Source of the DNA: Deltaproteobacteria bacterium
GTDB lineage: Bacteria > Myxococcota_A > UBA9160 > JAFDDA01
Direction of reading: 5' to 3'
Assembly (NCBI GenBank): GCA_019311105.1
Contig: JAFDDA010000020.1
Span: 14,550-78,549 of the forward strand
Length of the DNA: 64,000 nt
The position numbers and the translations under genes are program-made. Each line of letters opens with the position of its first letter. Positions within the stretch are counted from its first letter, which is position 1. The notes under the pieces are model-generated. The model was not told the origin of the DNA, made no database searches, and saw only the letters and a list, made by a program, of their open reading frames with translations. Positions 1-64,000 of the stretch are shown piece by piece.

Positions 1-262
1 TGACCGTGGTGCCCGCCACCTCCTTCGGGAAGCCCGCAGCCATGGCGGCGATGCGCGCCATGTTCATGCCCTGGCAGCCTTCGGGGAAACCGGTGCCGAC
101 GATGACGTCGTCGATCTCCGCGGGGTCGAGGTTCGTCGCCCGTTCGGTGACCGCTTTCAAGACGTGGGCGGTGAAGTCCACGGGCTCGGTCATGTTGAAC
201 GAGCCTCGGTGGGACTTGGCCAGTCCGGTGCGGACACTGTCGACGATCACGGCCTCACGCAT
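1..262 (-). CDS. Acetyl-CoA C-acetyltransferase (thiolase), N-terminal fragment; the gene continues past the left edge
   Basis: Reverse-strand translation from CAT at 260-262 gives MREAVIVDSVRTGLAKSHRGSFNMTEPVDF...GFPEGCQGMNMARIAAMAAGFP, a typical thiolase N-terminus. It is missing from the ORF track because the window edge truncates it. Confidence 0.85.
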   Translation of the reverse strand, partial: MREAVIVDSVRTGLAKSHRGSFNMTEPVDFTAHVLKAVTERATNLDPAEIDDVIVGTGFPEGCQGMNMARIAAMAAGFPKEVAGTTV

Positions 263-400
263 GGAGATCTCCTTTGCAGCGCTTCGGGGAACCGCTAATG
301 CTTGCACGGCTGGTCGGATGCCGCAAAGGCTCGTTTTGATGAGGCTTTCCGAGGTGCGGGCCTGCGTAAGGGGGGTGGCGTGGACGGTGTTCGCGAGGCG

Positions 401-1843
401 ATGACCGGGCTCGAAGCAGCCTTCGGTCAGTGGGTCGTCGACCCGCTTTCCTCGGTGATCTTCTTCGACCTCTGGTTCTGGGACAACGCCCCGGGCGACG
501 CGGGCACGGCACTCCCGATCGTGGTCGTGTGGCTGATCCTCGGCGCCACGTTCTTCACCCTGCGCTTCCGCTTCGTGAACCTGCGCGCCTTCCGCCACGC
601 CATCGATTGCGTGCGCGGGCGTTACGACCAGCCCGGCGACACGGGTGAGATCTCGCACTTCCAGGCCTTGTCGGCGGCGCTCTCCGCGACGGTCGGGCTC
701 GGCAACATCGCGGGCGTCGCCGTTGCGGTGGGGCTCGGCGGGCCCGGCGCCGTCTTCTGGATGGTGATGGCGGGCTTCCTCGGCATGAGTTCGAAATTCG
801 CCGAGTGCACGCTCGGCCAGCGCTACCGCATCGTCCGACCCGACGGCCGGATCTCCGGCGGACCGATGCACTACCTGAAGCAGGGGCTCGCGGAGATCGG
901 ACGGCCGGGCCTCGGCCGCGCCCTCGCCGGCGTCTTCGCCTTCCTCTGCATCGGCGGCAGCCTCGGCGCGGGCAACATGTTCCAGGCCAACCAGGCCTAC
1001 GCCCAGATCGCAAACGTGGTGCCGGGCGTCGAGGGGCCGCTGTGGGGCGCCGTGTTCGGCGTCGTGCTGGCGTTCTTCGTCGGCCTCGTGATCGTGGGCG
1101 GGATCCGCCGCATCGGGATCATCGCCGCGAGCCTCGTCCCCTTCATGTGCGGGGTCTACGTCCTGACGGGGGCCTTCATCCTGTTGGCGAACGCCGGGGA
1201 GGTGCTTCCCGGTCTGGTTGTGATCGTCGGCTCCGCCTTCACGCCCGAGGCCGGCTACGGCGGCTTCGTCGGCGTGCTGATCCAGGGCTTCCGCCGCGCT
1301 TGCTTCAGCAACGAGGCGGGGGTCGGTTCGGCGCCGATCGCGCACTCCGCCGCGCGAACCGAAGAGCCGGTTCGTGAGGGGCTCGTCGCGTTGCTCGAAC
1401 CCTTCATCGACACCCTCGTGGTCTGCACGATGACGGGGCTCGTGATCGTCGTGACCGGCGCCTACCAGCAGCCGGGCCTCGAAGGCATCGCCATGACGTC
1501 CTGGGCCTTCGAGTCCGTCTTCCCGGGCTTCAAGTACGTGCTGTCGCTCTCGGCGGTGCTCTTCGCGTTCTCGACGCAGATCTCGTGGAGCTACTACGGC
1601 GAGCGCGCGTGGGAGTATCTCTTCGGGAACGAGTCGACCTTCGTCTTCAAGGGGATCTTCCTGTTCTTCGTCTGGTTCGGTGCCATCAGCGGGCTCGCCC
1701 GGGTGGTCGACTTCTCGGACTTGCTGCTCCTCGCCATGGCCTTCCCCAACCTGATCGGCGTCGTCCTGCTCTCGAAGCACATCGACGCGGACCTTTCGAG
1801 CTACCTGCGACGCCTGCGGGCCGGCGAATTCGATCGCAGCTGA
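401..1843 (+). CDS. Sodium:alanine (AGCS family) symporter
   Basis: ORF 302-1843 is multi-TM with the AGCS core LSATVGLGNIAGVAVAVGLGGPGAVFWMVMAGFLGMSSKFAECTLG. I moved the start to ATG 401 (MTGLEAAFGQW) because the upstream codons look non-coding. Confidence 0.9.
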   Translation: MTGLEAAFGQWVVDPLSSVIFFDLWFWDNAPGDAGTALPIVVVWLILGATFFTLRFRFVNLRAFRHAIDCVRGRYDQPGDTGEISHFQALSAALSATVGLGNIAGVAVAVGLGGPGAVFWMVMAGFLGMSSKFAECTLGQRYRIVRPDGRISGGPMHYLKQGLAEIGRPGLGRALAGVFAFLCIGGSLGAGNMFQANQAYAQIANVVPGVEGPLWGAVFGVVLAFFVGLVIVGGIRRIGIIAASLVPFMCGVYVLTGAFILLANAGEVLPGLVVIVGSAFTPEAGYGGFVGVLIQGFRRACFSNEAGVGSAPIAHSAARTEEPVREGLVALLEPFIDTLVVCTMTGLVIVVTGAYQQPGLEGIAMTSWAFESVFPGFKYVLSLSAVLFAFSTQISWSYYGERAWEYLFGNESTFVFKGIFLFFVWFGAISGLARVVDFSDLLLLAMAFPNLIGVVLLSKHIDADLSSYLRRLRAGEFDRS

Positions 1844-1874
1844 TCCGCCCGGCCAGCCGGGTTACGCTGCGGCC

Positions 1875-3491
1875 GTGAGCGAGCCGCTGCGAAAGTTCTG
1901 GGGCTGGGGCAACGAGGGCGAAGGCCCGAGTGCCGAGCAGCAGAAAGGGATCGCCCGAACCCTGGCCGAGCGCTTCGGGGCGAAGGATCTCGAGCCCGTT
2001 CCGCCGCCCCGGATCGAAGACGTCGAGCTGCCCGCGCCGCGCCTCTCGCCCCCGGCCGCGCTCGAGGCGATCTGCTCGCGCGAGCCTTACGACCGCGCGG
2101 GGCACACCTACGGCAAGAGCTTCCGCGACATCGTCCGCGGCCACGCCGGCGACTTCGCGCCGGCGCCCGACCTCGTGGCCTTCCCGCGCGACGAGGCGGA
2201 GGTCGCCGCCCTGCTCGATTGGTGCAGCGATGCGAACGCTGCCGCGATCCCCTATGGCGGCGGGTCGAGCGTGGTGGGCGGCGTGGAGGCGCCCCCCGGC
2301 GACGCGTACGCCGGGGCGGTGAGCATCGACCTCGGTCGGCTCGACCGCGTGCTCGAGATCGATCGCAGCTCGCGCGCGGCCCGCATCCAGGCGGGCGTGC
2401 TCGGCCCGGAACTCGAAGGCCAGCTGCGCCCTCACGGCCTGACACTCCGACACTTCCCCCAGAGCTTCGAGTTCTCGACCCTGGGCGGCTGGATCGCCAC
2501 CCGCTCGGGTGGCCACTACGCGACGACCTACACCCACATCGAAGACTTCCTCGAGTCGCTGCGAGCGGTGACGCCACGCGGTGTCATCGAGTCTCGCCGC
2601 CTGCCCGGATCGGGCGCCGGGCCGAGCCCGGACAGGATGTTCGCGGGCAGCGAGGGGACGCTCGGCATCATCACCGAGGCGTGGATGCGACTGCAGGACC
2701 GGCCGACCTACCGGGCCCAGGCGTCGCTGCGCTTCCCGGGGGAAGGCGGCTTCCTGGCCGGTGCTCGCGTGGTGCGGGAGATCTCGCAGGCGGGGCTCCA
2801 CCCGGCGAACTGCCGGCTGCTTGACGCGCGCGAAGCCGAGACCTCGGGTGCGGCTGCGGGCGATGCCGCGGTGTTGATCGTGGGCTTCGAATCCGCCGAC
2901 CACCCGCTCGACCCGTGGATGGATCGCGCGCTCGAGATCGCAAGGGACGGCGGCGGTGAGGCACCCGAGGGCGCGGGCCGCACGAAGCACAGCGACGCTG
3001 CGCCGCGAGAGGGCGCGGCGGGCGCCTGGCGCAGCGCCTTCCTCGGCATGCCCTACCTACGCGACGCTCTGGTCTGCATGGGGGTGATCTCCGAGACCTT
3101 CGAGACTGCGATCACGTGGGACCGTTTCGAGGCCTTCCACGGCGAGGTGATGGCTGCGACGACGGACGCCGTGAAGCGGGTCTGTGGCGGCGGCCAGGTC
3201 GCCTGCCGTTTCACCCACGTCTATCCCGACGGCCCCGCGCCCTACTACAGCGTGATCGCGCCAGGCCGCCGGGGCAGCCTGCTCGAAATGTGGGCCGAAG
3301 TGAAGGCGGCGGCCAGCGAGGCATTGATTCAGGGCGGCGGCACCATCACCCACCACCACGCAGTCGGCCGCGACCACCGCCCCGGCTACGACCAACAACG
3401 CCCCCCGCTCTTCGCCGAAGCCCTGCGAGCCGCCAAGCGAAGCCTCGACCCCGCCAGCATCCTAAACCCCGGAGTCCTCATCGACCCCTGA
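1875..3491 (+). CDS. FAD-linked oxidase, alkyl-DHAP synthase (AGPS)-like
   Basis: 538-aa ORF with a GTG start. It has the N-terminal FWGWG motif, the FAD-binding PCMH core (AAIPYGGGSSVVGG) and the C-terminal ITHHHAVGRDH motif typical of AGPS/glycolate-oxidase-type flavoenzymes. Confidence 0.85.
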   Translation: MSEPLRKFWGWGNEGEGPSAEQQKGIARTLAERFGAKDLEPVPPPRIEDVELPAPRLSPPAALEAICSREPYDRAGHTYGKSFRDIVRGHAGDFAPAPDLVAFPRDEAEVAALLDWCSDANAAAIPYGGGSSVVGGVEAPPGDAYAGAVSIDLGRLDRVLEIDRSSRAARIQAGVLGPELEGQLRPHGLTLRHFPQSFEFSTLGGWIATRSGGHYATTYTHIEDFLESLRAVTPRGVIESRRLPGSGAGPSPDRMFAGSEGTLGIITEAWMRLQDRPTYRAQASLRFPGEGGFLAGARVVREISQAGLHPANCRLLDAREAETSGAAAGDAAVLIVGFESADHPLDPWMDRALEIARDGGGEAPEGAGRTKHSDAAPREGAAGAWRSAFLGMPYLRDALVCMGVISETFETAITWDRFEAFHGEVMAATTDAVKRVCGGGQVACRFTHVYPDGPAPYYSVIAPGRRGSLLEMWAEVKAAASEALIQGGGTITHHHAVGRDHRPGYDQQRPPLFAEALRAAKRSLDPASILNPGVLIDP

Positions 3492-3594
3492 CGAAGGGGA
3501 CGGTTCTCTTTGATGACGAAACCAGGGCCAGGTCAGGAGTGCCGCGGTCTTGGTGGTTTCGTCATCAAAGAGAACCGTCCCCTCCCCTGACGAA
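3485..3594. mobile_element. MITE-like palindromic element: a 29-bp perfect inverted repeat flanked by an 11-bp direct repeat
   Basis: GGGGACGGTTCTCTTTGATGACGAAACCA at 3496-3524 recurs as its exact reverse complement at 3554-3582. CCCCTGACGAA occurs at 3485-3495 and again at 3584-3594. No transposase lies nearby. Confidence 0.5.
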
Positions 3595-3647
3595 CCGGTC
3601 AAATCGTCGGATACCGGGGGGGGCGTTCCGCCGTTATGCTGCGCGCC

Positions 3648-4886
3648 ATGGCACGCATCAACGAGAACTACCAGAAGCTCCAGGCCGGCTACCTGTTCCC
3701 CGAGATCGGGCGACGCGTTCGGGCCTTTACCGAGGCCAACCCCGACGCCGCCGTGATCCGGCTCGGCATTGGCGACGTGACCGAGCCCCTCGCCCCGGCC
3801 GTGGTCGCCGCAATCAAGGACGCCGCGGACGCCATGGGCACCGCCGAAGGGTTCCACGGCTACGGCCCGGAAAATGGGTACGGCTTCCTACTGGACGCGA
3901 TCCTCGAGCACGACTACCGCACACGCGGCATCGAGCTCGACGCGTCGGAGATCTTCGTCTCCGACGGCAGCAAACAGGACAGCGGGAACATCCAGGAGAT
4001 CTTCGGCAGCGAGTGCCGCGTGCTCGTCACCGACCCCGTCTATCCGGTCTACGTGGACAGCAACGTCATGGCCGGCCGTACGGGCGAAGCCGACGACGGC
4101 GGGCGCTACGCCGGCCTCGCCTACCTCCCGGCCACCGAGCAGAACGGCTTCTCCCCCGACCCGCCCGCCGAGGGCGCGGACCTCGCCTACCTCTGCTCGC
4201 CGAACAACCCGACGGGCGCCGTGATGACCCGCGAGAAGATGGAGCGCTGGGTCGCCTGGGCCCGCGCGAACGACACGGTGCTGATCTTCGATGCCGCCTA
4301 CGACGCCTTCATCCAGGACCCCGAGCTGCCGCGCTCGATCTACGAGATCGAAGGCGCGCGCGAATGCGCCATCGAGATGCGCAGCTTCTCGAAGCGCGCG
4401 GGCTTCACGGGCGTTCGCTGCGCCTACACCGTGATCCCGAAGGGCCTCACGGGCACGACCACAAGCGGCGAACGCGTGGAGCTGAACGCCTTGTGGAGCC
4501 GACGCCACGCGACCAAGTTCAACAGCGTCCCCTTCGTGATCCAGAAGGCCGCAGCCGCGGTCTTCTCCCCCGAGGGCCTGAAGCAGACCAGCGAACAGGT
4601 CGCGTTCTACATGGAGAACGCCCGCCGTCTGCGCGAGGGGCTCGGTGCGGCGGGCTTCACACTCTTCGGCGGCGAGCACGCCCCCTACATCTGGATGCGC
4701 ACGCCCGAAGGCATCTCGTCCTGGGGTTTCTTCGACCGGCTACTCACCGAGACCCACGTCGTCGGCACGCCCGGCTCCGGCTTCGGCTCCGCCGGCGAGG
4801 GCTACTTCCGACTCTCGGCGTTCAACTCGCGCGACAACGTCGACGAGGCCATCGCGCGGGTGAGTCGCGCCTTCGGCACTAGCTGA
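3648..4886 (+). CDS. dapL: LL-diaminopimelate aminotransferase
   Basis: The N-terminus [34 protein letters not shown] and [15 protein letters not shown] are hallmark DapL blocks. I chose ATG 3648 over ATG 3636. Confidence 0.9.
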
Positions 4887-4910
4887 ACCCCGCCGGACGT
4901 CCGGCTCGAG

Positions 4911-6272
4911 TCACTCCACGTAGCCAAGCTCCTTCAAGCGTTGGCGCGTCGCCTCGGGCACCTCGAGCGGGGCAACCGTTTCGGGGGACGACTGACGGGC
5001 CCTCTCCAAGCCGGCCCGAAACTCCTTTCGGAGACGCTTCTCGACCCTCGGGAAGTCATCCCGAACGTCCGCGAGTTCGCCGGGGTCGGCCTCGAGATCG
5101 AACACCTGACCGTGGAGCCACTTGTGACGGCCGTCCCGCAGCGAGGTCTTCAACGGCTTTCGCTTCCCGTCCTGCTCGCTGCGCGCCGTCCAGGCCTTCT
5201 GGCTCGCGAGGGATCCGAAGCGGTTGAGTAGCGAGTGCCCCTCGAAAGCGTCCGGAGCGGGGACGCCCGCAAGCTCCAACAGCGTCGGCGCGATGTCGAT
5301 GCTGCGGACCTGCGCGGCGATCTTCGCCCCCGCGCGGTGCGCACGAGGCAAGCGCAGCAAGAGCGGAACGCGCAGCTGATGGTCGTAGAGCGCATGGGAG
5401 TGCCAGCCGACCCGACCGTGTTCCCCGAACTCCTCGCCATGGTCCGAGGTGAAGATGATCGCGGCATCCTCGTAGCGCCCACGCTCCCTCAGACGATCCA
5501 CCAGATCGCGGACCCCGAGATCCATGAGCGCGATCCCCGCATCGTAGGCGTTGATCACATGCTGGAGGTCGGCCGCGTCGAGTTCGAGGGGCGGCCCCTC
5601 GAGCCCGTTGACGCGCCTCAGCAGATCCACCTCGATGTGGTCGGGCAAGTCGCCCGTGTAGTCGATGTCGAGGGGGTCCATGTACTCCGGCAAGGGCCGA
5701 TAGGGGTGATGCACTTCATAGGTGTGAAGGAACATGAACACGGGCACGGTCGGCTTCGCCCGGTCGAGCCAGCCGAACGCGGCCTCGACCTGGCCGCTCA
5801 GGGACTTGCCCTCGTCACGGTAGACCTCGAAGCCCTGGCCAAGATTGAAGACAGGCGCGAGTTGCCCACCTCCGACGAAGGCCACCGCCCGATAGCCCGC
5901 ATCGCGTAGGACCTCGGCAACCGTGACGATGTGGTCGGGCAGCCCATGGCGTGTGGCGTACAGCGCCCCGTGGCGGGACGGAGGAAGCGAGGACAGGATC
6001 GATGCGTGGGAGGGCAGCGTTGAAGGTGCCTGCGCGATGGCCGTGTCGAAGCGCACCGACTCGCCAGCCAAGGCGTCGATGTGGGGCGTCGTACCCCGCG
6101 GATAGCCGTAGGCGCCGAGGTGATCGGGACGCAGGGTATCGACCGAGATCAGCACCAGGTCGGGCGGCGGACGCTCTTCATGGCTGCAACCGCTCGCGGA
6201 CCCGAACAACGTGACCAGGCACGCCACGCTGCCGAGCCATACCCGACCGCTCCCGAGCACACCGGCAGCCAT
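4911..6272 (-). CDS. Sulfatase-like (alkaline-phosphatase superfamily) lipoprotein with Thr at the nucleophile position
   Basis: Lipobox-like signal LFGSASGC and the PF00884-type block SVDTLRPDHLGAYGY. The C/S-x-P-x-R site reads S-T-L-P-S-H instead. It is a paralog of 37011-38444. Confidence 0.8.
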   Translation of the reverse strand: MAAGVLGSGRVWLGSVACLVTLFGSASGCSHEERPPPDLVLISVDTLRPDHLGAYGYPRGTTPHIDALAGESVRFDTAIAQAPSTLPSHASILSSLPPSRHGALYATRHGLPDHIVTVAEVLRDAGYRAVAFVGGGQLAPVFNLGQGFEVYRDEGKSLSGQVEAAFGWLDRAKPTVPVFMFLHTYEVHHPYRPLPEYMDPLDIDYTGDLPDHIEVDLLRRVNGLEGPPLELDAADLQHVINAYDAGIALMDLGVRDLVDRLRERGRYEDAAIIFTSDHGEEFGEHGRVGWHSHALYDHQLRVPLLLRLPRAHRAGAKIAAQVRSIDIAPTLLELAGVPAPDAFEGHSLLNRFGSLASQKAWTARSEQDGKRKPLKTSLRDGRHKWLHGQVFDLEADPGELADVRDDFPRVEKRLRKEFRAGLERARQSSPETVAPLEVPEATRQRLKELGYVE

Positions 6273-6284
6273 CGCTAAGACACC

Positions 6285-6758
6285 CTAGAGCGCAGCGAGG
6301 ATCGAGTCCGCGTCGGAGACCTCGAACTTCATGGGCGCCTCGACCGCCAAGTGTGTCACCACACCGTCGTCGGCGATGAGCGCGAAGCGCTGCACGCGGA
6401 CGCCGAAGCCGATCCCCGTCCCGTCCATCTCGAGGCCCAGGGCCTGCGCGAAGTCCGCGTTCCCGTCGGCCACGAGCAGCACGTCGTCACCGACCCCGCG
6501 ATCCTTGCCCCAGGCGTCCATCACGAAGGCGTCGTTCACCGAGGTGCAGACGATCGTGTCGACGCCCTTCGCCTTGATCTCCCCCGCCTTGTCGATGAAC
6601 CCCGGCAGGTGCTTCGCCGAGCAGGTCGGCGTGAAGGCCCCAGGCACCGCGAACAACACGACCTTCTTGCCGCCAAAGATCTCATCGGTCGTCACGTCCG
6701 ACATGTCGGTGTTCTTCAGCTTCACGCTCGGAATCTTGTCACCCACCTGAATCGCCAT
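6285..6758 (-). CDS. Peroxiredoxin, Prx5 type
   Basis: MAIQVGDKIPSV...VLFAVPGAFTPTCS, the peroxidatic Cys motif. I placed the start at ATG 6758, which has GGAGGG upstream; the track start at 6773 is a TTG. Confidence 0.9.
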   Translation of the reverse strand: MAIQVGDKIPSVKLKNTDMSDVTTDEIFGGKKVVLFAVPGAFTPTCSAKHLPGFIDKAGEIKAKGVDTIVCTSVNDAFVMDAWGKDRGVGDDVLLVADGNADFAQALGLEMDGTGIGFGVRVQRFALIADDGVVTHLAVEAPMKFEVSDADSILAAL

Positions 6759-6869
6759 CGGGAGTCCCTCCAAGGATTGCGGCCGCGCATCATAGCATCG
6801 GCCCGCCCCAAGGGGCTTCGGCGCGGGGCCGCCGAAGGCGGAATCGAGACTAGCCTGACCAACCAGGTC

Positions 6870-8546
6870 TTACCGCGTCAGCTTCTTGAACTTGATGCGG
6901 TGAGGCTGATCCGCGTCCGCACCCTTGCGCCGCTTGAAGTCCGCCTCGTAATCCTGGTAGTTCCCCTCGAACCACTCCACATGGGAGTCGCCCTCGAAGG
7001 CCAGGATGTGCGTCGCGATCCGGTCGAGGAACCAGCGATCGTGGGAGATCACCACGACGCAGCCCGAGAACCCGAGGATCGCCTCCTCGAGTGCGCGCAA
7101 CGTGTCCACGTCGAGGTCGTTCGTCGGTTCGTCGAGCAGCAGGACGTTGCCGCCACTGCGGATCAGCTTCGCGAGGTGCAGCCGGTTGCGTTCGCCACCC
7201 GAGAGCATGCCGACCTTCTTCTGCTGGTCGGAGCCCTTGAAGCCGAAGGAGCCCACGTAGGCTCGGGTCGAGATCTCGCGACTGCCCACCTTGAAGTAGT
7301 CGTCGCCGCCGCTGACTTCCTGCCAGACGCTCAGGTCGGCGTCGAGGTCGGCGCGGCTCTGGTCCACGTAGGCGAGCTGCACGGTCTCGCCGAGTCGCAG
7401 CGAGCCGGCCTCGGGCTTCTCTTCTTCGACGAACATGCGGAAGAGCGTCGTCTTGCCCGCACCGTTCGGCCCGATCACGCCGACGATGCCGCCGGGCGGA
7501 AGCGAGAACGAAAGATCTTCGAACAAGACCGTATCGCCGTACCCCTTCGAGAGGCCCTCGGCCTGGATGACCACGTCGCCCAGGCGCGGGCCGGGCGGCA
7601 CCGTGATCTCGACGCTCTCGGGCAGCCGCTGCTGCTCTTCCGCCACCAACTCGTCGTAGCGCTGGATGCGGGCCTTGCTCTTGGCGTGCCGCGCGCGCGG
7701 CGACATCCGTACCCAGTCGAGCTCTCGCAGCAGGGTTCGTTGGCGCGCCGAAACCTTCTTCTCTTCGACCTCGAGCCGCTTCTGCTTCTGCTCGAGCCAC
7801 GAGGAGTAGTTGCCCTTCCACGGGATGCCGGCACCGCGGTCCATCTCGAGGATCCAACCCGCGACGTTGTCGAGGAAGTAACGATCGTGAGTGATCGCCA
7901 CGACGGTGCCCGGGTAGTCCTTGAGGAAGCGTTCGAGCCAGGCGACGGATTCGGCATCGAGGTGGTTGGTGGGCTCGTCGAGGAGCAGCAGATCGGGTTG
8001 CTGCAGGAGCAGCCGGCAGAGCGCGACGCGGCGGCGCTCGCCGCCCGACAGCTTCGTGACGTCGGCATCGCCCGGCGGTAGCCGCAGCGCGTCCATCGCG
8101 ATCTCGAGGTGGCGATCGAGTTCCCAGGCATCCGCGGCATCGATGCGATCCTGAAGCTTCGCCTGCTCGTCGAGCACGCGCTGCATCTCGTCGTCGTCCA
8201 TGGGCTCGGCAAACTTTTCCGAGATCTCCTCGAAGCGGCGCAGCAGGTTGCGGGTCTCGGCGACACCCTCTTCGACGTTCCCGAGCACGTCCTTCGACGC
8301 GTCGAGTTCGGGTTCCTGCGGGAGCCAGCCCACCCGCACGCCAGGCGTCGGTCGAGCCTCTCCGGTGAAGTCGGAGTCGACCCCCGCCATGATGCGCAGC
8401 AGCGAGCTCTTGCCCGCCCCGTTGCCGCCGATGACGCCGATCTTCGCACCGGGAAGGAAGGCGAGCGTGATGCCGTCGAGGATCACGCGGTCGGTGGTGA
8501 CGACCTTGCGGACGTCCTGCATCGTGAAAACGAACTCGTGTGCCAT
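6870..8546 (-). CDS. ettA: Energy-dependent translational throttle ABC-F ATPase EttA
   Basis: [16 protein letters not shown]... with two Walker A sites (GGNGAGKSS and GPNGAGKTT) and two LSGGE signatures, about 558 aa. I trimmed the start to ATG 8546. Confidence 0.95.
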
Positions 8547-8652
8547 GGGGGCGGAACAGTAGCGAAGCGAACGGCCCACGGAGCCGTGAAGGCGACGCCT
8601 CACCCTCCCGTTCGGCCGGTCGGTTAAGCTGGCGAGACTGCCGGAGGTCCCC

Positions 8653-10920
8653 ATGGCCCGCGCCCTGCCCGAAAGCCACGAAGTCGTCCACCGTTCGTGC
8701 CCGCTGTGCGAGGCTCACTGCGGCGTTTCGGTCGAGGTCGACCGCACGAGCCAGACCGTCGTCACCATCCGCGGCGACGAGGCCGACCCGCGCAGCGGCG
8801 GCTACCTCTGCCCCAAGGCCTACGGCCTGAAAGGCCTCCACGAAGACCCGGACCGCTTGCGCGGGCCCCAGCGTCGGGTCGGCCCGCGCGGCGACCCGGA
8901 CGCCACCTGGGAGGAAATCGGTTGGGACGAGGCCTTCGACCTCGTCGGCGAGCAGCTGCGCGCCGTCCGAGAAGCCCACGGCCCGAACAGCATCGCCACC
9001 TACATTGGCAACCCCACCGCCCACGACCTCGGCTCGCTCGTGTACGGCCAGGTCTTCCAGCGCGCGCTCGGCACCAAGTGGCGTTTCTCGGCGTCGAGCG
9101 TCGACCAACTCCCGAAGATGATGAGCTCGGCGTTTCTCTACGGGAACCCGCTCGGGTTCCCGGTCCCGGACATCGACCGTACCGATTTCCTGCTGATGCT
9201 CGGCGCCAACCCGCTCGTATCGAACGGGAGCCTCTGCACCGCCCCCGACTTCCCGGGCCGGCTCGCGAAGCTACGGGGGCGCGGAGGGCGCCTCGTCGTG
9301 GTCGACCCGCGTCGGACCGAGACCGCGGCGATTGCCGACGAACACCTGGCGATCCGGCCCGGAAGCGACGCGTACTTCCTGTTCGCCCTGGCGAATGTCT
9401 TGTTCGAGGAAGGTCTGGTGAGCCTCGGCCCGCTCAAAGCCTTCACCAACGGCGTCGAAGAAGTGCAAACCCTCGCCAAGGACTTCCCGCCCGAGGCGGT
9501 GGAGGCGGCAACCGGGATCAAAGCAGCCACGACGCGGCGCATCGCCCGCGAGCTGGCCGCAACGGAGCGCGCCGTCTGCTACGGCCGCATCGGCACCTGC
9601 ACCCAGGCCTTCGGCACCCTGTCGAGCTGGCTGGTCGACGTGGTGAACGTGCTGTCCGGCAACGTCGACCGACCCGGCGGCGCCATGTGGCCCCGGGCCG
9701 CATCGGGGCCCGGCGTCGACCCGCCGCGCGCGCCCGGCCCGGCCCCCTACGGCCGCTGGCACACCCACGTGCGCGGCCTCCCCGAATTCAACGGCGAGCT
9801 TCCCGTGGCCGCCCTGGCCGAAGAGATCGACGAGGCGCCCGAAGCGGAGCGCGTGCACGCGATGGTGACGATGGCCGGGAACCCGGTGCTCTCGACGCCC
9901 AACGGGGCTCGCCTGGCGAAGGCCTTCGAGAGCCTCGACTTCATGGTGAGCGTCGACATCTATCGCAACGAGACGACGCGCTTCGCGGACGTGATCCTGC
10001 CGCCGACGGGCCAGCTCGAGCATTCCAACTACGAGATGGTATTCGACCTCATGTCGGTGCGGCACTGGAGCAAGTATTCGCCGCGCGTCATGCCGAAGCC
10101 GGACGACGCGCGCGATGCATCGGAGATCCTCTCGGAGCTGGCCGGCCGCATGGCCGGCGTTGGCGCCGAGGTCGTGGAACAGGTGATGCTCTCCTCACTG
10201 CTGGCCGAAGCCGTCGGCCGCCCGGGAACCCCCTGCCCCGACGTCACCGAAGCCGAGGCACGCGAGAAACTCGGCGACATGCCGGGGACCGACCGCGTCC
10301 TCGATCTGCTGCTGCGCGCAGGACCGCATGGAGACCGCTTCGCGGACGCGAGCGACGGGCTCTCGCTCGAGCGCGTGCGCGCCGCCGAGCATGGCCTCGA
10401 CCTCGGCCCGATGGAACCGCGGCTGCCCGCGATGCTCGCCACGGAGAGCGGACGCCTCGAGCTGGCGCCGCCGGTCTTCGTGGAGGACGTCGAACGGTTG
10501 CGCAGCGACCTCGCGGCGCGCAGCGGGCGCGACGGCCTCGTCCTGATCGGTCGCCGCAACCTGCGCTCCAACAACTCCTGGATGCACAACGTCGAGGCCC
10601 TGGCGAAGGGCCCCGAGCGCTGCACCCTGCTCGTCCACCCCGAGGATGCGGCCCGCCTCGGGCTCGTGGACGGCGCGACGGCCCGTGTGCGCTCGCGCGT
10701 GGGCGAGCTGACGGCGCCGGTGGCCCTCGACGCGGGGCTTCTCCAGGGTGTGGTCTCGCTGCCCCATGGCTACGGCCACGGCGCCCCAGGCGCCCAGCTG
10801 GGCGTGGCGGCCCGCCACGCGGGCGTGAACACGAACCTCCTGACCGACGAACGCGACATCGACGTGCCCTCGGGCAACGGCGTCTTCTCGGGGATCCCGG
10901 TGGAGGTCGCGCCGGCCTAA
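8653..10920 (+). CDS. Molybdopterin-dependent oxidoreductase (formate dehydrogenase/nitrate reductase-like family)
   Basis: N-terminal 4Fe-4S Cys cluster CPLCEAHCG...YLCPKA, a 755-aa molybdopterin oxidoreductase fold, and a GGAGG Shine-Dalgarno (SD) sequence 5 nt upstream of ATG 8653. Confidence 0.85.
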
Positions 10921-11011
10921 GGGCCCCGCCCGGCCCGGCCTCGCCACCCCTTCCCGCTCAAGGGAAAGCCCCACCCGGCCGATGCGCAGGACATCCCCCT
11001 GGAGGATCGTC

Positions 11012-11311
11012 ATGCGTCGCGTTTCCGCCCTGCTGAAGGGTTGCCTCGTCGTCACCTGCCTCGTCGCCACGGGCTGCGCGAGCCGGACCGTTGCAACGGC
11101 TCCGAGCGGGATGGGCTTCGCGCCCGCCCGCGTCGATGCCGGCCCGCCGCCCTGCGACGCACTCCACGCCCAAATCCATACCTCCGAGGCCCAATACGTC
11201 TCGAAGGCCGGGACCTGGCTCGACGCCCCGAATCGGATGGTCGAGAGCCGTCGCCTGCGAGCCCTGCAAGCGCGCGCGGAACGACTCGGCTGCTCGCTCC
11301 CGCAGGTCTAG
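11012..11311 (+). CDS. Small lipoprotein with a Cys-x45-Cys helical module (uncharacterised)
   Basis: GGAGGA SD, then MRRVSALLKGCLVVTCLVATGC signal/lipobox. The C-terminal block is PCDALHAQI...RRLRALQARAERLGC. It is paralogous to the next gene. Confidence 0.55.
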   Translation: MRRVSALLKGCLVVTCLVATGCASRTVATAPSGMGFAPARVDAGPPPCDALHAQIHTSEAQYVSKAGTWLDAPNRMVESRRLRALQARAERLGCSLPQV

Positions 11312-11462
11312 CCGCACCCGACCTCTGGACTCGATCGATGTGTGCAGGCTCACACACTGGGCGTGAGCAGGCTCCTCTCCACGGCTTCCTGCGGTGCCGA
11401 TGATCTCGGAACGAACATCGCGCCCGGCAGAACGCCGCGCCGTCTTCAGGAGAGCCCCCACC

Positions 11463-11777
11463 ATGAAACGTCTGATTCTCGTCGTGGCCATCGCCGCGCT
11501 CGGGACGGGCTGCGTGAGCACCCGACCCGATTCCGCCCACCGCACGAACCCGAACCTGCAGCTCCAGAAGGCCGACCTCGCCGTGGCCGGCTGGCGCGTG
11601 CCCTTCCAGTGCCTCGAGTTGTCGGAGCGGATCGAAGCCTCTCAGGCTCGCCTCTACGAGAACGCGGCGGGCACGTTCTCGACGGCGCGCTCCACGGACG
11701 AGCGTCGCCTGCGCTCGCTCGAATCGCGGGCCGATTCGCTCGGCTGCCTGCTGCCGGGGTCGCCTTTCGCCTACTAG
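11463..11777 (+). CDS. Small lipoprotein with a Cys-x44-Cys helical module (uncharacterised)
   Basis: AGGAGA SD, then MKRLILVVAIAALGTGC lipobox. The C-terminal block is QCLELSERIEAS...RRLRSLESRADSLGC. Confidence 0.6.
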   Translation: MKRLILVVAIAALGTGCVSTRPDSAHRTNPNLQLQKADLAVAGWRVPFQCLELSERIEASQARLYENAAGTFSTARSTDERRLRSLESRADSLGCLLPGSPFAY

Positions 11778-12667
11778 GCGGGGCGGCCCGACGCCGGGCC
11801 TTCCGACAGCAGTGCCATCAAGCTCGAAGTGTCCCAGCGGCCCCCGCCGCGGCGCTGGACTTCGGCGTAGAGCTGGTCGACCAGCGCTGCGACCGGGAGG
11901 CGTGCGCCGTTGCGGCGGGCCTCCTCCAGGGCGATGGCGAGATCCTTGCGCATCCAGTCCACCGCGAAGCCGAAGTCGAAGGCGCCCTCGAGCATGGGCG
12001 CGGCTCGGTGATCCATCTGCCAGGATTGTGCCGCGCCCTTCGAGATCACCTCGACGACCCGTGCCGCGTCGAGCCCCGCTCGCTCCGCAAACGCCAGGCC
12101 CTCGGCCAGACCCTCGACCAGGCCTGCGATGCAGATCTGGTTGACCATCTTGGTGAGCTGGCCCGAGCCCGCCGGGCCGAGCCGCACGGCGGTCTTGGCG
12201 TAGCAGTCGAAGAGCGGCTGGGCCCGCTCGAAGGCCTCGGGCGAGCCCCCGACCATGGTCGTGAGCACGCCCTTCTTGGCACCCTCTTCGCCGCCCGACA
12301 CCGGTGCATCGAGGAAATCGACTCCACCGCGCTCCCCCTCATCGGCCAGCTCCTTGGCGATCCGGGCGGAAGCCGTGGTGTGGTCGATCAGCAGCGAGCC
12401 GCGCTTCATGCGCCGGAGTGCACCCCGCTCGCCGCGCAAGACCTGCCCCAGATCGTCGTCGTTGCCGGTGCAGACCAGCACGACGTCGACGTCGTGCGCC
12501 GCTTCGGCGGGTGTACTCGCCGCTTCGCCTCCGTACTCGGCGACCCACTGTTGCGCACGCTCCGGGTTCCGGTTGTAGACGCGAACGTCGTGGCCGGCGC
12601 GAGAGAGATGGCCCGCCATCGGGTACCCCATCCGTCCGAGACACAGGAATGCGACCTTCTCCATCAT
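11774..12667 (-). CDS. NAD(P)-dependent beta-hydroxyacid dehydrogenase (3-hydroxyisobutyrate dehydrogenase family)
   Basis: MMEKVAFLCLGRMGYPMAGHL Rossmann N-terminus and family-typical length (297 aa). Confidence 0.85.
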   Translation of the reverse strand: MMEKVAFLCLGRMGYPMAGHLSRAGHDVRVYNRNPERAQQWVAEYGGEAASTPAEAAHDVDVVLVCTGNDDDLGQVLRGERGALRRMKRGSLLIDHTTASARIAKELADEGERGGVDFLDAPVSGGEEGAKKGVLTTMVGGSPEAFERAQPLFDCYAKTAVRLGPAGSGQLTKMVNQICIAGLVEGLAEGLAFAERAGLDAARVVEVISKGAAQSWQMDHRAAPMLEGAFDFGFAVDWMRKDLAIALEEARRNGARLPVAALVDQLYAEVQRRGGGRWDTSSLMALLSEGPASGRPA

Positions 12668-12721
12668 CGTCCTCCGCGAGCTCGCGCCACCCTAGCACCG
12701 GTCGGGTGGTAGCATTCGTCC

Positions 12722-13663
12722 ATGCCGACGTCCGATGCACCCGCGAGACGCATCGCCTCGTTGCTGCCGAGCTTGACCGAGACGGCGTGCGCGCTCGGGT
12801 TGCGCGACGCACTCGTCGGGCGCTCGCACGAGTGCGACTTTCCCGCCGGCGTCGAAACCCTCCCCGTCCTGACCGAACCCAAGCTCGACCCCGAGGCCGG
12901 TTCACGCGCCATCGATTCCCGAGTTCGCGAACTCGTGGAACGCGGCGTGTCGGTCTACCGCGTCGATGCCGAGGCCCTGCGCGAGGCCGCGCCCGACGTG
13001 ATCCTGACCCAGAGCCACTGCGAGGTCTGCGCGGCGAGCCTCTCCGACGTCGAGGCCGCTCTGGCGGAGTGGACGGGGGCCAAGCCGCAGGTGGTCTCCG
13101 TGGAACCCAAGACCGTGACCGACGTGCTCTCGTCGTTCGCGCAGATCGCGGCCACCCTGGGCGCGCGCGAGGCGGGCTTCGCCCTCCAAGCCCGGTGCCT
13201 CGAGCGGATGGAGGCCGTCGGCGCACGCACCCACGGCGCCCGACGCCCACGCGTGGTCTGCCTGGAATGGCTCGACCCCTTGATGGGCGCGGGCAACTGG
13301 ATGCCCGAACTCGTCGCCATGGCCGGCGGCGAGCCCCTGTTCGGGGAGGCGGGAGTGCACTCGCCGTGGATGGAGTGGGAGTCGCTTCGCGAAGCCGACC
13401 CGGACGTCGTCGTCGCCCTTCCCTGCGGCTTCGATCTCGCTCGGACCCAGCAAGAGCTCGACGACCTCGCGGCTGCGACGGGTTTCATCGAGCTGCGCGC
13501 GGTGCGAGAAGGGCGCGTCTACTTCACCGACGGCAATCAGTACTTCAATCGGCCGGGGCCGCGGATCGTCGACTCGCTCGAGATCCTGGCGGAGATGCTC
13601 CAGCCCGATCGCTTCCCCGCGCGCCATCGCGACTCGGCCTGGAAGGTCTGGCGCCCCGCCTAG
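12722..13663 (+). CDS. BtuF/TroA-like periplasmic-binding-fold protein (cobalamin/iron-complex binding family), no obvious signal peptide
   Basis: RIASLLPSLTETACALGL..LVGRSHECDFP and a C-terminal YFNRPGPRIVDSLEILAEML block typical of Peripla_BP_2 proteins. Confidence 0.7.
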   Translation: MPTSDAPARRIASLLPSLTETACALGLRDALVGRSHECDFPAGVETLPVLTEPKLDPEAGSRAIDSRVRELVERGVSVYRVDAEALREAAPDVILTQSHCEVCAASLSDVEAALAEWTGAKPQVVSVEPKTVTDVLSSFAQIAATLGAREAGFALQARCLERMEAVGARTHGARRPRVVCLEWLDPLMGAGNWMPELVAMAGGEPLFGEAGVHSPWMEWESLREADPDVVVALPCGFDLARTQQELDDLAAATGFIELRAVREGRVYFTDGNQYFNRPGPRIVDSLEILAEMLQPDRFPARHRDSAWKVWRPA

Positions 13664-14772
13664 CTCGTGAAGCGCGAGGGCAGGAACGCGCGCGCTTCGC
13701 TCGGCGTGGCTTTTCCCGAAACCCAACCCGTGATCAGCTCGCCCGTCGCAGGCGACAGCAGCACACCGTTGCGGTGGTGGCCCGTCGCAACGGCGAAGCC
13801 TTCGACTTCGTCCACGGGCCCGATGATCGGGAGCCCGTCGGAGGGGGTCGGCCGCAGTCCGGCCCAGGCCGAGCGGAAGGTGCAGTCGCCGATCGCCGGG
13901 ACGATCCGCGCACCCATCTCGAGCAGCTGACGCAGGCCCTCTCCGGTCACGCGCGCGTCGAAACCCACTTCTTCTTCCGTGGCGCCCACCACGAGGCTGC
14001 CATCCCGCTTCGGTACGACATAGCCGCCTGCACCGAGCAGGGTCGTGGCCGGCGCAGGGGTCGGCGCTTCGACCGAGAGGATCTGGCCTCGCAGCGGGGC
14101 CACGGGCAGACGTGCGAGGCCTTCTGGCCAAACACCCCCCGTGGCGGACCATGCGCCTGAGCAGAGCACTACGCGCGGCGTCGACCAGGCACCGTCGCGC
14201 GTCTCGACCCCCGTGACTCGCCCCGAGCCCACCCGGAGCCCGGTCGCCTCGACGCCGGTCTCGATGCGGGCCCCGAACCGACGGGCCGCCGCGGCATAGG
14301 CGCGCGCCAGAAGCGGGCTTCGGACGTGGGCCTCGTCGGGGGCGTACGACCCACCTACCGCATGCTCGGCGGCGTAGGGTTCCACCACGCGCACGGCCGC
14401 GGCATCGAACCACTCGAGCCGTGCGTCGGCAAAGGTGTCTGCGCGAGCCTGCAGGCGCGTCACGTCGTCGTCATCGAAGGCCAGGCGCAACGTGCCCGAA
14501 CGCACGAATTCGCAATCCACGCCCGAGCGCTCGAGCAGCTCGGCCGCCAGGCTCTCGAAGCCTTCGAGAGAACGCTGAGCCCAATGGAAGAAGGGCCCGG
14601 CATCGGCCGCATCGTTGGTCGGCGTGAGCATTCCAGCCGCTGCGCCCGAGGCGCCCGCGGCCAAGGCGTCGCGTTCGAGCAGCGTCACCTCGATGCCCTC
14701 GCGAGCGAGGAAGAATGCGACGCTTGCGCCGATCACTCCGCCGCCCACCACCACCACTTCGCTCGTACGCAT
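13660..14772 (-). CDS. FAD-dependent glycine/D-amino-acid oxidase (ThiO-like)
   Basis: VVVVGGGVIGASVAFFLAREG dinucleotide fold, DAO-family length, and C-terminal HHRNGVLLSP. Confidence 0.75.
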   Translation of the reverse strand: MRTSEVVVVGGGVIGASVAFFLAREGIEVTLLERDALAAGASGAAAGMLTPTNDAADAGPFFHWAQRSLEGFESLAAELLERSGVDCEFVRSGTLRLAFDDDDVTRLQARADTFADARLEWFDAAAVRVVEPYAAEHAVGGSYAPDEAHVRSPLLARAYAAAARRFGARIETGVEATGLRVGSGRVTGVETRDGAWSTPRVVLCSGAWSATGGVWPEGLARLPVAPLRGQILSVEAPTPAPATTLLGAGGYVVPKRDGSLVVGATEEEVGFDARVTGEGLRQLLEMGARIVPAIGDCTFRSAWAGLRPTPSDGLPIIGPVDEVEGFAVATGHHRNGVLLSPATGELITGWVSGKATPSEARAFLPSRFTS

Positions 14773-14820
14773 GGGCCGAGGGTAGCTGCTGGTTGACCCG
14801 GCGGAAGTGTCGCGCGCAAC

Positions 14821-15852
14821 CTAGAAGGCCAGTTGCCACCCCGCCGTGGTGAGCCAATCGGTCTCGAGCTGTGGGCCATCGAGGATCTGATGGATGGGCC
14901 TCGCCACCTCGATCGCGAACCGGTGGCCCTTGAGCGGACCGCTCCCCACGAGGTAGTTGAGTCCGAGCGCGGCATCCACGCGACGACCCGCCCGCAGGCT
15001 CGGGTCTGCCGTCGGCACGGTGTCGCCGTTCAGATCGTCGTCGTCACCGACGATGTCCTTCCACTTGTCGAACGAGAACCGCAGCGATGCCGAAACGCTC
15101 CGGCACAGTTCGACCGCCGCCCAGCCCGTGGCCGCGAAGCGGTGGCCCAGTCGGTAGCCCTCGCGGTTGCGCCCGATGCGATAGACGCCGCGCACCTGGG
15201 TGCCGAGGCGCACTCGCCCGAAGTCGCCGTTCCAGGTCAGTCCGGGCAGCAGGTCCGGCGTCCCCGAGCCGATCTGCATCGGGTAGGGCAGCTTTACGCG
15301 CTCGCCCATGGTGGGGGGCAGGTTGTCGGCGGCCCGCAGCGTCCCGGTCGGCCCGCTCATGCCGAGGTTGAGCAGCAGCTGGTGTTGCTCGCCCCCATAG
15401 AGCTCGTAGATCCCGGAGAGCGAGAGGTCCCCAAAGCCGTCGGAGCGGGTCGTGAAGGAGCCACCCATTCCGGTTCGGTGGTCCATGTCGAGCCGCAGGT
15501 ACGGGACCATCGCCATCAGGGTCAGGCGGTCCGTCGGCGCCCACATGAGTCCGAACATGTGCATCTCCATGTCCATGGCCGTCGGTGACACCGGGAACTC
15601 GGTCAGGACGTCGGCCGTGCTGACCCGCTCGGTCCCGTCGCGGTTGCCCTTCATGCTCATGAACATGAAGCGGTAGGAGAGCATGAACTCTCCTGCCCCG
15701 TGGTTGTGCTCGCCCACCACGCCGATGGGGACGTGGTCGATCGCGCGGCTGCCACCGGCGTGCCCGGTGTGCCCGGTGTCGCCGTCGGCCAGGACAGCAC
15801 CGGGAAGCCCAAGAGCCACCGTGAGCGCCAGCGCACGGATTCCGTTTGCCAT
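14821..15852 (-). CDS. Outer-membrane beta-barrel transporter (MetA-pathway/phenol-degradation-like family) with a His-rich N-terminus
   Basis: GGAGGA SD and MANGIRALALTVALGLPGAVLA signal, followed by DGDTGHTGHAGG..EHNHG. Alternating beta-strand pattern, terminal ...WQLAF. I trimmed the start from the 428-aa track ORF. Confidence 0.7.
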   Translation of the reverse strand: MANGIRALALTVALGLPGAVLADGDTGHTGHAGGSRAIDHVPIGVVGEHNHGAGEFMLSYRFMFMSMKGNRDGTERVSTADVLTEFPVSPTAMDMEMHMFGLMWAPTDRLTLMAMVPYLRLDMDHRTGMGGSFTTRSDGFGDLSLSGIYELYGGEQHQLLLNLGMSGPTGTLRAADNLPPTMGERVKLPYPMQIGSGTPDLLPGLTWNGDFGRVRLGTQVRGVYRIGRNREGYRLGHRFAATGWAAVELCRSVSASLRFSFDKWKDIVGDDDDLNGDTVPTADPSLRAGRRVDAALGLNYLVGSGPLKGHRFAIEVARPIHQILDGPQLETDWLTTAGWQLAF

Positions 15853-15928
15853 GATTCCTCCGGCGCGGGCACACGAGCGCCCGCGCTTCGCTTGAAGCGT
15901 CGATTCGAAAAGGGAAGCGTCGAAGGGG

Positions 15929-16327
15929 TCAGGCGAAGATCGGAACGCGCGCCGTGGGCGCGTGCAGCACCCTCTCGAAGGCAACCGGCGCGATGATGCG
16001 CGCAAGCAAGAGCCCGGGGTCGAGCTTGTGGCCTGGCAGATCGCTTCCGGGTGAACGGTCGCAGCCACAGGGACACGGCGCCTTCCAGCCGGAGTCCGCG
16101 TCGTCACGTGCCGGTCCGGGCATGGCTCCGTGGTCGTGTGCCATGGGGGACGCGAAGTCGGCGTTCGGGGACCCGTGGTGCGAGCTCGCGGAGTGGCTCA
16201 TCGGCTCGCTCACCGCGGGAGGCGTGACAACCACTTCGACCGCGGTGGTGCTGCCGCAGGGCACGGTCGCCACCATCAGGTGGGCACACGCCAAGACGAG
16301 GACGACACTTCGGAGCCAACGAGACAC
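15929..16327 (-). CDS. Small secreted His/Met/Cys-rich protein (candidate metal-binding, uncharacterised)
   Basis: GTG start, hydrophobic signal-like N-terminus, SHSASSHHGSP..SPMAHDHGAMPG and a PCPCGC motif, with high GC3. It lies directly upstream of the OM barrel on the same strand. Confidence 0.45.
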   Translation of the reverse strand: MSRWLRSVVLVLACAHLMVATVPCGSTTAVEVVVTPPAVSEPMSHSASSHHGSPNADFASPMAHDHGAMPGPARDDADSGWKAPCPCGCDRSPGSDLPGHKLDPGLLLARIIAPVAFERVLHAPTARVPIFA

Positions 16328-16422
16328 GGGCCAACGCTAAGCGAGGTCAGACGGGGCCGCCATGTGGCAGCGAGCCTCCGGGCTCTGTGGCGAGGTGTCC
16401 GCCAGCGAACCCGAGCCGCGGC

Positions 16423-17439
16423 CTAGCCGAGCGGGTACGGAATCTCGCGGGAGATTCGCTTTGCTTCCGCCAACGCATCCGCCGAGAGCGTCGTATCGGC
16501 GGCAGCGAGGTGCTCGTCGAGCTGATCCGGGGACGTGACCCCGATGATCGTCGAGCCCACGTAGTCCTGAGCCAACGTCCAGGCGATCCCGAGGGTCACC
16601 GGCGAGAGCCCGTTGTCGGCGGCGAGCTTCATGTACCGCTCGGTGGCCGCGAGGCTGCGCTCGTTCACGAAACGCTCGGTCATGGCCTTGTTGCGTGGGT
16701 TCTCGGCGCGGTAAGAGCTGAAGCGCGCGCCCTCGGGCCAGGCACCCCCCTGATACTTCCCCGAGAGCACACCGGCCGCGATCGGGCTGTAGGGCAGCAG
16801 GCTCACGTTCTCCTTGCGACACACGCGAGCGAGTTCGTCCGTGAAGCGCCAGTTCAACAGGCTGAAGTTGTTCTGGATCGTCTCGTAGCGCGGCAGGCCG
16901 TGGAGCTGCGCCGTCCACAGGCTCTTGGTGAGCCCGTAGCCCGTCTCGTTGCTGCAACCGATGGCGCGGACCTTGCCGCTCTCGACCACACGCTGCAGGC
17001 CCTCGAGGGTCTCTTCGTAAGGCAACCCGGGGTCGGGCCAGTGGGTCTGGTAGAGGTCGATGTAGTCCGTGCCGAGGCGCCGCAGGCTGCCCTCGACCGC
17101 GCGCTCGATGTTGTGGGTGTCGAGGCTCGTCTTGCCCTGTCGCACCGGCGCCTGGAACCAGCCGCGCCCGGGCCCGGCCACCTTGGTGGCGATGAAGACG
17201 GAGTCGCGCGGTTTGCCCGCGAGCCAGCGCCCGACGATCTCTTCGGTGCGCCCGGCCCATTCGGCACGCGGCGGCACGGGGTAGACCTCCGCGGCGTCGT
17301 AGAAGTCGACCCCTCCATCGAAGGCCTTGTCGAGGCAGGCAACGCTCGTCGCCTCGTCGGCCATGCTGCCGAAGGTCATGGTGCCGAGGCAGATCTCGGA
17401 GACGACCAGTCCAGAGTTTCCGAGGCGGCGATACTTCAC
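16423..17439 (-). CDS. Aldo/keto reductase
   Basis: MKYRRLGNSGLVVSEICLGTMTFG, a canonical AKR N-terminus; 338 aa. Confidence 0.9.
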   Translation of the reverse strand: MKYRRLGNSGLVVSEICLGTMTFGSMADEATSVACLDKAFDGGVDFYDAAEVYPVPPRAEWAGRTEEIVGRWLAGKPRDSVFIATKVAGPGRGWFQAPVRQGKTSLDTHNIERAVEGSLRRLGTDYIDLYQTHWPDPGLPYEETLEGLQRVVESGKVRAIGCSNETGYGLTKSLWTAQLHGLPRYETIQNNFSLLNWRFTDELARVCRKENVSLLPYSPIAAGVLSGKYQGGAWPEGARFSSYRAENPRNKAMTERFVNERSLAATERYMKLAADNGLSPVTLGIAWTLAQDYVGSTIIGVTSPDQLDEHLAAADTTLSADALAEAKRISREIPYPLG

Positions 17440-17493
17440 GGGAATCTCCTACAGGCTGTCCCTCGCACCGGGAATCCGGCATGGTTCGCAACC

Positions 17494-18039
17494 ATGGACG
17501 AACCGGCGCGGGAAGGAAGCGGACCGAGGCAGGGTATCGCGGGGATCCGCATGGGGCTCGCCTGCGCCGGGTTCTTCTTCGTGGCTTGTGCCGGAGCCGG
17601 TGCCGACTCCGTGCCGACGCCCGAAGCGGTGGAGCCTGCGCAGCGATGGCTCCGCGAGGCCGAGCCGCCGGCGGGCGCCATCGTGGTTCGGCTCGCCTTC
17701 GACGCGGGCGCTGACCTCGACCTCTACGTGACGGGGCCGCTCGAGGAGACCGTCTACTTCGGGAACACTCCGTCCAAGATCGGGGGCCGGCTCGAGGCCG
17801 ACGTTCGCTGCGACGCGCCGGCACCGCGAATCGAGACCGTCGTCTTCCCAACGGCACGGCCGGGCCGCTACCGCGTGGGGGTGGATCATCCCGAATCCTG
17901 CGGCCGGCGGCGGAGCGCAGCGCCCTTTGCCGTGGAGCTTCGTTCGACCGCCGGCGAACGGCGAGAGACGGGCGCCGCCCGCCCGGGCGAGTTCGAAGCC
18001 ATCGTGTTCGAGTGGATCGAGCCAGGCCCGGCGGACTAG
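17494..18039 (+). CDS. Hypothetical lipoprotein (DLDLYV...VYFGN...GGRL..D motif resembles YfaP/DUF2135-type domains, from memory)
   Basis: This is the 3' part of track ORF 16387-18039. It has signal/lipobox GLACAGFFFVAC and good codon bias. Alternative start ATG 17551. Confidence 0.45.
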   Translation: MDEPAREGSGPRQGIAGIRMGLACAGFFFVACAGAGADSVPTPEAVEPAQRWLREAEPPAGAIVVRLAFDAGADLDLYVTGPLEETVYFGNTPSKIGGRLEADVRCDAPAPRIETVVFPTARPGRYRVGVDHPESCGRRRSAAPFAVELRSTAGERRETGAARPGEFEAIVFEWIEPGPAD

Positions 18040-19770
18040 TCGTCGTCGTCGTCGGGTGCGATGGGCAACACGACTCGAAAGCACGCGCCCGCACCGGGCT
18101 CGGACGACACTTCGAGCGTCCCGTCGTGGCGCTGCACGATCTCCGACGAGATCGCGAGGCCGAGCCCCGTCCCCTCCCCTTCCGGCTTCGTCGTGAAGAA
18201 GGGGTCGTAGATCCGGTCGAGGTGTTCGGCGGCGATTCCCGGGCCATCGTCTTCGATGCTGACGGTCACGGAATCCGCATCGCCCTGCGACCGGAGGGTG
18301 ATGCGCCCGCCTTCGTCGATCGCCTGGATCGCGTTGATCAGGAGGTTCAGGAAGACCTGCTTCAATTCCTGGCACGAGCAGCGGACGAGCGGCAGCTCGC
18401 CGAGTTCGGCTTCGATCCGGCCACCCTTGCGATTCTGAGCGCCCGCCACGCGCAGCACCGACCGCACGAGCTCGTTCAAGTCCTCGAGCTGGCGAGTGTC
18501 GCCCCCGGCTCGTGAGAGGCCCTTCACATCGCGCACGAAGCTCGCCGTGCGCTCGACGCCTTCCAGCGACTCCTCGATCAGCTCCTCGCCCTCGCGAATC
18601 AGCTCTCCGAGGGCGACCTCAGAGCCGAACCGGCTCGGGTCGGCGGCGTCGGCCAGGGTCTTCCAGTGGCTGCCGAGCAGCGAGAGGTTGGTGCGGATGA
18701 AGGCGAGCGGGTTGTTCACCTCGTGGGCGATGCTCGCGGCCAGCTCACCCACCGCCGCGAGGCGGCCGGACGTGATCAGGCGGTTGCGCAGGCCGGAAAC
18801 CTCGGTCTGATCCCGCACGACCAGCACCAGACCGATCGGGAAGCCGCGGCGATCCTGAACCACGGTCGAAGACAGCGCGACAGGCATCCACTGCCCGTCG
18901 GAGCGCCGCAGACGCGTCTCGGTGTCACGAACCTCACGCGGCGGTTCGACGGGCGCTTCCGGAATGGCGTCGCTGATGGCAAGGCCATTCAGGCCCTCCA
19001 ACGGCAAGTCGAGCAGCCGAGCCAGGGCCGCATTCGCGGTTCGGATGTGGCCATCGAGGCCGAGCAGCGCGACGCCTTCGGGCAGGATCGCGAGCATCTC
19101 CTGGCGGAACGTCCATGGCGCGGTCATCGAGTAGCCGAAGTAGAGGATGTTCCCGGAGAGGATCAGACCGAGCGCGGCCAGGGAGAGCGAGCCGAGGTGA
19201 AGCACGTGGATGCCGAGCATGGGCAGCACCGCATCGGTGGTCGAGGCGATGACGATCGGCACCCCGAGCGCCACGCCCAGCCAGATGCCTTGGCGCCGCT
19301 CACCCGGGCTGGCGTTGGCCAGATAGCCCGTGCGTGCCCAGGCGAAGCCGACGAGAACGTTGACCATGGCCCGTCGTGTAGGTCCAGCCCCAGGGCGTCT
19401 GGATCACGGACGCGTGCATCCACGGCGTTGCCCAGTCGATCGCCAGCAGACCGAGACCCACGGCGTAGCTGCCGCTCAGCCAGTGCCGACGTCGCGGATG
19501 AGGGTGAGGGTCGAGCTCGAGAAAGAGCTGCGCGGCGGAAGGGCCGAGCCATATCCACCCGACCGCCGAAGCCCGCACGAGGTTCAACACCGTATCGGGG
19601 TCGTCGCTGACGTTCCAAGCGATCTCGCAGAATGCCCAGAATGCGCCACCCACCAGGATCTGCGCAGCCGCCCGGCTCGTCCCGTACGCAGCCATCCGTG
19701 CGAACAGCATGCCCGCCGAAGCGGCACAGCCGACACAGGCCAGCATGGGAACGATCAGATACGGATGCAT
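18036..19770 (-). pseudogene. 7TM-PAS-HisKA-HATPase sensor histidine kinase, split by a frameshift near 19365-19373
   Basis: ORF 19300-19770 encodes TM helices 1-4. ORF 18036-19367 encodes TM5-7, PAS, the H-box SIAHEVNNPLAF and an ATPase domain. The two frames overlap, and deleting one base in GGGCC would join ...WGWTYTTG to MVNVLVGFAW. Confidence 0.6.
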
Positions 19771-19875
19771 CGGCGGTGAGGTCTCCCGCCCCTACATCGA
19801 CCGACCCGAGCTCGATCTTGAAAAAGTGATTCGACGGGTGCGACTTCGCGCGCCGGCTGCATCGGAATAAAAGGG

Positions 19876-20583
19876 CTAGAACAGACCCATCCGGTAGAAC
19901 ATCGAGTAGACCCGAGCGGCCACGATGCCGGCTTCGATCACCTTGTTCACCGTCTCGATGATCTCTTCGCGGATCGTGGTCTGCTCGGCCCATCCGCAGC
20001 CCATGAATTCGGCCCGTGCCTCGAGGCGCATGATCGTCGCCTGGAGGTTCTCGGCCCAGGGCTGATCGTCGCGCTCGATGGCCAGGCCGAGACGGAACTG
20101 ATAACGCGCGACCTGATTGGCCAGCACCACGCACTCGTTGCGGTCCTTCGAGACGGTGCAGTCCTCTTCCGCCTCGGTGAAGCGCTCGTCGTCTTCGCCT
20201 TCGACCTCGTTCACGGCGGCGTCGGGGACGCCGGCCCACCAGCCGTAGTCGGTCTCGTGGACCCAGCTGGCGCCTTCCTTCGCATCGTAGGCGGCGGATT
20301 CCGCGGCCGATGCGGCATCGGCGGCATCGTCGTGGACCCAGGAGTCGTCGACTTCGTGATGCCAGGAAGAGGCGCTGCTGTCGTGATGCCACGACGGCTG
20401 GTCGTCATGAAGCCAGCTCGAGCTGTTGCCCCGCGCCCAGTGGACGGAGGAACCCGGTTCTTCCTCGATCACAGTCGGCTCGACGGTGGTCGATTCGCCG
20501 ACGGGTCGACAGCGCTTGCGCGCCTCCGCGGAGGTCGGAACGAGCAGGCAGATCGCCAACATCAGCACGCCGGCGTACTTCAT
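19876..20583 (-). CDS. Secreted acidic repeat protein (five SW-x-H-[DE] repeats plus a Cys-x44-Cys module), uncharacterised
   Basis: MKYAGVLMLAICLLVPTSAEA signal. Repeats SWLHDD, SWHHDS, SWHHEVDD, SWVHDD and SWVHETD. The C-terminal ECVVLANQV...RLEARAEFMGC resembles genes 11012 and 11463. Start trimmed to ATG 20583. Confidence 0.6.
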   Translation of the reverse strand: MKYAGVLMLAICLLVPTSAEARKRCRPVGESTTVEPTVIEEEPGSSVHWARGNSSSWLHDDQPSWHHDSSASSWHHEVDDSWVHDDAADAASAAESAAYDAKEGASWVHETDYGWWAGVPDAAVNEVEGEDDERFTEAEEDCTVSKDRNECVVLANQVARYQFRLGLAIERDDQPWAENLQATIMRLEARAEFMGCGWAEQTTIREEIIETVNKVIEAGIVAARVYSMFYRMGLF

Positions 20584-20666
20584 GGTCGTCTCCAGGGGGC
20601 AAAGGCTGCACATCCATCGGCATCCCAGAGGCTCGACTGAAGTGGCAAGGGTCGCCCGGAAGGCCC

Positions 20667-20694
20667 TGAAAACGGGGCGGTTCCGAGCCGCCCC
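20667..20694 (-). terminator. Putative intrinsic terminator downstream of the GMC oxidoreductase
   Basis: On the minus strand, GGGGCGG-CTCGGAA-CCGCCCC (7-bp GC stem) is followed by GTTTTC. Confidence 0.45.
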
Positions 20695-20731
20695 AGGCCG
20701 TGATCCCTCTCACCGGGGGCTGGACCGGGCC

Positions 20732-22279
20732 CTAGGGGAGGCGGTCTTCGATCACACCGGCCTGGCGGTGGGCCAGGGCCATCCCCGTGAACATCGGGTT
20801 CACGGCCGAGCAGCGCGGGAAGATCCCGGTGTCGGCGATGTAGAGGTTCTCGAGGTCGTGGCACTGCCCGTCCTCATCCACCACGCCCTTCGTCGGATCG
20901 CCGTGCATCCGCGTCGTGCAGAAGACATGGTTGCCGCCGGTGACGATGTCGGTCGCGCGCATCTTCGTCTTGCGGATGGCCTCGGCTTCCTGGAGCGAAT
21001 TCATCTCTTCGGCGAGGCCGTGGATCCCGGTCTGGATCTTGCGCGCGCCCGCGGCGAAGAAGATCTCGGCGAGCACCCAGAAGGCGTGCTGCATGATCTT
21101 CACGTCGTCGTCGTGCAGGTGATATTTGAGTACTGGGTCCATGGAGCGGCGACGCGGCACGACCTTGCCGAGCGAGTTGTGGCAGCTCGTGATGGCGTCC
21201 CAGGTCGCAGAGTAAGGCACCTCGGCCAGGCGCTTCTTCAACTCGTAGCCGAAGCCCGGTGTGCGGACCGCGAGAACGGCCGGCGGTGCCCACAGCGTCT
21301 CGAGCTTGAAGCCCTGCTCGATGAACTGCAGCGACTGGTAGCCCTGGGTCGCGCCGAACTGGGGATGGGTGCGTTCGGGAAAGACCCCGGTGATGGCGAC
21401 CCCCGGGTGGAATTGGAGGTTCTCGCCCACCTGCCCGGAACGGTTCGCCAGGTTCCCGCTCTTGTGGAGGATCACCGGCGTCGCCACGCAACCGGCCGCC
21501 AACACCACCATGCGGGCGTTCACCCGGAAGCGCGCGCCGAGCTTGCCCGTGAAGGGTTCGACGACCCGACCCACCACCGCCTCGGCCCGGCGCCCGTTCG
21601 TCTCGACCTTCACCACCCGCACCGACGTCAGGACCCGGGCACCCAGGGCGATGGCGGCCGGGATGTAGGACACGTCCATGGATTGCTTCGCCCGGTTGCG
21701 GCAGCCCGTGAAGCATTCGCCGCTGCCCCGGCAGCCCCGGACGTTGCGCGGGATGGGCTCGCTCGAGTAGCCGAGTTCCTTGCAGCCGTCGCGGAAGCGC
21801 AGGTTCCGCGGGCCCTGCACGTCGTCGGGCGTTGGCGCGATGCCGAGGAAGTCGGCGACGGCATCGTAGTGGGGGTCGAGGTCCGCGAGGTGGGTGCGCG
21901 AGAGGTCGAACCGTGTGCACCAATCGTCCAGCACCTTTGCGGGCGCGCGCGGGCAGATCGCCGAATTCACCAAAGAGCCGCCGCCGAGCGCTATGGGCTG
22001 CATGGTGGGCATCACGTAGCCCCGCGTAGCCCGCAAGCCCCCCTCCCGCATGGTGCGGGCCATGGAGGCGGCGCCCTCGAGTACGAAGTCGTCCGGCGTA
22101 AAGGGCGGACCTTCTTCCAACAGGACGACCTTGCGACCAGCGCGGGCGAGCTCGTGGGTCACCACGGCGCCGGTCGGGCCCGAACCGACCACGACGACGT
22201 CCGCCTCCTCGACGAAGTCACCGTCGTAGTCCGCGAAGACGCGAACCTCGCCCTCGCCCGGCGTGGCGGTGACGCTCAT
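20732..22279 (-). CDS. GMC family FAD-dependent oxidoreductase (large subunit)
   Basis: MSVTATPGE...ADVVVVGSGPTGAVVTHELARAG FAD fold and the C-terminal GMC block. Its ATG overlaps the TGA of the upstream gene (ATGA at 22276-22279). Confidence 0.9.
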   Translation of the reverse strand: MSVTATPGEGEVRVFADYDGDFVEEADVVVVGSGPTGAVVTHELARAGRKVVLLEEGPPFTPDDFVLEGAASMARTMREGGLRATRGYVMPTMQPIALGGGSLVNSAICPRAPAKVLDDWCTRFDLSRTHLADLDPHYDAVADFLGIAPTPDDVQGPRNLRFRDGCKELGYSSEPIPRNVRGCRGSGECFTGCRNRAKQSMDVSYIPAAIALGARVLTSVRVVKVETNGRRAEAVVGRVVEPFTGKLGARFRVNARMVVLAAGCVATPVILHKSGNLANRSGQVGENLQFHPGVAITGVFPERTHPQFGATQGYQSLQFIEQGFKLETLWAPPAVLAVRTPGFGYELKKRLAEVPYSATWDAITSCHNSLGKVVPRRRSMDPVLKYHLHDDDVKIMQHAFWVLAEIFFAAGARKIQTGIHGLAEEMNSLQEAEAIRKTKMRATDIVTGGNHVFCTTRMHGDPTKGVVDEDGQCHDLENLYIADTGIFPRCSAVNPMFTGMALAHRQAGVIEDRLP

Positions 22280-22974
22280 TCGGCTCCCTCGCGGTAGGCA
22301 TGGTGGATGGGGCCGCCGATCTCGTGGGGGGTGCCGTCGCTCGGCGCGGTCGTCTCGTGATGGCGGATCTCCGAACGCGGCCGGCCGACGGGCGGATACA
22401 ACAGGTCGGCCGCGGCCACCGGCGAGGTGAACTCCAACGGAGCGAGGTCGAGCTGGCGCAGCACCGCAGGGTCGGCGAGATAGCCCATGGACATGATTGC
22501 CCGCAGGCTCGTGAAGACGAGCCGCCGCGGGAAGAACCCGCTCGACCGCCAGCCCTCGAGCACCGCCACCTGTTGATCGACCGAAAGCCCCGAAAAGCGC
22601 CTCCGCCCTCCCCGGCCCGGGGCAGGGAAGAAGAGCGTGGCCTGCTCGAACAACGCGAACAGCATCCGCATCAGCAGGCGGACACTGGACGGGACGCTCG
22701 CGACATAGTGATCGACGTAGGCCGGCACACCCGCCTCGGAGCCCGAAGGGGGGATCACACCGCCCGCCGGAAAGAGGGCGTCCGCCGTGGCGGCGACCAA
22801 GGCCCACTCGCGCGGGGCGAGAGCCTTCGTCGCCGGAGGGCGGACGTAACCACCGAACCAGCGCCGCAGGCCCCAGAAGGCGACAGCGAACAGCGCGGCG
22901 AACAACAGGAAGCGGGTCGGCACCCAGGCAGGATAACGCGCTGAAACTCGGGCTAAAGCCCCAGATGGAATCAA
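22276..22974 (-). CDS. Gluconate 2-dehydrogenase subunit 3-like small subunit of the GMC oxidoreductase
   Basis: One TM/signal segment, then DALFPAGGVIPPSGSEAGVPAYVDHYV, typical of this family. It is translationally coupled to the GMC gene. The start is uncertain (TTG 22974 or GTG 22923). Confidence 0.7.
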   Translation of the reverse strand: MIPSGALARVSARYPAWVPTRFLLFAALFAVAFWGLRRWFGGYVRPPATKALAPREWALVAATADALFPAGGVIPPSGSEAGVPAYVDHYVASVPSSVRLLMRMLFALFEQATLFFPAPGRGGRRRFSGLSVDQQVAVLEGWRSSGFFPRRLVFTSLRAIMSMGYLADPAVLRQLDLAPLEFTSPVAAADLLYPPVGRPRSEIRHHETTAPSDGTPHEIGGPIHHAYREGAE

Positions 22975-23026
22975 CCGATTCCCCGAGTCGAGATGAGCAA
23001 ACCGATTCCCCGAGTCGAGATGAGCA
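22973..23026. repeat. Perfect 27-bp tandem duplication in a divergent intergenic region
   Basis: AACCGATTCCCCGAGTCGAGATGAGCA occurs at 22973-22999 and identically at 23000-23026. Confidence 0.9.
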
Positions 23027-23078
23027 CACCGTCTGCCATGCGGCCCCCGTCCGCCGCCCCGCCCGTGGGAGGGAGGTC

Positions 23079-24566
23079 ATGAGCCCGCCCGCCCTGGCGA
23101 CGCTCGGGATCGCGGTCGTCTCGTTCACCTCCGGCGCCCTGCACGGCTGGATCCACTTCGCCCACCGGCGAGGCTCGGTCCATCTGTGGCATGCCCTCAC
23201 GGCCTTCGCCGTTTGCGGCCTGACCGCCTGCACGGCCATGCTCTACGGCGCCGAGACCCTGGAAGAAGGCAAGCGCTGGCAGAACGCGCAGATGATGTTC
23301 TCCGCGCCGCTGATCGTGGGGTTCTTCCACTTCACCTGGGAGTTCCTGGGCATCTCGCGCCGCCGCTGGATCCAGTGGCCGCTCTATAGCTTCGGCGCGC
23401 TGCTCTTCGTCAGCGCCGGCACCACGGACTGGCTCTTCGATCAACAGACGATCCGTACCCGCGTCCCGGCGCTCGGCCTCGACTACGTACGCGCCACGGC
23501 CACCGACTTCGGCGTTGCCGTGGTCGTGGCACTCGGCCTGGGGCTCGTCGGGGTCATCACGCTCTACATTCGGCACGCTCGCCGTGACGACCCGGACGTC
23601 CGCACACTCGCCGTGACGATCTCGGTCTTTTGCTTGACCGGCCTCATCGACCTCGGGCTCATCTTCGATCTGCACCGGCTGCCGATGTTGATCCCGGTCG
23701 GCTACCTCACCCTCGTGGTCGGGTTCTCCGGGCTGCTCGTCCGGCGCTTCGTGCAATCCGTCGAGTATTCCGAGGCCCTCGCCGAGAACCTCCATGAGTT
23801 GGTCGAGCGCCGCACGGCAGAGCTCCGCCAGAAGGACATCCAACTGGCCCATGGCGAGCGCATGGCGGTGGTCGGCACTCTGGCTGCCAGCGTGGCCCAC
23901 GAGATCAACAACCCCATGGCCTTCCTCTCCTCGAACCTCAACCGGCTGGAAGAACTCTGGCGCAAACCCGACGAGGGGAACGAAGAAGAAGCGATCGAGA
24001 TCCTCGGCGAATGCCAGGAAGGGGCCGACCGCGTACGGGCCACCGTGACGGAGCTGCTGAGCCTGGCTCGGCGAGACGAGCGGAGCCACGAACCCGTCGA
24101 CCTCCCCGAGGTCGTGGGCGCCGTGCTGCGAATGGTTCGCTACGAAGCGCGCGACCGCGCCGTGCTGGTGCGCGACCTCTCGAGCTGTCAGAGCTTCCAG
24201 GGCGACCGCCGCCTGATCGGGCAAGTCGTCCTGAACCTGCTGATGAATGGGCTCCAGGCCATCGCGGCCGGGCATCCCGAACGCAACCGCATCATCGTGC
24301 GGACGCGCGACCTCGGCGACCGCGTGCAGCTCCAGGTCGAAGACTCCGGCTGCGGGATCCCGGCCGGCTTCCAGAACGAGATCTTCGATCCCTTCTTCAC
24401 GACCAAGGCGCCAGGCGAAGGCACGGGGCTCGGCCTCGCCGTGACCCGCAAGATCGTGCGCGAACACCACGGCGAGATCGAGGTCCACAGTTCGAATCAG
24501 GGCACGCGGATGACGGTGGAGTTCCACACCGCGAAGTTCGCGCGCGCGCCCGAGCGCAGTCCCTAG
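23079..24566 (+). CDS. Multi-TM sensor histidine kinase (HisKA + HATPase_c), no adjacent response regulator
   Basis: GGGAGG SD and ATG 23079. Six to seven N-terminal TM helices, H-box SVAHEINNPMAF, and G-boxes DSGCGIP and GEGTGLGLAV. Confidence 0.85.
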   Translation: MSPPALATLGIAVVSFTSGALHGWIHFAHRRGSVHLWHALTAFAVCGLTACTAMLYGAETLEEGKRWQNAQMMFSAPLIVGFFHFTWEFLGISRRRWIQWPLYSFGALLFVSAGTTDWLFDQQTIRTRVPALGLDYVRATATDFGVAVVVALGLGLVGVITLYIRHARRDDPDVRTLAVTISVFCLTGLIDLGLIFDLHRLPMLIPVGYLTLVVGFSGLLVRRFVQSVEYSEALAENLHELVERRTAELRQKDIQLAHGERMAVVGTLAASVAHEINNPMAFLSSNLNRLEELWRKPDEGNEEEAIEILGECQEGADRVRATVTELLSLARRDERSHEPVDLPEVVGAVLRMVRYEARDRAVLVRDLSSCQSFQGDRRLIGQVVLNLLMNGLQAIAAGHPERNRIIVRTRDLGDRVQLQVEDSGCGIPAGFQNEIFDPFFTTKAPGEGTGLGLAVTRKIVREHHGEIEVHSSNQGTRMTVEFHTAKFARAPERSP

Positions 24567-24578
24567 AGCACGAGCGCG

Positions 24579-26099
24579 TTAGACCAGCTCCGCCCAGAGC
24601 GCGCGCTCGTCACCGAGCGGGTCGTCTTCGCGGCGGCACTCGGCGCCGAGGATCAGGGTCGTCCGGCGGGCTTCGTCGTAGGGCGCCCACTCCGGCAACC
24701 CGGCTGCGGCTGGCGTCCCCTCCTGAGCAAAAGCCAACCACGCGTCCTGCATGTGACGCGAGAGTTCGCGCGCCGCATCGCCATCGCCCACCAGCGCGCT
24801 CACCGACGCGTCGCCCGACAGGCCGAACACGAAGGGGATCTCGAGGGCGTGGCACGAACCGACCGCGCCATCGAGAGCCGGCGACGCCCAGGTGAACAGG
24901 TACATCCAGCACGGCAGCCCGCGGCGGTGTTGGCTCTCGGCCAGTCGGATCGCCGGCAGGCGGAAGTTCCGATCGGACTCGATGGCGAACCAGAGCTCGT
25001 GCGGCGCGGTGCTCGCCGAACGTTGCTCGCGCGCCGCGCGATAGCCCGCCACGAGCCGGCCCGCGTGGCCCTCGGGCAGGTTTCGCCCGCAACGTCGGAG
25101 CAGCGCTGCGTCGTCGAGCTCTCGCGCCTTGGGGTCGCCGAGACCAAAGAGCTTCCACTCGTCCAGGTTGGTGCCCACCAAGAGCGGGACCGCGGCTCCG
25201 CTGCCATCGCCGAGCGCCTCGTGAGGCGCTCGGGGCAGGATTCGGCCATCGACGGTCGGCTGATACGGGAGCCCGCGGTGGGCGAAACCGCCGACCGCCT
25301 GGACCGCCGCCTGGGCTTCGAGGACCCGCTCGACCGGAAGCTCGCGGAAGGCGCCGACATCCCCGGCATCGAGACCCAGCTCGCGCACCCAACGCTCGCT
25401 CATCTCGACGGCGCGATCGGCCGGGGATGCGTGGTGCGCCGCCCCGCTCTGCAGGATCGCGCGCTGGAAGAGCCCCGCGGCCGCCGGAGCCGCCAACAAG
25501 GCGCCGATACTCATGGCTCCGGCACTCTCGCCGAAGAGCGTCACTCGCTCGGGGTCGCCGCCGAAAGCGCGCGCGTTCTCGCGCACGAAGCGGAGCGCTT
25601 CGATCTGATCGAGCAGCCCCGCGTTGCCGAGGCTGCCGCCCTCTTCCCGCTCGAGGGCCGGAAGCGCCAGCCAACCGAGCGCGCCGAGGCGATAGTGCAG
25701 GTTCACCACCACCACATCGCCGCGTTGCACCAGGCCGACGGCATCGTAGACGGGCTGCGAGCCCGCACCGAAGGTGAAGCTCCCCCCGTGGATCCAGACC
25801 ATCACGGGCCGGCCCTCGCCGGACTCGGCGGGCGCCCAGACATCGAGCGTCAGGCAGTCTTCCGAGGTCTCCCCCGACGCCATGCCGAGCATGCGGGCCA
25901 CCGGGCCACCGTTCTGCGGTGCGGCGGGCGCCGACTCGCCGGCATCGCGAACCCCCGCCCAGGGTTCGACGGGCTGCGGCGGTCGGAAACGACGCGCGCC
26001 CACGGGCGGCGCGGCGTAGGGGATGCCGCGAAACGACCGCACCCCATCGACCACGCGGCCCCGGACCCGACCGGCACTGGTTTCGATGACGAGTTCCAT
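24579..26099 (-). CDS. Carboxylesterase type B (para-nitrobenzyl esterase-like)
   Basis: FRGIPYAAPPVG, WIHGGSF and the nucleophile elbow FGESAGA. Confidence 0.9.
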   Translation of the reverse strand: MELVIETSAGRVRGRVVDGVRSFRGIPYAAPPVGARRFRPPQPVEPWAGVRDAGESAPAAPQNGGPVARMLGMASGETSEDCLTLDVWAPAESGEGRPVMVWIHGGSFTFGAGSQPVYDAVGLVQRGDVVVVNLHYRLGALGWLALPALEREEGGSLGNAGLLDQIEALRFVRENARAFGGDPERVTLFGESAGAMSIGALLAAPAAAGLFQRAILQSGAAHHASPADRAVEMSERWVRELGLDAGDVGAFRELPVERVLEAQAAVQAVGGFAHRGLPYQPTVDGRILPRAPHEALGDGSGAAVPLLVGTNLDEWKLFGLGDPKARELDDAALLRRCGRNLPEGHAGRLVAGYRAAREQRSASTAPHELWFAIESDRNFRLPAIRLAESQHRRGLPCWMYLFTWASPALDGAVGSCHALEIPFVFGLSGDASVSALVGDGDAARELSRHMQDAWLAFAQEGTPAAAGLPEWAPYDEARRTTLILGAECRREDDPLGDERALWAELV

Positions 26100-26164
26100 C
26101 GGGGGCGCAGTGTAGCGGCGCCGCGCGGGGCAGCGTCCCCCGAGAAGACCGGTACCCTGCCGCC

Positions 26165-26941
26165 ATGAGCGACGAGCAGGTGGAGGCTGCAGAAGAAACC
26201 TGGCCCGACCCGAGGCTCGACTCGTTCTTCCAGCGCCCGCTGGGCGAGGTCCTCGAGGTTCGACCCCGAGGCGAGGGTGAGTTCGCGGCCCAGCTCGACG
26301 GCTTCGGCGGCGTCACCCTGGGCTGCGCGGCCCGAGCCGCGGCGCTGACCTGCCCGGGCCGCGATGCCCACTCGATCCATGCCCACTTCCTGCGCCCCGT
26401 CGCCACCGAGGGGCCGACACGATTCCATGTCGAGGTCGTGCGCGAGGGCCGCCGCTTTGCCCACCGGCGCGTGCTCGTCTTTGCGGGTGAGAAGCTCGCC
26501 TGCGAGTTGTTCGTTGGCTTCACGAGCGAGGCCGACGGCCCGAGTTACCAGGAAGCGGACCTGCCGGCCGACGTGCCGGCCCCGGAGACCCTCGAGAGCG
26601 ACGCCACCACCTGGCGCCGCGAGAACTGGGGCGACACGCCGACCGACGAGCCCCTCGAGTGGCGTTGGATCGGCGTGCCCTGGGACCCGGCCGAAGCCGA
26701 GCCCGGCTCGCTGTATCGAGGCTGGGTGCGGCCGCGCTTCGCGTTGCCCGACGAGCCCGCCGCCCACGTCGGCGCCATCGCCTTCCTGGCCGACTACCAC
26801 TCGCACATCCCGATCGCCCGAAAGATCGGCGGCCCCTACGACTCGAGCGGCGGCCGCGCCATGACTCGGCGCACCCTCCACACGCGCAGCGGTCAGCTCG
26901 TGGCGAGCATGACGCAGGAGATGTTGCTCACGGTGGGCTAA
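26165..26941 (+). CDS. Acyl-CoA thioesterase II-like (double hotdog)
   Basis: TesB-like blocks: ...HSIHAHFLRPV and ...FLADYHS; 258 aa. Confidence 0.8.
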   Translation: MSDEQVEAAEETWPDPRLDSFFQRPLGEVLEVRPRGEGEFAAQLDGFGGVTLGCAARAAALTCPGRDAHSIHAHFLRPVATEGPTRFHVEVVREGRRFAHRRVLVFAGEKLACELFVGFTSEADGPSYQEADLPADVPAPETLESDATTWRRENWGDTPTDEPLEWRWIGVPWDPAEAEPGSLYRGWVRPRFALPDEPAAHVGAIAFLADYHSHIPIARKIGGPYDSSGGRAMTRRTLHTRSGQLVASMTQEMLLTVG

Positions 26942-27792
26942 CCGCGGAAGGTCGGCTCCGTCCACCAGGGGTAGAAGTCGGGCATGTCCTCGGAGGGCCG
27001 CATGCTGAACTCCGGCGGCCGCTTCTCGAGAAAGCTCTGCACCCCTTCGTAGGCGTCGGGCGAGCGCCCCATGGCATAGATCGCCTGGGAGTCGACGCGG
27101 TGAGCCTCCATCGGGTGGTCAGCGCCGAGCATCTTCCACAACAGTTGACGCGAGAGCGCGATCGAAACGCCGCTCGTGTTGGCAGCGATCTCACGGGCAA
27201 GCTCGCGGGCCGTGGGGAGCAGATCGTCCGGGGGAACGACGCGCGAGACCAGCCGGCCCGCCAGGGCTTCCTCGGCCGGGAACACGCGGCCGGTGGCCAC
27301 CCACTCCATGGCCTGGTTGATACCGACCACCCGCGGCAGGAACCAACTGCTGCACGCCTCGGGCACGATCCCGCGGCGCGCGAAGACGAAGCCGAACTTG
27401 GCCTGATCGCTGGCGATGCGGATGTCCATGGGGAGGGTCATCGTGACGCCGACGCCGACAGCGGGGCCGTTGATCGCCGCGATCAATGGCTTCTTGCAGT
27501 CGAACAGGCGCAGGGTGACGCGCCCACCTCCATCGCGGTGCTCGTCGCTCTCCTCGCGGCTGCTGTTGTCGAACGTGTCGCCGCCGGTGCCGAGGTCGGC
27601 GCCGGCACAGAAGCCGCGGCCCGCTCCCGTGACGACGACGACGCGCACGTCGTCGTCCGTGTCGATCTCGTCCAGCAGCTCGAGCCAGTCGGACATCATC
27701 TGGTTGGTAAAGGCGTTCAGGCGATCGGGTCGGTTCAGCGTGACGGTCATCACGCCGTCGTCGACCTCGGTCAAGAGAGTCTCGTAGGGCAT
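26938..27792 (-). CDS. Enoyl-CoA hydratase/isomerase (crotonase) family protein
   Basis: VMTVTLNRPDRLNAF, GRGFCAGADL and AAINGPAVGVG oxyanion-hole motifs. Confidence 0.9.
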   Translation of the reverse strand: MPYETLLTEVDDGVMTVTLNRPDRLNAFTNQMMSDWLELLDEIDTDDDVRVVVVTGAGRGFCAGADLGTGGDTFDNSSREESDEHRDGGGRVTLRLFDCKKPLIAAINGPAVGVGVTMTLPMDIRIASDQAKFGFVFARRGIVPEACSSWFLPRVVGINQAMEWVATGRVFPAEEALAGRLVSRVVPPDDLLPTARELAREIAANTSGVSIALSRQLLWKMLGADHPMEAHRVDSQAIYAMGRSPDAYEGVQSFLEKRPPEFSMRPSEDMPDFYPWWTEPTFRG

Positions 27793-27861
27793 CGTTCGGC
27801 GCGGCTCCTCGGAAATGAGGCGATAGAATACACCCCCCTCGAACTCGAGCCTGGAGAACCC

Positions 27862-28042
27862 ATGCCGCTCTACGCACTCATCGGCCGCGACGGACCGCGC
27901 GGCGCCGAACTTCGCAGTATTCGAGGCGAGCGACCTCGCCGCCGCGCGAGCCCAGGCTGCGGCGGACCCTTACGTCGTCGAAGGGGTCTTCGAGAGCCAC
28001 GAGGTCTTCGAGACCGTCGTGGTCTTCCCCAAGGAGGCCTGA
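27862..28042 (+). pseudogene. YciI-like protein remnant (internal deletion plus frameshift)
   Basis: GGAGAA SD and ATG 27862 give MPLYALIGRDGPRGAELR, a YciI N-terminus. The conserved C-terminus FEASDLAAARAQAAADPYVVEGVFESHEVFETVVVFP lies in the +1 frame and ends at 28042. The span is 181 nt and the roughly 35-aa middle of the family is missing. Confidence 0.45.
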
Positions 28043-28049
28043 CCCCGCT

Positions 28050-28808
28050 CTAGTAGCGGTTGCTCGGGCGATTGCTCGGCCCCGGCCGGCTGTGGCTCGG
28101 GTTCACCGGCGGCCGTTTGACGGCGTCGGGAATCCTCGGCCGTTTGGTCGTGCGCGGCAGTTCGTCCTTGAAGGGTTTCTTCAACGGATCGCTGAGGTCG
28201 TCCTCTTCATCGGTGACCTTGCGCTGCGGCTCGGGCTTGTCGGTCGAGCTCTCCGCCGAACTCGCGTGATCCTTCTTCTTCACCGTCTGCGAGCCGCCGA
28301 AGGTCTTGATGACGACGTTGCCCTCTCGGAGGATCACCGTGGTCACGTAGGTGACCGCCGCGACCAGGGTGTCGAAGATCGTGCCGCGCACCCCGATGGA
28401 GGCCACCGGCGTCTGCACTTCGTAGCTCTCGGGCTCGAGCTTCCCCGAGGTGAAGCGCAGCAGGCCCACGCCCATCTCGATCAGGACCTTGCCCTTGTTG
28501 CTGTTGTCGTTGTAGACGAACTCATCCAGGTGCAGGCGGGAGGCCGGGCCGACGACCAGCTCGGTGTCGTCGTTCAACAGGACCTTGGCGCGCGAACTCC
28601 GGTCGGTCTCGAGCCAGTCGCCCTTGTAGACCGCCTCACCGCGTTCGACCGTACGCGTGTCGGAACCGAGCGTGGCGGAGACCTTGCCTTCGGTCGCGAG
28701 GACCTTCCCGATGGCGTTGGCGCCGCTCTGGGCCGGGTCGTCCGCCTCGGCGGGAGCCGATGCGGCGAGCCAGGGAAGCAAGACCAGGGCGAGAAGGAGC
28801 GGTCGCAT
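28050..28808 (-). CDS. FecR-domain secreted protein with a Lys/Pro/Arg-rich tail
   Basis: MRPLLLALVLLPWLAASAPAEA signal and FecR-type block GDWLETDRSSRAKVLLNDDTELVVGPASRLHLDEF. Start trimmed to ATG 28808. Confidence 0.75.
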   Translation of the reverse strand: MRPLLLALVLLPWLAASAPAEADDPAQSGANAIGKVLATEGKVSATLGSDTRTVERGEAVYKGDWLETDRSSRAKVLLNDDTELVVGPASRLHLDEFVYNDNSNKGKVLIEMGVGLLRFTSGKLEPESYEVQTPVASIGVRGTIFDTLVAAVTYVTTVILREGNVVIKTFGGSQTVKKKDHASSAESSTDKPEPQRKVTDEEDDLSDPLKKPFKDELPRTTKRPRIPDAVKRPPVNPSHSRPGPSNRPSNRY

Positions 28809-28828
28809 GGAAACCCCCGGTCCCGACG

Positions 28829-29518
28829 CTAGGGCGCCAGGACGGTTTCGAGGTCGTTCACGATCAGCCGGGCGTCCAGCAGCCCGACACTGTAGACGTT
28901 GCGAATCTGCAGGAATTCGTCCACCAGAAACACCTTCAGCACGTGGCCGAGCAACCCCGTGTCCGCGCCTTCCGGATCGATCCGACGCATGACGCTTTGG
29001 CCATAGTCGGCCAGCACCGGCCCCAGGGCGGCCTCGTCCGAGGCGGTCACGAAACGCCACTCGCTCGTCGGCGCCAGGTGGCCCCGCAATTCGGCCATCC
29101 GTTCGGGCGTGTCGCGGGCCGGGTCGAAACTCACGGTCACGAGCCGCACCCGACCCGCCAGGCCGGGCCGCCGGGCAAGCTCGCGATCGAGGCGCTGAAG
29201 CGTGGCCAGGGCGAGTGGGCAGCCCTGCCCGCAGTTCGCATAGACGAACGAAACGAGCGCCGCCTGCCCCGGTGCCAGGTCGGGGACCCGCGCCGGCAGG
29301 CCGTGGCTGTCGAGGAGCACGTGGTCGGTCACGCGGCTGATCGCCGGCAGCTCATAGCTCCCGACAGCCGGCGCTTCGTAGAGCGGCGCGGCCTCGCCCG
29401 TGGCCACCGAGGCCGCGGGCGCCGGCTCCTGCGCCGTGCCATGTGCCCAGGCGAGGCCGGGCGCCAGCGCGAAGACCAACGCGAAGGCCGTGGCACGAGG
29501 CGTCCGCCAAGGGCTCAA
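28829..29518 (-). CDS. SCO1/SenC family copper chaperone (thioredoxin fold)
   Basis: FVYANCGQGCP is a CxxxCP motif, with the conserved downstream His in GLLGHVLKVFLVD and a signal peptide. The proposed TTG start at 29518 is uncertain. Confidence 0.8.
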   Translation of the reverse strand: MSPWRTPRATAFALVFALAPGLAWAHGTAQEPAPAASVATGEAAPLYEAPAVGSYELPAISRVTDHVLLDSHGLPARVPDLAPGQAALVSFVYANCGQGCPLALATLQRLDRELARRPGLAGRVRLVTVSFDPARDTPERMAELRGHLAPTSEWRFVTASDEAALGPVLADYGQSVMRRIDPEGADTGLLGHVLKVFLVDEFLQIRNVYSVGLLDARLIVNDLETVLAP

Positions 29519-29535
29519 CGATCGGCCCCGAGTGC

Positions 29536-30849
29536 TCAACGATCCGCGGCCTGGGCGACGGGCGTGCCTGAACCGCCGGCCATGCGGCCGCGGTAGAGAT
29601 CGAGCTTCCCGAAGTTCATGATGTGCGGCCGGCCGAGGCCCTCGGCCCGGAAGTCGAGGGCGAAGGCCGGCTCCAAGGCCTTGCCGTCCCAGCCGAAGAC
29701 CTTCAAGAACTGCTCGTCCTCGTGATTCGTGCCGTCCCAGTTCGCGAGCAACGACGACGTGAAGTAGACGCGCTTCCCGTCCCAGGATTGCGAGACCATG
29801 TTCAACTGGGCGCCGATCTTCTGCTCCAGGACCACGACGGGCTTGCGCGGGTTCGACACGTCGAACACCCGGACCATGCCGTCCATGAAGCTGTCCACGA
29901 ACAGGTGGCGGTCGTCCGCCGAGAGGCTGATGTCCACGGGGAGCGGCACCTTCGCCGGGTCGCCGATGGGCGCGAGATCCACGGCCTCGAAGCTTCCGTC
30001 GTCCTTGCGGAAGATGCCCCAGAGGCGGGAGGTCAGGGCCGTGGTCGTGAAGGCGTAGTGATGCTGGGGCTGCAGCGCCCAGCGGACCTCGAGGGGTGCG
30101 CCAGGCACGTCGAAGGTCTGCAACGGCTTTCGCGCGTGGAAGTCCCAGAGGACCATCGTGTTGCCGAAGTTCTTCATGGCCTCGGCATCCCCGAGGAGTT
30201 CGGCGAGCGGCCGCATGTAGTTCGCGTGCCCGGTGAACGAGGAGGTCAACATGCGATTCAGGTTGGCATTGATGCGGACGTCGTAGCCGTAGACCGCTCC
30301 GGGCGGCAGCCAACGCGCACGAATGAAGTTGCCTTCGTTGCTGTACTCGACGAAGGCCGTCTTGCCATCCCAGTTGTGGGCGTTCGACAGGCCGGTGATG
30401 AGCATCCGACCCGGAAGGGCATAGAAGGTGTGGGGCCCGACGACACCCCCGGTGGTCTGCACGAAATCGCGGATCGTCTTCACGAGCCTTGGCTGGGCTG
30501 GGTTGCTCGCGACGTCGAAGATGAAGATCTCGCTCGTGTCGAGGCCGCCGAGCCAGAGGTGGCTGCGATCGTCGGTGAAACCTCCGTGGTGGGCCTCGTA
30601 GCGGCCGCCGAGCGACGTGCTGGAAACGACCTGCCCATAGTCGGCGCGTGCGGGGTTGGCCCCGACGGTGACGAGCTTGTCCTCGCCGTCGCCGACACCT
30701 TCGATCCCGAGCGTCCAGACGTAGACGAAGTCTTCCTGGCCGGTGACCTTGGCGAGATAGGGCGACTGGCATGTCTCGTCGGCAGCGGCCGGAAGGGCCA
30801 GCGCAACGAATGCGAGAAGAAGTCCTGAGAATCGAGCAAGGCGAAGCAT
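29536..30849 (-). CDS. mtoX: Selenium-binding protein (SBP56) family protein, methanethiol oxidase-like
   Basis: GGAGGAGG SD and MLRLARFSGLLLAFVALALPAAA signal. SBP56 blocks YLAKVTGQEDFVYVW, EAHHGGF and GPHTFYALP. Start trimmed to ATG 30849. Confidence 0.85.
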   Translation of the reverse strand: MLRLARFSGLLLAFVALALPAAADETCQSPYLAKVTGQEDFVYVWTLGIEGVGDGEDKLVTVGANPARADYGQVVSSTSLGGRYEAHHGGFTDDRSHLWLGGLDTSEIFIFDVASNPAQPRLVKTIRDFVQTTGGVVGPHTFYALPGRMLITGLSNAHNWDGKTAFVEYSNEGNFIRARWLPPGAVYGYDVRINANLNRMLTSSFTGHANYMRPLAELLGDAEAMKNFGNTMVLWDFHARKPLQTFDVPGAPLEVRWALQPQHHYAFTTTALTSRLWGIFRKDDGSFEAVDLAPIGDPAKVPLPVDISLSADDRHLFVDSFMDGMVRVFDVSNPRKPVVVLEQKIGAQLNMVSQSWDGKRVYFTSSLLANWDGTNHEDEQFLKVFGWDGKALEPAFALDFRAEGLGRPHIMNFGKLDLYRGRMAGGSGTPVAQAADR

Positions 30850-30909
30850 GACACCTCCTCCCGGTCGGGCGGATGCCCCCGGTTTGACGCGCGTATAGTA
30901 CACCGGCCC

Positions 30910-31872
30910 ATGCCCGAGCTACCCGACGTCGTCGTCTATTGCGAGAGCATCGAGCGCCGGATCGCGGGCGCCCGGCTCGAAGACGTGAGGGTCACGAGCC
31001 CCGCCCTGCTCCGCACCGTCGAGCCCGCGCCGGCCGACCTCATCGGCCTCCGGGCCACGAGCGTCCGCCGGATGGGGAAGCGCATCGTCCTCGCCTTCGA
31101 GGGCGAACTCTTCTTCGTCATCCACCTGATGGTCGCCGGGCGTTTCCGGTGGAAGGAGGGCGCCGCCGCGGTGCCGCGCAAGCTCGGCCTGGCGGGCTTC
31201 ACCTTCGAAACCGGCACGCTGCTGCTGACCGAGGCCGGCACGAAACGACGGGCGTCGCTGCACGTGGTTCGGGGCGGAGAGGCGCTGGCGGAGCTCGACC
31301 CGGGCGGCCTCGAAGTGCTCGAGTGCGGCGCAGACCGCTTTCGGGAGGCCCTGCTGCGCGAGAACCACACGCTCAAGCGATCGCTCACCGACCCGCGGCT
31401 GCTCAGTGGCATCGGCAATGCCTACTCCGACGAGATCCTCCACCGCGCCCGGCTCTCGCCGGTGAAGTGGACGACGCGGCTGTCCGACGACGAGTTCGAG
31501 CGGCTCCATGGAGCGACCTGCGAGGTGCTCGTCGAGTGGACGGAGCGGCTGCGCGCGGAGGCGGAGAAGCGCTTCCCGGAGAAGGTCACGGCGTTCCGCC
31601 CCGAGATGGCGGTGCACGGGCGTCACCGCGAGCCCTGCCCCGTGTGCGGTGACCCGGTGCAGCGGATCGTCTACGCCAGCAACGAGACGAACTACTGCGC
31701 GCGCTGCCAGACGGGAGGGAAGCTGCTTGCCGACCGCGCGCTCTCGCAGCTGCTGAAGAAAGACTGGCCCAAGAGCGTGGAGGAGCTCGAGGCCCGGCGC
31801 TCGGGCCAACCCACGGGCGGGAAACCTCAGTCGGCTGGCGCGCGGTCCGTGCCGTCGAAGGGCGGGAAGTAG
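30910..31872 (+). CDS. Fpg/Nei family DNA glycosylase
   Basis: MPELPDV catalytic N-terminus, H2TH region, zinc finger CPVCGDPV...YCARCQ, and an extra basic tail. Confidence 0.85.
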   Translation: MPELPDVVVYCESIERRIAGARLEDVRVTSPALLRTVEPAPADLIGLRATSVRRMGKRIVLAFEGELFFVIHLMVAGRFRWKEGAAAVPRKLGLAGFTFETGTLLLTEAGTKRRASLHVVRGGEALAELDPGGLEVLECGADRFREALLRENHTLKRSLTDPRLLSGIGNAYSDEILHRARLSPVKWTTRLSDDEFERLHGATCEVLVEWTERLRAEAEKRFPEKVTAFRPEMAVHGRHREPCPVCGDPVQRIVYASNETNYCARCQTGGKLLADRALSQLLKKDWPKSVEELEARRSGQPTGGKPQSAGARSVPSKGGK

Positions 31873-32279
31873 ACGGCGTAGGCCTTGGCCGGCGCGTCGG
31901 ATTCGTTCACGAAGGCGTGGACCGTGCCGCGCGGGACGTAGAAGATCGAGCCCTCCCCCACGGCGCGCGTCTCGGCGCCGAGCCGCCAGGTTCCGTGGCC
32001 TTCCAACAGGACGACCATCAGGTCGTGGCGGTCGTGCCGGTGCGGCGTCTCGCCCGTGCGGATGGCAACGACGTGGTGACTGCTCTCGGTGTCGCGGCTG
32101 ATCTCCACGACGCGGAACCCCTCGCCCGGGTCGAGGACCGCCCGGTCCGCCAAGGCCTGCAACGGCACCGCGAGACGACCGCCCGGGAAGAACCCGTCGA
32201 AGACGGGCGCTCCGCCGCCCGCGCAGCCGAGCATCAAGGCGGCACCCAGGACCCACAGCACCAGCGTTCGTCGCCTCAA
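31827..32279 (-). CDS. Cupin-domain lipoprotein
   Basis: A TTG start (TTGA overlap with the prpE stop) gives MRRRTLVLWVLGAALMLGC, a lipobox signal. Cupin motifs HRHDRHDLMVVLLEG...VPRGTVHAF. Confidence 0.7.
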   Translation of the reverse strand: MRRRTLVLWVLGAALMLGCAGGGAPVFDGFFPGGRLAVPLQALADRAVLDPGEGFRVVEISRDTESSHHVVAIRTGETPHRHDRHDLMVVLLEGHGTWRLGAETRAVGEGSIFYVPRGTVHAFVNESDAPAKAYAVYFPPFDGTDRAPAD

Positions 32280-34186
32280 GTCTTTGCCTCCCCTCGCGGA
32301 TAGCCGAGCTCACGCAGGGCTTCGGTGATCTCCTCGAGGATCGCTGGGTCGTCGATCGTGGCCGGCAGCTTCCACGGCTCCGCGTCCGCGATCTTGCGCA
32401 TGGTGCCCCGCAACACCTTCCCGGAACGGGTCTTCGGGAGCCGCGCCACGATGCAGGCCTGCTTAAACGCCGCGACTGGGCCGATGACCTCACGCACCCG
32501 CGCCACCAACTCGGCGACGATCTCGCTGGCCTCCCGTTCGACCCCGGCCTTGAGAACGGCGAAGCCGAGGGGGAGCTGCCCCTTGAGCGAATCGCCCACG
32601 CCGATCACGGCGCACTCGGCAACGTCGTCGTGGCCGGCGAGCACCTCTTCCATCGCGCCGGTCGAGAGCCGGTGGCCGGCGACGTTGATGATGTCGTCGG
32701 TGCGGCCCATGATCCAGAGGTAGCCATCCTCGTCCACGTGGCCGGCGTCGGCCGTCTCGTAGTAGCCCGGGTAGGTCGCGAGGTACTTCTCGCGAAATCC
32801 CTCTTCGTCGTTCCAGAGCGTCGGAAGGCAGCCGGGCGGGAGCGGGAGCTTCACGACCACGCGGCCGGTTTCACCCGCCGGCAAGGGCTCGCCTTCGTCG
32901 CTCAGGATCCGCACGTCCCAGCCGGGAACGGCGCGAGTCGGCGAGCCGTGTTTCACGGGCAGGGCCTCGAGGCCCATGCAGTTTGCCGCGATGGGCCAGC
33001 CCGTCTCGGTCTGCCACCAGTGATCGATCACGGGGACGCCGAGGGTCCGTTCCGCCCAGCTGACCGTCGCGGGGTCGGCGCGCTCACCCGCCAGGAAGAG
33101 TGTGCGGAACCCCGAGAGGTCATGGGCGCTGACGAGCCCGCCATCCGGGTCCTCGCGGCGGATCCCTCGCAGGGCAGTCGGTGCCGTGAAGAGCGCGTCG
33201 ACGCCGTGCTCGGCGATGACCCGCCAGTAGGCACCGGCATCGGGCGTGCCGACGGGTTTGCCTTCGTAGAGGATCGTCGTGCAGCCGAGAAACAGCGGCG
33301 CGTAGACGATGTAGGAGTGCCCGACCACCCAACCGATGTCCGAGGCCGCCCAGAAGACGTCCCCGGGGTTCATGCCGTAGACGTTCGTCATACTCCAGTG
33401 CAACGCGACCAGGTGGCCGCCCGTGTCGCGTACGACCCCTTTCGGCATGCCGGTGGTGCCCGACGTGTAGAGAACGTAGAGCGGGTCGGTGGCCGCCACG
33501 GGGACGCAGTCCGCCGGCTCGGCGCCGTCGAGAAAGGCTTCCCAGTCGAGGTCGCGCGGCGCCACGAGGGGTGCTTCGTGTTCGGGGCGCTGCACGACGA
33601 CCGAACGCTCCGGCGCGTGCTTCGCGAGCGCGAGGGCGCCGTCGAGCAGCGGCTTGTACTCGATGACCCGACCGGGCTCGATGCCGCAGGACGCGGAAAT
33701 GACCAGCTTCGGTTTCGCATCGTCGATGCGGCTCGCGAGTTCACTCGAAGCGAAGCCCCCGAAGACCACGGAGTGCACGGCGCCAAGCCGCGCGCAGGCC
33801 AACATCGCAACCGCCGCCTCGGGGATCATCGGCATGTAGAGGAGCACGCGGTCGCCGCGCCCGACCCCGAGCCGTGCGAGCCCGCCCGCTGCCACGGCGA
33901 CCCGGCCGAGCAGGTCGGCGTAGCTGAACGTCTGGGCCCGACCGGTGACCGGGCTGTCGTAGACGAGCGCGGTTCGCTCGCCATGCCCCGCAGCCACGTG
34001 GCGATCGAGCGCGTTGTGGCACGTGTTCGTCTCACCGCCCCGGAACCAGCGGTGGAAAGGCGGGCGCGAGTCGTCGAGCACGCGGTCCCAGCGCCGCGTC
34101 CAGTCGATGCCCTCGGCCGCCTCGCCCCAGAACGCTTCCGGGTCTTCCAGGGAGAGTCGCCACGCCCGCTCGTACTCACCGCTCAT
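32276..34186 (-). CDS. prpE: Propionate--CoA ligase / acyl-CoA synthetase (PrpE-like)
   Basis: MSGEYERAWRLSLEDPEAFWGEAA..WFRGGETNTCHNALDRH and the AMP-binding motif YTSGTTGMPKG. Start trimmed to ATG 34186. Confidence 0.85.
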   Translation of the reverse strand: MSGEYERAWRLSLEDPEAFWGEAAEGIDWTRRWDRVLDDSRPPFHRWFRGGETNTCHNALDRHVAAGHGERTALVYDSPVTGRAQTFSYADLLGRVAVAAGGLARLGVGRGDRVLLYMPMIPEAAVAMLACARLGAVHSVVFGGFASSELASRIDDAKPKLVISASCGIEPGRVIEYKPLLDGALALAKHAPERSVVVQRPEHEAPLVAPRDLDWEAFLDGAEPADCVPVAATDPLYVLYTSGTTGMPKGVVRDTGGHLVALHWSMTNVYGMNPGDVFWAASDIGWVVGHSYIVYAPLFLGCTTILYEGKPVGTPDAGAYWRVIAEHGVDALFTAPTALRGIRREDPDGGLVSAHDLSGFRTLFLAGERADPATVSWAERTLGVPVIDHWWQTETGWPIAANCMGLEALPVKHGSPTRAVPGWDVRILSDEGEPLPAGETGRVVVKLPLPPGCLPTLWNDEEGFREKYLATYPGYYETADAGHVDEDGYLWIMGRTDDIINVAGHRLSTGAMEEVLAGHDDVAECAVIGVGDSLKGQLPLGFAVLKAGVEREASEIVAELVARVREVIGPVAAFKQACIVARLPKTRSGKVLRGTMRKIADAEPWKLPATIDDPAILEEITEALRELGYPRGEAKT

Positions 34187-34985
34187 CGGGGTCGGCCCTC
34201 CTTCGTCCTGTTTCTTTGGCCTTGGCTTCCTGCCAGAGGGCGTCGATCTCGTCGTCGGGGGCGTCCGCCGGTGTGCGGCCGGATTCGGCCAGGCGCGCCT
34301 CCAGGTGGCGGAAGCGCGCCTCGACCCGGGCGTTGGTCGCGCGCAGCGCGGCCTCGGGGTCGACCCCGCACTCGCGGGCCAGGTTCGCCGCCACGAAGAG
34401 CAGGTCGCCGAGCTCGCGCCCGGCACCGGCATCATCCCCGGCGGCCAGTTCGACGCGGACCTCTTCGATCTCCTCGTCGATCTTCGCCATCATCCCCGCG
34501 CGGTCGCGCCAGGCGAACCCGGCGCCGCCCATCCGACGTTGCAGCTTCGCGGCGCGAACCAGGGCCGGGAACCCACGCGGCAGGTCATCGAGAGCGCTGG
34601 CTCGCTGGCCCGAAGCCGCGGCGGCTTCCGCGCGCTCGGCGGCCTTGTGCTCCTCCCAGGAAGGGCTCGGCGCGCCGGGGTCGGCAAAGACGTGGGGGTG
34701 GCGGCGGACGAGCTTCTCGCAGATCCCGTCCACCACCGCCGCGAAGTCGAAGGCGCCTTCCTCCTCGGCCATGCGCGCGTGGAAGACGACCTGGAAGAGC
34801 AGGTCTCCGAGTTCGCCGCGGAGCGCTTCGCGATCGCCGCCTTCGATCGCATCGGCGACCTCGTAGGCTTCTTCCACCGTGTAGGGGGCGATGGTCTCGA
34901 AGCGCTGGGCCACGTCCCACGGGCAACCCTTCTCGACGTCGCGCAGACGGGTCATGATCTCGAGGAGCCGGGTGATGTCGCTCAT
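34176..34985 (-). CDS. mazG: Nucleoside triphosphate pyrophosphohydrolase MazG
   Basis: LRDVEKGCPWDVAQRFETIAPYTVEEAYEVADAIE, with two MazG repeats. Start ATG 34985. Confidence 0.9.
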   Translation of the reverse strand: MSDITRLLEIMTRLRDVEKGCPWDVAQRFETIAPYTVEEAYEVADAIEGGDREALRGELGDLLFQVVFHARMAEEEGAFDFAAVVDGICEKLVRRHPHVFADPGAPSPSWEEHKAAERAEAAAASGQRASALDDLPRGFPALVRAAKLQRRMGGAGFAWRDRAGMMAKIDEEIEEVRVELAAGDDAGAGRELGDLLFVAANLARECGVDPEAALRATNARVEARFRHLEARLAESGRTPADAPDDEIDALWQEAKAKETGRRRADPDER

Positions 34986-35016
34986 GCGGGCCGACAGCGT
35001 GGTATAACGTGGCGCC

Positions 35017-36987
35017 GTGGCGCAACCCCCGCCCGATGAATCCACCGCAGTTCTCTGGCAGCCGAGCGAGGAGCGCGTTCGTGCGACCGGGCTCGATCGC
35101 TTCCGTCGGCAGATGGAGGGAGCCCACGGGCCGCTCCCTGACTACGCCGCGCTCTGGCGCTGGTCGGTGGCGGAGCCCGAGGCCTTCTGGTGCGCGGTCT
35201 GGGACGAGGCGGGAGTCGTCGGCGACCGGGGTGCCGCGACGGTGCTCGACCGCGAGCGGATGCCCGGGGCGCGCTGGTTCCCCGAGGCCCGTCTGAACTT
35301 CGCCGAGAACCTCCTGCGACGGCGCGACGAGAGCCCGGCGATGATCTTTCGCGGCGAGGACGGGGTGCGGCGCGAGGTTTCCTGGCGCGAACTCTGGCGG
35401 GACGTCTCGCGGCTCCGTCGGGCCTTCGAGGCCCACGGGCTTCGCCCCGGCGAACGTGTCGCGGCGTGGCTCCCGAACGTGCCCGAAGCCGTGGCCGCGA
35501 TGCTGGCGGCGACGAGCCTCGGCGCGACGTTCACCTCGTGCTCTCCGGACTTCGGCGCCCGGGGCGTGCTCGACCGCTTCGGTCAGGTAGAGCCCCGCCT
35601 CCTCCTCGCAGTCGACGGCTACGTCTACGCCGGCAAGCGCCACGACGTGCGCGCGAAGCTCGCCGAAGTGGTCGCCGCGCTGCCCTCGGTGGAACGGACC
35701 GTGGTCGTCCCCTACGCCGGAGGCGAAGGCTCGCTCGCAGGCGTCCGCGACGCGGTCTGGCTGGATGACTTCCTGGCCGGCCACGAAGCGGGCGAGATCG
35801 AATTCGTGCGCCTGCCCTTCGACCATCCCCTCTACGTGCTCTACTCCTCGGGCACCACCGGCCCGCCCAAGTGCATCGTTCACGGCGCGGGTGGGACGCT
35901 CCTTCAACACCTGAAGGAACACCGGCTCCACACGGACGTCCGCCCGGGTGACGGCCTCTTCTACTTCACCACGCTCGGCTGGATGATGTGGAACTGGCTC
36001 GTCTCGGGCCTCGCCTCGGAGGCGACGCTCCATCTGTACGACGGCTCCCCCTTCCACGCCGAGCCGACCGTGCTCTTCGACTATGCCGAGCAGGAGCGCA
36101 CGGCGATCTTCGGCACCTCGGCCAAGTTCCTCGACGCCGCGCGCAAGGCCGGCCTCGACCCGGCGCGCAGCCACGACCTGTCGAACCTCCGCTCGATCCT
36201 CTCCACGGGCTCGCCGCTCGCACCGGAGAGTTTCGACTGGGTCTACGAGCATGTGAAGGCGGATGTGCAGCTCGCGTCGATCTCCGGGGGCACCGACATC
36301 GTCTCGTGTTTCGTGGCCGGCGACCCGACAGCGCCCGTTCACCGCGGCGAGATCCAGGCACGCGCCCTCGGCATGGCCGTCGACGTCTTCGACGACGCAG
36401 GCCAGCCCCTGGTCGGACGGACGGGCGAGCTGGTCTGCACCGAGAGCTTCCCGTCCATGCCCCTCGGCTTCTGGGACGACCCCGGCGACGCTCGCTATCG
36501 GGCCGCCTACTTCGAGCGCTTCCCTGGCGTTTGGCATCACGGCGACTTCGTCGAGCTCACCGAGCGCGGCAGCCTGGTGATCCAAGGTCGCTCCGACGCA
36601 GTGCTGAACCCGGGTGGCGTGCGGATCGGAACGGCCGAGATCTATCGGCAGGTGGAGGGGCTCGACTTCGTCGAGGAGGCGCTGGTGGTCGGGCAGGATT
36701 GGGATGGCGACGTGCGGGTCGTGCTGTTCGTGAAGCTCGCCAGCGGCGTGCGTCTCGACGACGCGCGGGTGGCGGAGATCCGCCAGCGAATCCGCACCCA
36801 CGCCACGCCGCGCCACGTCCCCGCGCGGGTCCTGGCCGTGCCCGACATCCCGCGGACGCGCAGCGGGAAGATCGTCGAACTCGCGGTGCGGGAAGTCCTG
36901 CACGGCCGGCCGGTGAAGAACCTCGAAGCTCTCGCCAACCCCGAAGCCCTCGATCACTTTCGGGATCGGCCGGAGCTCACGAGCTAG
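35017..36987 (+). CDS. Acetoacetate--CoA ligase (acetoacetyl-CoA synthetase)
   Basis: [22 protein letters not shown]...[13 protein letters not shown]-terminus, [14 protein letters not shown], 656 aa. Confidence 0.9.
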
Positions 36988-37010
36988 CGGCCGGCCCGCT
37001 GGATGCTCGG

Positions 37011-38444
37011 CTACTCCTCGCCGAGATAGCCCAGGGCTTCGAGCCGCCGCCGCAGGTTCGCCGGGACGCTCTTGTTCCGGCCCCAGGGCGGGCCGCGTCG
37101 CTCCACCTCGGCAACCTGCTTCTGCAGCTCGCCGTGGAGCCGCGCGCGTTCGCGGATGGATTCGTGAGCCTGGTCGCGCTGCTCTCCGGAGTCGTCCTCC
37201 AGCGTGAAGAACTGGAGCGCCGGGCGGTTCGTGCCCGGCGCATTCAGATGGACCTTGTGCGTGCGTGTCCGCAGCGTTGCGGCTTTGAGTCGCCCGTTCT
37301 TGCCATCCCGCAGTTCGCTGAAGGCCAGCCGGTCGTCGTCTTCGGCACCGTCGAGGATCGGCACGAGGCTCCGGCCGTCGAGCACCATCGGCTCTCTCAG
37401 CGCATTGGACTCCGAAGCCGGTTCGGCCGGCACCTCGGGCGCGAGCCCGGCGAGATCGAGGATCGTCGGCATCACGTCCACCGCTCGGACCTGGGTCGCG
37501 ACGCGCCGGCCGGCCTCGCCGCGGCGCGGGTCGTGAACGATCAACGGCACGTGGAGGATCGTGTCCCAAAGGGTCTGCCCGTGAAGCCCGAGATCCTCCG
37601 GGCGATGTTCGCCGAGCTGCTCGCCATGGTCGCTGGTCACGACGACGAGTGTCCGATCCGACACCCCGAGTTCTTCCAACACAGCGAGCAATCCGCCGAC
37701 GGCCCGGTCGGCTTCGAGCACGCCGCCGTCATAGAGCGCTCGAACCCACTCGCGTTCGACCTCGCCGACCTCCACCCGTCGCTTGAGTGCGAGGTCGTTC
37801 TGCTCGCGATCGAAGACGCCGCCGAAGACGCCGGGGTCGAGCCCTTCGCCGAACCCGAGGCGTTGGTACGGAACGTGAGGCTCGTAGGTGTGGACGAAGA
37901 GGAAGAACCGTTCGCTCGAGTTCTCGCGCAGCCACGCCTCCGCCTTGGCGAACGTCTTGGCGATGCCGACCTCCGGCCCGGGAGCCAGGATGACCGGCGC
38001 GGTCTCCTCCCAGAACGTCTCGAAGCCGAGATCCATGCCGAACTGGCGTGAGACGTAGGCGCCCTCGCTGAAGCCCGCCGTGCGAAACCCCGCCTGCTGC
38101 AACCGCTCGACACCCGAGCGCTTCAACTTCCCGCGATAGACGCGGGCCGTGGGATGCTCTCCCGAGAGCAGCGTGATGAACCCCGGCAGGGTCCACGAGG
38201 CGTTGCTCACCGCGTTCTCGAAGAGCACGCCGCGCGCGGCGAGGGCATCGAGGTGAGGCGAAGTCGGCCGCGGGTTGCCGTAGCTCCCGAGTCCGTCGGC
38301 GCGCAGGGTGTCGACGCCGATCAGCACGATCCCCTGCAGCGGCTCGGCCGGCGGCTCGCCGCGCCCACAACTGGCCCCCATCGTGGCCGCCGCCAAGGCG
38401 AGGAGGCTGGCCACGGCCCGGCGCGCGGAAGAGAGCGGGAGCAT
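37011..38444 (-). CDS. Sulfatase-like (alkaline-phosphatase superfamily) lipoprotein with Thr at the nucleophile position
   Basis: Signal LLALAAATMGASC and GVDTLRADGLGSYGN. The active-site position reads S-W-T-L-P-G-F. The C-terminal RRRLEALGYL motif is shared with 4911-6272. Confidence 0.8.
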   Translation of the reverse strand: MLPLSSARRAVASLLALAAATMGASCGRGEPPAEPLQGIVLIGVDTLRADGLGSYGNPRPTSPHLDALAARGVLFENAVSNASWTLPGFITLLSGEHPTARVYRGKLKRSGVERLQQAGFRTAGFSEGAYVSRQFGMDLGFETFWEETAPVILAPGPEVGIAKTFAKAEAWLRENSSERFFLFVHTYEPHVPYQRLGFGEGLDPGVFGGVFDREQNDLALKRRVEVGEVEREWVRALYDGGVLEADRAVGGLLAVLEELGVSDRTLVVVTSDHGEQLGEHRPEDLGLHGQTLWDTILHVPLIVHDPRRGEAGRRVATQVRAVDVMPTILDLAGLAPEVPAEPASESNALREPMVLDGRSLVPILDGAEDDDRLAFSELRDGKNGRLKAATLRTRTHKVHLNAPGTNRPALQFFTLEDDSGEQRDQAHESIRERARLHGELQKQVAEVERRGPPWGRNKSVPANLRRRLEALGYLGEE

Positions 38445-38497
38445 CGGCGGAAATCGTTCCTTTCCAGGGAGTTACGAAGCGTATCGAAACCGATCGT

Positions 38498-39133
38498 TCA
38501 GCGAACGGTGGAGGCGAGGATCAGCTGCCCCCCGAAATAGAGCGGCAGGCCCCAGACTTTGTTCCAGAACGTGCGCGAGACGAACCGCTGGCGGGCCACG
38601 GCCAGGTCGGAGACGTAGAACGCGAGCGCGCCGATCGGGATTGCCGCGCGAGCGTCAGCGCCGAAGGTGCCCACGGCCAGCACGACCATGCTCGAGATGA
38701 CGAAGACGTAGGCCACCACCGGCCCGCGCATCGAACCCTCGACATGGGGCCAGAGCCAACGCAGCGCCACGCCGGCAACCGGCACCACGGCCAGCGCCGA
38801 ACCGCCGACATACGTCCACTCGACACCCCGCACGGCGAACGCCCCGGCAAAGGCGAGGTGACCCAACAGGAAGCTCACCAGCCCTGCGAGGAAACTCGCG
38901 CGTGCCGTCGGGATGAGCAGCACGTCGCCCCAGAAACAGAGCACCAACGCCCCCATCACCCAGTGGCCGTAGCTCGTGTCGCGCGCACCGGCGGCCCAGG
39001 CAGCCCCAAGGAACCCGAGCGAGGCGAGCGGTTTGAAGATCCAGATGCCCACACGCCAACCGCGCCACTCGGCATGGAGCAGCAAACCCAGCGAGACGAG
39101 GGTCACGGCGCAGCCGGCCTCGAAGCCAGTCAT
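38498..39133 (-). CDS. YhhN family membrane protein (lysoplasmalogenase family)
   Basis: Multi-TM with FKPLASLGFL..., LCFWGDVLL and FLLGHLAF blocks typical of YhhN. Its ATG overlaps the kinase TGA (ATGA at 39130-39133). Confidence 0.75.
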   Translation of the reverse strand: MTGFEAGCAVTLVSLGLLLHAEWRGWRVGIWIFKPLASLGFLGAAWAAGARDTSYGHWVMGALVLCFWGDVLLIPTARASFLAGLVSFLLGHLAFAGAFAVRGVEWTYVGGSALAVVPVAGVALRWLWPHVEGSMRGPVVAYVFVISSMVVLAVGTFGADARAAIPIGALAFYVSDLAVARQRFVSRTFWNKVWGLPLYFGGQLILASTVR

Positions 39134-40551
39134 GTCCGGCGCGACCGCAGGCGCTTGAAGGTCCCGGCTCGCGGCTCGCGCCGCGCGCACCACGGACAGA
39201 AGTGCCAGTAGTCCCGCGACACCGGCCAGCGACAGCGGGGACAGCGGTCGGAGAGTTCCGCGTGGCTCCAGAGGCGCCGTGGCTTTTGCTTGCACACGGG
39301 GCAGTAACGCATGAAGGGGCGCAGCTCGCCCGCGCAGCCGCGCTTCGTGCAGCGCCGTTCCGCGCGTGGGTCGTGGCGCGGTGGCCGCCCGTTGCCGGCG
39401 AAGCGGCCGGCGTAGCACCACGGGCATGCCGTCCACTCGGGTCGCACGCCGCGCTCGCACTCCGGGCAGACCAGCGGCGCGTTGGTGACGCCGCGGAAGG
39501 AGTTGTCCTTGCTGCCGCACCAGGGGCAGACGCTCATGGCCTCGGAGATGGCGCCGTCGCAGCGGTGGCAGCGGAAGCGCATGTCGAGCTTCGCGCCGTG
39601 CGCCTTGCGGAACACCTCCGCCTGGACCTCCAGGGGCGAAGTCGTCGGCGCCTTCTTCCGGGCGCCTTTCTTCTTGGGGCGTCGGGGTGCGGGCGCTTCG
39701 GCGCGGGCGAACGCCCGGGCCAGGGCCTGCTCGAGTTCCTCGCCGCTGGCGTAGCGCCGACGCGGCTCGAACTCGGCCGCCTTGCGTAGGACGGGCTGGA
39801 GGGGGGCCGGCACCTTCTTGGCAAAGCGCGCGTGCCCATCGAGAGGCCAGCGAAAGGGCCAGGTCGGCAGGACCCCGGTCAGCAGGTGATACACGATGAT
39901 GCCGAGCGAGAAGACGTCACTCCCGAGCCCGGGCCGGCCGTAGGCCTGCTCCGGCGCGATGAAGCCGAGCGTGCCGACGTCGGTGAAGTTGCGGGTCACG
40001 GGCGGGGCGAAGCGGGCCACGCCGAAGTCGCACAAGGCGAAGCGGCCGTCGGGGAAGACCAGGACGTTTTCGGGCTTCACGTCCCGGTGCATGATCTTGC
40101 GTTCGTGGGCGTAGGCGAGCGCGGCCGCCACATCGCGCATGACTCGCAGGGCCACATCGGGCGAGCGCCGCGCGCGGACGTAGGCACCGAGGTGGGTGCG
40201 GGCCAGCTCCGTCGCCATCACGAAGCGGCCGGCGATCCAATCGGCGTTCAGGATCTTCACGATGTTCGGGTGATCGAGGCGGCTCGCGATGCGCGCCTCG
40301 TGCTCGATCTCGTTGCGGCCCCACTCCCGGACCATGTCCTCGTGGACGACCTTGAGCGCCACGGCCTGGCGGACGACGGTATCGGTCGCTTTCCACACGT
40401 CGGCAAACGACCCGCTGCCGAGCCGGCTCTCCAGGCGATACTTGCCGAGTCGCGTTCCCCTGCGCAGCGTGCTCGCCACACGCCCTCCCTGTCTTGTGCG
40501 GGGACCCAACATAGCCCCACGGCCACCGGGTCGTGCCCTACAATCGCTCAT
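39130..40551 (-). CDS. Ser/Thr protein kinase with four C-terminal zinc-ribbon modules
   Basis: Hanks kinase motifs LGSGSFADVWKA, AVALKV, HRDVKPEN, DFG and APE. Four CxxC-x10/11-CP[WV]C units follow. The alternative start ATG 40512 is more likely if a promoter is needed between the divergent genes. Confidence 0.85.
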   Translation of the reverse strand: MSDCRARPGGRGAMLGPRTRQGGRVASTLRRGTRLGKYRLESRLGSGSFADVWKATDTVVRQAVALKVVHEDMVREWGRNEIEHEARIASRLDHPNIVKILNADWIAGRFVMATELARTHLGAYVRARRSPDVALRVMRDVAAALAYAHERKIMHRDVKPENVLVFPDGRFALCDFGVARFAPPVTRNFTDVGTLGFIAPEQAYGRPGLGSDVFSLGIIVYHLLTGVLPTWPFRWPLDGHARFAKKVPAPLQPVLRKAAEFEPRRRYASGEELEQALARAFARAEAPAPRRPKKKGARKKAPTTSPLEVQAEVFRKAHGAKLDMRFRCHRCDGAISEAMSVCPWCGSKDNSFRGVTNAPLVCPECERGVRPEWTACPWCYAGRFAGNGRPPRHDPRAERRCTKRGCAGELRPFMRYCPVCKQKPRRLWSHAELSDRCPRCRWPVSRDYWHFCPWCARREPRAGTFKRLRSRRT

Positions 40552-40553
40552 CC

Positions 40554-42113
40554 ATGAGCTGGCAGGAAGAGGTCGACGGGATCCGAGCGCGGCGCGAGCG
40601 GGCCGCGGAACACGGTGGCAAGCAGGCCGTCGAGCGCCAGCGCGCCAAGGGCCGCGGAACGGTCCGCGAGCGGATCGAGGCGCTGGCCGACTCGGGCAGC
40701 TTTCAGGAAGAGGGGCCCATCGCCGGGCACTCGGACTTCGACGGCGACGGCCAGCTCGTGGAGTTCACCCCCGCCAACTACGTGCTGGGCATCGCCCGGG
40801 TCGACGACCGCCCCGTGGTCGTCGGCGGCGAGGACTTCACGCTGAAGGGCGGCTCGCCCTCCCCCGCCGGCCTGCGAAAGAGCATCTGGTCGGAAGATCT
40901 GGCCCTTCGCTACCGCCTGCCCCTGGTGCGCTTCCTCGAAGGCGGCGGCGGGAGCGTCACCGGCGCACGCAGCAAGGGCGCCCCGCGGCCCATGGGCGAC
41001 CCGGCCGGGGCCCAACACCGGTTCGTTTCGATCGCCCGGGTGATGGGTGCCGTGCCGGTGGTGTCGGCGGCCATGGGGCCGGTGGCTGGGTTTCCGGCCG
41101 CCCGCCTGGTGGCCTCACACTTTTCGGTGATGACCCGCGACACGGCCCAGATCCTGGTTGGCGGCCCGGCCCTGGTCGAGCGGGCGCTCGGCGAGAAGAA
41201 GACCAAGGAGGAGCTGGGCGGCGCCGACGTCCACCTCAAGAATGGCGTCGTCGACAACGTCGCCGCAGACGAAGCCGACGCCGTGGCCCAGGTGCGCCGC
41301 TTCCTCTCCTATCTCCCGACGAACGTCTGGGAGCTGGCGCCGCGCGCCGAAACGGGCGACGCGCCGGATCGTCGCGAGGAAGCCCTGCTCGGGATCATCC
41401 CTCGCGATCGACGGCGCATCTTCGATGTGCGCAAGATGATCGGCCTGGTGGTGGACACGGGCTCGTTCTTCGAGATCGGCAGCGCCTCGGGGCGCGGCCA
41501 GGTGACCGGGCTCGCACGGGTCGACGGCCACTCCGTCGGCATCCTCGGCAACGATTCGCGTTTCTATGCAGGCGCCATGACGGACGACGGCGCGCGCAAG
41601 GTGCGCCGCTTCGTCGACCTCTGCGACACGTTCCACCTACCGATCGTCTCCTTCGTCGACGAGCCGGGGTTCATGATCGGCAGCGAGGCCGAGCGCGCGG
41701 GGACGATCCGCTACGGCGCGCAGACGCTGTTCGCGGTGGTGCAATCCACGGTGCCGTGGATCTCGATCCACGTGCGCAAGGCCTTCGGCGTGGCCGCGGC
41801 GGCCCACTTCGGCCCGAACGGGCGTGTGCTCGCGTGGCCCTCGGCCGAGCGCGGCGCCCTCCCCCTGGAGGGGGGTGTGGCCGTGGCCTTCCATCGCGAG
41901 ATCGCGGAGGCCGAAGACCCCCAGGCCCGACGCGACGAACTCGAGCGCGAGCTTGCCTCCCGTCGCAGGCCGCACGCCGCGGCCGAAGCCTTCGCCATCC
42001 ATGACATGATCGACCCTCGCGACACGCGCCCCGAGATTGCACGCTGGCTCTCCCTGCTGGGCCCGCAGCTCGAGCCACAGCGCGGTCCGCGCCAATACAC
42101 GGTGCGACCCTGA
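40554..42113 (+). CDS. Acyl-CoA carboxylase carboxyltransferase (beta) subunit
   Basis: MSWQEEVDGIRARRERA...RGTVRERIEALADSGSF and two crotonase-like CT halves. Start ATG 40554. Confidence 0.9.
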   Translation: MSWQEEVDGIRARRERAAEHGGKQAVERQRAKGRGTVRERIEALADSGSFQEEGPIAGHSDFDGDGQLVEFTPANYVLGIARVDDRPVVVGGEDFTLKGGSPSPAGLRKSIWSEDLALRYRLPLVRFLEGGGGSVTGARSKGAPRPMGDPAGAQHRFVSIARVMGAVPVVSAAMGPVAGFPAARLVASHFSVMTRDTAQILVGGPALVERALGEKKTKEELGGADVHLKNGVVDNVAADEADAVAQVRRFLSYLPTNVWELAPRAETGDAPDRREEALLGIIPRDRRRIFDVRKMIGLVVDTGSFFEIGSASGRGQVTGLARVDGHSVGILGNDSRFYAGAMTDDGARKVRRFVDLCDTFHLPIVSFVDEPGFMIGSEAERAGTIRYGAQTLFAVVQSTVPWISIHVRKAFGVAAAAHFGPNGRVLAWPSAERGALPLEGGVAVAFHREIAEAEDPQARRDELERELASRRRPHAAAEAFAIHDMIDPRDTRPEIARWLSLLGPQLEPQRGPRQYTVRP

Positions 42114-42163
42114 AGCGCCGAGGTGCGAGCCTGAAGCGCCGAGGTGCGACCCTGAAGCGCTGG
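42101..42163. repeat. Three tandem copies of a 21-bp unit at a gene junction
   Basis: GGTGCGA[C/G]CCTGAAGCGCCGA at 42101-42121 and 42122-42142, and 42143-42163 with the last 3 nt diverged. Copy 1 contains the carboxyltransferase TGA stop. Confidence 0.9.
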
Positions 42164-42202
42164 CGCGGATTCAGCGCGCAATGCGTCGCGATCTGGGCGG
42201 CC

Positions 42203-44134
42203 GTGGCGGCATCTCTGGCACTCGGTTGTGGAGGAGCGGAAGAAGTCGAAGCACCCGTGGTCGCGCCACCGGGCATCCCGGAACCGGGGCCGCGCTACGA
42301 ACGCGGCGCTCACGCCCGCCGGGAGATGTTCGACGCCCTGCGCAGCGACGCCGACAACACCCGCCATCCCTCCGACGGCGGCGGTCGGGCATGGGTGGAG
42401 TCGAGCCGTGCGGCCCGTGCATCCGGCCATGGCCAGTGGACCCTTCTCTATGAAGCGGGGCCCCACGGTGTGGCCGTGGGCGGCCGCATCCTGCTCCAGG
42501 TCTCCCCGTTCTGGCACTGGAGCACTCCCCAGACGCGCGAGCCCCGAGCGCCGGGCTTCACGACCGTCGAGTCCCTGGCAGAGGGCGTCGAGCTGGCCGC
42601 CGAGACACTCGACCAACAGCTCCTCGGCATCGAGGTCGGCGGGCGCGCCCTCGGCCCGGGCGAACGCATCCGGATCGTCTACGGCGCAGGCGAGGCCGGC
42701 GCCCGGGCCGACCGCTTCGCCGAACGCGAGTCCCGCTTCTTCGTGGCAGTGGACGGCGACGGCGACGGCGTGCGCGAGTGGATCGATGAATCGCCCGCCG
42801 TCGACGTTGCCGCCGGCGACGCGGCGCGCCTGGTCCTGCATCTGCCTGCCGTGGCCCGGCCGGGCGAAGAGACCTTCCTCACCGTGGCAGTGCTCGATGG
42901 CGGCGCGAGCGCCGGAGTCGACTTTGCAGGCGAAGTCACCTTCGGCGATCGCGCCGAGAGCGTGAGCCTGGCCGACACCCTGGTCTTCACGGGCGCCGAG
43001 GCCGGCGTCGCACGCGTGCCGATCCGGGTGGATGCCGAGGGGATCGTCCGCGTCGAAGCGCGCGGCCCCGAGGGCCTGGAGGGGATCTCCAACCCGATGC
43101 GCGTCTCCTCCGAGGCGCCGCGCATCCGCTTCGGCGACCTGCATGGGCACTCGAACCTCTCCGACGGCACGGGGACCCCGGAGGACTACTTCCGCTACGC
43201 GCGAACGGCCGCCGGGCTCGACTTCGTTTCGCTCACCGACCACGACCACTGGGGGATCCCCTTTCTCGACGCTCGGCCCGAACTGCGCGCCCGCATCCGC
43301 CGCGCAGCCGAAGCAGCACACGAACCCGGCCACTTCGTGACGCTCCACGGATACGAGTGGACGAGCTGGCTCTACGGCCATCGCCACGTCCTCTACTTCG
43401 ACGACGGCGGCGGGCCCTGGATGTCTTCGCTCTCGCCGGAGTTCGAGACGCCGGAGCAGCTGTGGGCCGCCTTGCGCGGAAAACCCGCCATGACGCTCGC
43501 CCACCACTCGGCGGGCGGGCCCATTGCCACCGACTGGAGCATCCCCCCCGACCCGGAACTCGAGCCGCTGACCGAGGTCGTGAACGTCCACGGCAGCAGC
43601 GAGGCACCCGATTCGCCGGGGCCGATCTACGCGCCCGTGGCCGGGAACTTCGTGCGCGATGCGCTGAACCGCGGCTACGCCCTCGGGTTCGTCGGCAGTG
43701 GCGACTCCCACGACGGCCACCCCGGCCTCGCCCACATCGGGAGCGCATCGGGCGGCCTCGCCGCGGTCGTGGCCGAAGACCTCACCCGCGAGGGCCTGCG
43801 CCGTGCGCTCCAGGACCGGCGCACCTACGCCACCAACGGCCCCCGCATCCTTCTCGATGTGAAGCTCGCGGGGCACGCCATGGGGCGAAGCCTCGCCGTC
43901 GCGAGCCTCGGCGACGAGCCGGGCCTCGTCGTGGACGTGGTCGGCACGGCCGAGCTCGATCGCGTCGACATCGTCCGCAGCGGTGCCGTGGTCGCCTCCG
44001 CCGAGGGCGAAGGCCGGAGCGACCTGCTGATCAGCTACCCGGTTCGGGCCCTCCGGGCGGGCGAGTACGTCTACGTACGCGTCGTGCAACGCGACGGCGG
44101 CGCCGCCTGGTCGAGCCCCTTCTTCCTGGAATGA
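42203..44134 (+). CDS. PHP-domain (CehA/McbA-like) metallohydrolase, probable lipoprotein
   Basis: FGDLHGHSNLSDG...SLTDHDHW...GSGDSHDGHPG metal ligands and an N-terminal beta-rich domain. GTG 42203 leaves only MAASLALGC before the lipobox Cys. An upstream in-frame CTG 42152, preceded by GAGG, would give a full signal peptide. Confidence 0.75.
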   Translation: MAASLALGCGGAEEVEAPVVAPPGIPEPGPRYERGAHARREMFDALRSDADNTRHPSDGGGRAWVESSRAARASGHGQWTLLYEAGPHGVAVGGRILLQVSPFWHWSTPQTREPRAPGFTTVESLAEGVELAAETLDQQLLGIEVGGRALGPGERIRIVYGAGEAGARADRFAERESRFFVAVDGDGDGVREWIDESPAVDVAAGDAARLVLHLPAVARPGEETFLTVAVLDGGASAGVDFAGEVTFGDRAESVSLADTLVFTGAEAGVARVPIRVDAEGIVRVEARGPEGLEGISNPMRVSSEAPRIRFGDLHGHSNLSDGTGTPEDYFRYARTAAGLDFVSLTDHDHWGIPFLDARPELRARIRRAAEAAHEPGHFVTLHGYEWTSWLYGHRHVLYFDDGGGPWMSSLSPEFETPEQLWAALRGKPAMTLAHHSAGGPIATDWSIPPDPELEPLTEVVNVHGSSEAPDSPGPIYAPVAGNFVRDALNRGYALGFVGSGDSHDGHPGLAHIGSASGGLAAVVAEDLTREGLRRALQDRRTYATNGPRILLDVKLAGHAMGRSLAVASLGDEPGLVVDVVGTAELDRVDIVRSGAVVASAEGEGRSDLLISYPVRALRAGEYVYVRVVQRDGGAAWSSPFFLE

Positions 44135-45129
44135 GCGAGCCGGCCGTCTCGGTCCTGCTGCCGGTCCGCGACGCCGCCGCGACCCTCGCGGCGTGCCTCC
44201 GAAGCATTGCCCGCCAGACGGAGACGAGTTTCGAGTGCGTCGTGGCGGACGACGGCTCGTGCGATGCATCGCTCGCGATTGCGCGCGACCGCGCCGCTCG
44301 CGACCCACGCTTCCGGGTTCTCGAACTCCCCGCCACGGGGCTCGTCGCCACCCTGAACACGGGCCTCACGTCGTGCCGGGGCCGCTACATCGCGCGCATG
44401 GATGCCGACGACCTCATGCACCGCGAACGCCTCGAACTGCAACGCGCCCAGCTCGAAGCCGACCCCGAGCTGGCCGGCGTCGGATGCCACGTGCGGGTCT
44501 TCCCCCGTGCCGGGCTCTCGGATGGCATGCGTGCCTACGAAGCCTGGCTCACATCCCTCGCGTCGCCCGAAGACGTCGCCCGAGACGTCTTCATCGAATG
44601 TCCCCTCGCCCACCCCACCTGGCTCGTCCGGCGCCGCGTGTTCGAAGCCCTCCCCTATCGCGACCGCGGCTGGCCCGAAGACCAGGATTGGATCCTGCGC
44701 GCCCACCGGCGGGGGCTACGGCTCGGCGTCGTCCCGCGGCGCCTCGTCTCATGGCGACGCGGCGGGCTCTCGGACCACGACCCGCGCTACGCCATCGAGC
44801 GATTCGTTGCGTGCAAGGCCCATCATCTGGCGCGCAGCTTCTTACCCGACCACCCGCACTACGTCCTTTGGGGCTATGGCGGGACCGGCCGCGCGTTGCG
44901 CAGGGCCCTGGCCCGAGAGGGCCGGCTGCCGAGCCACATCGTGGAGCTTCACCCCGGGCGTCTGGGCCAGACGATCCACGGCGCTCCGGTGATCGAACCC
45001 AGTGGCCTCGCGGGGCTCGATGGCCCGATCGTCGTGTCGGTGGCCGGCGCAGGGCCGCGCGGTCAGATCCGCCAAGCGCTCGCGACACTCGGCCGCGTAG
45101 AGGGCGAAGACTTCGTTTGCGCGGCGTGA
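44131..45129 (+). CDS. Glycosyltransferase family 2
   Basis: VSVLLPVRDAAATL...VVADDGSCD...RMDADD (DxD). ATGA overlap with the upstream stop. Confidence 0.85.
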   Translation: MSEPAVSVLLPVRDAAATLAACLRSIARQTETSFECVVADDGSCDASLAIARDRAARDPRFRVLELPATGLVATLNTGLTSCRGRYIARMDADDLMHRERLELQRAQLEADPELAGVGCHVRVFPRAGLSDGMRAYEAWLTSLASPEDVARDVFIECPLAHPTWLVRRRVFEALPYRDRGWPEDQDWILRAHRRGLRLGVVPRRLVSWRRGGLSDHDPRYAIERFVACKAHHLARSFLPDHPHYVLWGYGGTGRALRRALAREGRLPSHIVELHPGRLGQTIHGAPVIEPSGLAGLDGPIVVSVAGAGPRGQIRQALATLGRVEGEDFVCAA

Positions 45130-45138
45130 TGCCGCGCC

Positions 45139-45372
45139 TCAGCCGAGCGCGAGTAGAGCCTGATGAAGGTCGGCAACCACACCGGCGAGGTCGTGTCGGG
45201 CTTCGACGTGCTTGCGCGCCGCGTGGCTCTCGGCCGCGAGCGGCGCCCGGTGCATCGCGCGCATCATCTCCGCCAGCGCCTCGGGACGCGCGCGATGGCG
45301 TGCCACCGGAGCAACGGTGTGGGTGTGGCCGTCCGGGTCGGCCGGGACGAGCCGCCCCCCGCACTCGTTCAT
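45139..45372 (-). CDS. Hypothetical small His-rich protein (weak call)
   Basis: 77-aa MNECGGRLVPADPDGHTHTV...HDLAGVVADLHQALLALG downstream of the rhomboid gene on the same strand. GC3 is high but I recognise no family. Confidence 0.25.
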   Translation of the reverse strand: MNECGGRLVPADPDGHTHTVAPVARHRARPEALAEMMRAMHRAPLAAESHAARKHVEARHDLAGVVADLHQALLALG

Positions 45373-45419
45373 CGGCGACCCATCGGTTGGACGCCGCCGC
45401 TGGCCTTCGGTAGCCGGCG

Positions 45420-48400
45420 CTAGAGAACCCGCAGCACCTCTCGCTCGTAGGCTTCGAGCGAATCGAACATCTGGAACGGGTCGCCCACGGCGCTCGACGG
45501 GTTGGGGAGCGCGAGCGCCTCGCTCTTCTGCAAGAGGTCGGCGATCCAGTTCTTCAAAGCCTGGAATCCGTTCTCCTCGCCAGGCATGAGCTTGCACGGG
45601 TCGAACCGATCGCTGCTCAGGCGCACGATCTTCAGAGGCTGCCCTCCGGCCCCCAGCCAGTTGGTAACGAGGTCGATCACCACGACGGGCTTCGACCGGA
45701 GGCCACGGACCCCGGCGACCGAGATGGCGTCGATGCGCTCGAGCCCGAGCTGTGCCTTGCCCCGCTCGCCTACATCGAGGGTGATGGATTCGTCGCTGAG
45801 GGCGAGTGGGATCGCCTCCATCTTCTTGAGGGTGCGGGGCGGCGGCGGGGCCTCGATCTCCGGCAGGGTCCGCGGCGGCTCGAAGACGGACGACGACGAC
45901 AGGTCGAGAGGCGGCGCGCCCTCGAGGCCGGGCAGCGTCTGGGCACCGAGGCTCGCCATGTCGAGGGTCTTCCCGAAATCGGGCGCACCCGTATCGTCGA
46001 GGGGGGCGGTTGCCGGCGTCACAACGCTCTCGTCCGCCAGGGGGATGGGGTCAGCAGCGAGACCCAGGGGCGGCGGTGCGGTGAGTCCGAGATCCGGGAT
46101 GCTGGCGTCGAGATCGGGTGCATCGTCGTCCAGGCCCGGCGCGAGATCCGGCGTGCTCTCTTCGAGGTCTGGAACGATCGGCTCGTCGAGCGGCGCGCTC
46201 CCGGGCGAACCCGACGGGCTCGGGTCGTACTCGATCACGGGCATCACGGGCCCGAGGTCCCGCCCGCTGCCCCCGAGGTCGGGAGCGCTGCGATCGAGTT
46301 CGGGCGTACTGCGATCGATCTCCGGCCCCAGATCGGGGTCGCTGCTCCCGAGGTCCGGCGTGCTGTGGTCCAACTCGGGCGCCAAGTCGGACGCGACATC
46401 CGGCGCAATCACACCGTGGTCGGAAGAAAGATCGGGAGTGCTCGCGTCGTGGTCGGAAGGGAGTTCGGGAGTGCTCACGTCGTGGTCCGAGACGAGCTCG
46501 GGTGTGCTGGCCCCCAGGTCCATCTCCCCGGCGTCCAGGTCCAGTGCGTCAGCGTCGAGCTGGTCCTCGCTCGCCTGCGGAGACCTCGACCCTTCATCCA
46601 GAGCCGGTACGGCCTCGATCGGGGGCGCCGCGCCCAGGGAAGGGTCGGAGGTTTCGAGGCCCGAACCCATGGACCCGCCCGGCGAAAGATCGAGGGCGTC
46701 GCCGGCGGTGACTTCGGCCGGTTCATCGGCGTCGGCCGAGCCGGTCGACTCGAGGTCGTAGCTGTGGACTCCGGGCGGCCCGGTGAGATCTTCGAGTTCG
46801 AAGGGCTCCGCGTTCAGCGCATCCCCCTCGAGATCGACCTCGCCCGGCTGCGCACCGCCATCGAGATCGACTTCGCCCCGCTGCGTGTCGCCATCGAGAT
46901 CGACTTCGCCCCGCTGCGTGTCGCCATCGAGAGCGACCTCGCCCGGCTGCGCATCGCCATCGAGAGCGACTTCGCCCCGCGGCTCGTCGTCTTGAAGATC
47001 GACCTCACCGGGTTGGGCCGGCGCCGCATCCGTGGCCGCAGCCGGAGACTCGGTCTGATGGAAGTCGTAGCCTTGGCCGAACAACGGGCCGGAGCGGCCG
47101 TTCGTTTCTTCGCCCACCTCTTCGGCGACGGTCTCGTGCTCGCGGTCGCTCACTCCGACGAGCTGTTGGCGCAGCGTCTCCACCTCTTCCCGCTCCGCGG
47201 GGTCGAGGTCGGTCGTCGCCAGGGCGGTCTGGGCCGCAGCGAGAGCCATGTCGGTGTCGAGATCCTGGGCGAGACGGGCGAGCTTGTGAGCCGTCCCACC
47301 CGAGACGGCGCCGCAGCTTCCCTCGAGCACGCGGCGCATGGAGAAGCTGGCCAGGTCGTACTCGCCGGCTTCGATCAGCAGGCCGCCGATGCGGACCTCG
47401 ATCGCCGATTCCAACTCGAAGCCGGGCGCCCGCTGCGTGAGCTCGCGCCAGTGTTGCAAGGCGAGCTCTTTCTGGCCCGAGGTCACCTCTTCCCGTAGGA
47501 CGCACACGAGCGCGCCGGCCGCTTCGTCGGCCCGGCCCACCACCGTCGTCGCATCCCAGTACGCCAGGGCGGCGTCCTGGTTCTCGGGGTGTCGGGCCAC
47601 TTCGCTGGCCAGGAGCTCCACCGCCTCCTCGATCCGCCCGTCCTCGCGCGCGGCCATGGCGCGGTCAAGGATCGGGTTCGACCGCGTGGTGAGCTTTTCT
47701 TCGATCTTCGGGTTGATGATCCGCTCTTCGATCCGAAACAGCTTCATCACGATCGCGAAGGCGATGCCCCAGCCGAACCCACCCACGTGGGCCCACGTGG
47801 AGAACTCCGCGCTGACCGGCTCGATGCCCGGCGCACCGTGGGTCAAGAGATAGTCCGCAGCCAGGTAGGCGCCGCCGTACAGGGGGAGCGTGACCCAACC
47901 CCGCGCGGTGAACTTGCCGCCGAAGGGCGGGATCACGAAGTACTGGAAGCGGATCGGCACCGTTGCGAAACGAATGAGGAAGGCCCCGGCCAGGGCCGCA
48001 GCCACGCCGGACGCGCCGCCCAGCGCCTCGGTCGCGTCCGGATCGAGGGTCGCGTAGCCGACCGCGCCGGCCACCGCACCGGTCAACACGAAGACGAGGT
48101 AGATCCCCCGCCCCCAGGCCTCTTCGAGGAACAAGCCCGCGAGCAACACGAGGGCGAGGTTCGACAGCAGATGGATCCAATCCTCGTGCACGAGCACGTA
48201 GGTGAGGAAGCTCGAATCGGGCGAGGACATCGCATCCGGGAAGAAGCCCAGGCGGTAGAACGAGTGGCTCTCCATGGCCTGGAAGACGGCGTCGACCTTC
48301 GTGTCGAAATCGATCTGGTCGTGGTGTCGCACGAAGTCGGGGATTCCGGGCGATCCGGAGTGGCGCAGGTCGTTTCGGAAGACGTCCGCCTCGAAGGCCA

Positions 48401-48629
48401 CCTGGTCTTCGCCGAACATCTCCGCCAGGTCGTCGTCCACGTTCACGTAGGGGTGCGCGACGAAGTAGATCCAGGCGTCTTCGATCGCGGCTTCGGTGCG
48501 CACGTCCACTTCGCGGTCGGCGGTGCGGTGATGCACGAAGACCACGACACAGGCCAGCAGCAAGCCGAGCGTCACCCAGGGCGGGCGTCGCCCACTGCGG
48601 GCTTCCTCATTCAGGGGCAGGACGATCAT
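45420..48629 (-). CDS. Rhomboid intramembrane serine protease fused to a TPR-like region, acidic repeat arrays and a C-terminal globular domain
   Basis: GGAG SD. Six-TM rhomboid core with WIHLLSN, GGASGV (catalytic Ser) and WAHVGGFGWG (catalytic His), followed by about 700 aa of cytoplasmic tail. Single 1069-aa ORF. Confidence 0.8.
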   Translation of the reverse strand: MIVLPLNEEARSGRRPPWVTLGLLLACVVVFVHHRTADREVDVRTEAAIEDAWIYFVAHPYVNVDDDLAEMFGEDQVAFEADVFRNDLRHSGSPGIPDFVRHHDQIDFDTKVDAVFQAMESHSFYRLGFFPDAMSSPDSSFLTYVLVHEDWIHLLSNLALVLLAGLFLEEAWGRGIYLVFVLTGAVAGAVGYATLDPDATEALGGASGVAAALAGAFLIRFATVPIRFQYFVIPPFGGKFTARGWVTLPLYGGAYLAADYLLTHGAPGIEPVSAEFSTWAHVGGFGWGIAFAIVMKLFRIEERIINPKIEEKLTTRSNPILDRAMAAREDGRIEEAVELLASEVARHPENQDAALAYWDATTVVGRADEAAGALVCVLREEVTSGQKELALQHWRELTQRAPGFELESAIEVRIGGLLIEAGEYDLASFSMRRVLEGSCGAVSGGTAHKLARLAQDLDTDMALAAAQTALATTDLDPAEREEVETLRQQLVGVSDREHETVAEEVGEETNGRSGPLFGQGYDFHQTESPAAATDAAPAQPGEVDLQDDEPRGEVALDGDAQPGEVALDGDTQRGEVDLDGDTQRGEVDLDGGAQPGEVDLEGDALNAEPFELEDLTGPPGVHSYDLESTGSADADEPAEVTAGDALDLSPGGSMGSGLETSDPSLGAAPPIEAVPALDEGSRSPQASEDQLDADALDLDAGEMDLGASTPELVSDHDVSTPELPSDHDASTPDLSSDHGVIAPDVASDLAPELDHSTPDLGSSDPDLGPEIDRSTPELDRSAPDLGGSGRDLGPVMPVIEYDPSPSGSPGSAPLDEPIVPDLEESTPDLAPGLDDDAPDLDASIPDLGLTAPPPLGLAADPIPLADESVVTPATAPLDDTGAPDFGKTLDMASLGAQTLPGLEGAPPLDLSSSSVFEPPRTLPEIEAPPPPRTLKKMEAIPLALSDESITLDVGERGKAQLGLERIDAISVAGVRGLRSKPVVVIDLVTNWLGAGGQPLKIVRLSSDRFDPCKLMPGEENGFQALKNWIADLLQKSEALALPNPSSAVGDPFQMFDSLEAYEREVLRVL
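46416..46514. repeat. Three 33-bp coding repeats (STP[ED]L-x-SDH-x-x) inside the rhomboid gene
   Basis: The units begin CGTGGTCGGAAG / CGTGGTCGGAAG / CGTGGTCCGAGA on the plus strand. They encode STPELVSDHDV / STPELPSDHDA / STPDLSSDHGV. Confidence 0.8.
46812..47009. repeat. Six 33-bp coding repeats (GEV[DA]L[DQE]GD-x-x-x) inside the rhomboid gene
   Basis: TCGAGATCGAC-type cores recur at 46828, 46861, 46894, 46927, 46960 and 46993. The two central units are identical. They encode GEVDLQDDEPR, GEVALDGDAQP, GEVALDGDTQR, GEVDLDGDTQR, GEVDLDGGAQP and GEVDLEGDALN. Confidence 0.9.
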
Positions 48630-48726
48630 GCCAACTCCGCGAACCGCCGGCCGCGCGCACGGATCGCGCGCAGATGTACGGCTCCGCTTGAACTCAACGG
48701 AAGAACGGGCCTGGTTCTGAAGGGTT

Positions 48727-50097
48727 TTACGGAGTGGCGGGAGGCTCCGCAGCGGCTGCGAGCGAGGCCCCGGCGGCCAGCAGGCGCAGGCTCGCGCCGG
48801 GCTCGAGAGTCGAGTTCAGGACCTCGTAGTGGTGGTGCCCGTTCGCGGCCCGAAACCGGTCCGGGTGCGGCAGGTAGCGGAGCCAACCCCCGACGTTCGA
48901 AAGCAATGCAGAGCCCTCCGCGCGGCCGGCCTTCCAGGCGAGCCCGAGCTCTGCGGTGACTTCGGCGGGCAGGCCGAGCCAGGACGCGTCGCCCAGGCGC
49001 AGCACGCGGACCGCAACCTCCGGCACCACCCCCCCCGCCACGCGCGCCGCCGTGCGATCGCGAACGAACAGACGAACCCGGGCGACCCGTTCGCGCACCT
49101 CATCGGCCGGGAGGCCTGCAGTCCGTTCCTGTTCGAGCGCGTAGGCCTGGGAGACACGCAGCGGCTCGGCGGGGTCGAGGCCCAGTGCCATCGACGCATC
49201 TCGTGCGCGCGCCGCAAGCGATGCCTTGCGTGCGGCATCGTCGGCGCCGTCGTGGATCGGGATGCGAATGCGCTCGAGCCTCGCGGCGACCGCGAACGAC
49301 GCGCCGAGCGTCGCGCCCTGGGCTGCGGAGACCACGGCCTCCCCCACTTCGCGTCCCAACGTCTCGCATGCGGAAAACCCTGCGCCGACGCTCTGCCCCG
49401 GGATGGAGAGGTCCTGGATCCCTCGCGTCCGGGGGTCGACGTCCGCATGGGCGCCGAGCAGGAAGATCGGGACCGCACCGGGGAATACCTCGCGAACCCG
49501 TTCGGCCGAGGCACCCGGCCAGTCCGCCGACCACTCGAGGTTCTCGTGCCCGAGAACGGTGGGGTGTGTTCCGTGGACATAGGCCACGGCGATCGTCCCG
49601 CCCGCCTCGGCATCCACGCGCAACACGACGACGCTCGGGTCGACGGCGCCGCCGGGCTCGCGACGGTTGTGGCCGATCGTCGCTTCACCGCTACCGAAGC
49701 CGGCGCGCGCCGGAACGGTCGCTGCCATCGCGGCGCGGGCCGCCTCCTCGGCCGCCGCGTGGATCGGCATCATCCACTCGGGCGGCGCATCACCGGCGAG
49801 GCTCGCAGCGGCGCCGGTCTCTGGCCCGGAGTGCGTGTGGGTGGTGGCGACCCAGATCTCCTCTGCGGCGAGGCCGGTCGCCCCCGCGAGACGCTCGACC
49901 AACGCCTCGGCGTGCGGGACGGCCAGCAGACAGACCTCGAGTTGCAGGAGCAACACACGTCCCCGCTCCTCCAGATACACAGCCCGCGCGTGGAGCGGGT
50001 CGTGCTCCCCCGCAGCCCGGCCAACGCGGGCGCCATAGCCCATCATCGGGGCGCCGGCGGGCAGGGGAAGTCGAACCTCGGCGGCTCCAGCCTTCAT
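48727..50097 (-). CDS. Neutral/alkaline ceramidase-like hydrolase, no signal peptide
   Basis: MKAGAAEVRLPLPAGAPMMGYGARVGRAAGEHDPLHARAV and TTHTHSGPE blocks of the ceramidase_alk family. Start trimmed to ATG 50097. Confidence 0.8.
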   Translation of the reverse strand: MKAGAAEVRLPLPAGAPMMGYGARVGRAAGEHDPLHARAVYLEERGRVLLLQLEVCLLAVPHAEALVERLAGATGLAAEEIWVATTHTHSGPETGAAASLAGDAPPEWMMPIHAAAEEAARAAMAATVPARAGFGSGEATIGHNRREPGGAVDPSVVVLRVDAEAGGTIAVAYVHGTHPTVLGHENLEWSADWPGASAERVREVFPGAVPIFLLGAHADVDPRTRGIQDLSIPGQSVGAGFSACETLGREVGEAVVSAAQGATLGASFAVAARLERIRIPIHDGADDAARKASLAARARDASMALGLDPAEPLRVSQAYALEQERTAGLPADEVRERVARVRLFVRDRTAARVAGGVVPEVAVRVLRLGDASWLGLPAEVTAELGLAWKAGRAEGSALLSNVGGWLRYLPHPDRFRAANGHHHYEVLNSTLEPGASLRLLAAGASLAAAAEPPATP

Positions 50098-50215
50098 GAG
50101 CGAAGGCTTAGCCCACGGCGCCTTCCTGGGCGAAGCCTTGCCGGGCTCGGCGCGCTCGCGCCCCGTCTCGCGCGGCCGCGAGCGTCGACCTAGACTGCGC
50201 GTCGAAGGAGCCCCC

Positions 50216-51364
50216 ATGCGGCGAACCCTCTTCGGCGAAGAACACGACCTCTTTCGCGAACAGTTCCGGCGCTTCATCGCAGACGAGATCGAGCCGCGCA
50301 TTCCCGAGTGGAACGAGCGCGGCATGAGCGACCGCGAATCCTGGCGGCGCGCCGGCGAGAATGGCTACCTCGGCGCCTGCGCACCGGAGGCGTACGGCGG
50401 CGCAGGCGCCGACTTCAGCTACGACATGATCATCATGGAAGAGATGGCCTACGCCCGGGCCCACGGCATGATGATCTCCCTGCACTCCTCCATCGTGCTC
50501 CCCTACCTGTTGTCGTTCGGGAGCGAAGAACAGAAGCGGAAGTACGCGCCGGGATGTGTGTCCGGCGAGACCCTGCTCGGGATCTGCATGACCGAACCCG
50601 CAGCGGGCTCCGACCTCCAGGGCATCCAGACCCGCGCAGAGCGCGACGGCGACCACTACATCCTGAACGGCGCCAAGACCTTCATCAGCAACGGCCAGAT
50701 CGGCGACCTGTTCATCGTGGTGGCGAAGACCGACAGCGAGGCTGCCAAGGCGTCGCGCGGCCTCAGCCTGCTGCTGGTCGAGGCCGACACGCCGGGCTTC
50801 GTTCGCGGCCGAAGGCTCGACAAGCTCGGGCTGCGGGGCCAGGACACGAGTGAGATCTTCTTCGAAGACTGTCGCGTCCCCGCTGGCAACGTCCTGGGCG
50901 AGGAGGGCCGGGGTTTCTATCAGTTGATGGAGAAGCTCCAGCAGGAGCGCATCTGCATCGCCGTCGCATCGATCGCCTCGGCACGCCGGTCCCTCGACGA
51001 CACGGTGGCCTACGTGAAGGAGCGCCATGCCTTCGGCCAGCCGATCGCGCAGTTCCAGAACACGCAGTTCACCCTGGCCGAGCTCGCCACCGAGGTCGAG
51101 GTCGGCCAGGCATTCACCGACAATGTCGTGGCAGCCCACATCCGTGGCGAGGACGTGGTGAGCGAGGCGAGCATGGCCAAATGGTGGGCGAGCGATCTGC
51201 AGAAGCGCGCGGCCGCCGAGTGCCTCCAGCTCCACGGCGGGTACGGCTTCATGAGCGAGTATCCGATCTCGACCGACTACGCGGATGCAGCCGTGCAATC
51301 CATCTACGCGGGAACCAACGAGATCATGAAGCGCATCATCGCCCGCCGCATGGGCCTCGGCTGA
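50216..51364 (+). CDS. Acyl-CoA dehydrogenase
   Basis: GAAGGAG SD and ATG 50216. ACAD blocks CMTEPAAGSDL and QLHGGYGFMSEYPI. Confidence 0.9.
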   Translation: MRRTLFGEEHDLFREQFRRFIADEIEPRIPEWNERGMSDRESWRRAGENGYLGACAPEAYGGAGADFSYDMIIMEEMAYARAHGMMISLHSSIVLPYLLSFGSEEQKRKYAPGCVSGETLLGICMTEPAAGSDLQGIQTRAERDGDHYILNGAKTFISNGQIGDLFIVVAKTDSEAAKASRGLSLLLVEADTPGFVRGRRLDKLGLRGQDTSEIFFEDCRVPAGNVLGEEGRGFYQLMEKLQQERICIAVASIASARRSLDDTVAYVKERHAFGQPIAQFQNTQFTLAELATEVEVGQAFTDNVVAAHIRGEDVVSEASMAKWWASDLQKRAAAECLQLHGGYGFMSEYPISTDYADAAVQSIYAGTNEIMKRIIARRMGLG

Positions 51365-51440
51365 GCGCGGGCCCGCCCACCCCGAAATGAGCTGGACGAA
51401 AACCCTCAAGGCCTGAGCCGCAAGCTCCGATTCCCCCCGC

Positions 51441-52115
51441 GTGGAGCCCCTCTCCGATCAAGGATTACCGGGGACCGATCCGGAACGGGTGGTCGTCGAG
51501 TGCTGCGCCGCCGGCACGCCCGCCGTCGTGACCTTTCGCGAAAGCGGCGGGAACGGGCTGCGTGCGGTCTTCACCGCGTTCCGAAACGAGCGTGTCGAGT
51601 TCGAGATGACCGACGACCCGCCGCGCGAGCCCGCCGATGGCACGGTCTGCCACGTATCCTTCCTGCACCGGGGCCGCCCCGTCACCTTCACAGCGCCTCT
51701 GCGCTCGGCGGAAGTCGACCGGGGACGCATGCGTGTGCAGGTGGGGTTGCCGGGCCAGATCAGCAGCGAGGGGCTGCGGAGCGCGTTCCGGTTGCCCGGC
51801 GGCTCGGGACCGAACGACGTGGATCTCGTCGCCGACGATGGCATCACCTGGCCCGCTGAGCTGGTGAACCTGTCTCTCACGGGCATGCTGCTGCGCTTTG
51901 CGGGGGATGCGCCCACCTTGATGCCGGACCAGGTGGTGGAACTCTCCGTGAAGGTGGCCGAAGAACACGTGCGTCTCGCAGGCGTCGTGCGTCGCGTGAC
52001 GCCCGACGAAGTCGGGATCTTCTTCCCCGACGCCGTCTCGGACTCGCCCGAGAACCCGATCCGATGCGTGGTCGCCGCCCTCGAACGCGACTGGCACTCC
52101 CGCCTGCGCCGCTAG
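51441..52115 (+). CDS. PilZ-domain (c-di-GMP binding) protein, YcgR-like two-domain layout
   Basis: RSAFR (RxxxR) is followed about 26 aa later by NLSLTG (D/NxSxxG). GTG start. Confidence 0.7.
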   Translation: MEPLSDQGLPGTDPERVVVECCAAGTPAVVTFRESGGNGLRAVFTAFRNERVEFEMTDDPPREPADGTVCHVSFLHRGRPVTFTAPLRSAEVDRGRMRVQVGLPGQISSEGLRSAFRLPGGSGPNDVDLVADDGITWPAELVNLSLTGMLLRFAGDAPTLMPDQVVELSVKVAEEHVRLAGVVRRVTPDEVGIFFPDAVSDSPENPIRCVVAALERDWHSRLRR

Positions 52116-53266
52116 CCCGCGGCCAACCGCCGCGCAAGACAGGTCACCGCCTCTTCGACGTCCGCCGGCGGCGCAGCCGTGAAGCAGAGCCGCACCCAAG
52201 TCGGATAGTCGGCGCCGCAAGCCGGCCCGGGTGCGAGCAAGACCCCGTCGTCCAGGCAGTCTTCGAGAAAGCCCCAGAGGCCGCGCTCGTCGAGCTGGCC
52301 GGCGACGTCCACGAACAGGAACGTCCCGCCCGCTGGCGGCGCGAGGCCCAGGGCAGCAGCGGCCGCCACACCGACACGCTGATACGCCGCGCGCGCGTCC
52401 CCGACCCAGGCGGCGCCCGACTCGAGCGCCGCCACCGCCGCCAGCTGACCCGCCGTCGGCGGGTGATAGACGGTGTGGGTGCCGACCTTGCGCGCTGCCG
52501 CGACGGCCTCCTTCGGGCCGGCCAGGTACCCGACGCGGTTGCCCGCCATGCCGTACGCCTTGCTGAAGGAGAACACCGAGAAGGTTCGCTCCGGGGCGAA
52601 GCGGCCGATCGACACGTGCTCGCCCTCGTAGACGTAGTCTTCGTAGACCTCGTCGGACAGGATCCACAGACCTTCGGAGCGCGCGAAGCTGGCGAGGGCC
52701 TCGAGCCAATCGCCCGGCATGACGCAGCCGGTCGGGTTGGAGGGCGTCGAGACGTAGAGTGCCACGGTCCGCCCACTCATCCGGGCACGGACGGCGGCCA
52801 CCGCTTCGGCCGCCGAACCCACGCGGTCGTAGAACGGCACCTCCACGGGAACGGCGCGGAACGATTGCACGATGCCCCGAATCAACGGCCAGAAGGGCGA
52901 CAGGATCAGCACCTCTTCCCCGGGCGCCGCGATCGAGCCCACCGCCGCGGCGAGCGCGCCCGTCGCACCGCCCGTCGCCAGAACCTCATCGGGCTCGCAC
53001 GCGAGACCGTTCCGGGAGCGCAGCTTCCCCACCAACCCGTCGACAAGCGGCGGGATGCCCTGGGTGTCGACATAGCGGTGCATACCTGGGTGATCGGCGA
53101 CCGCAAAGGCCTCCATCCGGCCCCCCGCGAAAGGCTCCATCCAGGTGTCCCCCACGTGGAGCGGGAAGATCTTGCCCTCGTGCGAGCGGATGCGATCGGC
53201 CAGGGGCGAGAAGATCGCGGCCGGTATGGCATCGACCGTCGGGGCGCGCTCGGGTGTTCGGGGCAT
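52112..53266 (-). CDS. Pyridoxal-phosphate-dependent aminotransferase (class I/II)
   Basis: STPSNPTG and SFSKAYGMAGNRVGY (PLP Lys). Start ATG 53266 has no SD. Confidence 0.85.
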   Translation of the reverse strand: MPRTPERAPTVDAIPAAIFSPLADRIRSHEGKIFPLHVGDTWMEPFAGGRMEAFAVADHPGMHRYVDTQGIPPLVDGLVGKLRSRNGLACEPDEVLATGGATGALAAAVGSIAAPGEEVLILSPFWPLIRGIVQSFRAVPVEVPFYDRVGSAAEAVAAVRARMSGRTVALYVSTPSNPTGCVMPGDWLEALASFARSEGLWILSDEVYEDYVYEGEHVSIGRFAPERTFSVFSFSKAYGMAGNRVGYLAGPKEAVAAARKVGTHTVYHPPTAGQLAAVAALESGAAWVGDARAAYQRVGVAAAAALGLAPPAGGTFLFVDVAGQLDERGLWGFLEDCLDDGVLLAPGPACGADYPTWVRLCFTAAPPADVEEAVTCLARRLAAG

Positions 53267-53271
53267 CGGCG

Positions 53272-53281
53272 GATTATAATC
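53272..53281. promoter_or_regulatory. Palindromic GATTATAATC box: candidate shared bidirectional -10 element for two leaderless divergent genes
   Basis: TATAAT reads on both strands (53275-53280 on plus, 53278-53273 on minus). It lies 7 nt before GTG 53288 and 6 nt before ATG 53266. The whole intergenic gap is 21 bp and neither gene has an SD. Confidence 0.4.
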
Positions 53282-53287
53282 GCCGCC

Positions 53288-54112
53288 GTGGCCCTGAAAG
53301 TCCTTTCGCTGAATCTCTGGCACGATGCCGGCCCGTGGCCCGAGCGGGCCAAGCGGATCCGCGAGTGGATCGACCGCCTCGATCCGGACCTCATCGGCTT
53401 CCAAGAGGCACTCGAAGGCGAGGGCGTCGACCAGGCCGCCGAGCTGATGGCGGGCCGCGATTACCACCTCGACTTCGCCATGGCGACCCCCCGCTGGCTC
53501 GGGCGCGACATCGCCTTTGGCAACGCCGTGGCCTCGCGCTGGCCGCTCCGCGATCGCGCGGTGCTCGACCTCCCCTCTTCGGGCGATGGCGAGACCCGGA
53601 CGGCGCTGTCGGTGGTGGCGGAGGCGCCCTTTGGCCCGGTTTCATTCACATGCACCCACCTGAACTGGCGCTTCCACCACGGCAACGTCCGCGAGCGACA
53701 GGTGCTGGCCCTCGCCGAGTGGGTCTGGGCGCGCCGACCCGAAGGCGGCTGCCCGCCGATTCTCGTCGGTGACTTCAACGCGGCGCCCGAGGCGGCCGAG
53801 ATCCGCTTCCTGTCGGGGATCCAATCGCTGGCGGGCCGCAGCGTCTACTTCGTCGACGCATGGGACGTCGCAGGGGAAGGCGACGGCACGACCTGGTCGA
53901 ACCGCAACGACCACGCGCGCGAGTGGCTCGAGCCCGACCGCCGCATCGACTACGTCTTCGCCGGGCCGCCGCGACGCGATGGCCTCGGTCAGATCACCCG
54001 CTGCCAGGTCGTCTGCAACGACCAACAAGACGGCATCTGGCCGTCCGACCACTTCGGGGTCTTCGCCGAGCTCCGGGACGCGCCCATACCCGAGTTCGCC
54101 TCGCGCGTCTGA
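53288..54112 (+). CDS. Endonuclease/exonuclease/phosphatase (EEP) family protein
   Basis: VALKVLSLNLWH..., LVGDFNA and WPSDHFGVFAEL catalytic blocks. GTG start. Confidence 0.85.
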   Translation: MALKVLSLNLWHDAGPWPERAKRIREWIDRLDPDLIGFQEALEGEGVDQAAELMAGRDYHLDFAMATPRWLGRDIAFGNAVASRWPLRDRAVLDLPSSGDGETRTALSVVAEAPFGPVSFTCTHLNWRFHHGNVRERQVLALAEWVWARRPEGGCPPILVGDFNAAPEAAEIRFLSGIQSLAGRSVYFVDAWDVAGEGDGTTWSNRNDHAREWLEPDRRIDYVFAGPPRRDGLGQITRCQVVCNDQQDGIWPSDHFGVFAELRDAPIPEFASRV

Positions 54113-54122
54113 GGAGAGACAC

Positions 54123-54710
54123 GTGACCTATCGAGACGAAGAACGCCTGGACGATGCACGGGTGCGCTACTTCGCCGAGAACGAATTCGGCGACGGCGGC
54201 GGCTACGAAGCGAAGTGGGTGAAGATCAAGGCCGGCCCGCTCGCCTTCTGGTTCCCGAACAGCGACGCCCGGCGCCGGGCCGTCCGCTATCACGACCTCC
54301 ACCACATTCTCGCGGGCTACGACACGAACTGGATCGGAGAGGCCGAGATCGGCGCCTGGGAGGTGGGCTCGAGCTGCGAAGACCACTGGGCGGCCTGGTA
54401 CCTCAACCTCGTCGTCTTCTGGGTGGGGCTGTTCATCGGGCCCCGGCGCACGTGGGCGGCCTTCATCCGCGGGCGGCGAACGCGCAACCTCTATCGCGAA
54501 CCCTGGGAGAACGTCCGGCTCGAAGAGCCCGTCGGCGCCTGGCGCCAGCGGCTCGGCCTGGGCGCGGCCCGGTACGAAAGCGAAGCCGGCGACGCCCTGG
54601 CCTTCGCCGGCTTCGGTGGCATCGCCTTCTTCTGCTGGGCCTTGAACTCGCTGCTCTTCTTGATGCCGTTCGCACTGGCCTACGCGGGAGTGCAGGCTCT
54701 TCGGGGCTAG
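54123..54710 (+). CDS. Coq4-like membrane protein (HDxxH-x11-E motif)
   Basis: GAGGAGAG SD and GTG 54123. HDLHHILAGYDTNWIGE matches the Coq4-family zinc motif. Two C-terminal TM segments. Confidence 0.6.
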   Translation: MTYRDEERLDDARVRYFAENEFGDGGGYEAKWVKIKAGPLAFWFPNSDARRRAVRYHDLHHILAGYDTNWIGEAEIGAWEVGSSCEDHWAAWYLNLVVFWVGLFIGPRRTWAAFIRGRRTRNLYREPWENVRLEEPVGAWRQRLGLGAARYESEAGDALAFAGFGGIAFFCWALNSLLFLMPFALAYAGVQALRG

Positions 54711-55384
54711 ACCGCGGCTTGCAGCCGGGCGAGGCCCGAGACGAGGTCCGCCCCGACCTTCTGGCCGCCGCAGTCCTGAACGGTGCGCCACCAATGCGGC
54801 ATCGCGCGGCCGTCGTCCACGAGGAGAACGTTCCGGGCTGCGGTCGCGAACGGCTCGATGAAGTCGGGGGGCCGCGGGTCGCCCTCCATGCCGGCGCAGC
54901 AGGGGTCGCAGTCGCCTTCGTCGAAGGCCGCGGCTTGGGCCTCGGTCGGAATTCGGCGCTCGGTGTCGAGCGGGTCGGGCTGCGAACCCGAACCTTCCAG
55001 CCCCCGGCCCGGAAGGAGCAGGGAGCCCGGCACCTGCTCCGCGCGCGCGCCTGCGAGCATCAACCCGTACCAGGCGCCGAGCCCCGCGCCGGCCAGGACT
55101 GCCGAGCCGACCTCACGGAGCGCGGTGTCGGCGTCGCTGAGGAAGTGCTCGATGTGGTAGGAGCCGCCGCGCATCCACGCCGACTCGCCGTGGCCGCAGA
55201 AGTCGAGCGCGAACACCGGCCCCGGCCACGCGTCGACCTCGGTGGCCCAACCCGCGCTCGAGCCGTAGAGCTCGTGGAGCAGAAGGAGCGGTGTGCCCTC
55301 CCCTGCTTTTCGCTGGTGGAGCGCGAGCGTCACCCGGCCGTTTTGGAGCTTCCGCACCGTATCGCCCCCAACCTCCGCGCTCAC
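54707..55384 (-). CDS. Alpha/beta-hydrolase-fold protein lacking the nucleophile Ser (GAGLG in place of GxSxG)
   Basis: The GTG start overlaps the upstream TGA (GTGA at 55381-55384). It has the TPLLLLHELYGSS oxyanion region, but the nucleophile elbow reads LAGAGLGAW. Confidence 0.6.
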   Translation of the reverse strand: MSAEVGGDTVRKLQNGRVTLALHQRKAGEGTPLLLLHELYGSSAGWATEVDAWPGPVFALDFCGHGESAWMRGGSYHIEHFLSDADTALREVGSAVLAGAGLGAWYGLMLAGARAEQVPGSLLLPGRGLEGSGSQPDPLDTERRIPTEAQAAAFDEGDCDPCCAGMEGDPRPPDFIEPFATAARNVLLVDDGRAMPHWWRTVQDCGGQKVGADLVSGLARLQAAV

Positions 55385-56310
55385 GACTCGAGCCAATCGA
55401 GGAGCAGGCTCGCGGTCTCGGCGGGCTTCTCCACGTGGACGAAGTGTCCGGCGCCCTCGACCGTCACGCGCTCGAGGTTCGGGATGTGCGCGAGGCGCTC
55501 GGAGAGCAGCGGCTCGGGCAACGGGCCCCACGTGTCCGGCTCGGAACCGACCACCGCCAGCACCGGCATCTTCAAGACGGCCCACGCGGGCGCGATCCAG
55601 TCGGGCGAGAACGGCCCGATGAAGCGGCCCATGATCGGGTCGTGCTTCCAGTGCCAGCCGTCGGGCTCGAGGCGCGCGGCGTGCCACACGAAGAAGCGCA
55701 GCCACTCGCGGTCGAGCCTCGGGTTCTGGGCGAGCCGTCGCTCGACGAGGTCGTCGAGGCTCTTGTACGGACGCCAGGATTGGCGCTCCACACGCCGCCG
55801 ACGGGAGTCGAGGTTCTGGGCCATCCGCTCGGGGAGCGGCACGTCGGCTTCGGGCTCGGGCTCAGGGCCGAAGCCATCGATGTTCACGAGCTGGCGGACC
55901 CTCTCGGGCTCGATCCGGGCCGCGTCGGTGACCTGCCCCCCGCCCTTGCTGTGGCCCACCAGGTGGACCGGGCGACCCAAGGACGCGACGACATTCAGCA
56001 GGTCGTAGATGTCGATGCCCCAGCCGTAGGAGTCGGCCCAGCCAGAATCCCCGTGGCCGCGCGCATCCATCGCGATCACGCGGAAGCGCTCGGCCAGCAG
56101 CGGCCCCAGGGTCGCGAAGCTGCGAGCGTGGTCCCACATGCCGTGGGCCAGGACCACGGGCTGAGCCTCGGGATCCCCCCATTCCAGGGTATGGATCTCG
56201 ATGCCGTGGGACGGAATCTTGCGCGTCCGCTCGGGCGGCAGCGTTCCGGGGTACTCGGGTGCGGGGTCCACGGGGATCGACTCGGGGCGCGGGTTGGGAA
56301 ACGCGACCAT
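55381..56310 (-). CDS. Alpha/beta hydrolase
   Basis: PVVLAHGMWDHARSF, the nucleophile elbow LVGHSKGG, and the C-terminal GAGHFVHVEKP. Start trimmed to ATG 56310. Confidence 0.85.
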   Translation of the reverse strand: MVAFPNPRPESIPVDPAPEYPGTLPPERTRKIPSHGIEIHTLEWGDPEAQPVVLAHGMWDHARSFATLGPLLAERFRVIAMDARGHGDSGWADSYGWGIDIYDLLNVVASLGRPVHLVGHSKGGGQVTDAARIEPERVRQLVNIDGFGPEPEPEADVPLPERMAQNLDSRRRRVERQSWRPYKSLDDLVERRLAQNPRLDREWLRFFVWHAARLEPDGWHWKHDPIMGRFIGPFSPDWIAPAWAVLKMPVLAVVGSEPDTWGPLPEPLLSERLAHIPNLERVTVEGAGHFVHVEKPAETASLLLDWLES

Positions 56311-56389
56311 AGCGCACCGGTATCGAGCCGGGCGTGCCGGCATCGAAGCCCACGCGAACGCCAGCGAGGCCCGGCGGAGAGGATCGAAC

Positions 56390-57826
56390 ATGAGCGACCG
56401 AAGAGTGGATGTGGCCGTGATCGGGGCGGGCACCGCGGGCTTGAACGCGCGAAGCGCAGCCGCCAAGGCCGGAGCCAGCACAGTGCTGATCGAAGGCGGC
56501 ACCCACGGCACGACCTGCGCGCGGGTCGGCTGCATGCCCTCGAAGCTCCTGATCGCCGCAGCGGAGGCCGCCCACGGCGTGGCGGACGCCGGGCGCTTCG
56601 GGATCGAGGTGTCCGGCCCCGTGCGCGTGGACGGGCCCGCCGTTCTTGAGCGCGTTCGCCGCGAGCGCGACCGCTTCGTCGGCTTCGTGCTCGACTCCGT
56701 GGAGCGCATCCCACGGGAAGGCCGCCTCGATGGCCACGCCCGGTTCGTCGGCCCGACCTCGCTCGAGGTGGAAGGCCACGGCCGCGTCGATACGCGTGCC
56801 GTGGTGTTGGCCACCGGGAGTTCGCCTTTCATCCCACCGGCCCTCGACGCGATCCGCGAACACGTCCTCGTGAACGACGATGTCTTCGAGTTGCCCGATC
56901 TCCCGGAATCTCTGGCGGTGGTGGGGGCCGGCGTGATCGCGCTCGAACTCGGCCAGGCCTTCGCGCGGCTCGGCGTCCGCGTCTCGATCTTCGCGCGGTC
57001 ACAGAACTTCGCGGGCCTGACCGACCCCGCAGTGCGCGAATCCGCAGCCGTCGTCCTGGGCTGCGAGCTGACGATCCACCGCAGCGTGGCAATCGAGGTC
57101 TCCGGCGACCCCGAGGCGGGCTTTCGCGTCCGCTGGCGCACGCCCGACGGCGCAGCCGGTGAGGAGAGCTATCAGCACGTCCTCGCCGCTGCAGGCCGCA
57201 AGGCCAACCTGGCGGGGCTTGGCTTGGAACGCGCCGGGTTGGCGCTCGACGCCCGCGGACGCCTCGCCCACGACCCGGCGACACTCCAAGTGGGCTCCGC
57301 ACCGGTCTTCCTGGCGGGCGACGTGACCGCCGAGAAGGCCATCCTCCACGAAGCCGCCGACGAGGGCCGGCTCGCCGGCGCCAACGCGGCGCACTTCCCG
57401 AAGCTCGAGTCGCCCGCCCGCCGCGCACCGCTGTCGATCGCCTTCACCGAGCCCCAGATTGCGGGCGTCGGCGCGCGGTTCGCTGACCTCGACTTGGCCG
57501 GGGCCCGCGTCGGCGCGGTCGACTACGCCGACCAGGGCCGTGCGCGGGTCATGGGACGCAACGCGGGGGTGGTGAGGATCTACGGCGAGTGTGGGAGCGG
57601 CGTGTTGCTCGGTGCCGAGATGGTTGGCCCGAGGGTGGAGCACACGGCGCATCTGCTGGCCTGGGCGATCCAGTCCGGGCTGACGGTGGACGAGGCACTC
57701 GCGCGCCCCTTCTACCACCCGGTGATCGAAGAAGGGATCCAGACGGCTCTGCGCAACCTCGCCGCGGAGCTCGAGCATTGCCCGCCCCGAGAAGCGGGGG
57801 ACCTCGAGTGCGGGCCGGGGAACTAG
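56390..57826 (+). CDS. Dihydrolipoyl dehydrogenase-family FAD disulfide oxidoreductase
   Basis: GGAGAGGA SD. VAVIGAGTAGL FAD fold and the redox disulfide GTTCARVGCMPSK. Confidence 0.85.
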   Translation: MSDRRVDVAVIGAGTAGLNARSAAAKAGASTVLIEGGTHGTTCARVGCMPSKLLIAAAEAAHGVADAGRFGIEVSGPVRVDGPAVLERVRRERDRFVGFVLDSVERIPREGRLDGHARFVGPTSLEVEGHGRVDTRAVVLATGSSPFIPPALDAIREHVLVNDDVFELPDLPESLAVVGAGVIALELGQAFARLGVRVSIFARSQNFAGLTDPAVRESAAVVLGCELTIHRSVAIEVSGDPEAGFRVRWRTPDGAAGEESYQHVLAAAGRKANLAGLGLERAGLALDARGRLAHDPATLQVGSAPVFLAGDVTAEKAILHEAADEGRLAGANAAHFPKLESPARRAPLSIAFTEPQIAGVGARFADLDLAGARVGAVDYADQGRARVMGRNAGVVRIYGECGSGVLLGAEMVGPRVEHTAHLLAWAIQSGLTVDEALARPFYHPVIEEGIQTALRNLAAELEHCPPREAGDLECGPGN

Positions 57827-58245
57827 TGGACGAGTCGCGCGGCGATGCGGGCTGCCTGGTCTGCGAGGACGTCCGATGCGGCCTGGGTGCGGCCCTGTAG
57901 CGTGAGGGCCGAGCCCGCGTCGCGCGGCATGAGATGCATGTGGTAGTGGAAGACGGTCTGGCCGGCAGCCGCACCGTTCGCCTGGTAGACCGACAACCCG
58001 TCGGGCTCCCACTCCGCCTTCAACGCATCGGCGATGCGCTTCGACATCGCCCCGACGGCGGCGATCGCTTCGGGCGTCGCCTCGAAGACGTTCTCGAAAT
58101 GTTCCTTCGTCACCACGAGCGTGTGGCCTTCGGAGACCGGGAAGAGATCCATGAAGACGAGGGTCCGTTCGTCCTCCGTCACCTGGGCGCTCGGTGCCTC
58201 GCCCGCGACGATCTTGCAGAAGATGCAGTCGTCCTTGCGGTGCAC
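57823..58245 (-). CDS. HIT family hydrolase
   Basis: CIFCKIVAGE... and the histidine triad HYHMHLMPR. GTG start. Confidence 0.9.
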   Translation of the reverse strand: MHRKDDCIFCKIVAGEAPSAQVTEDERTLVFMDLFPVSEGHTLVVTKEHFENVFEATPEAIAAVGAMSKRIADALKAEWEPDGLSVYQANGAAAGQTVFHYHMHLMPRDAGSALTLQGRTQAASDVLADQAARIAARLVH

Positions 58246-58556
58246 TAGGCACCCGCCGCGATGGAGCGCACCCGCTGGACCGTCGGCGGCTCGGAGCCCA
58301 TGGGCATCAAGGCCCCGACGGCGGCCTGCAGCGACTCCTGGCCAAGGTGAACGGCCAGGGAGGCCTCATCCTCCCAGGTCTCGATCATGGCGAAGCGCGT
58401 CGGGTCGGCCTGGTCCTGACAGAGGTCGTATTCGATGCAACCCGGCTCGGCGAGGGTCGGCTCGACCATCGTCCGGCGTGCGGCCCCGATGAATTCGTCG
58501 ACGCATTCGGGCTTGATCGCAAACCGGGCCACGACACGGATCTTCGCTTCTGCCAT
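58245..58556 (-). CDS. Antibiotic-biosynthesis-monooxygenase (ABM/YgiN-like) domain protein
   Basis: IRVVARFAIKPECVDEF...EPGCIEYDLCQDQADPTRFAMIETWEDEASLAVH. Start trimmed to ATG 58556. Confidence 0.8.
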   Translation of the reverse strand: MAEAKIRVVARFAIKPECVDEFIGAARRTMVEPTLAEPGCIEYDLCQDQADPTRFAMIETWEDEASLAVHLGQESLQAAVGALMPMGSEPPTVQRVRSIAAGA

Positions 58557-58598
58557 TCTGGGGTCTCCTCTCGCTTCGAAGGGAACGGAGTCTACCCC

Positions 58599-59003
58599 AT
58601 GAATACCACCGCTCGGAGCGCGCTCGACCAGGAGCGCTATGTCAGCCTCGTAACCTATCGCAAGACCGGACGTGCCGTGGCAACACCGGTCTGGTTCGCT
58701 CTCGCCGGCGAACGCTTCTACGTCTTCACCGAGGCCGACGCCGGCAAGGTCAAGCGTTTGCGCAACGACGCGCGTGTGCAGCTCTCGGGGTGCAACGTGC
58801 GCGGCAAGGTGCACGGAGCGCCCTACGACGGGCGAGCCGCGGTGACCGACACACCCGAATCCATCGCCCGCGCCTATGACGCCTTGCGCGCGAAGTATGG
58901 CTGGCAGATGCGCGTGACGAATCTCTTCTCGCGCCTCGCCGGGCGGATCGACGGGCGTGCGATGCTCGAGATCGAAGTCGACGGGCCCGCGTCCACCGGC
59001 TGA
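58599..59003 (+). CDS. Pyridoxamine 5'-phosphate oxidase (PPOX) family protein
   Basis: YVSLVTYRKTGRAVATPVWFALAGERFYVFTEADAGKVKRLRNDARVQL, 134 aa. Confidence 0.8.
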   Translation: MNTTARSALDQERYVSLVTYRKTGRAVATPVWFALAGERFYVFTEADAGKVKRLRNDARVQLSGCNVRGKVHGAPYDGRAAVTDTPESIARAYDALRAKYGWQMRVTNLFSRLAGRIDGRAMLEIEVDGPASTG

Positions 59004-59154
59004 TCACGCCAGCGCTGGGGGCCGCCCGACCGGGGCGGCTATGCCGAAAATTTCGTGGTGGGTCGTCTCCTTCCACGGCCAAGTGGCCTCGCCTTCCCAC
59101 CTCGCGCGCTGGCACGGCCCTTGCTCTCCAAGGCCCCGAACCTGGGATTTGGGG

Positions 59155-59847
59155 ATGACCATGCCGAACCATGCCCGCACCGTTCTTGCCTCCCTGGCCG
59201 CGCTCCTGCTCTGCTCCGGCCAGGCCGAGGCCACCACACAGTGGACACTCGACCTGGCTCCGAGCTGGGGATGGAACTGAGACAGCCCGTCCTTCACCGT
59301 GACCAATACCTCCACCGCCGGCGAGACGCTGACCGCGCTCCGCATCACCATCGGCGAGACCTCGTTCAACTTCGATGCGGTGGGCGCAGCCGACCCGAGC
59401 GAGGCGACGGTCGGTGCGAGCCTGCTTTCGCCCGACCGCCTCGGGAACAACATCTGGACTCCGGGCGGCACGAGCGACCTGCTCTCCTGGAGCTTCAGCG
59501 ACTTCCAGGCGGGCGAGAGTTTCGACTTCTCGGTCGACCTCGACATCGACGGCGCGTTCCTCGGAAGCTGGGTGGATACGCGCCTCGTCCTCTTCAACAA
59601 CGACTTCCCGTTCAGCGACCCGAACGCGTTGCTGAGCGCAACGTTCTCGGATGGCTCGGTGGCCGCGTTTACCCTGCCCGACGGCTTCCTGTCCGCGAGC
59701 TACTCATTCTCGATCGGCCCCGGCACCGGCGGCAGCTCGGCGAGCGGCGGGGCATCGGTCCCCGAACCGGAGGTCTTCCTGCTGATGGGGATCGGCCTGC
59801 TGGGCCTCGCCTGGTTCGGCGAGCCGCGGCGGCCGTCGAACCCCTAG
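59155..59847 (+). pseudogene. PEP-CTERM sorting-domain protein interrupted by an in-frame TGA at 59278-59280
   Basis: The signal peptide MTMPNHARTVLASLAALLLCSGQAEA (ORF ending 59280) and the body ending VPEPEVFLLMGIGLLGLAWFGEPRR (ORF 59299-59847) are in the same frame, separated only by a TGA. Confidence 0.7.
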
Positions 59848-59875
59848 GGCGGTGGCCCTCGAACCGTAGGCCCGC

Positions 59876-59998
59876 CTACTCGAACGCCTCGCGGATCTCC
59901 TTGCGAGCTTCGGACTCTTCGGGCTCCGATGAGCCCCCGGCACACGCCGAGACAGCCAGCGCCGCCGCGACGAAGACGACCCAAGCGCTTCGCCTCAT
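59876..59998 (-). CDS. 40-aa lipoprotein (hypothetical), below the ORF-track length cutoff
   Basis: MRRSAWVVFVAAALAVSACAGGSSEPEESEARKEIREAFE. It has a good lipobox (VSAC), and its ATG overlaps the TGA of the acyl-CoA synthetase (ATGA at 59995-59998). Confidence 0.35.
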   Translation of the reverse strand: MRRSAWVVFVAAALAVSACAGGSSEPEESEARKEIREAFE

Positions 59999-61623
59999 GA
60001 CTCCCTCTCCTCTTGGTCGAAGAGCGGAAGGAGCGCCGCTTTCACGACCTTGTTCATGGCGTTCCGCGGGAGCCCGCTCACCGCGACGATCTCATCCGGG
60101 ACCTTGTAGCGCGCCACCCTCTCGCCGCAGCGCGCTCGCAGCCCCGGCACGTCGAGACCGACGCCGGGCACCAGCTGCACCGCCGCGACCACGCGTTCGC
60201 CCAGCCGTGCATCGGGGACGCCGAGCACCGCACTCGCCGCAACGGCCGGGTCGGCCTGGAGGGCGCGTTCCACCTCGGCCGGGTACACGTTGGCCCCACC
60301 GCGCAGGATCAGCTCGTTGCGGCGACCTCGCAGGAAGAGGTTGCCGTCGTCGTCGAGTTCGCCGAGGTCGCCCGTGTGGAGGATGTCTCCCGCGAGCGCG
60401 GCCTCGGTTTCCTCTGCCCGGTTCCAGTAGCCGAGCATCGGCGTGAAGACTCCGGCGAAGGGGCCGGCCTCGGCCGGTGCCACGCAGACCTCGCCGGTCT
60501 CGCCCGTAGGCAACTCGGCCCCGTCATCGCCGAGGATGTGGATCTCGACCTGGGGTTGGGCGCGCCCGCAGAGCCCGGCACGAGCGGGCTCGTCGGGGTC
60601 GGTGCGCGTGACCGAGGTCGGCGCCTCGGTCATCCCATAGCCGATCTCCACGCCCTTCCCGAAGCGCTCTCGATAGAGATCGAGGAAGGCGGGCGGGCAG
60701 TCAGCGCCACCGATCTCGGGCGCCTGCAAGCTCTCGAGGTCTTCGCGTGTGACGTCGGGGTGCGTCAGCAAGTCGTAGAGCACGGTCGGCACGGCGGCAA
60801 AGTGGCCGACCCTCTCCTCCCGAACCCAGCCTGCGAGCCCGACGGGATCGATGCGATCGACCGCGATGCAGGGGGCTCCGAGCTGGAAAGCCACACAGGG
60901 CGCGAGCACCACGATGTTCAGGATGGTGAGCGGCAACACCGCAGCGTGTCGAGTGCCCTCGGGATATCGACCCGCCGCGCGGGCCACGGCACCGGGAAGA
61001 AGCAGGTTGTGCTGGCTGTGAACCGCGCCCTTGGGCTGGCCGGTCGTACCGCTGGTGTAGGCGATGGCCGCCGGTGCGAACGGGTCGATGGCCGATGTGT
61101 CCAGACGCTGAGCGAGGGAGGCGGCGCACCAGTCGCGCCACGGGTCGCTGGCCTCGCCCGGGCTGCACACGAACGTGTCCCGGAGTTCTGGCAACTCGGC
61201 GGCGTGTGCGCTGAGGCCCGCGATCGCATCTTGGCTGGCCACGAAGACCTCGGCACCGCTGTCCGCGAGCAACATCGCTTTCTCGGGGGGCGCGAGCGCC
61301 GCGTTCACGCCGACCCACACGGCCCCCAGGCGCTGGCTCGCGAGGAAGGCAACGACGAGCTCGGCCGAGTTGGGGAGACAACAGGCGACCCGGGTGCCCA
61401 CCTCGGCGCCCAGGGCGGCGAGCGCGTTGGCGGTGCGGCTCACCTCGGCATCGAGCTCGACGAAGGAAAAGCGGGCGCCGCGGCCGACCAAGGCCTCTCG
61501 ATCCGGGTGGGCGGCCAGCGGGCGGTCGAGGATCTCGGCCACGGTCTGCGGCCCGCCACCCGGGATTTCGGGGCGGCGGTCCGACGGCCGGAGGTCGAGT
61601 GCTCTCAGATCGACGGGCAGCAC
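59995..61623 (-). CDS. AMP-dependent acyl-CoA synthetase/ligase
   Basis: AYTSGTTGQPKGAVHS and GYGMTE motifs. The start is uncertain (GTG 61623; an internal GTG at 61542 is possible). Confidence 0.9.
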   Translation of the reverse strand: MLPVDLRALDLRPSDRRPEIPGGGPQTVAEILDRPLAAHPDREALVGRGARFSFVELDAEVSRTANALAALGAEVGTRVACCLPNSAELVVAFLASQRLGAVWVGVNAALAPPEKAMLLADSGAEVFVASQDAIAGLSAHAAELPELRDTFVCSPGEASDPWRDWCAASLAQRLDTSAIDPFAPAAIAYTSGTTGQPKGAVHSQHNLLLPGAVARAAGRYPEGTRHAAVLPLTILNIVVLAPCVAFQLGAPCIAVDRIDPVGLAGWVREERVGHFAAVPTVLYDLLTHPDVTREDLESLQAPEIGGADCPPAFLDLYRERFGKGVEIGYGMTEAPTSVTRTDPDEPARAGLCGRAQPQVEIHILGDDGAELPTGETGEVCVAPAEAGPFAGVFTPMLGYWNRAEETEAALAGDILHTGDLGELDDDGNLFLRGRRNELILRGGANVYPAEVERALQADPAVAASAVLGVPDARLGERVVAAVQLVPGVGLDVPGLRARCGERVARYKVPDEIVAVSGLPRNAMNKVVKAALLPLFDQEERES

Positions 61624-61683
61624 GCGCGGATGATCCCTTTTGGAACGGGGGGTTGTAAAGCGTCATGCGGATTCGTCGGGAAT

Positions 61684-61719
61684 AGTACGAACGTTCTTGA
61701 TTTAGAGTACGATCGTACT
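61684..61719. promoter_or_regulatory. Candidate TetR operator(s) in an AT-rich divergent promoter
   Basis: Perfect 14-bp palindrome AGTACGATCGTACT at 61706-61719. The half-site AGTACGA repeats at 61684-61690, next to the palindrome GAACGTTC at 61689-61696. Confidence 0.5.
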
Positions 61720-61731
61720 ATTCTATTCTTC

Positions 61732-62382
61732 ATGCCTCCTTCCCCCCACCGCAACGGACGGGAACGAGCCGGCGACCGGCGACGGCGCGAGATCCTCGCC
61801 GCAGCCGCCGACGTCGCCACGGCCGAGGGGCTCGAAGGCCTCTCCATCGCCGGCCTCGCCCGCGAGGTCGGCATGAGCAAGAGCGGTGTCGCAGCGCACT
61901 TCGACTCCAAGGAAGATCTCCAGCTCCACGCCATCACGCGCGCCGCAGCAGGCTATGCAGAGCACGTGATCGCGCCACCCGCCGGCGCCGAGCCGGGGGT
62001 CGCGCGAGTCCGCGCGATGATGGAGGCGTGGATCGGCTATGTGGAAGGCGTCGAATACCGCGGCGGCTGCTTCTTCGCTTCGGCCGGCGCCGAGTTCTCA
62101 GCCCGGCCCGGCGCCGTGCGCAACCTCGTGGCCGAGCACACGGCGAGCTGGATCCGCGCCCTCGAGAGCGAGATCCGCACCGCGACCCGGCTGGGCGAAC
62201 TCGGCCCACACACGGATGAACGCCTGCTCGCGTTCCATCTTCACGCTCTCGTCCAGGAGGCCAACCTGCGGCGCGGGCTCCTCGACGACGACGGCGCCTT
62301 CGACGACGCCCGCGCCCTGCTCGCCTCGGCCCTCGTCGACGCGGCAAACGATGCGCCCACCCCTCAAGGAGACCGGACATGA
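61732..62382 (+). CDS. TetR/AcrR family transcriptional regulator
   Basis: HTH block REILAAAADVATAEGLEGLSIAGLAREVGMSKSGVAAHF. ATG 61732 has no SD. Confidence 0.9.
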   Translation: MPPSPHRNGRERAGDRRRREILAAAADVATAEGLEGLSIAGLAREVGMSKSGVAAHFDSKEDLQLHAITRAAAGYAEHVIAPPAGAEPGVARVRAMMEAWIGYVEGVEYRGGCFFASAGAEFSARPGAVRNLVAEHTASWIRALESEIRTATRLGELGPHTDERLLAFHLHALVQEANLRRGLLDDDGAFDDARALLASALVDAANDAPTPQGDRT

Positions 62383-62786
62383 GCGATCGACAGAACCTGC
62401 TTCGGAACAGCCTGCGTGGGAACGCTGCCTTCTCGACCCTCTCGGGCCTCGCCTTCGTACTCGGCGCCGACGCCGTCGCGGGAGCCATCGGCCTCGGCGA
62501 CGCGCGCATCCTGACCGTGACCGGCGTGCAGCTACTCGGGTTTGCCGCCCTGCTCGTCTACCTCGCCTCGCGTGCGACGCTCCACCTGCCGACGGCGATG
62601 CTGATCGTGTGGGCCGATCTCGCCTGGGTAGTCGGAACCATCCCGGTCGTCGCACTGGACGTCCTGAACCGAACGGGCTCGATCGGCGCCGTCGCCATCG
62701 CGGACGGGGTGCTGCTCTTTGCCGTGCTCCAGTACCTGGGCGTACGCCGGATCCGCGGCGAGCGCGCCGTCGCCGCCGCGAGCTAG
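62379..62786 (+). CDS. Hypothetical 4-TM membrane protein co-transcribed with the TetR gene
   Basis: ATGA overlap with the TetR stop. Four hydrophobic segments. I recognise no family. Confidence 0.6.
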   Translation: MSDRQNLLRNSLRGNAAFSTLSGLAFVLGADAVAGAIGLGDARILTVTGVQLLGFAALLVYLASRATLHLPTAMLIVWADLAWVVGTIPVVALDVLNRTGSIGAVAIADGVLLFAVLQYLGVRRIRGERAVAAAS

Positions 62787-62894
62787 CGCCATGCCCGATG
62801 GAAAGCGTTGGCCTGCGAAAGGACGGGTTCGACGTCTCCCTGGGCGGACCGATCTGGTTCTTTCAGCTCGCGCCGCGCAAGGCCGAAGGCAACG

Positions 62895-63646
62895 TCAGAC
62901 CGCCTGGGCTCCACCGCGAAGCGCCGCGCGCATCTCGCGTGCGGTCTGTCGCGAGCCATCCGGGCTCCAGCCCGGCGGGCGCAGCACGTAGCCCACGCGG
63001 TCACGCCAGGTACTCGCGCGCCACACGTCCCGGGCCATCGCCACCCACTCGTGGAAGGCGATCGTGATCGGGTCGAAGCGTTCGAGGTTCTTCGTCAGGC
63101 CGTAGGTCACGGGCGCGCGCTCGGGCTCGAAGGTGCCAAAGAGGCGATCCCAGACGATCAGGATCCCCGCGTGGTTGCGGTCGAGATACTGGACGTTGGT
63201 GCCGTGGTGGACCCGGTGGTGCGAAGGCGTGCTGAAGACCACCTCGAACCAGGCGGGCATGCGATCGATCAACTCGGTGTGGATCCAGAACTGATAGAGC
63301 AGATTCACCGAACTCACGGTCAGCAACAGCATCGGGTCGAAACCGAGCAGCGGCAGCGGCCAATAGAAGAAGTAGTGCGTGAACCAGCCCGTCCAGGTCT
63401 GACGCAGGGCCGTCGAGAGGTGTAGTGCTGGCTCGAGTGGTGGGTGACGTGGGCCGCCCAGAAGAAGCGCACCTCGTGGCCCACGCGGTATTGCCAGTAG
63501 TAGACGAAATCCTCGACCACGAGGGCCAGGAAGAAGACCGCGACCCCGGTCCCCAACTCGAAAACGCGGAACCGATAGAGCCAGTAGAAGACCGCGAGCT
63601 TCATCCCCTTGGTCACGAGGCTGATCACGACGTTGCCGATGCTCAT
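62895..63646 (-). pseudogene. Fatty acid hydroxylase/sterol desaturase family protein with a frameshift near 63419-63424
   Basis: ORF 63320-63646 carries the His box HEVRFFWAAHVTHHSSQHY. The family continuation LSTALRQTWTGWFTHYFFYW...HHRVHHG...WDRLFGTF is in the -1 frame (ORF 62895-63332 and its open upstream extension). Confidence 0.7.
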
Positions 63647-63710
63647 GGTGAGGCTCGCAGGCCTTAACCTTCCGATTTTTCAGGAGTTTTACCTCCCTGC
63701 CTTTTCTGAT

Positions 63711-63724
63711 ACGATACGTATCGT
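63711..63724. promoter_or_regulatory. Perfect 14-bp palindrome in an AT-rich divergent intergenic region (candidate operator)
   Basis: ACGATACGTATCGT sits immediately upstream of TATTGTATTAT (-10-like), between the desaturase-like gene and the CoA-transferase gene. Confidence 0.4.
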
Positions 63725-63796
63725 TATTGTATTATCCGAGCCGCTCGGGAGCCCTTCTTCGGCCCTGAAGCGCACAGCCCGCGAGAGGACACCCCC

Positions 63797-64000
63797 TTGG
63801 ACAAGCGCACCACCGAAGCCCGCGTCGTCGCCGAGCTGCGCGATGGGATGACCATCGGGATCGGCGGCTGGGGCTCGCGCCGCAAACCCATGTCGCTGGT
63901 GCGCGAGATCCTTCGCACCGAGTTGAAGGACCTGACGATCGTCACCTACGGCGGCCCCGAGGTCGGCCTGCTCTGCAAGGCGGGCAAGGTGCGCCGCCTT
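63797..64000 (+). CDS. CoA-transferase subunit A (glutaconate/3-oxoacid CoA-transferase family, IpdA-like), 5' fragment running off the right edge
   Basis: GAGAGGA SD and TTG 63797. The translation MDKRTTEARVVAELRDGMTIGIGGWGSRRKPMSLVREILRTELKDLTIVTYGGPEVGLLCKAGKV matches, from memory, the IpdA-type alpha subunit N-terminus. Confidence 0.8.
   Translation, partial: MDKRTTEARVVAELRDGMTIGIGGWGSRRKPMSLVREILRTELKDLTIVTYGGPEVGLLCKAGKVRRL

Follow-up and report, generated by a model that had tools for sequence, protein, structure and literature searches.

The window analyzed here, a stretch of 64,000 nucleotides from contig JAFDDA010000020.1 of a Deltaproteobacteria bacterium, encodes a rhomboid protease fused to TPR-like helices, a long acidic repeat region and a C-terminal domain (CTD). 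The locus raises the question whether such a fusion is a genuine protein and, if so, what a rhomboid does with such a tail. The gene occupies positions 45420..48629 on the (-) strand, which the first-pass annotation, correct as to the position, had left unstated. It consists of 1069 codons and a stop, starting with an ATG at 48629 that is preceded by GGAG about 6 nt upstream. The product (hereafter, the query) is identical to GenBank MBW2445285.1, the annotation of which goes no further than “rhomboid family intramembrane serine protease”.

The gene and its rhomboid core

The most trivial explanation for this gene would be an artefact of assembly or annotation, that is, separate genes fused by a frameshift or by mis-assembly of repeats, or an ORF produced by chance at high GC content. 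The length of the ORF proves nothing by itself because DNA with 70% GC yields long spurious ORFs, such as the antisense ones, up to 865 aa long, that are found nearby, and the tandem repeats in the linker are prone to assembly error. The coding signature, however, is unbroken: the GC content at codon positions 1, 2 and 3 is 0.73, 0.48 and 0.84, respectively, and this pattern is kept in all 100-codon blocks, including the repeats. Moreover, the same single-frame architecture is present in nine independent assemblies, in proteins that are 48-64% identical and share the N-terminus MIVLPLxEEARSGRR, as well as in about 80 distant homologs; the assemblies that encode it include a complete 5.0-Mb chromosome, and on a second contig there is another protein of 1069 aa that falls into the query's 90%-identity cluster. 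The coding signature and the homologs from independent assemblies in effect refute the artefact explanation, to which we attach negligible probability. The first-pass annotation described a single uninterrupted 1069-aa ORF and named a frameshift or stop splitting it as the finding that would speak against it. The ORF stands, and conservation of the fusion across many assemblies argues against any such frameshift. The four-part gene is real and intact.

The rhomboid core (residues 1-300; 47730..48629, (-) strand), delineated by the Pfam PF01694 match, hydropathy and loop charges, comprises a 17-aa cytoplasmic N-terminus, TM1 (18-33), a long acidic periplasmic loop L1 (34-141) and TM2-TM6. Residues 141-295 match PF01694 (Rhomboid) with E=7e-17 and 62.4 bits versus the cut-off of 22.6. 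The HLLSN oxyanion-hole motif in TM2 (residues 153-157, including H153 and N157; 48159..48173, (-) strand), GASG in TM4 (residues 205-208; 48006..48017, (-) strand), with the catalytic Ser207 codon at 48009-48011, and AHVGG in TM6 (residues 280-284; 47778..47792, (-) strand), with the catalytic His281 codon at 47787-47789, are all invariant in the query's clade. The profile match and the positions of these motifs agree with the complete six-TM core with HxxxN, GASG and AHVGG that had been recognized from the sequence. The profile score and the Ser, His and HxxxN motifs are the features of the MEROPS S54/PF01694 class, and the hallmark of pseudoproteases, loss of the Ser and/or the His, is absent from the query, which keeps Ser, His and HxxxN. 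From the intact motifs, the query is predicted to be a catalytically competent and, apparently, active rhomboid.

The hydrophobic segments TM1-TM6 of the query correspond to a six-TM bundle of the GlpG type. The match to GlpG was made with the AF2 model of a relative, P0076, a family member that is 33% identical to the query and lacks TM1; a full-length model was made for P0076, not for the query. Foldseek aligned this model with GlpG structures at TM-scores of 0.69-0.79 on the target and E=2.5e-5. The TM4-TM5 loop (L4) contains a conserved cytoplasmic insert, RFATVPIRFQYFVIPPFGGKFTARGWV (residues 220-246; 47892..47972, (-) strand), in which R220, F221, F228, Y230, F231, G238, F240 and W245 are invariant and which is predicted to form a beta-hairpin in the P0076 model (strands 132-141 and 144-153).

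Rhomboid cores of the GlpG type have an N-in/C-in topology. Hydropathy reveals no hydrophobic segments after residue 300 of the query, and clusters of K/R residues are located at the N-terminus, in L4 and in the segment after TM6, the short loops L3 and L5 being free of K/R. From hydropathy, loop charges and core topology, we infer that the whole tail is located in the cytoplasm, as the first-pass annotation had proposed.

The cytoplasmic tail

The tail starts with a TPR-like helical solenoid that is continuous with TM6 (47130..47729, (-) strand). The TPR-like helices had been correctly noticed after the core; the region spans about residues 301-500. The query matches TPR_2, TPR_19 and TPR_14 with E=5e-4 to 5e-3, all under the Pfam gathering cut-offs, and TPR_19 is matched by 10/10 close relatives from the query's clade (best E=1.7e-5). 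In the P0076 model, this region consists of about 13 helices with pLDDT >95, and Foldseek matches it to CTPR, EMC2, OGT, MamA and PilF with E=4e-4 to 3e-3. The TPR assignment holds at the level of the fold and the family, being sub-threshold for the query sequence taken alone.

The next part is an acidic, Pro-rich linker (residues 501-934; 45828..47129, (-) strand), presumed to be intrinsically disordered, with 23% D/E, 13% P and a net charge of -91 (computed over residues 501-930). Its acidic, Pro-rich, repetitive character had been recognized, whereas its size, given as ~350 aa, is actually 434 aa. In the P0076 model, the equivalent segment is disordered (pLDDT <50), and the linker of the query is likely to be so as well. 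A 33-bp tandem repeat (46817..47006, (-) strand; TRF: 5.0 copies, 88% matches, score 237) encodes six 11-aa GEV[A/D]L[D/E/Q][G/D] units (residues 541-602). Further downstream, 15 xP[D/E][L/V/I/F] motifs (STPEL, STPDL, SAPDL etc.; residues 709-885; 45972..46505, (-) strand) form an array with 33-bp and 21-bp tandem repeats at 46251-46508. Most family members contain only 0-2 copies of this motif, so the array appears to be largely a private expansion of the query. All 9 proteins of the clade that includes the query contain a conserved short linear motif, GDALNAEPFELEDL (residues 602-615; 46785..46826, (-) strand), which is missing from the 80 other proteins and lies within a linker that cannot otherwise be aligned. 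Linker length across the family ranges from 19 to 474 aa, and the query's linker is the second longest among 89 members. The description of the protein as “giant” therefore reflects a lineage-specific linker expansion.

The CTD (residues 935-1069; 45423..45827, (-) strand), delimited by an AF2 model, profile search and conservation, indeed is a globular domain, as surmised for the last ~130 aa: its 135 aa are confidently predicted (pLDDT 86.4, pTM 0.83) to form six to seven strands and a long helix. Conservation is highest in the motifs DLVxNW, RLRSDRFDP, LPDP, GxPF and YxREVL. A Pfam search with the CTDs of 9 members at E<=10 gave a single, chance match (E=0.27), NCBIfam gave no match to the tail, a PDB sequence-profile search with the CTD gave nothing significant (best E=0.17), and Foldseek against the PDB detected no significant structure. 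The match to a known module that the first-pass annotation had named as evidence against its interpretation is thus missing from Pfam, NCBIfam, PDB sequences and the Foldseek search of the PDB. The CTD is a novel domain, with no significant sequence or structure relative in these searches. Its best fold matches in the PDB, weak and not significant, are PH-superfold domains, and a PH-like fold is our best guess. This superfold, shared by PH, PTB and GRAM domains, is an antiparallel beta-sandwich of seven strands with a C-terminal helix as its cap.

The composition of the tail brings up the possibility that it is a spacer or localization device, in which the polyanionic tether would act as an entropic brush repelling proteins or the nucleoid, and the CTD would anchor the protein to a membrane patch, the cell pole or a cytoskeletal element. 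In keeping with such a role, the acidic Pro-rich composition of the linker is maintained but its sequence and length (19-474 aa) are not, the recent tandem-repeat expansions suggest selection on bulk properties, and some of the PH-superfold domains that weakly match the CTD bind lipids. However, some of the linkers are only 19-45 aa long, which rules out a brush as the conserved function, and the clade-conserved linear motif in the linker points to specific docking. Furthermore, the neutral to slightly acidic CTD, with a median net charge of -2, does not resemble the PH domains that bind anionic lipids. A role of this kind appears quite improbable.

Loss of catalysis and retention of the tail

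A profile search with the CTD delineates a large family, with at least 775 cluster representatives, every one of which comes from an uncultured bacterium, in most cases labeled Myxococcota. The fusion, the distribution of which the first-pass annotation had suggested examining across Myxococcota-like genomes, is thus not unique to the query. Architecture was inspected in the best 150 of the 775 CTD matches, among which the rhomboid, TPR and CTD parts occur together in 89 of the 91 proteins with 600 aa or more; the Pfam Rhomboid domain was found in 10/10 sampled full-length proteins. Among the matches listed, the CTD is located throughout at the extreme C-terminus, after the rhomboid and TPR regions, and the shorter matches are all compatible with truncation. 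Two CTDs that seem to stand alone are artefacts, one caused by a contig end and the other coming from a frameshift-riddled contig. The family appears to be single-copy, with 29 loci in 29 MAGs. Among the best 150 matches, conservation of this architecture is obligate, although different architectures may occur among the weaker matches; the family is a previously undescribed lineage of the rhomboid superfamily with the same four-part build in every member inspected. The view that the architecture was uncharacterized is upheld.

The catalytic Ser is kept in 66/91 members, and the catalytic His in only 48/91. The Ser and/or the His is missing, in unambiguous motif context, in 45/89 full-length members, for example, by replacement of WAHVGG with WAQLGG or WAFGGG, or of GASG with GAAG or GAGG. 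The losses are spread over several clades and occurred repeatedly, Fitch parsimony requiring at least 11 state changes on an approximate NJ tree; in the query's clade, all catalytic residues are intact. The mean pairwise identity of the TM core is 50.2% among intact proteins, 28.7% among dead ones and 29.8% between intact and dead; the corresponding values for the CTD are 47.5%, 45.7% and 44.5%. With about 45% identity in every comparison, the CTD is the most conserved module and is under a stronger constraint than the catalytic core. That about half of the relatives lost the active site while keeping the tail suggests that the tail probably carries the core function of the family.

This pattern also bears on a different reading, in which the CTD, perhaps jointly with the TPR region, would bind a small ligand or metabolite and thereby switch intramembrane proteolysis, similarly to the N-terminal domain of YqgP in the case of MgtE. 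The latter domain binds Mn/Zn and potentiates cleavage (PMC7231995); in the query, the active site is complete, and the top conserved CTD residues lie in loop motifs that resemble a binding site (RLRSDRFDP, DLVxNW, LPDP, GxPF). Yet a regulator of catalysis alone should decay once catalysis is lost, and the retention of the CTD under unchanged constraint in a family about half of which has lost the dyad counts against such gating, as does the failure of Pfam and of Foldseek against the PDB to detect any known ligand-binding fold or motif in the CTD. We consider a sensor of this type rather unlikely.

The best reading, to which we assign a probability of roughly 0.45, is that the protein combines the roles of a protease and an adaptor, the tail serving to recruit a partner. 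The recruiting function, the partner and the client are hypothesized here. The client, a transmembrane protein of the inner membrane, would be engaged by the rhomboid core. The TPR platform, rigidly continuous with TM6, would be positioned next to the membrane and, together with the CTD, which would be mobile at the end of the polyanionic tether, would capture a cytoplasmic partner or the cytoplasmic part of the client. In the clades with an intact Ser-His dyad, including that of the query, the client would be cleaved as well, and in the clades without the dyad, the role of a scaffold or adaptor alone would remain. The model of P0076, which has a short linker, is compatible with this geometry: its pLDDT is 87.8, and given a rhomboid and TPR body of about 410 of the 622 residues, the pTM of only 0.60 suggests, indirectly and by simple arithmetic, a rigid rhomboid-TPR unit and a CTD that is not confidently docked. 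Also in line with this reading, the tail is anionic throughout, the family medians of the net charge being -9 in the TPR region, -24 in the linker and -2 in the CTD.

The same functional logic has been described for YqgP (GluP) of Bacillus subtilis, an FtsH adaptor with a catalysis-independent (“pseudoprotease”) role mediated by its cytosolic domain (PMC7231995). YqgP and the query, both rhomboids from bacteria, have in common an intact active site and sizable domains outside the membrane, TPR repeats among them. The layout of YqgP is different, with an N-terminal cytosolic domain and a C-terminal extracellular TPR domain (PMC7231995), the location of the latter implying a seventh TM helix. 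The query, in contrast, has only 17 residues before TM1, no seventh hydrophobic segment, a cytoplasmic TPR region located right behind the K/R-rich exit of TM6 and, in addition, the disordered acidic tether and the CTD. It does not share the YqgP/GluP-type combination of N-terminal domain, extra TM and extracellular TPR; no sequence relationship with YqgP was detected outside the rhomboid core, and no FtsH-like gene was found in the neighborhood.

GlpG, in which a cytoplasmic domain precedes the core and no tail follows it, shares with the query the six-TM core fold and the HxxxN, GxSG and AHxGG motifs (as in the E. coli and H. influenzae proteins). The query differs in its much longer L1 (108 aa) and the conserved cytoplasmic beta-hairpin in L4, and scores only 16.1 and 14.9 bits with the GlpG equivalogs TIGR04239 and NF008155 (cut-offs 250 and 335, respectively). 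Conceptually, the closest analog of the recruiting tail is that of RHBDL4, a eukaryotic ER rhomboid whose cytoplasmic C-terminal tail bears short motifs for p97 and ubiquitin. The tails are not homologous, and the bacterial one has a folded TPR region and CTD and a far longer acidic linker. RHBDL4 is described in PMC9437926 as an active rhomboid that works with the cytosolic AAA ATPase p97 in membrane-protein degradation.

The best-scoring NCBIfam model for the core is Rhombosortase (TIGR03902), at 28.3 bits versus the cut-off of 84. Rhombosortases are also bacterial rhomboids, with a dedicated client class, but are short, tail-less and paired with GlyGly-CTERM proteins (PMC3237569); neither a GlyGly-CTERM tail nor such pairing was seen with the query. 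iRhoms and Derlins lost the catalytic residues, kept the rhomboid fold and gained additional client or partner domains (PMC6451368, PMC12615303), resembling the family members with catalytic loss and a kept fold. However, the query does not belong among the pseudoproteases, the accessory domains of the eukaryotic iRhoms and Derlins are unrelated, and the loss described here is recurrent inside a single bacterial orthologous group.

Neighboring genes

The gene at 42152..44134 on the (+) strand, whose start codon is at issue, encodes a DUF3604 / CehA-McbA-type PHP metallohydrolase with a lipoprotein signal (KRWRGFSAQCVAIWAAVAASLALGC; Pfam DUF3604, E=1.5e-14; NCBIfam NF038032, 101 bits versus the cut-off of 80). 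In the window, its stop codon is overlapped by 4 nt by the ATG of a GT2 glycosyltransferase gene (44131..45129, (+) strand; Glycos_transf_2, E=9e-26) that is convergent with the rhomboid gene. The DUF3604 gene is the most widely conserved neighbor, adjoining the family gene in 18/29 loci and in the window, in three different arrangements and in both intact and dead clades; the GT2 gene adjoins it in 13/29 loci. Other flanking genes (ACAD, PilZ, carboxyltransferase, kinase) are common to only one or two loci. From this conserved neighborhood, we infer that the DUF3604 and GT2 genes are linked to the family; the two genes are not co-directional with the rhomboid gene, and therefore co-transcription with it is excluded.

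This neighborhood suggests another role, that of an escort or maturation factor for the DUF3604 lipoprotein and the GT2 envelope pathway. The pairing survives divergent, convergent and separated arrangements in intact and dead clades alike, other flanking genes are not conserved, the lipobox Cys is present in 17/17 DUF3604 copies examined, and the 4-nt overlap joins the two genes in the window. In molecular terms, the core might handle the lipoprotein or its signal peptide, or distort the bilayer for a lipid-linked intermediate, with the TPR region and the CTD holding the cytoplasmic GT2 at the site. Against the escort role, the evidence is confined to the neighborhood, the rhomboid gene is on the opposite strand from the other two, the neighbors are missing from L026 and L029 despite the ample flanking sequence of these loci, DUF3604 is a family without known function, and lipoproteins or their signal peptides are not typical rhomboid substrates. 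Overall, we view this role as unlikely. The analogy would be to the escorting of ADAM17 by iRhoms, of which the protein would be, in concept, a bacterial counterpart; according to PMC11248996, ADAM17, a membrane-tethered protease, depends on iRhom2 as an essential cofactor. For a protein that is both protease and adaptor, the neighboring envelope genes are the most concrete lead to the partner and the client.

The gene immediately upstream of the rhomboid gene (48727..50097, (-) strand) encodes a remote homolog of neutral ceramidase (Pfam Ceramidase_alk, E=6e-9; PDB 2ZWS neutral ceramidase, E=4.5e-4). It lies, exactly as noted in the first-pass annotation, on the same strand at a distance of 97 bp, and its product indeed has no signal peptide after the likely start, MKAGAAEV, at 50097. 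Only 5 related loci have a ceramidase-like gene upstream of the rhomboid gene and in the same orientation, and in four of them a GT2 gene lies between the two; the more widely conserved neighbors are the DUF3604 and GT2 genes rather than the ceramidase-like gene.

The rhomboid fusion gene and its membrane core

The rhomboid fusion gene (45420..48629 on the minus strand of the window) comprises 1069 codons, begins with an ATG at 48629 that is preceded by GGAG about 6 nt upstream, and encodes a protein identical to GenBank MBW2445285.1, from a MAG labelled 'Deltaproteobacteria bacterium'. The length of the ORF alone is weak evidence because the DNA is 70% GC and a spurious antisense ORF of 865 aa lies nearby. 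The GC content at codon positions 1, 2 and 3 is 0.73, 0.48 and 0.84, respectively, with the same pattern in each 100-codon block, repeats included; the Pfam Rhomboid profile matches residues 141-295 (E=7e-17); nine relatives from independent assemblies, with 48-64% identity, share the single-frame architecture and the N-terminus; and a 1069-aa protein on a second contig belongs to the same 90%-identity cluster. Taken together, these observations exclude a frameshift or fusion artefact, so that the uninterrupted ORF of the first-pass annotation stands, and an origin of the gene in faulty assembly or annotation is vanishingly improbable. The window contains no paralogues of the gene, no tRNA genes and no Rfam matches, and literature searches on the architecture of the protein found no description of it.

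The rhomboid core (residues 1-300) consists of a 17-aa N-terminus, TM1 (18-33), an unusually long and acidic L1 region (34-141; 8 K/R vs 23 D/E) and TM2-TM6, with a strongly conserved insert, predicted to form a beta-hairpin, in the TM4-TM5 loop. The HxxxN, GASG and AHVGG motifs that were claimed for a complete six-TM core are all in place, as HLLSN (153-157), GASG (205-208, with Ser207) and AHVGG (280-284, with His281). In the AF2 model of P0076, a family member with a short linker, the core matches GlpG (Foldseek E=2.5e-5, TM-score 0.69-0.79 on the target). By its profile match, the predicted fold of the family and the full set of catalytic motifs, the protein belongs to the rhomboid family; it is neither a GlpG (16 bits vs a cut-off of 250) nor a rhombosortase (28 bits vs a cut-off of 84). 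Given that its clade retains every catalytic residue, the protein is probably an active protease; a pseudoprotease was considered and rejected, as Ser, His and HxxxN are all kept. Basic residues cluster at the N-terminus, in L4 (4 K/R and no D/E in 27 residues) and after TM6 (6 of 25), loops L3 and L5 contain no K/R, and there is no hydrophobic segment beyond residue 300. Combined with the N-in/C-in topology of GlpG-type rhomboids, this distribution suggests that the whole tail is cytoplasmic, in line with the earlier proposal.

An obligate tail of three parts

The tail begins with a TPR-like domain (residues 301-500) that yields sub-threshold Pfam TPR matches in this protein alone, whereas TPR_19 is matched by 10 of 10 members of its clade (best E=1.7e-5). 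In the P0076 model, built from 89 sequences (pLDDT 87.8), about 13 helices extend straight from TM6 and form a solenoid for which Foldseek finds CTPR, EMC2, OGT, MamA and PilF (E=4e-4 to 3e-3); a sequence-profile search of the PDB gave weak TPR matches for this domain (EccA3, PA4667, LapB; E>=0.03). The pTM of the model is only 0.60 despite the high pLDDT. A value of about 0.60 is expected for a rigid body of rhomboid and TPR domains (~410 of the 622 residues) with an independently placed C-terminal domain (CTD), as against about 0.8 if the three domains were fully docked and about 0.3 if the rhomboid and TPR domains were independent. The model thus points, indirectly, to rhomboid and TPR domains joined in one rigid unit and to a CTD that moves freely on its tether.

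The tether is an acidic linker (residues 501-934; 23% D/E, 13% P, 2% K/R, net charge -91, with the composition computed over residues 501-930) in which a 33-bp tandem repeat (5 copies, 88% matches) gives rise to six GEVxLDG units of 11 aa, and which also has 15 xP[D/E][L/V/I/F] motifs. Among 89 full-length members, the composition of the linker is conserved (means of 21% D/E, 6% K/R and 14% P) and its sequence is not. The median linker length is 143 aa and the range 19-474 aa, so that 'giant', the word originally chosen, suits this protein, which has the second-longest linker of the 89, but not the family. The xP[D/E]L repeats (15 copies vs 0-2 in most members) were rejected as a family-wide docking motif, being essentially private to this protein and two relatives. 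GDxLNAxPFELDDL (residues 602-615; GDALNAEPFELEDL), present in 9 of 9 members of the clade and absent elsewhere, looks like a candidate clade-specific docking motif.

The CTD (residues 935-1069) is confidently predicted to fold into six to seven strands and a long helix (pLDDT 86.4, pTM 0.83). Neither Pfam nor NCBIfam has a match to it, even when thresholds are permissive; it gives only chance matches in a sequence-profile search of the PDB (MB21D2, a JmjC protein) and yields nothing significant with Foldseek against PDB and BFVD. Its weak top PDB matches in Foldseek are mostly of the PH superfold (FACT PH, ICAP1 PTB, dynamin PH, Dok2 PH, MTMR6 GRAM), and with a best E of 0.13 and TM-scores of at most 0.40, a PH-like fold is a lead, not a result. 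The PilZ motif is DxSxxG; a D-x-x-S-x-x-G string in the CTD and a PilZ gene ~3 kb away prompted a comparison, and a PilZ-like CTD was dropped because the motif spacing is unfit and Pfam PilZ does not match.

A search of 1.84 billion representatives with the CTD profile detected 775 proteins at E<=1e-3, 291 of them at E<=1e-30, always with the domain at the extreme C-terminus. The CTD is, accordingly, a sizeable unannotated domain family, with at least 775 clusters at 50% identity. Pfam Rhomboid was found in all 10 full-length CTD proteins sampled. Among the best 150 of the 775 matches, family HMMs identified the rhomboid, TPR and CTD together in 89 of the 91 proteins of at least 600 aa, the two exceptions being a partial protein and a missed TPR match, and all shorter proteins are compatible with truncation. 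Apparent stand-alone CTDs were rejected: P0015 ends at a contig end, and P0162 lies on a contig full of split genes. Hence, at least within these best 150 of 775, the fusion is obligate. The helices, the acidic Pro-rich region and the conserved globular end domain of the first-pass annotation have thus all been recovered, and the end domain matches no well-known module.

In species-representative genomes, the CTD occurs at 29 loci in 29 different MAGs, which suggests one copy per genome; most of these MAGs are labelled Myxococcota or 'Deltaproteobacteria', which supplies the distribution of the fusion sought at the outset. Several (among L009, L010, L011, L013, L016, L017 and L019) carry Spirochaetaceae or Spirochaetales labels, the isolate 'HK-STAS-MYXO-51' is filed under Spirochaetaceae, and one locus each is assigned to Candidatus Binatia and Desulfobacterales. 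These labels look doubtful beside a locus of Myxococcota type; they may be taxonomic mislabels or reflect mis-binned contigs. None of the searches found a family member in a cultured organism; word-indexed searches with the CTD and TPR profiles returned nearly all short fragments and no named cultured organism.

Catalytic loss and the proposed function of the tail

In the family alignment, 33 of the 89 members retain HxxxN, Ser and His, 11 retain the Ser-His dyad without HxxxN, and 45 lack Ser and/or His. The replacements occur in an unambiguous motif context: WAHVGG becomes WAQLGG, WAFGGG or WALLGG at the His site, and GASG becomes GAAG or GAGG at the Ser site. In a neighbor-joining tree, at least three large clades of degenerate members stand alongside three intact clades; parsimony requires at least 11 state changes. 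Public annotation calls such catalytically dead members serine proteases: P0029 (QSAQ) and P0100 (HSTS, GenBank MCG8590770.1) are still described as 'rhomboid family (intramembrane) serine protease'.

Identity within the TM core is 50.2% between intact members, 28.7% between dead members and 29.8% between the two groups, as compared with 47.5%, 45.7% and 44.5%, respectively, for the CTD; no other module is as well conserved overall. Of the 63 columns with at least 85% conservation across the family, about 27 fall in the CTD vs 9 in the whole rhomboid core, where the scaffold residues E169, G205 and G288 are near-invariant and the catalytic residues are not. Judged by this pattern of conservation, the common selected function of the family probably sits in the tail. 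The tail as a spacer or localisation device is, in our view, very doubtful: linkers of merely 19-45 aa occur in some members, the CTD is neutral to acidic, and the linker contains a conserved linear motif. A ligand-gated protease is a fairly unlikely alternative, since the tail persists under equal constraint where catalysis has been lost.

We favor, at a probability of roughly 45%, the reading that the protein is protease and adaptor at once. The rhomboid core would engage a transmembrane client; the TPR platform close to the membrane, together with the CTD on its tether, would capture a cytoplasmic partner or the cytoplasmic portion of the client, and in clades with an intact dyad the client would be cleaved too. 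A direct precedent is YqgP of B. subtilis, a protease that also acts as a catalysis-independent FtsH adaptor via its cytosolic extramembrane domain (PMC7231995). The present protein is not of the YqgP type, however: it lacks an N-terminal domain and a seventh TM helix, and carries the TPR domain on the opposite side of the membrane from YqgP's. RHBDL4 with p97, as well as the iRhom and Derlin pseudoproteases, offer conceptual parallels.

Bacterial rhomboids are nearly ubiquitous, and functions are known for few of them. What is new here is a lineage of the rhomboid superfamily in which catalysis has been lost repeatedly and the cytoplasmic tail is both novel and obligate. Its relevance is to the origin of rhomboid pseudoproteases: the family is a natural experiment in which intact and destroyed active sites occur among orthologues with one invariant cytoplasmic tail, and, with an end domain that outconserves the catalytic core, the hypothesis that the adaptor came first and can outlive catalysis becomes directly testable. 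How active enzymes gave rise to rhomboid pseudoproteases, iRhoms and Derlins among them, is acknowledged to be an open question (PMC7231995).

The gene neighborhood

The gene order in the window is Ser/Thr kinase (-), carboxyltransferase (+), DUF3604 (+), GT2 (+), rhomboid fusion (-), ceramidase-like (-), acyl-CoA dehydrogenase (+) and PilZ (+). The gene for the DUF3604 protein, a CehA-McbA PHP-type metallohydrolase, ends at 44134 on the plus strand, and its stop codon overlaps by 4 nt (ATGA) the ATG of the GT2 glycosyltransferase gene (44131..45129, plus strand; 332 aa, Pfam E=9e-26), which is convergent with the rhomboid gene. The 290-bp convergent intergenic region contains no promoter-like or terminator-like sites. 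The 1.3 kb that follows the rhomboid stop and seems empty is filled by the GT2 gene, which is nested in a 590-aa ORF (43357..45129) and is missed by a GC3 filter.

DUF3604 adjoins the family gene in 18 of the 29 loci and GT2 in 13. The loci that lack these neighbors are mostly short or truncated, with both absent despite ample flank only in L026 and L029. The association holds across three arrangements, of which the divergent pair is the commonest, and in intact and dead clades alike; ordinary flanking genes are common to only one or two loci. All 17 DUF3604 copies examined have a lipobox signal, and a literature search on DUF3604 found no functional literature. The DUF3604 lipoprotein and the GT2 enzyme thus make a concrete candidate pathway. 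On the basis of this conserved neighborhood, the protein could be an escort for a DUF3604 and GT2 envelope pathway, a reading that we consider improbable. Equally speculative is the idea that the family shows, in prokaryotes, a counterpart of the iRhom/Derlin transition in progress, that is, a single-copy lineage in which an ancestral client-handling function, exerted via a cytoplasmic arm of TPR and tethered CTD and wired to the periplasmic DUF3604 lipoprotein and GT2, has been kept while proteolysis was repeatedly dropped. If so, the CTD would be a new type of domain for partner capture, and the rhomboid-like core would serve an envelope pathway as an escort or as a chaperone that distorts the membrane.

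The ceramidase-like gene reported 97 bp upstream on the same (minus) strand is indeed there and encodes a remote homolog of neutral ceramidase (PDB 2ZWS, E=4.5e-4). It was rejected as a key partner: only 5 loci, all in the query's subclade, have such a gene upstream of the rhomboid gene and on its strand, so that the association is at most clade-specific, and it is directly adjacent only in L001, with a GT2 gene intervening in the other four. In the window, two starts fall within 50097..50325 (minus strand). The longest ORF of the ceramidase-like gene starts with an ATG at 50325, with the first 76 residues Arg/Ser-rich and unconserved in relatives; the true start is probably the ATG at 50097 (MKAGAAEVRLPLPAGAPMMGYG). 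This codon is immediately next to the start assigned to the divergent acyl-CoA dehydrogenase gene, an ATG at 50096, which was probably also called too early, given that the Pfam match of the dehydrogenase begins only at residue 48.

For the DUF3604 gene (region 42104..42226, plus strand), no ATG, GTG or TTG precedes the signal peptide (KRWRGFSAQCVAIWAAVAASLALGC). Candidate starts are limited to three CTGs, at 42110, 42131 and 42152, within a 21-bp triplication encoding GATLKRR, GASLKRR and GATLKRW; the first canonical start, a GTG at 42203, would remove the signal peptide. Either a CTG start is used or the MAG contains a start-codon error.

In one dead clade (L007-L011, L014, L020 and L028), a gene for an ExoIII-type (xth-like) nuclease of ~275 aa, in convergent orientation, follows the rhomboid-like gene directly in several loci and at up to ~1 kb in the others, in the position taken by the GT2 and DUF3604 genes in the query's clade. 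Within 6 kb of the rhomboid gene, the window also encodes a Ser/Thr kinase with a C-terminal double zinc ribbon (39130..40551, minus strand; Pkinase E=8e-39, DZR E=2e-9) and a PilZ-domain protein (51441..52115, plus strand; E=2e-9). Both are kept beside it only in the closest genomes, and a functional link is therefore unlikely. L001 (OZ245817.1, 3480439-3496861), from the complete 5.0-Mb chromosome of a Myxococcota MAG, shows full synteny with 39130..52115 of the window over nine genes, including the kinase, carboxyltransferase, DUF3604, GT2, rhomboid fusion, ceramidase-like, acyl-CoA dehydrogenase and PilZ genes, at 52-85% protein identity, and OZ245817.1 could serve as the reference genome for the query's clade.
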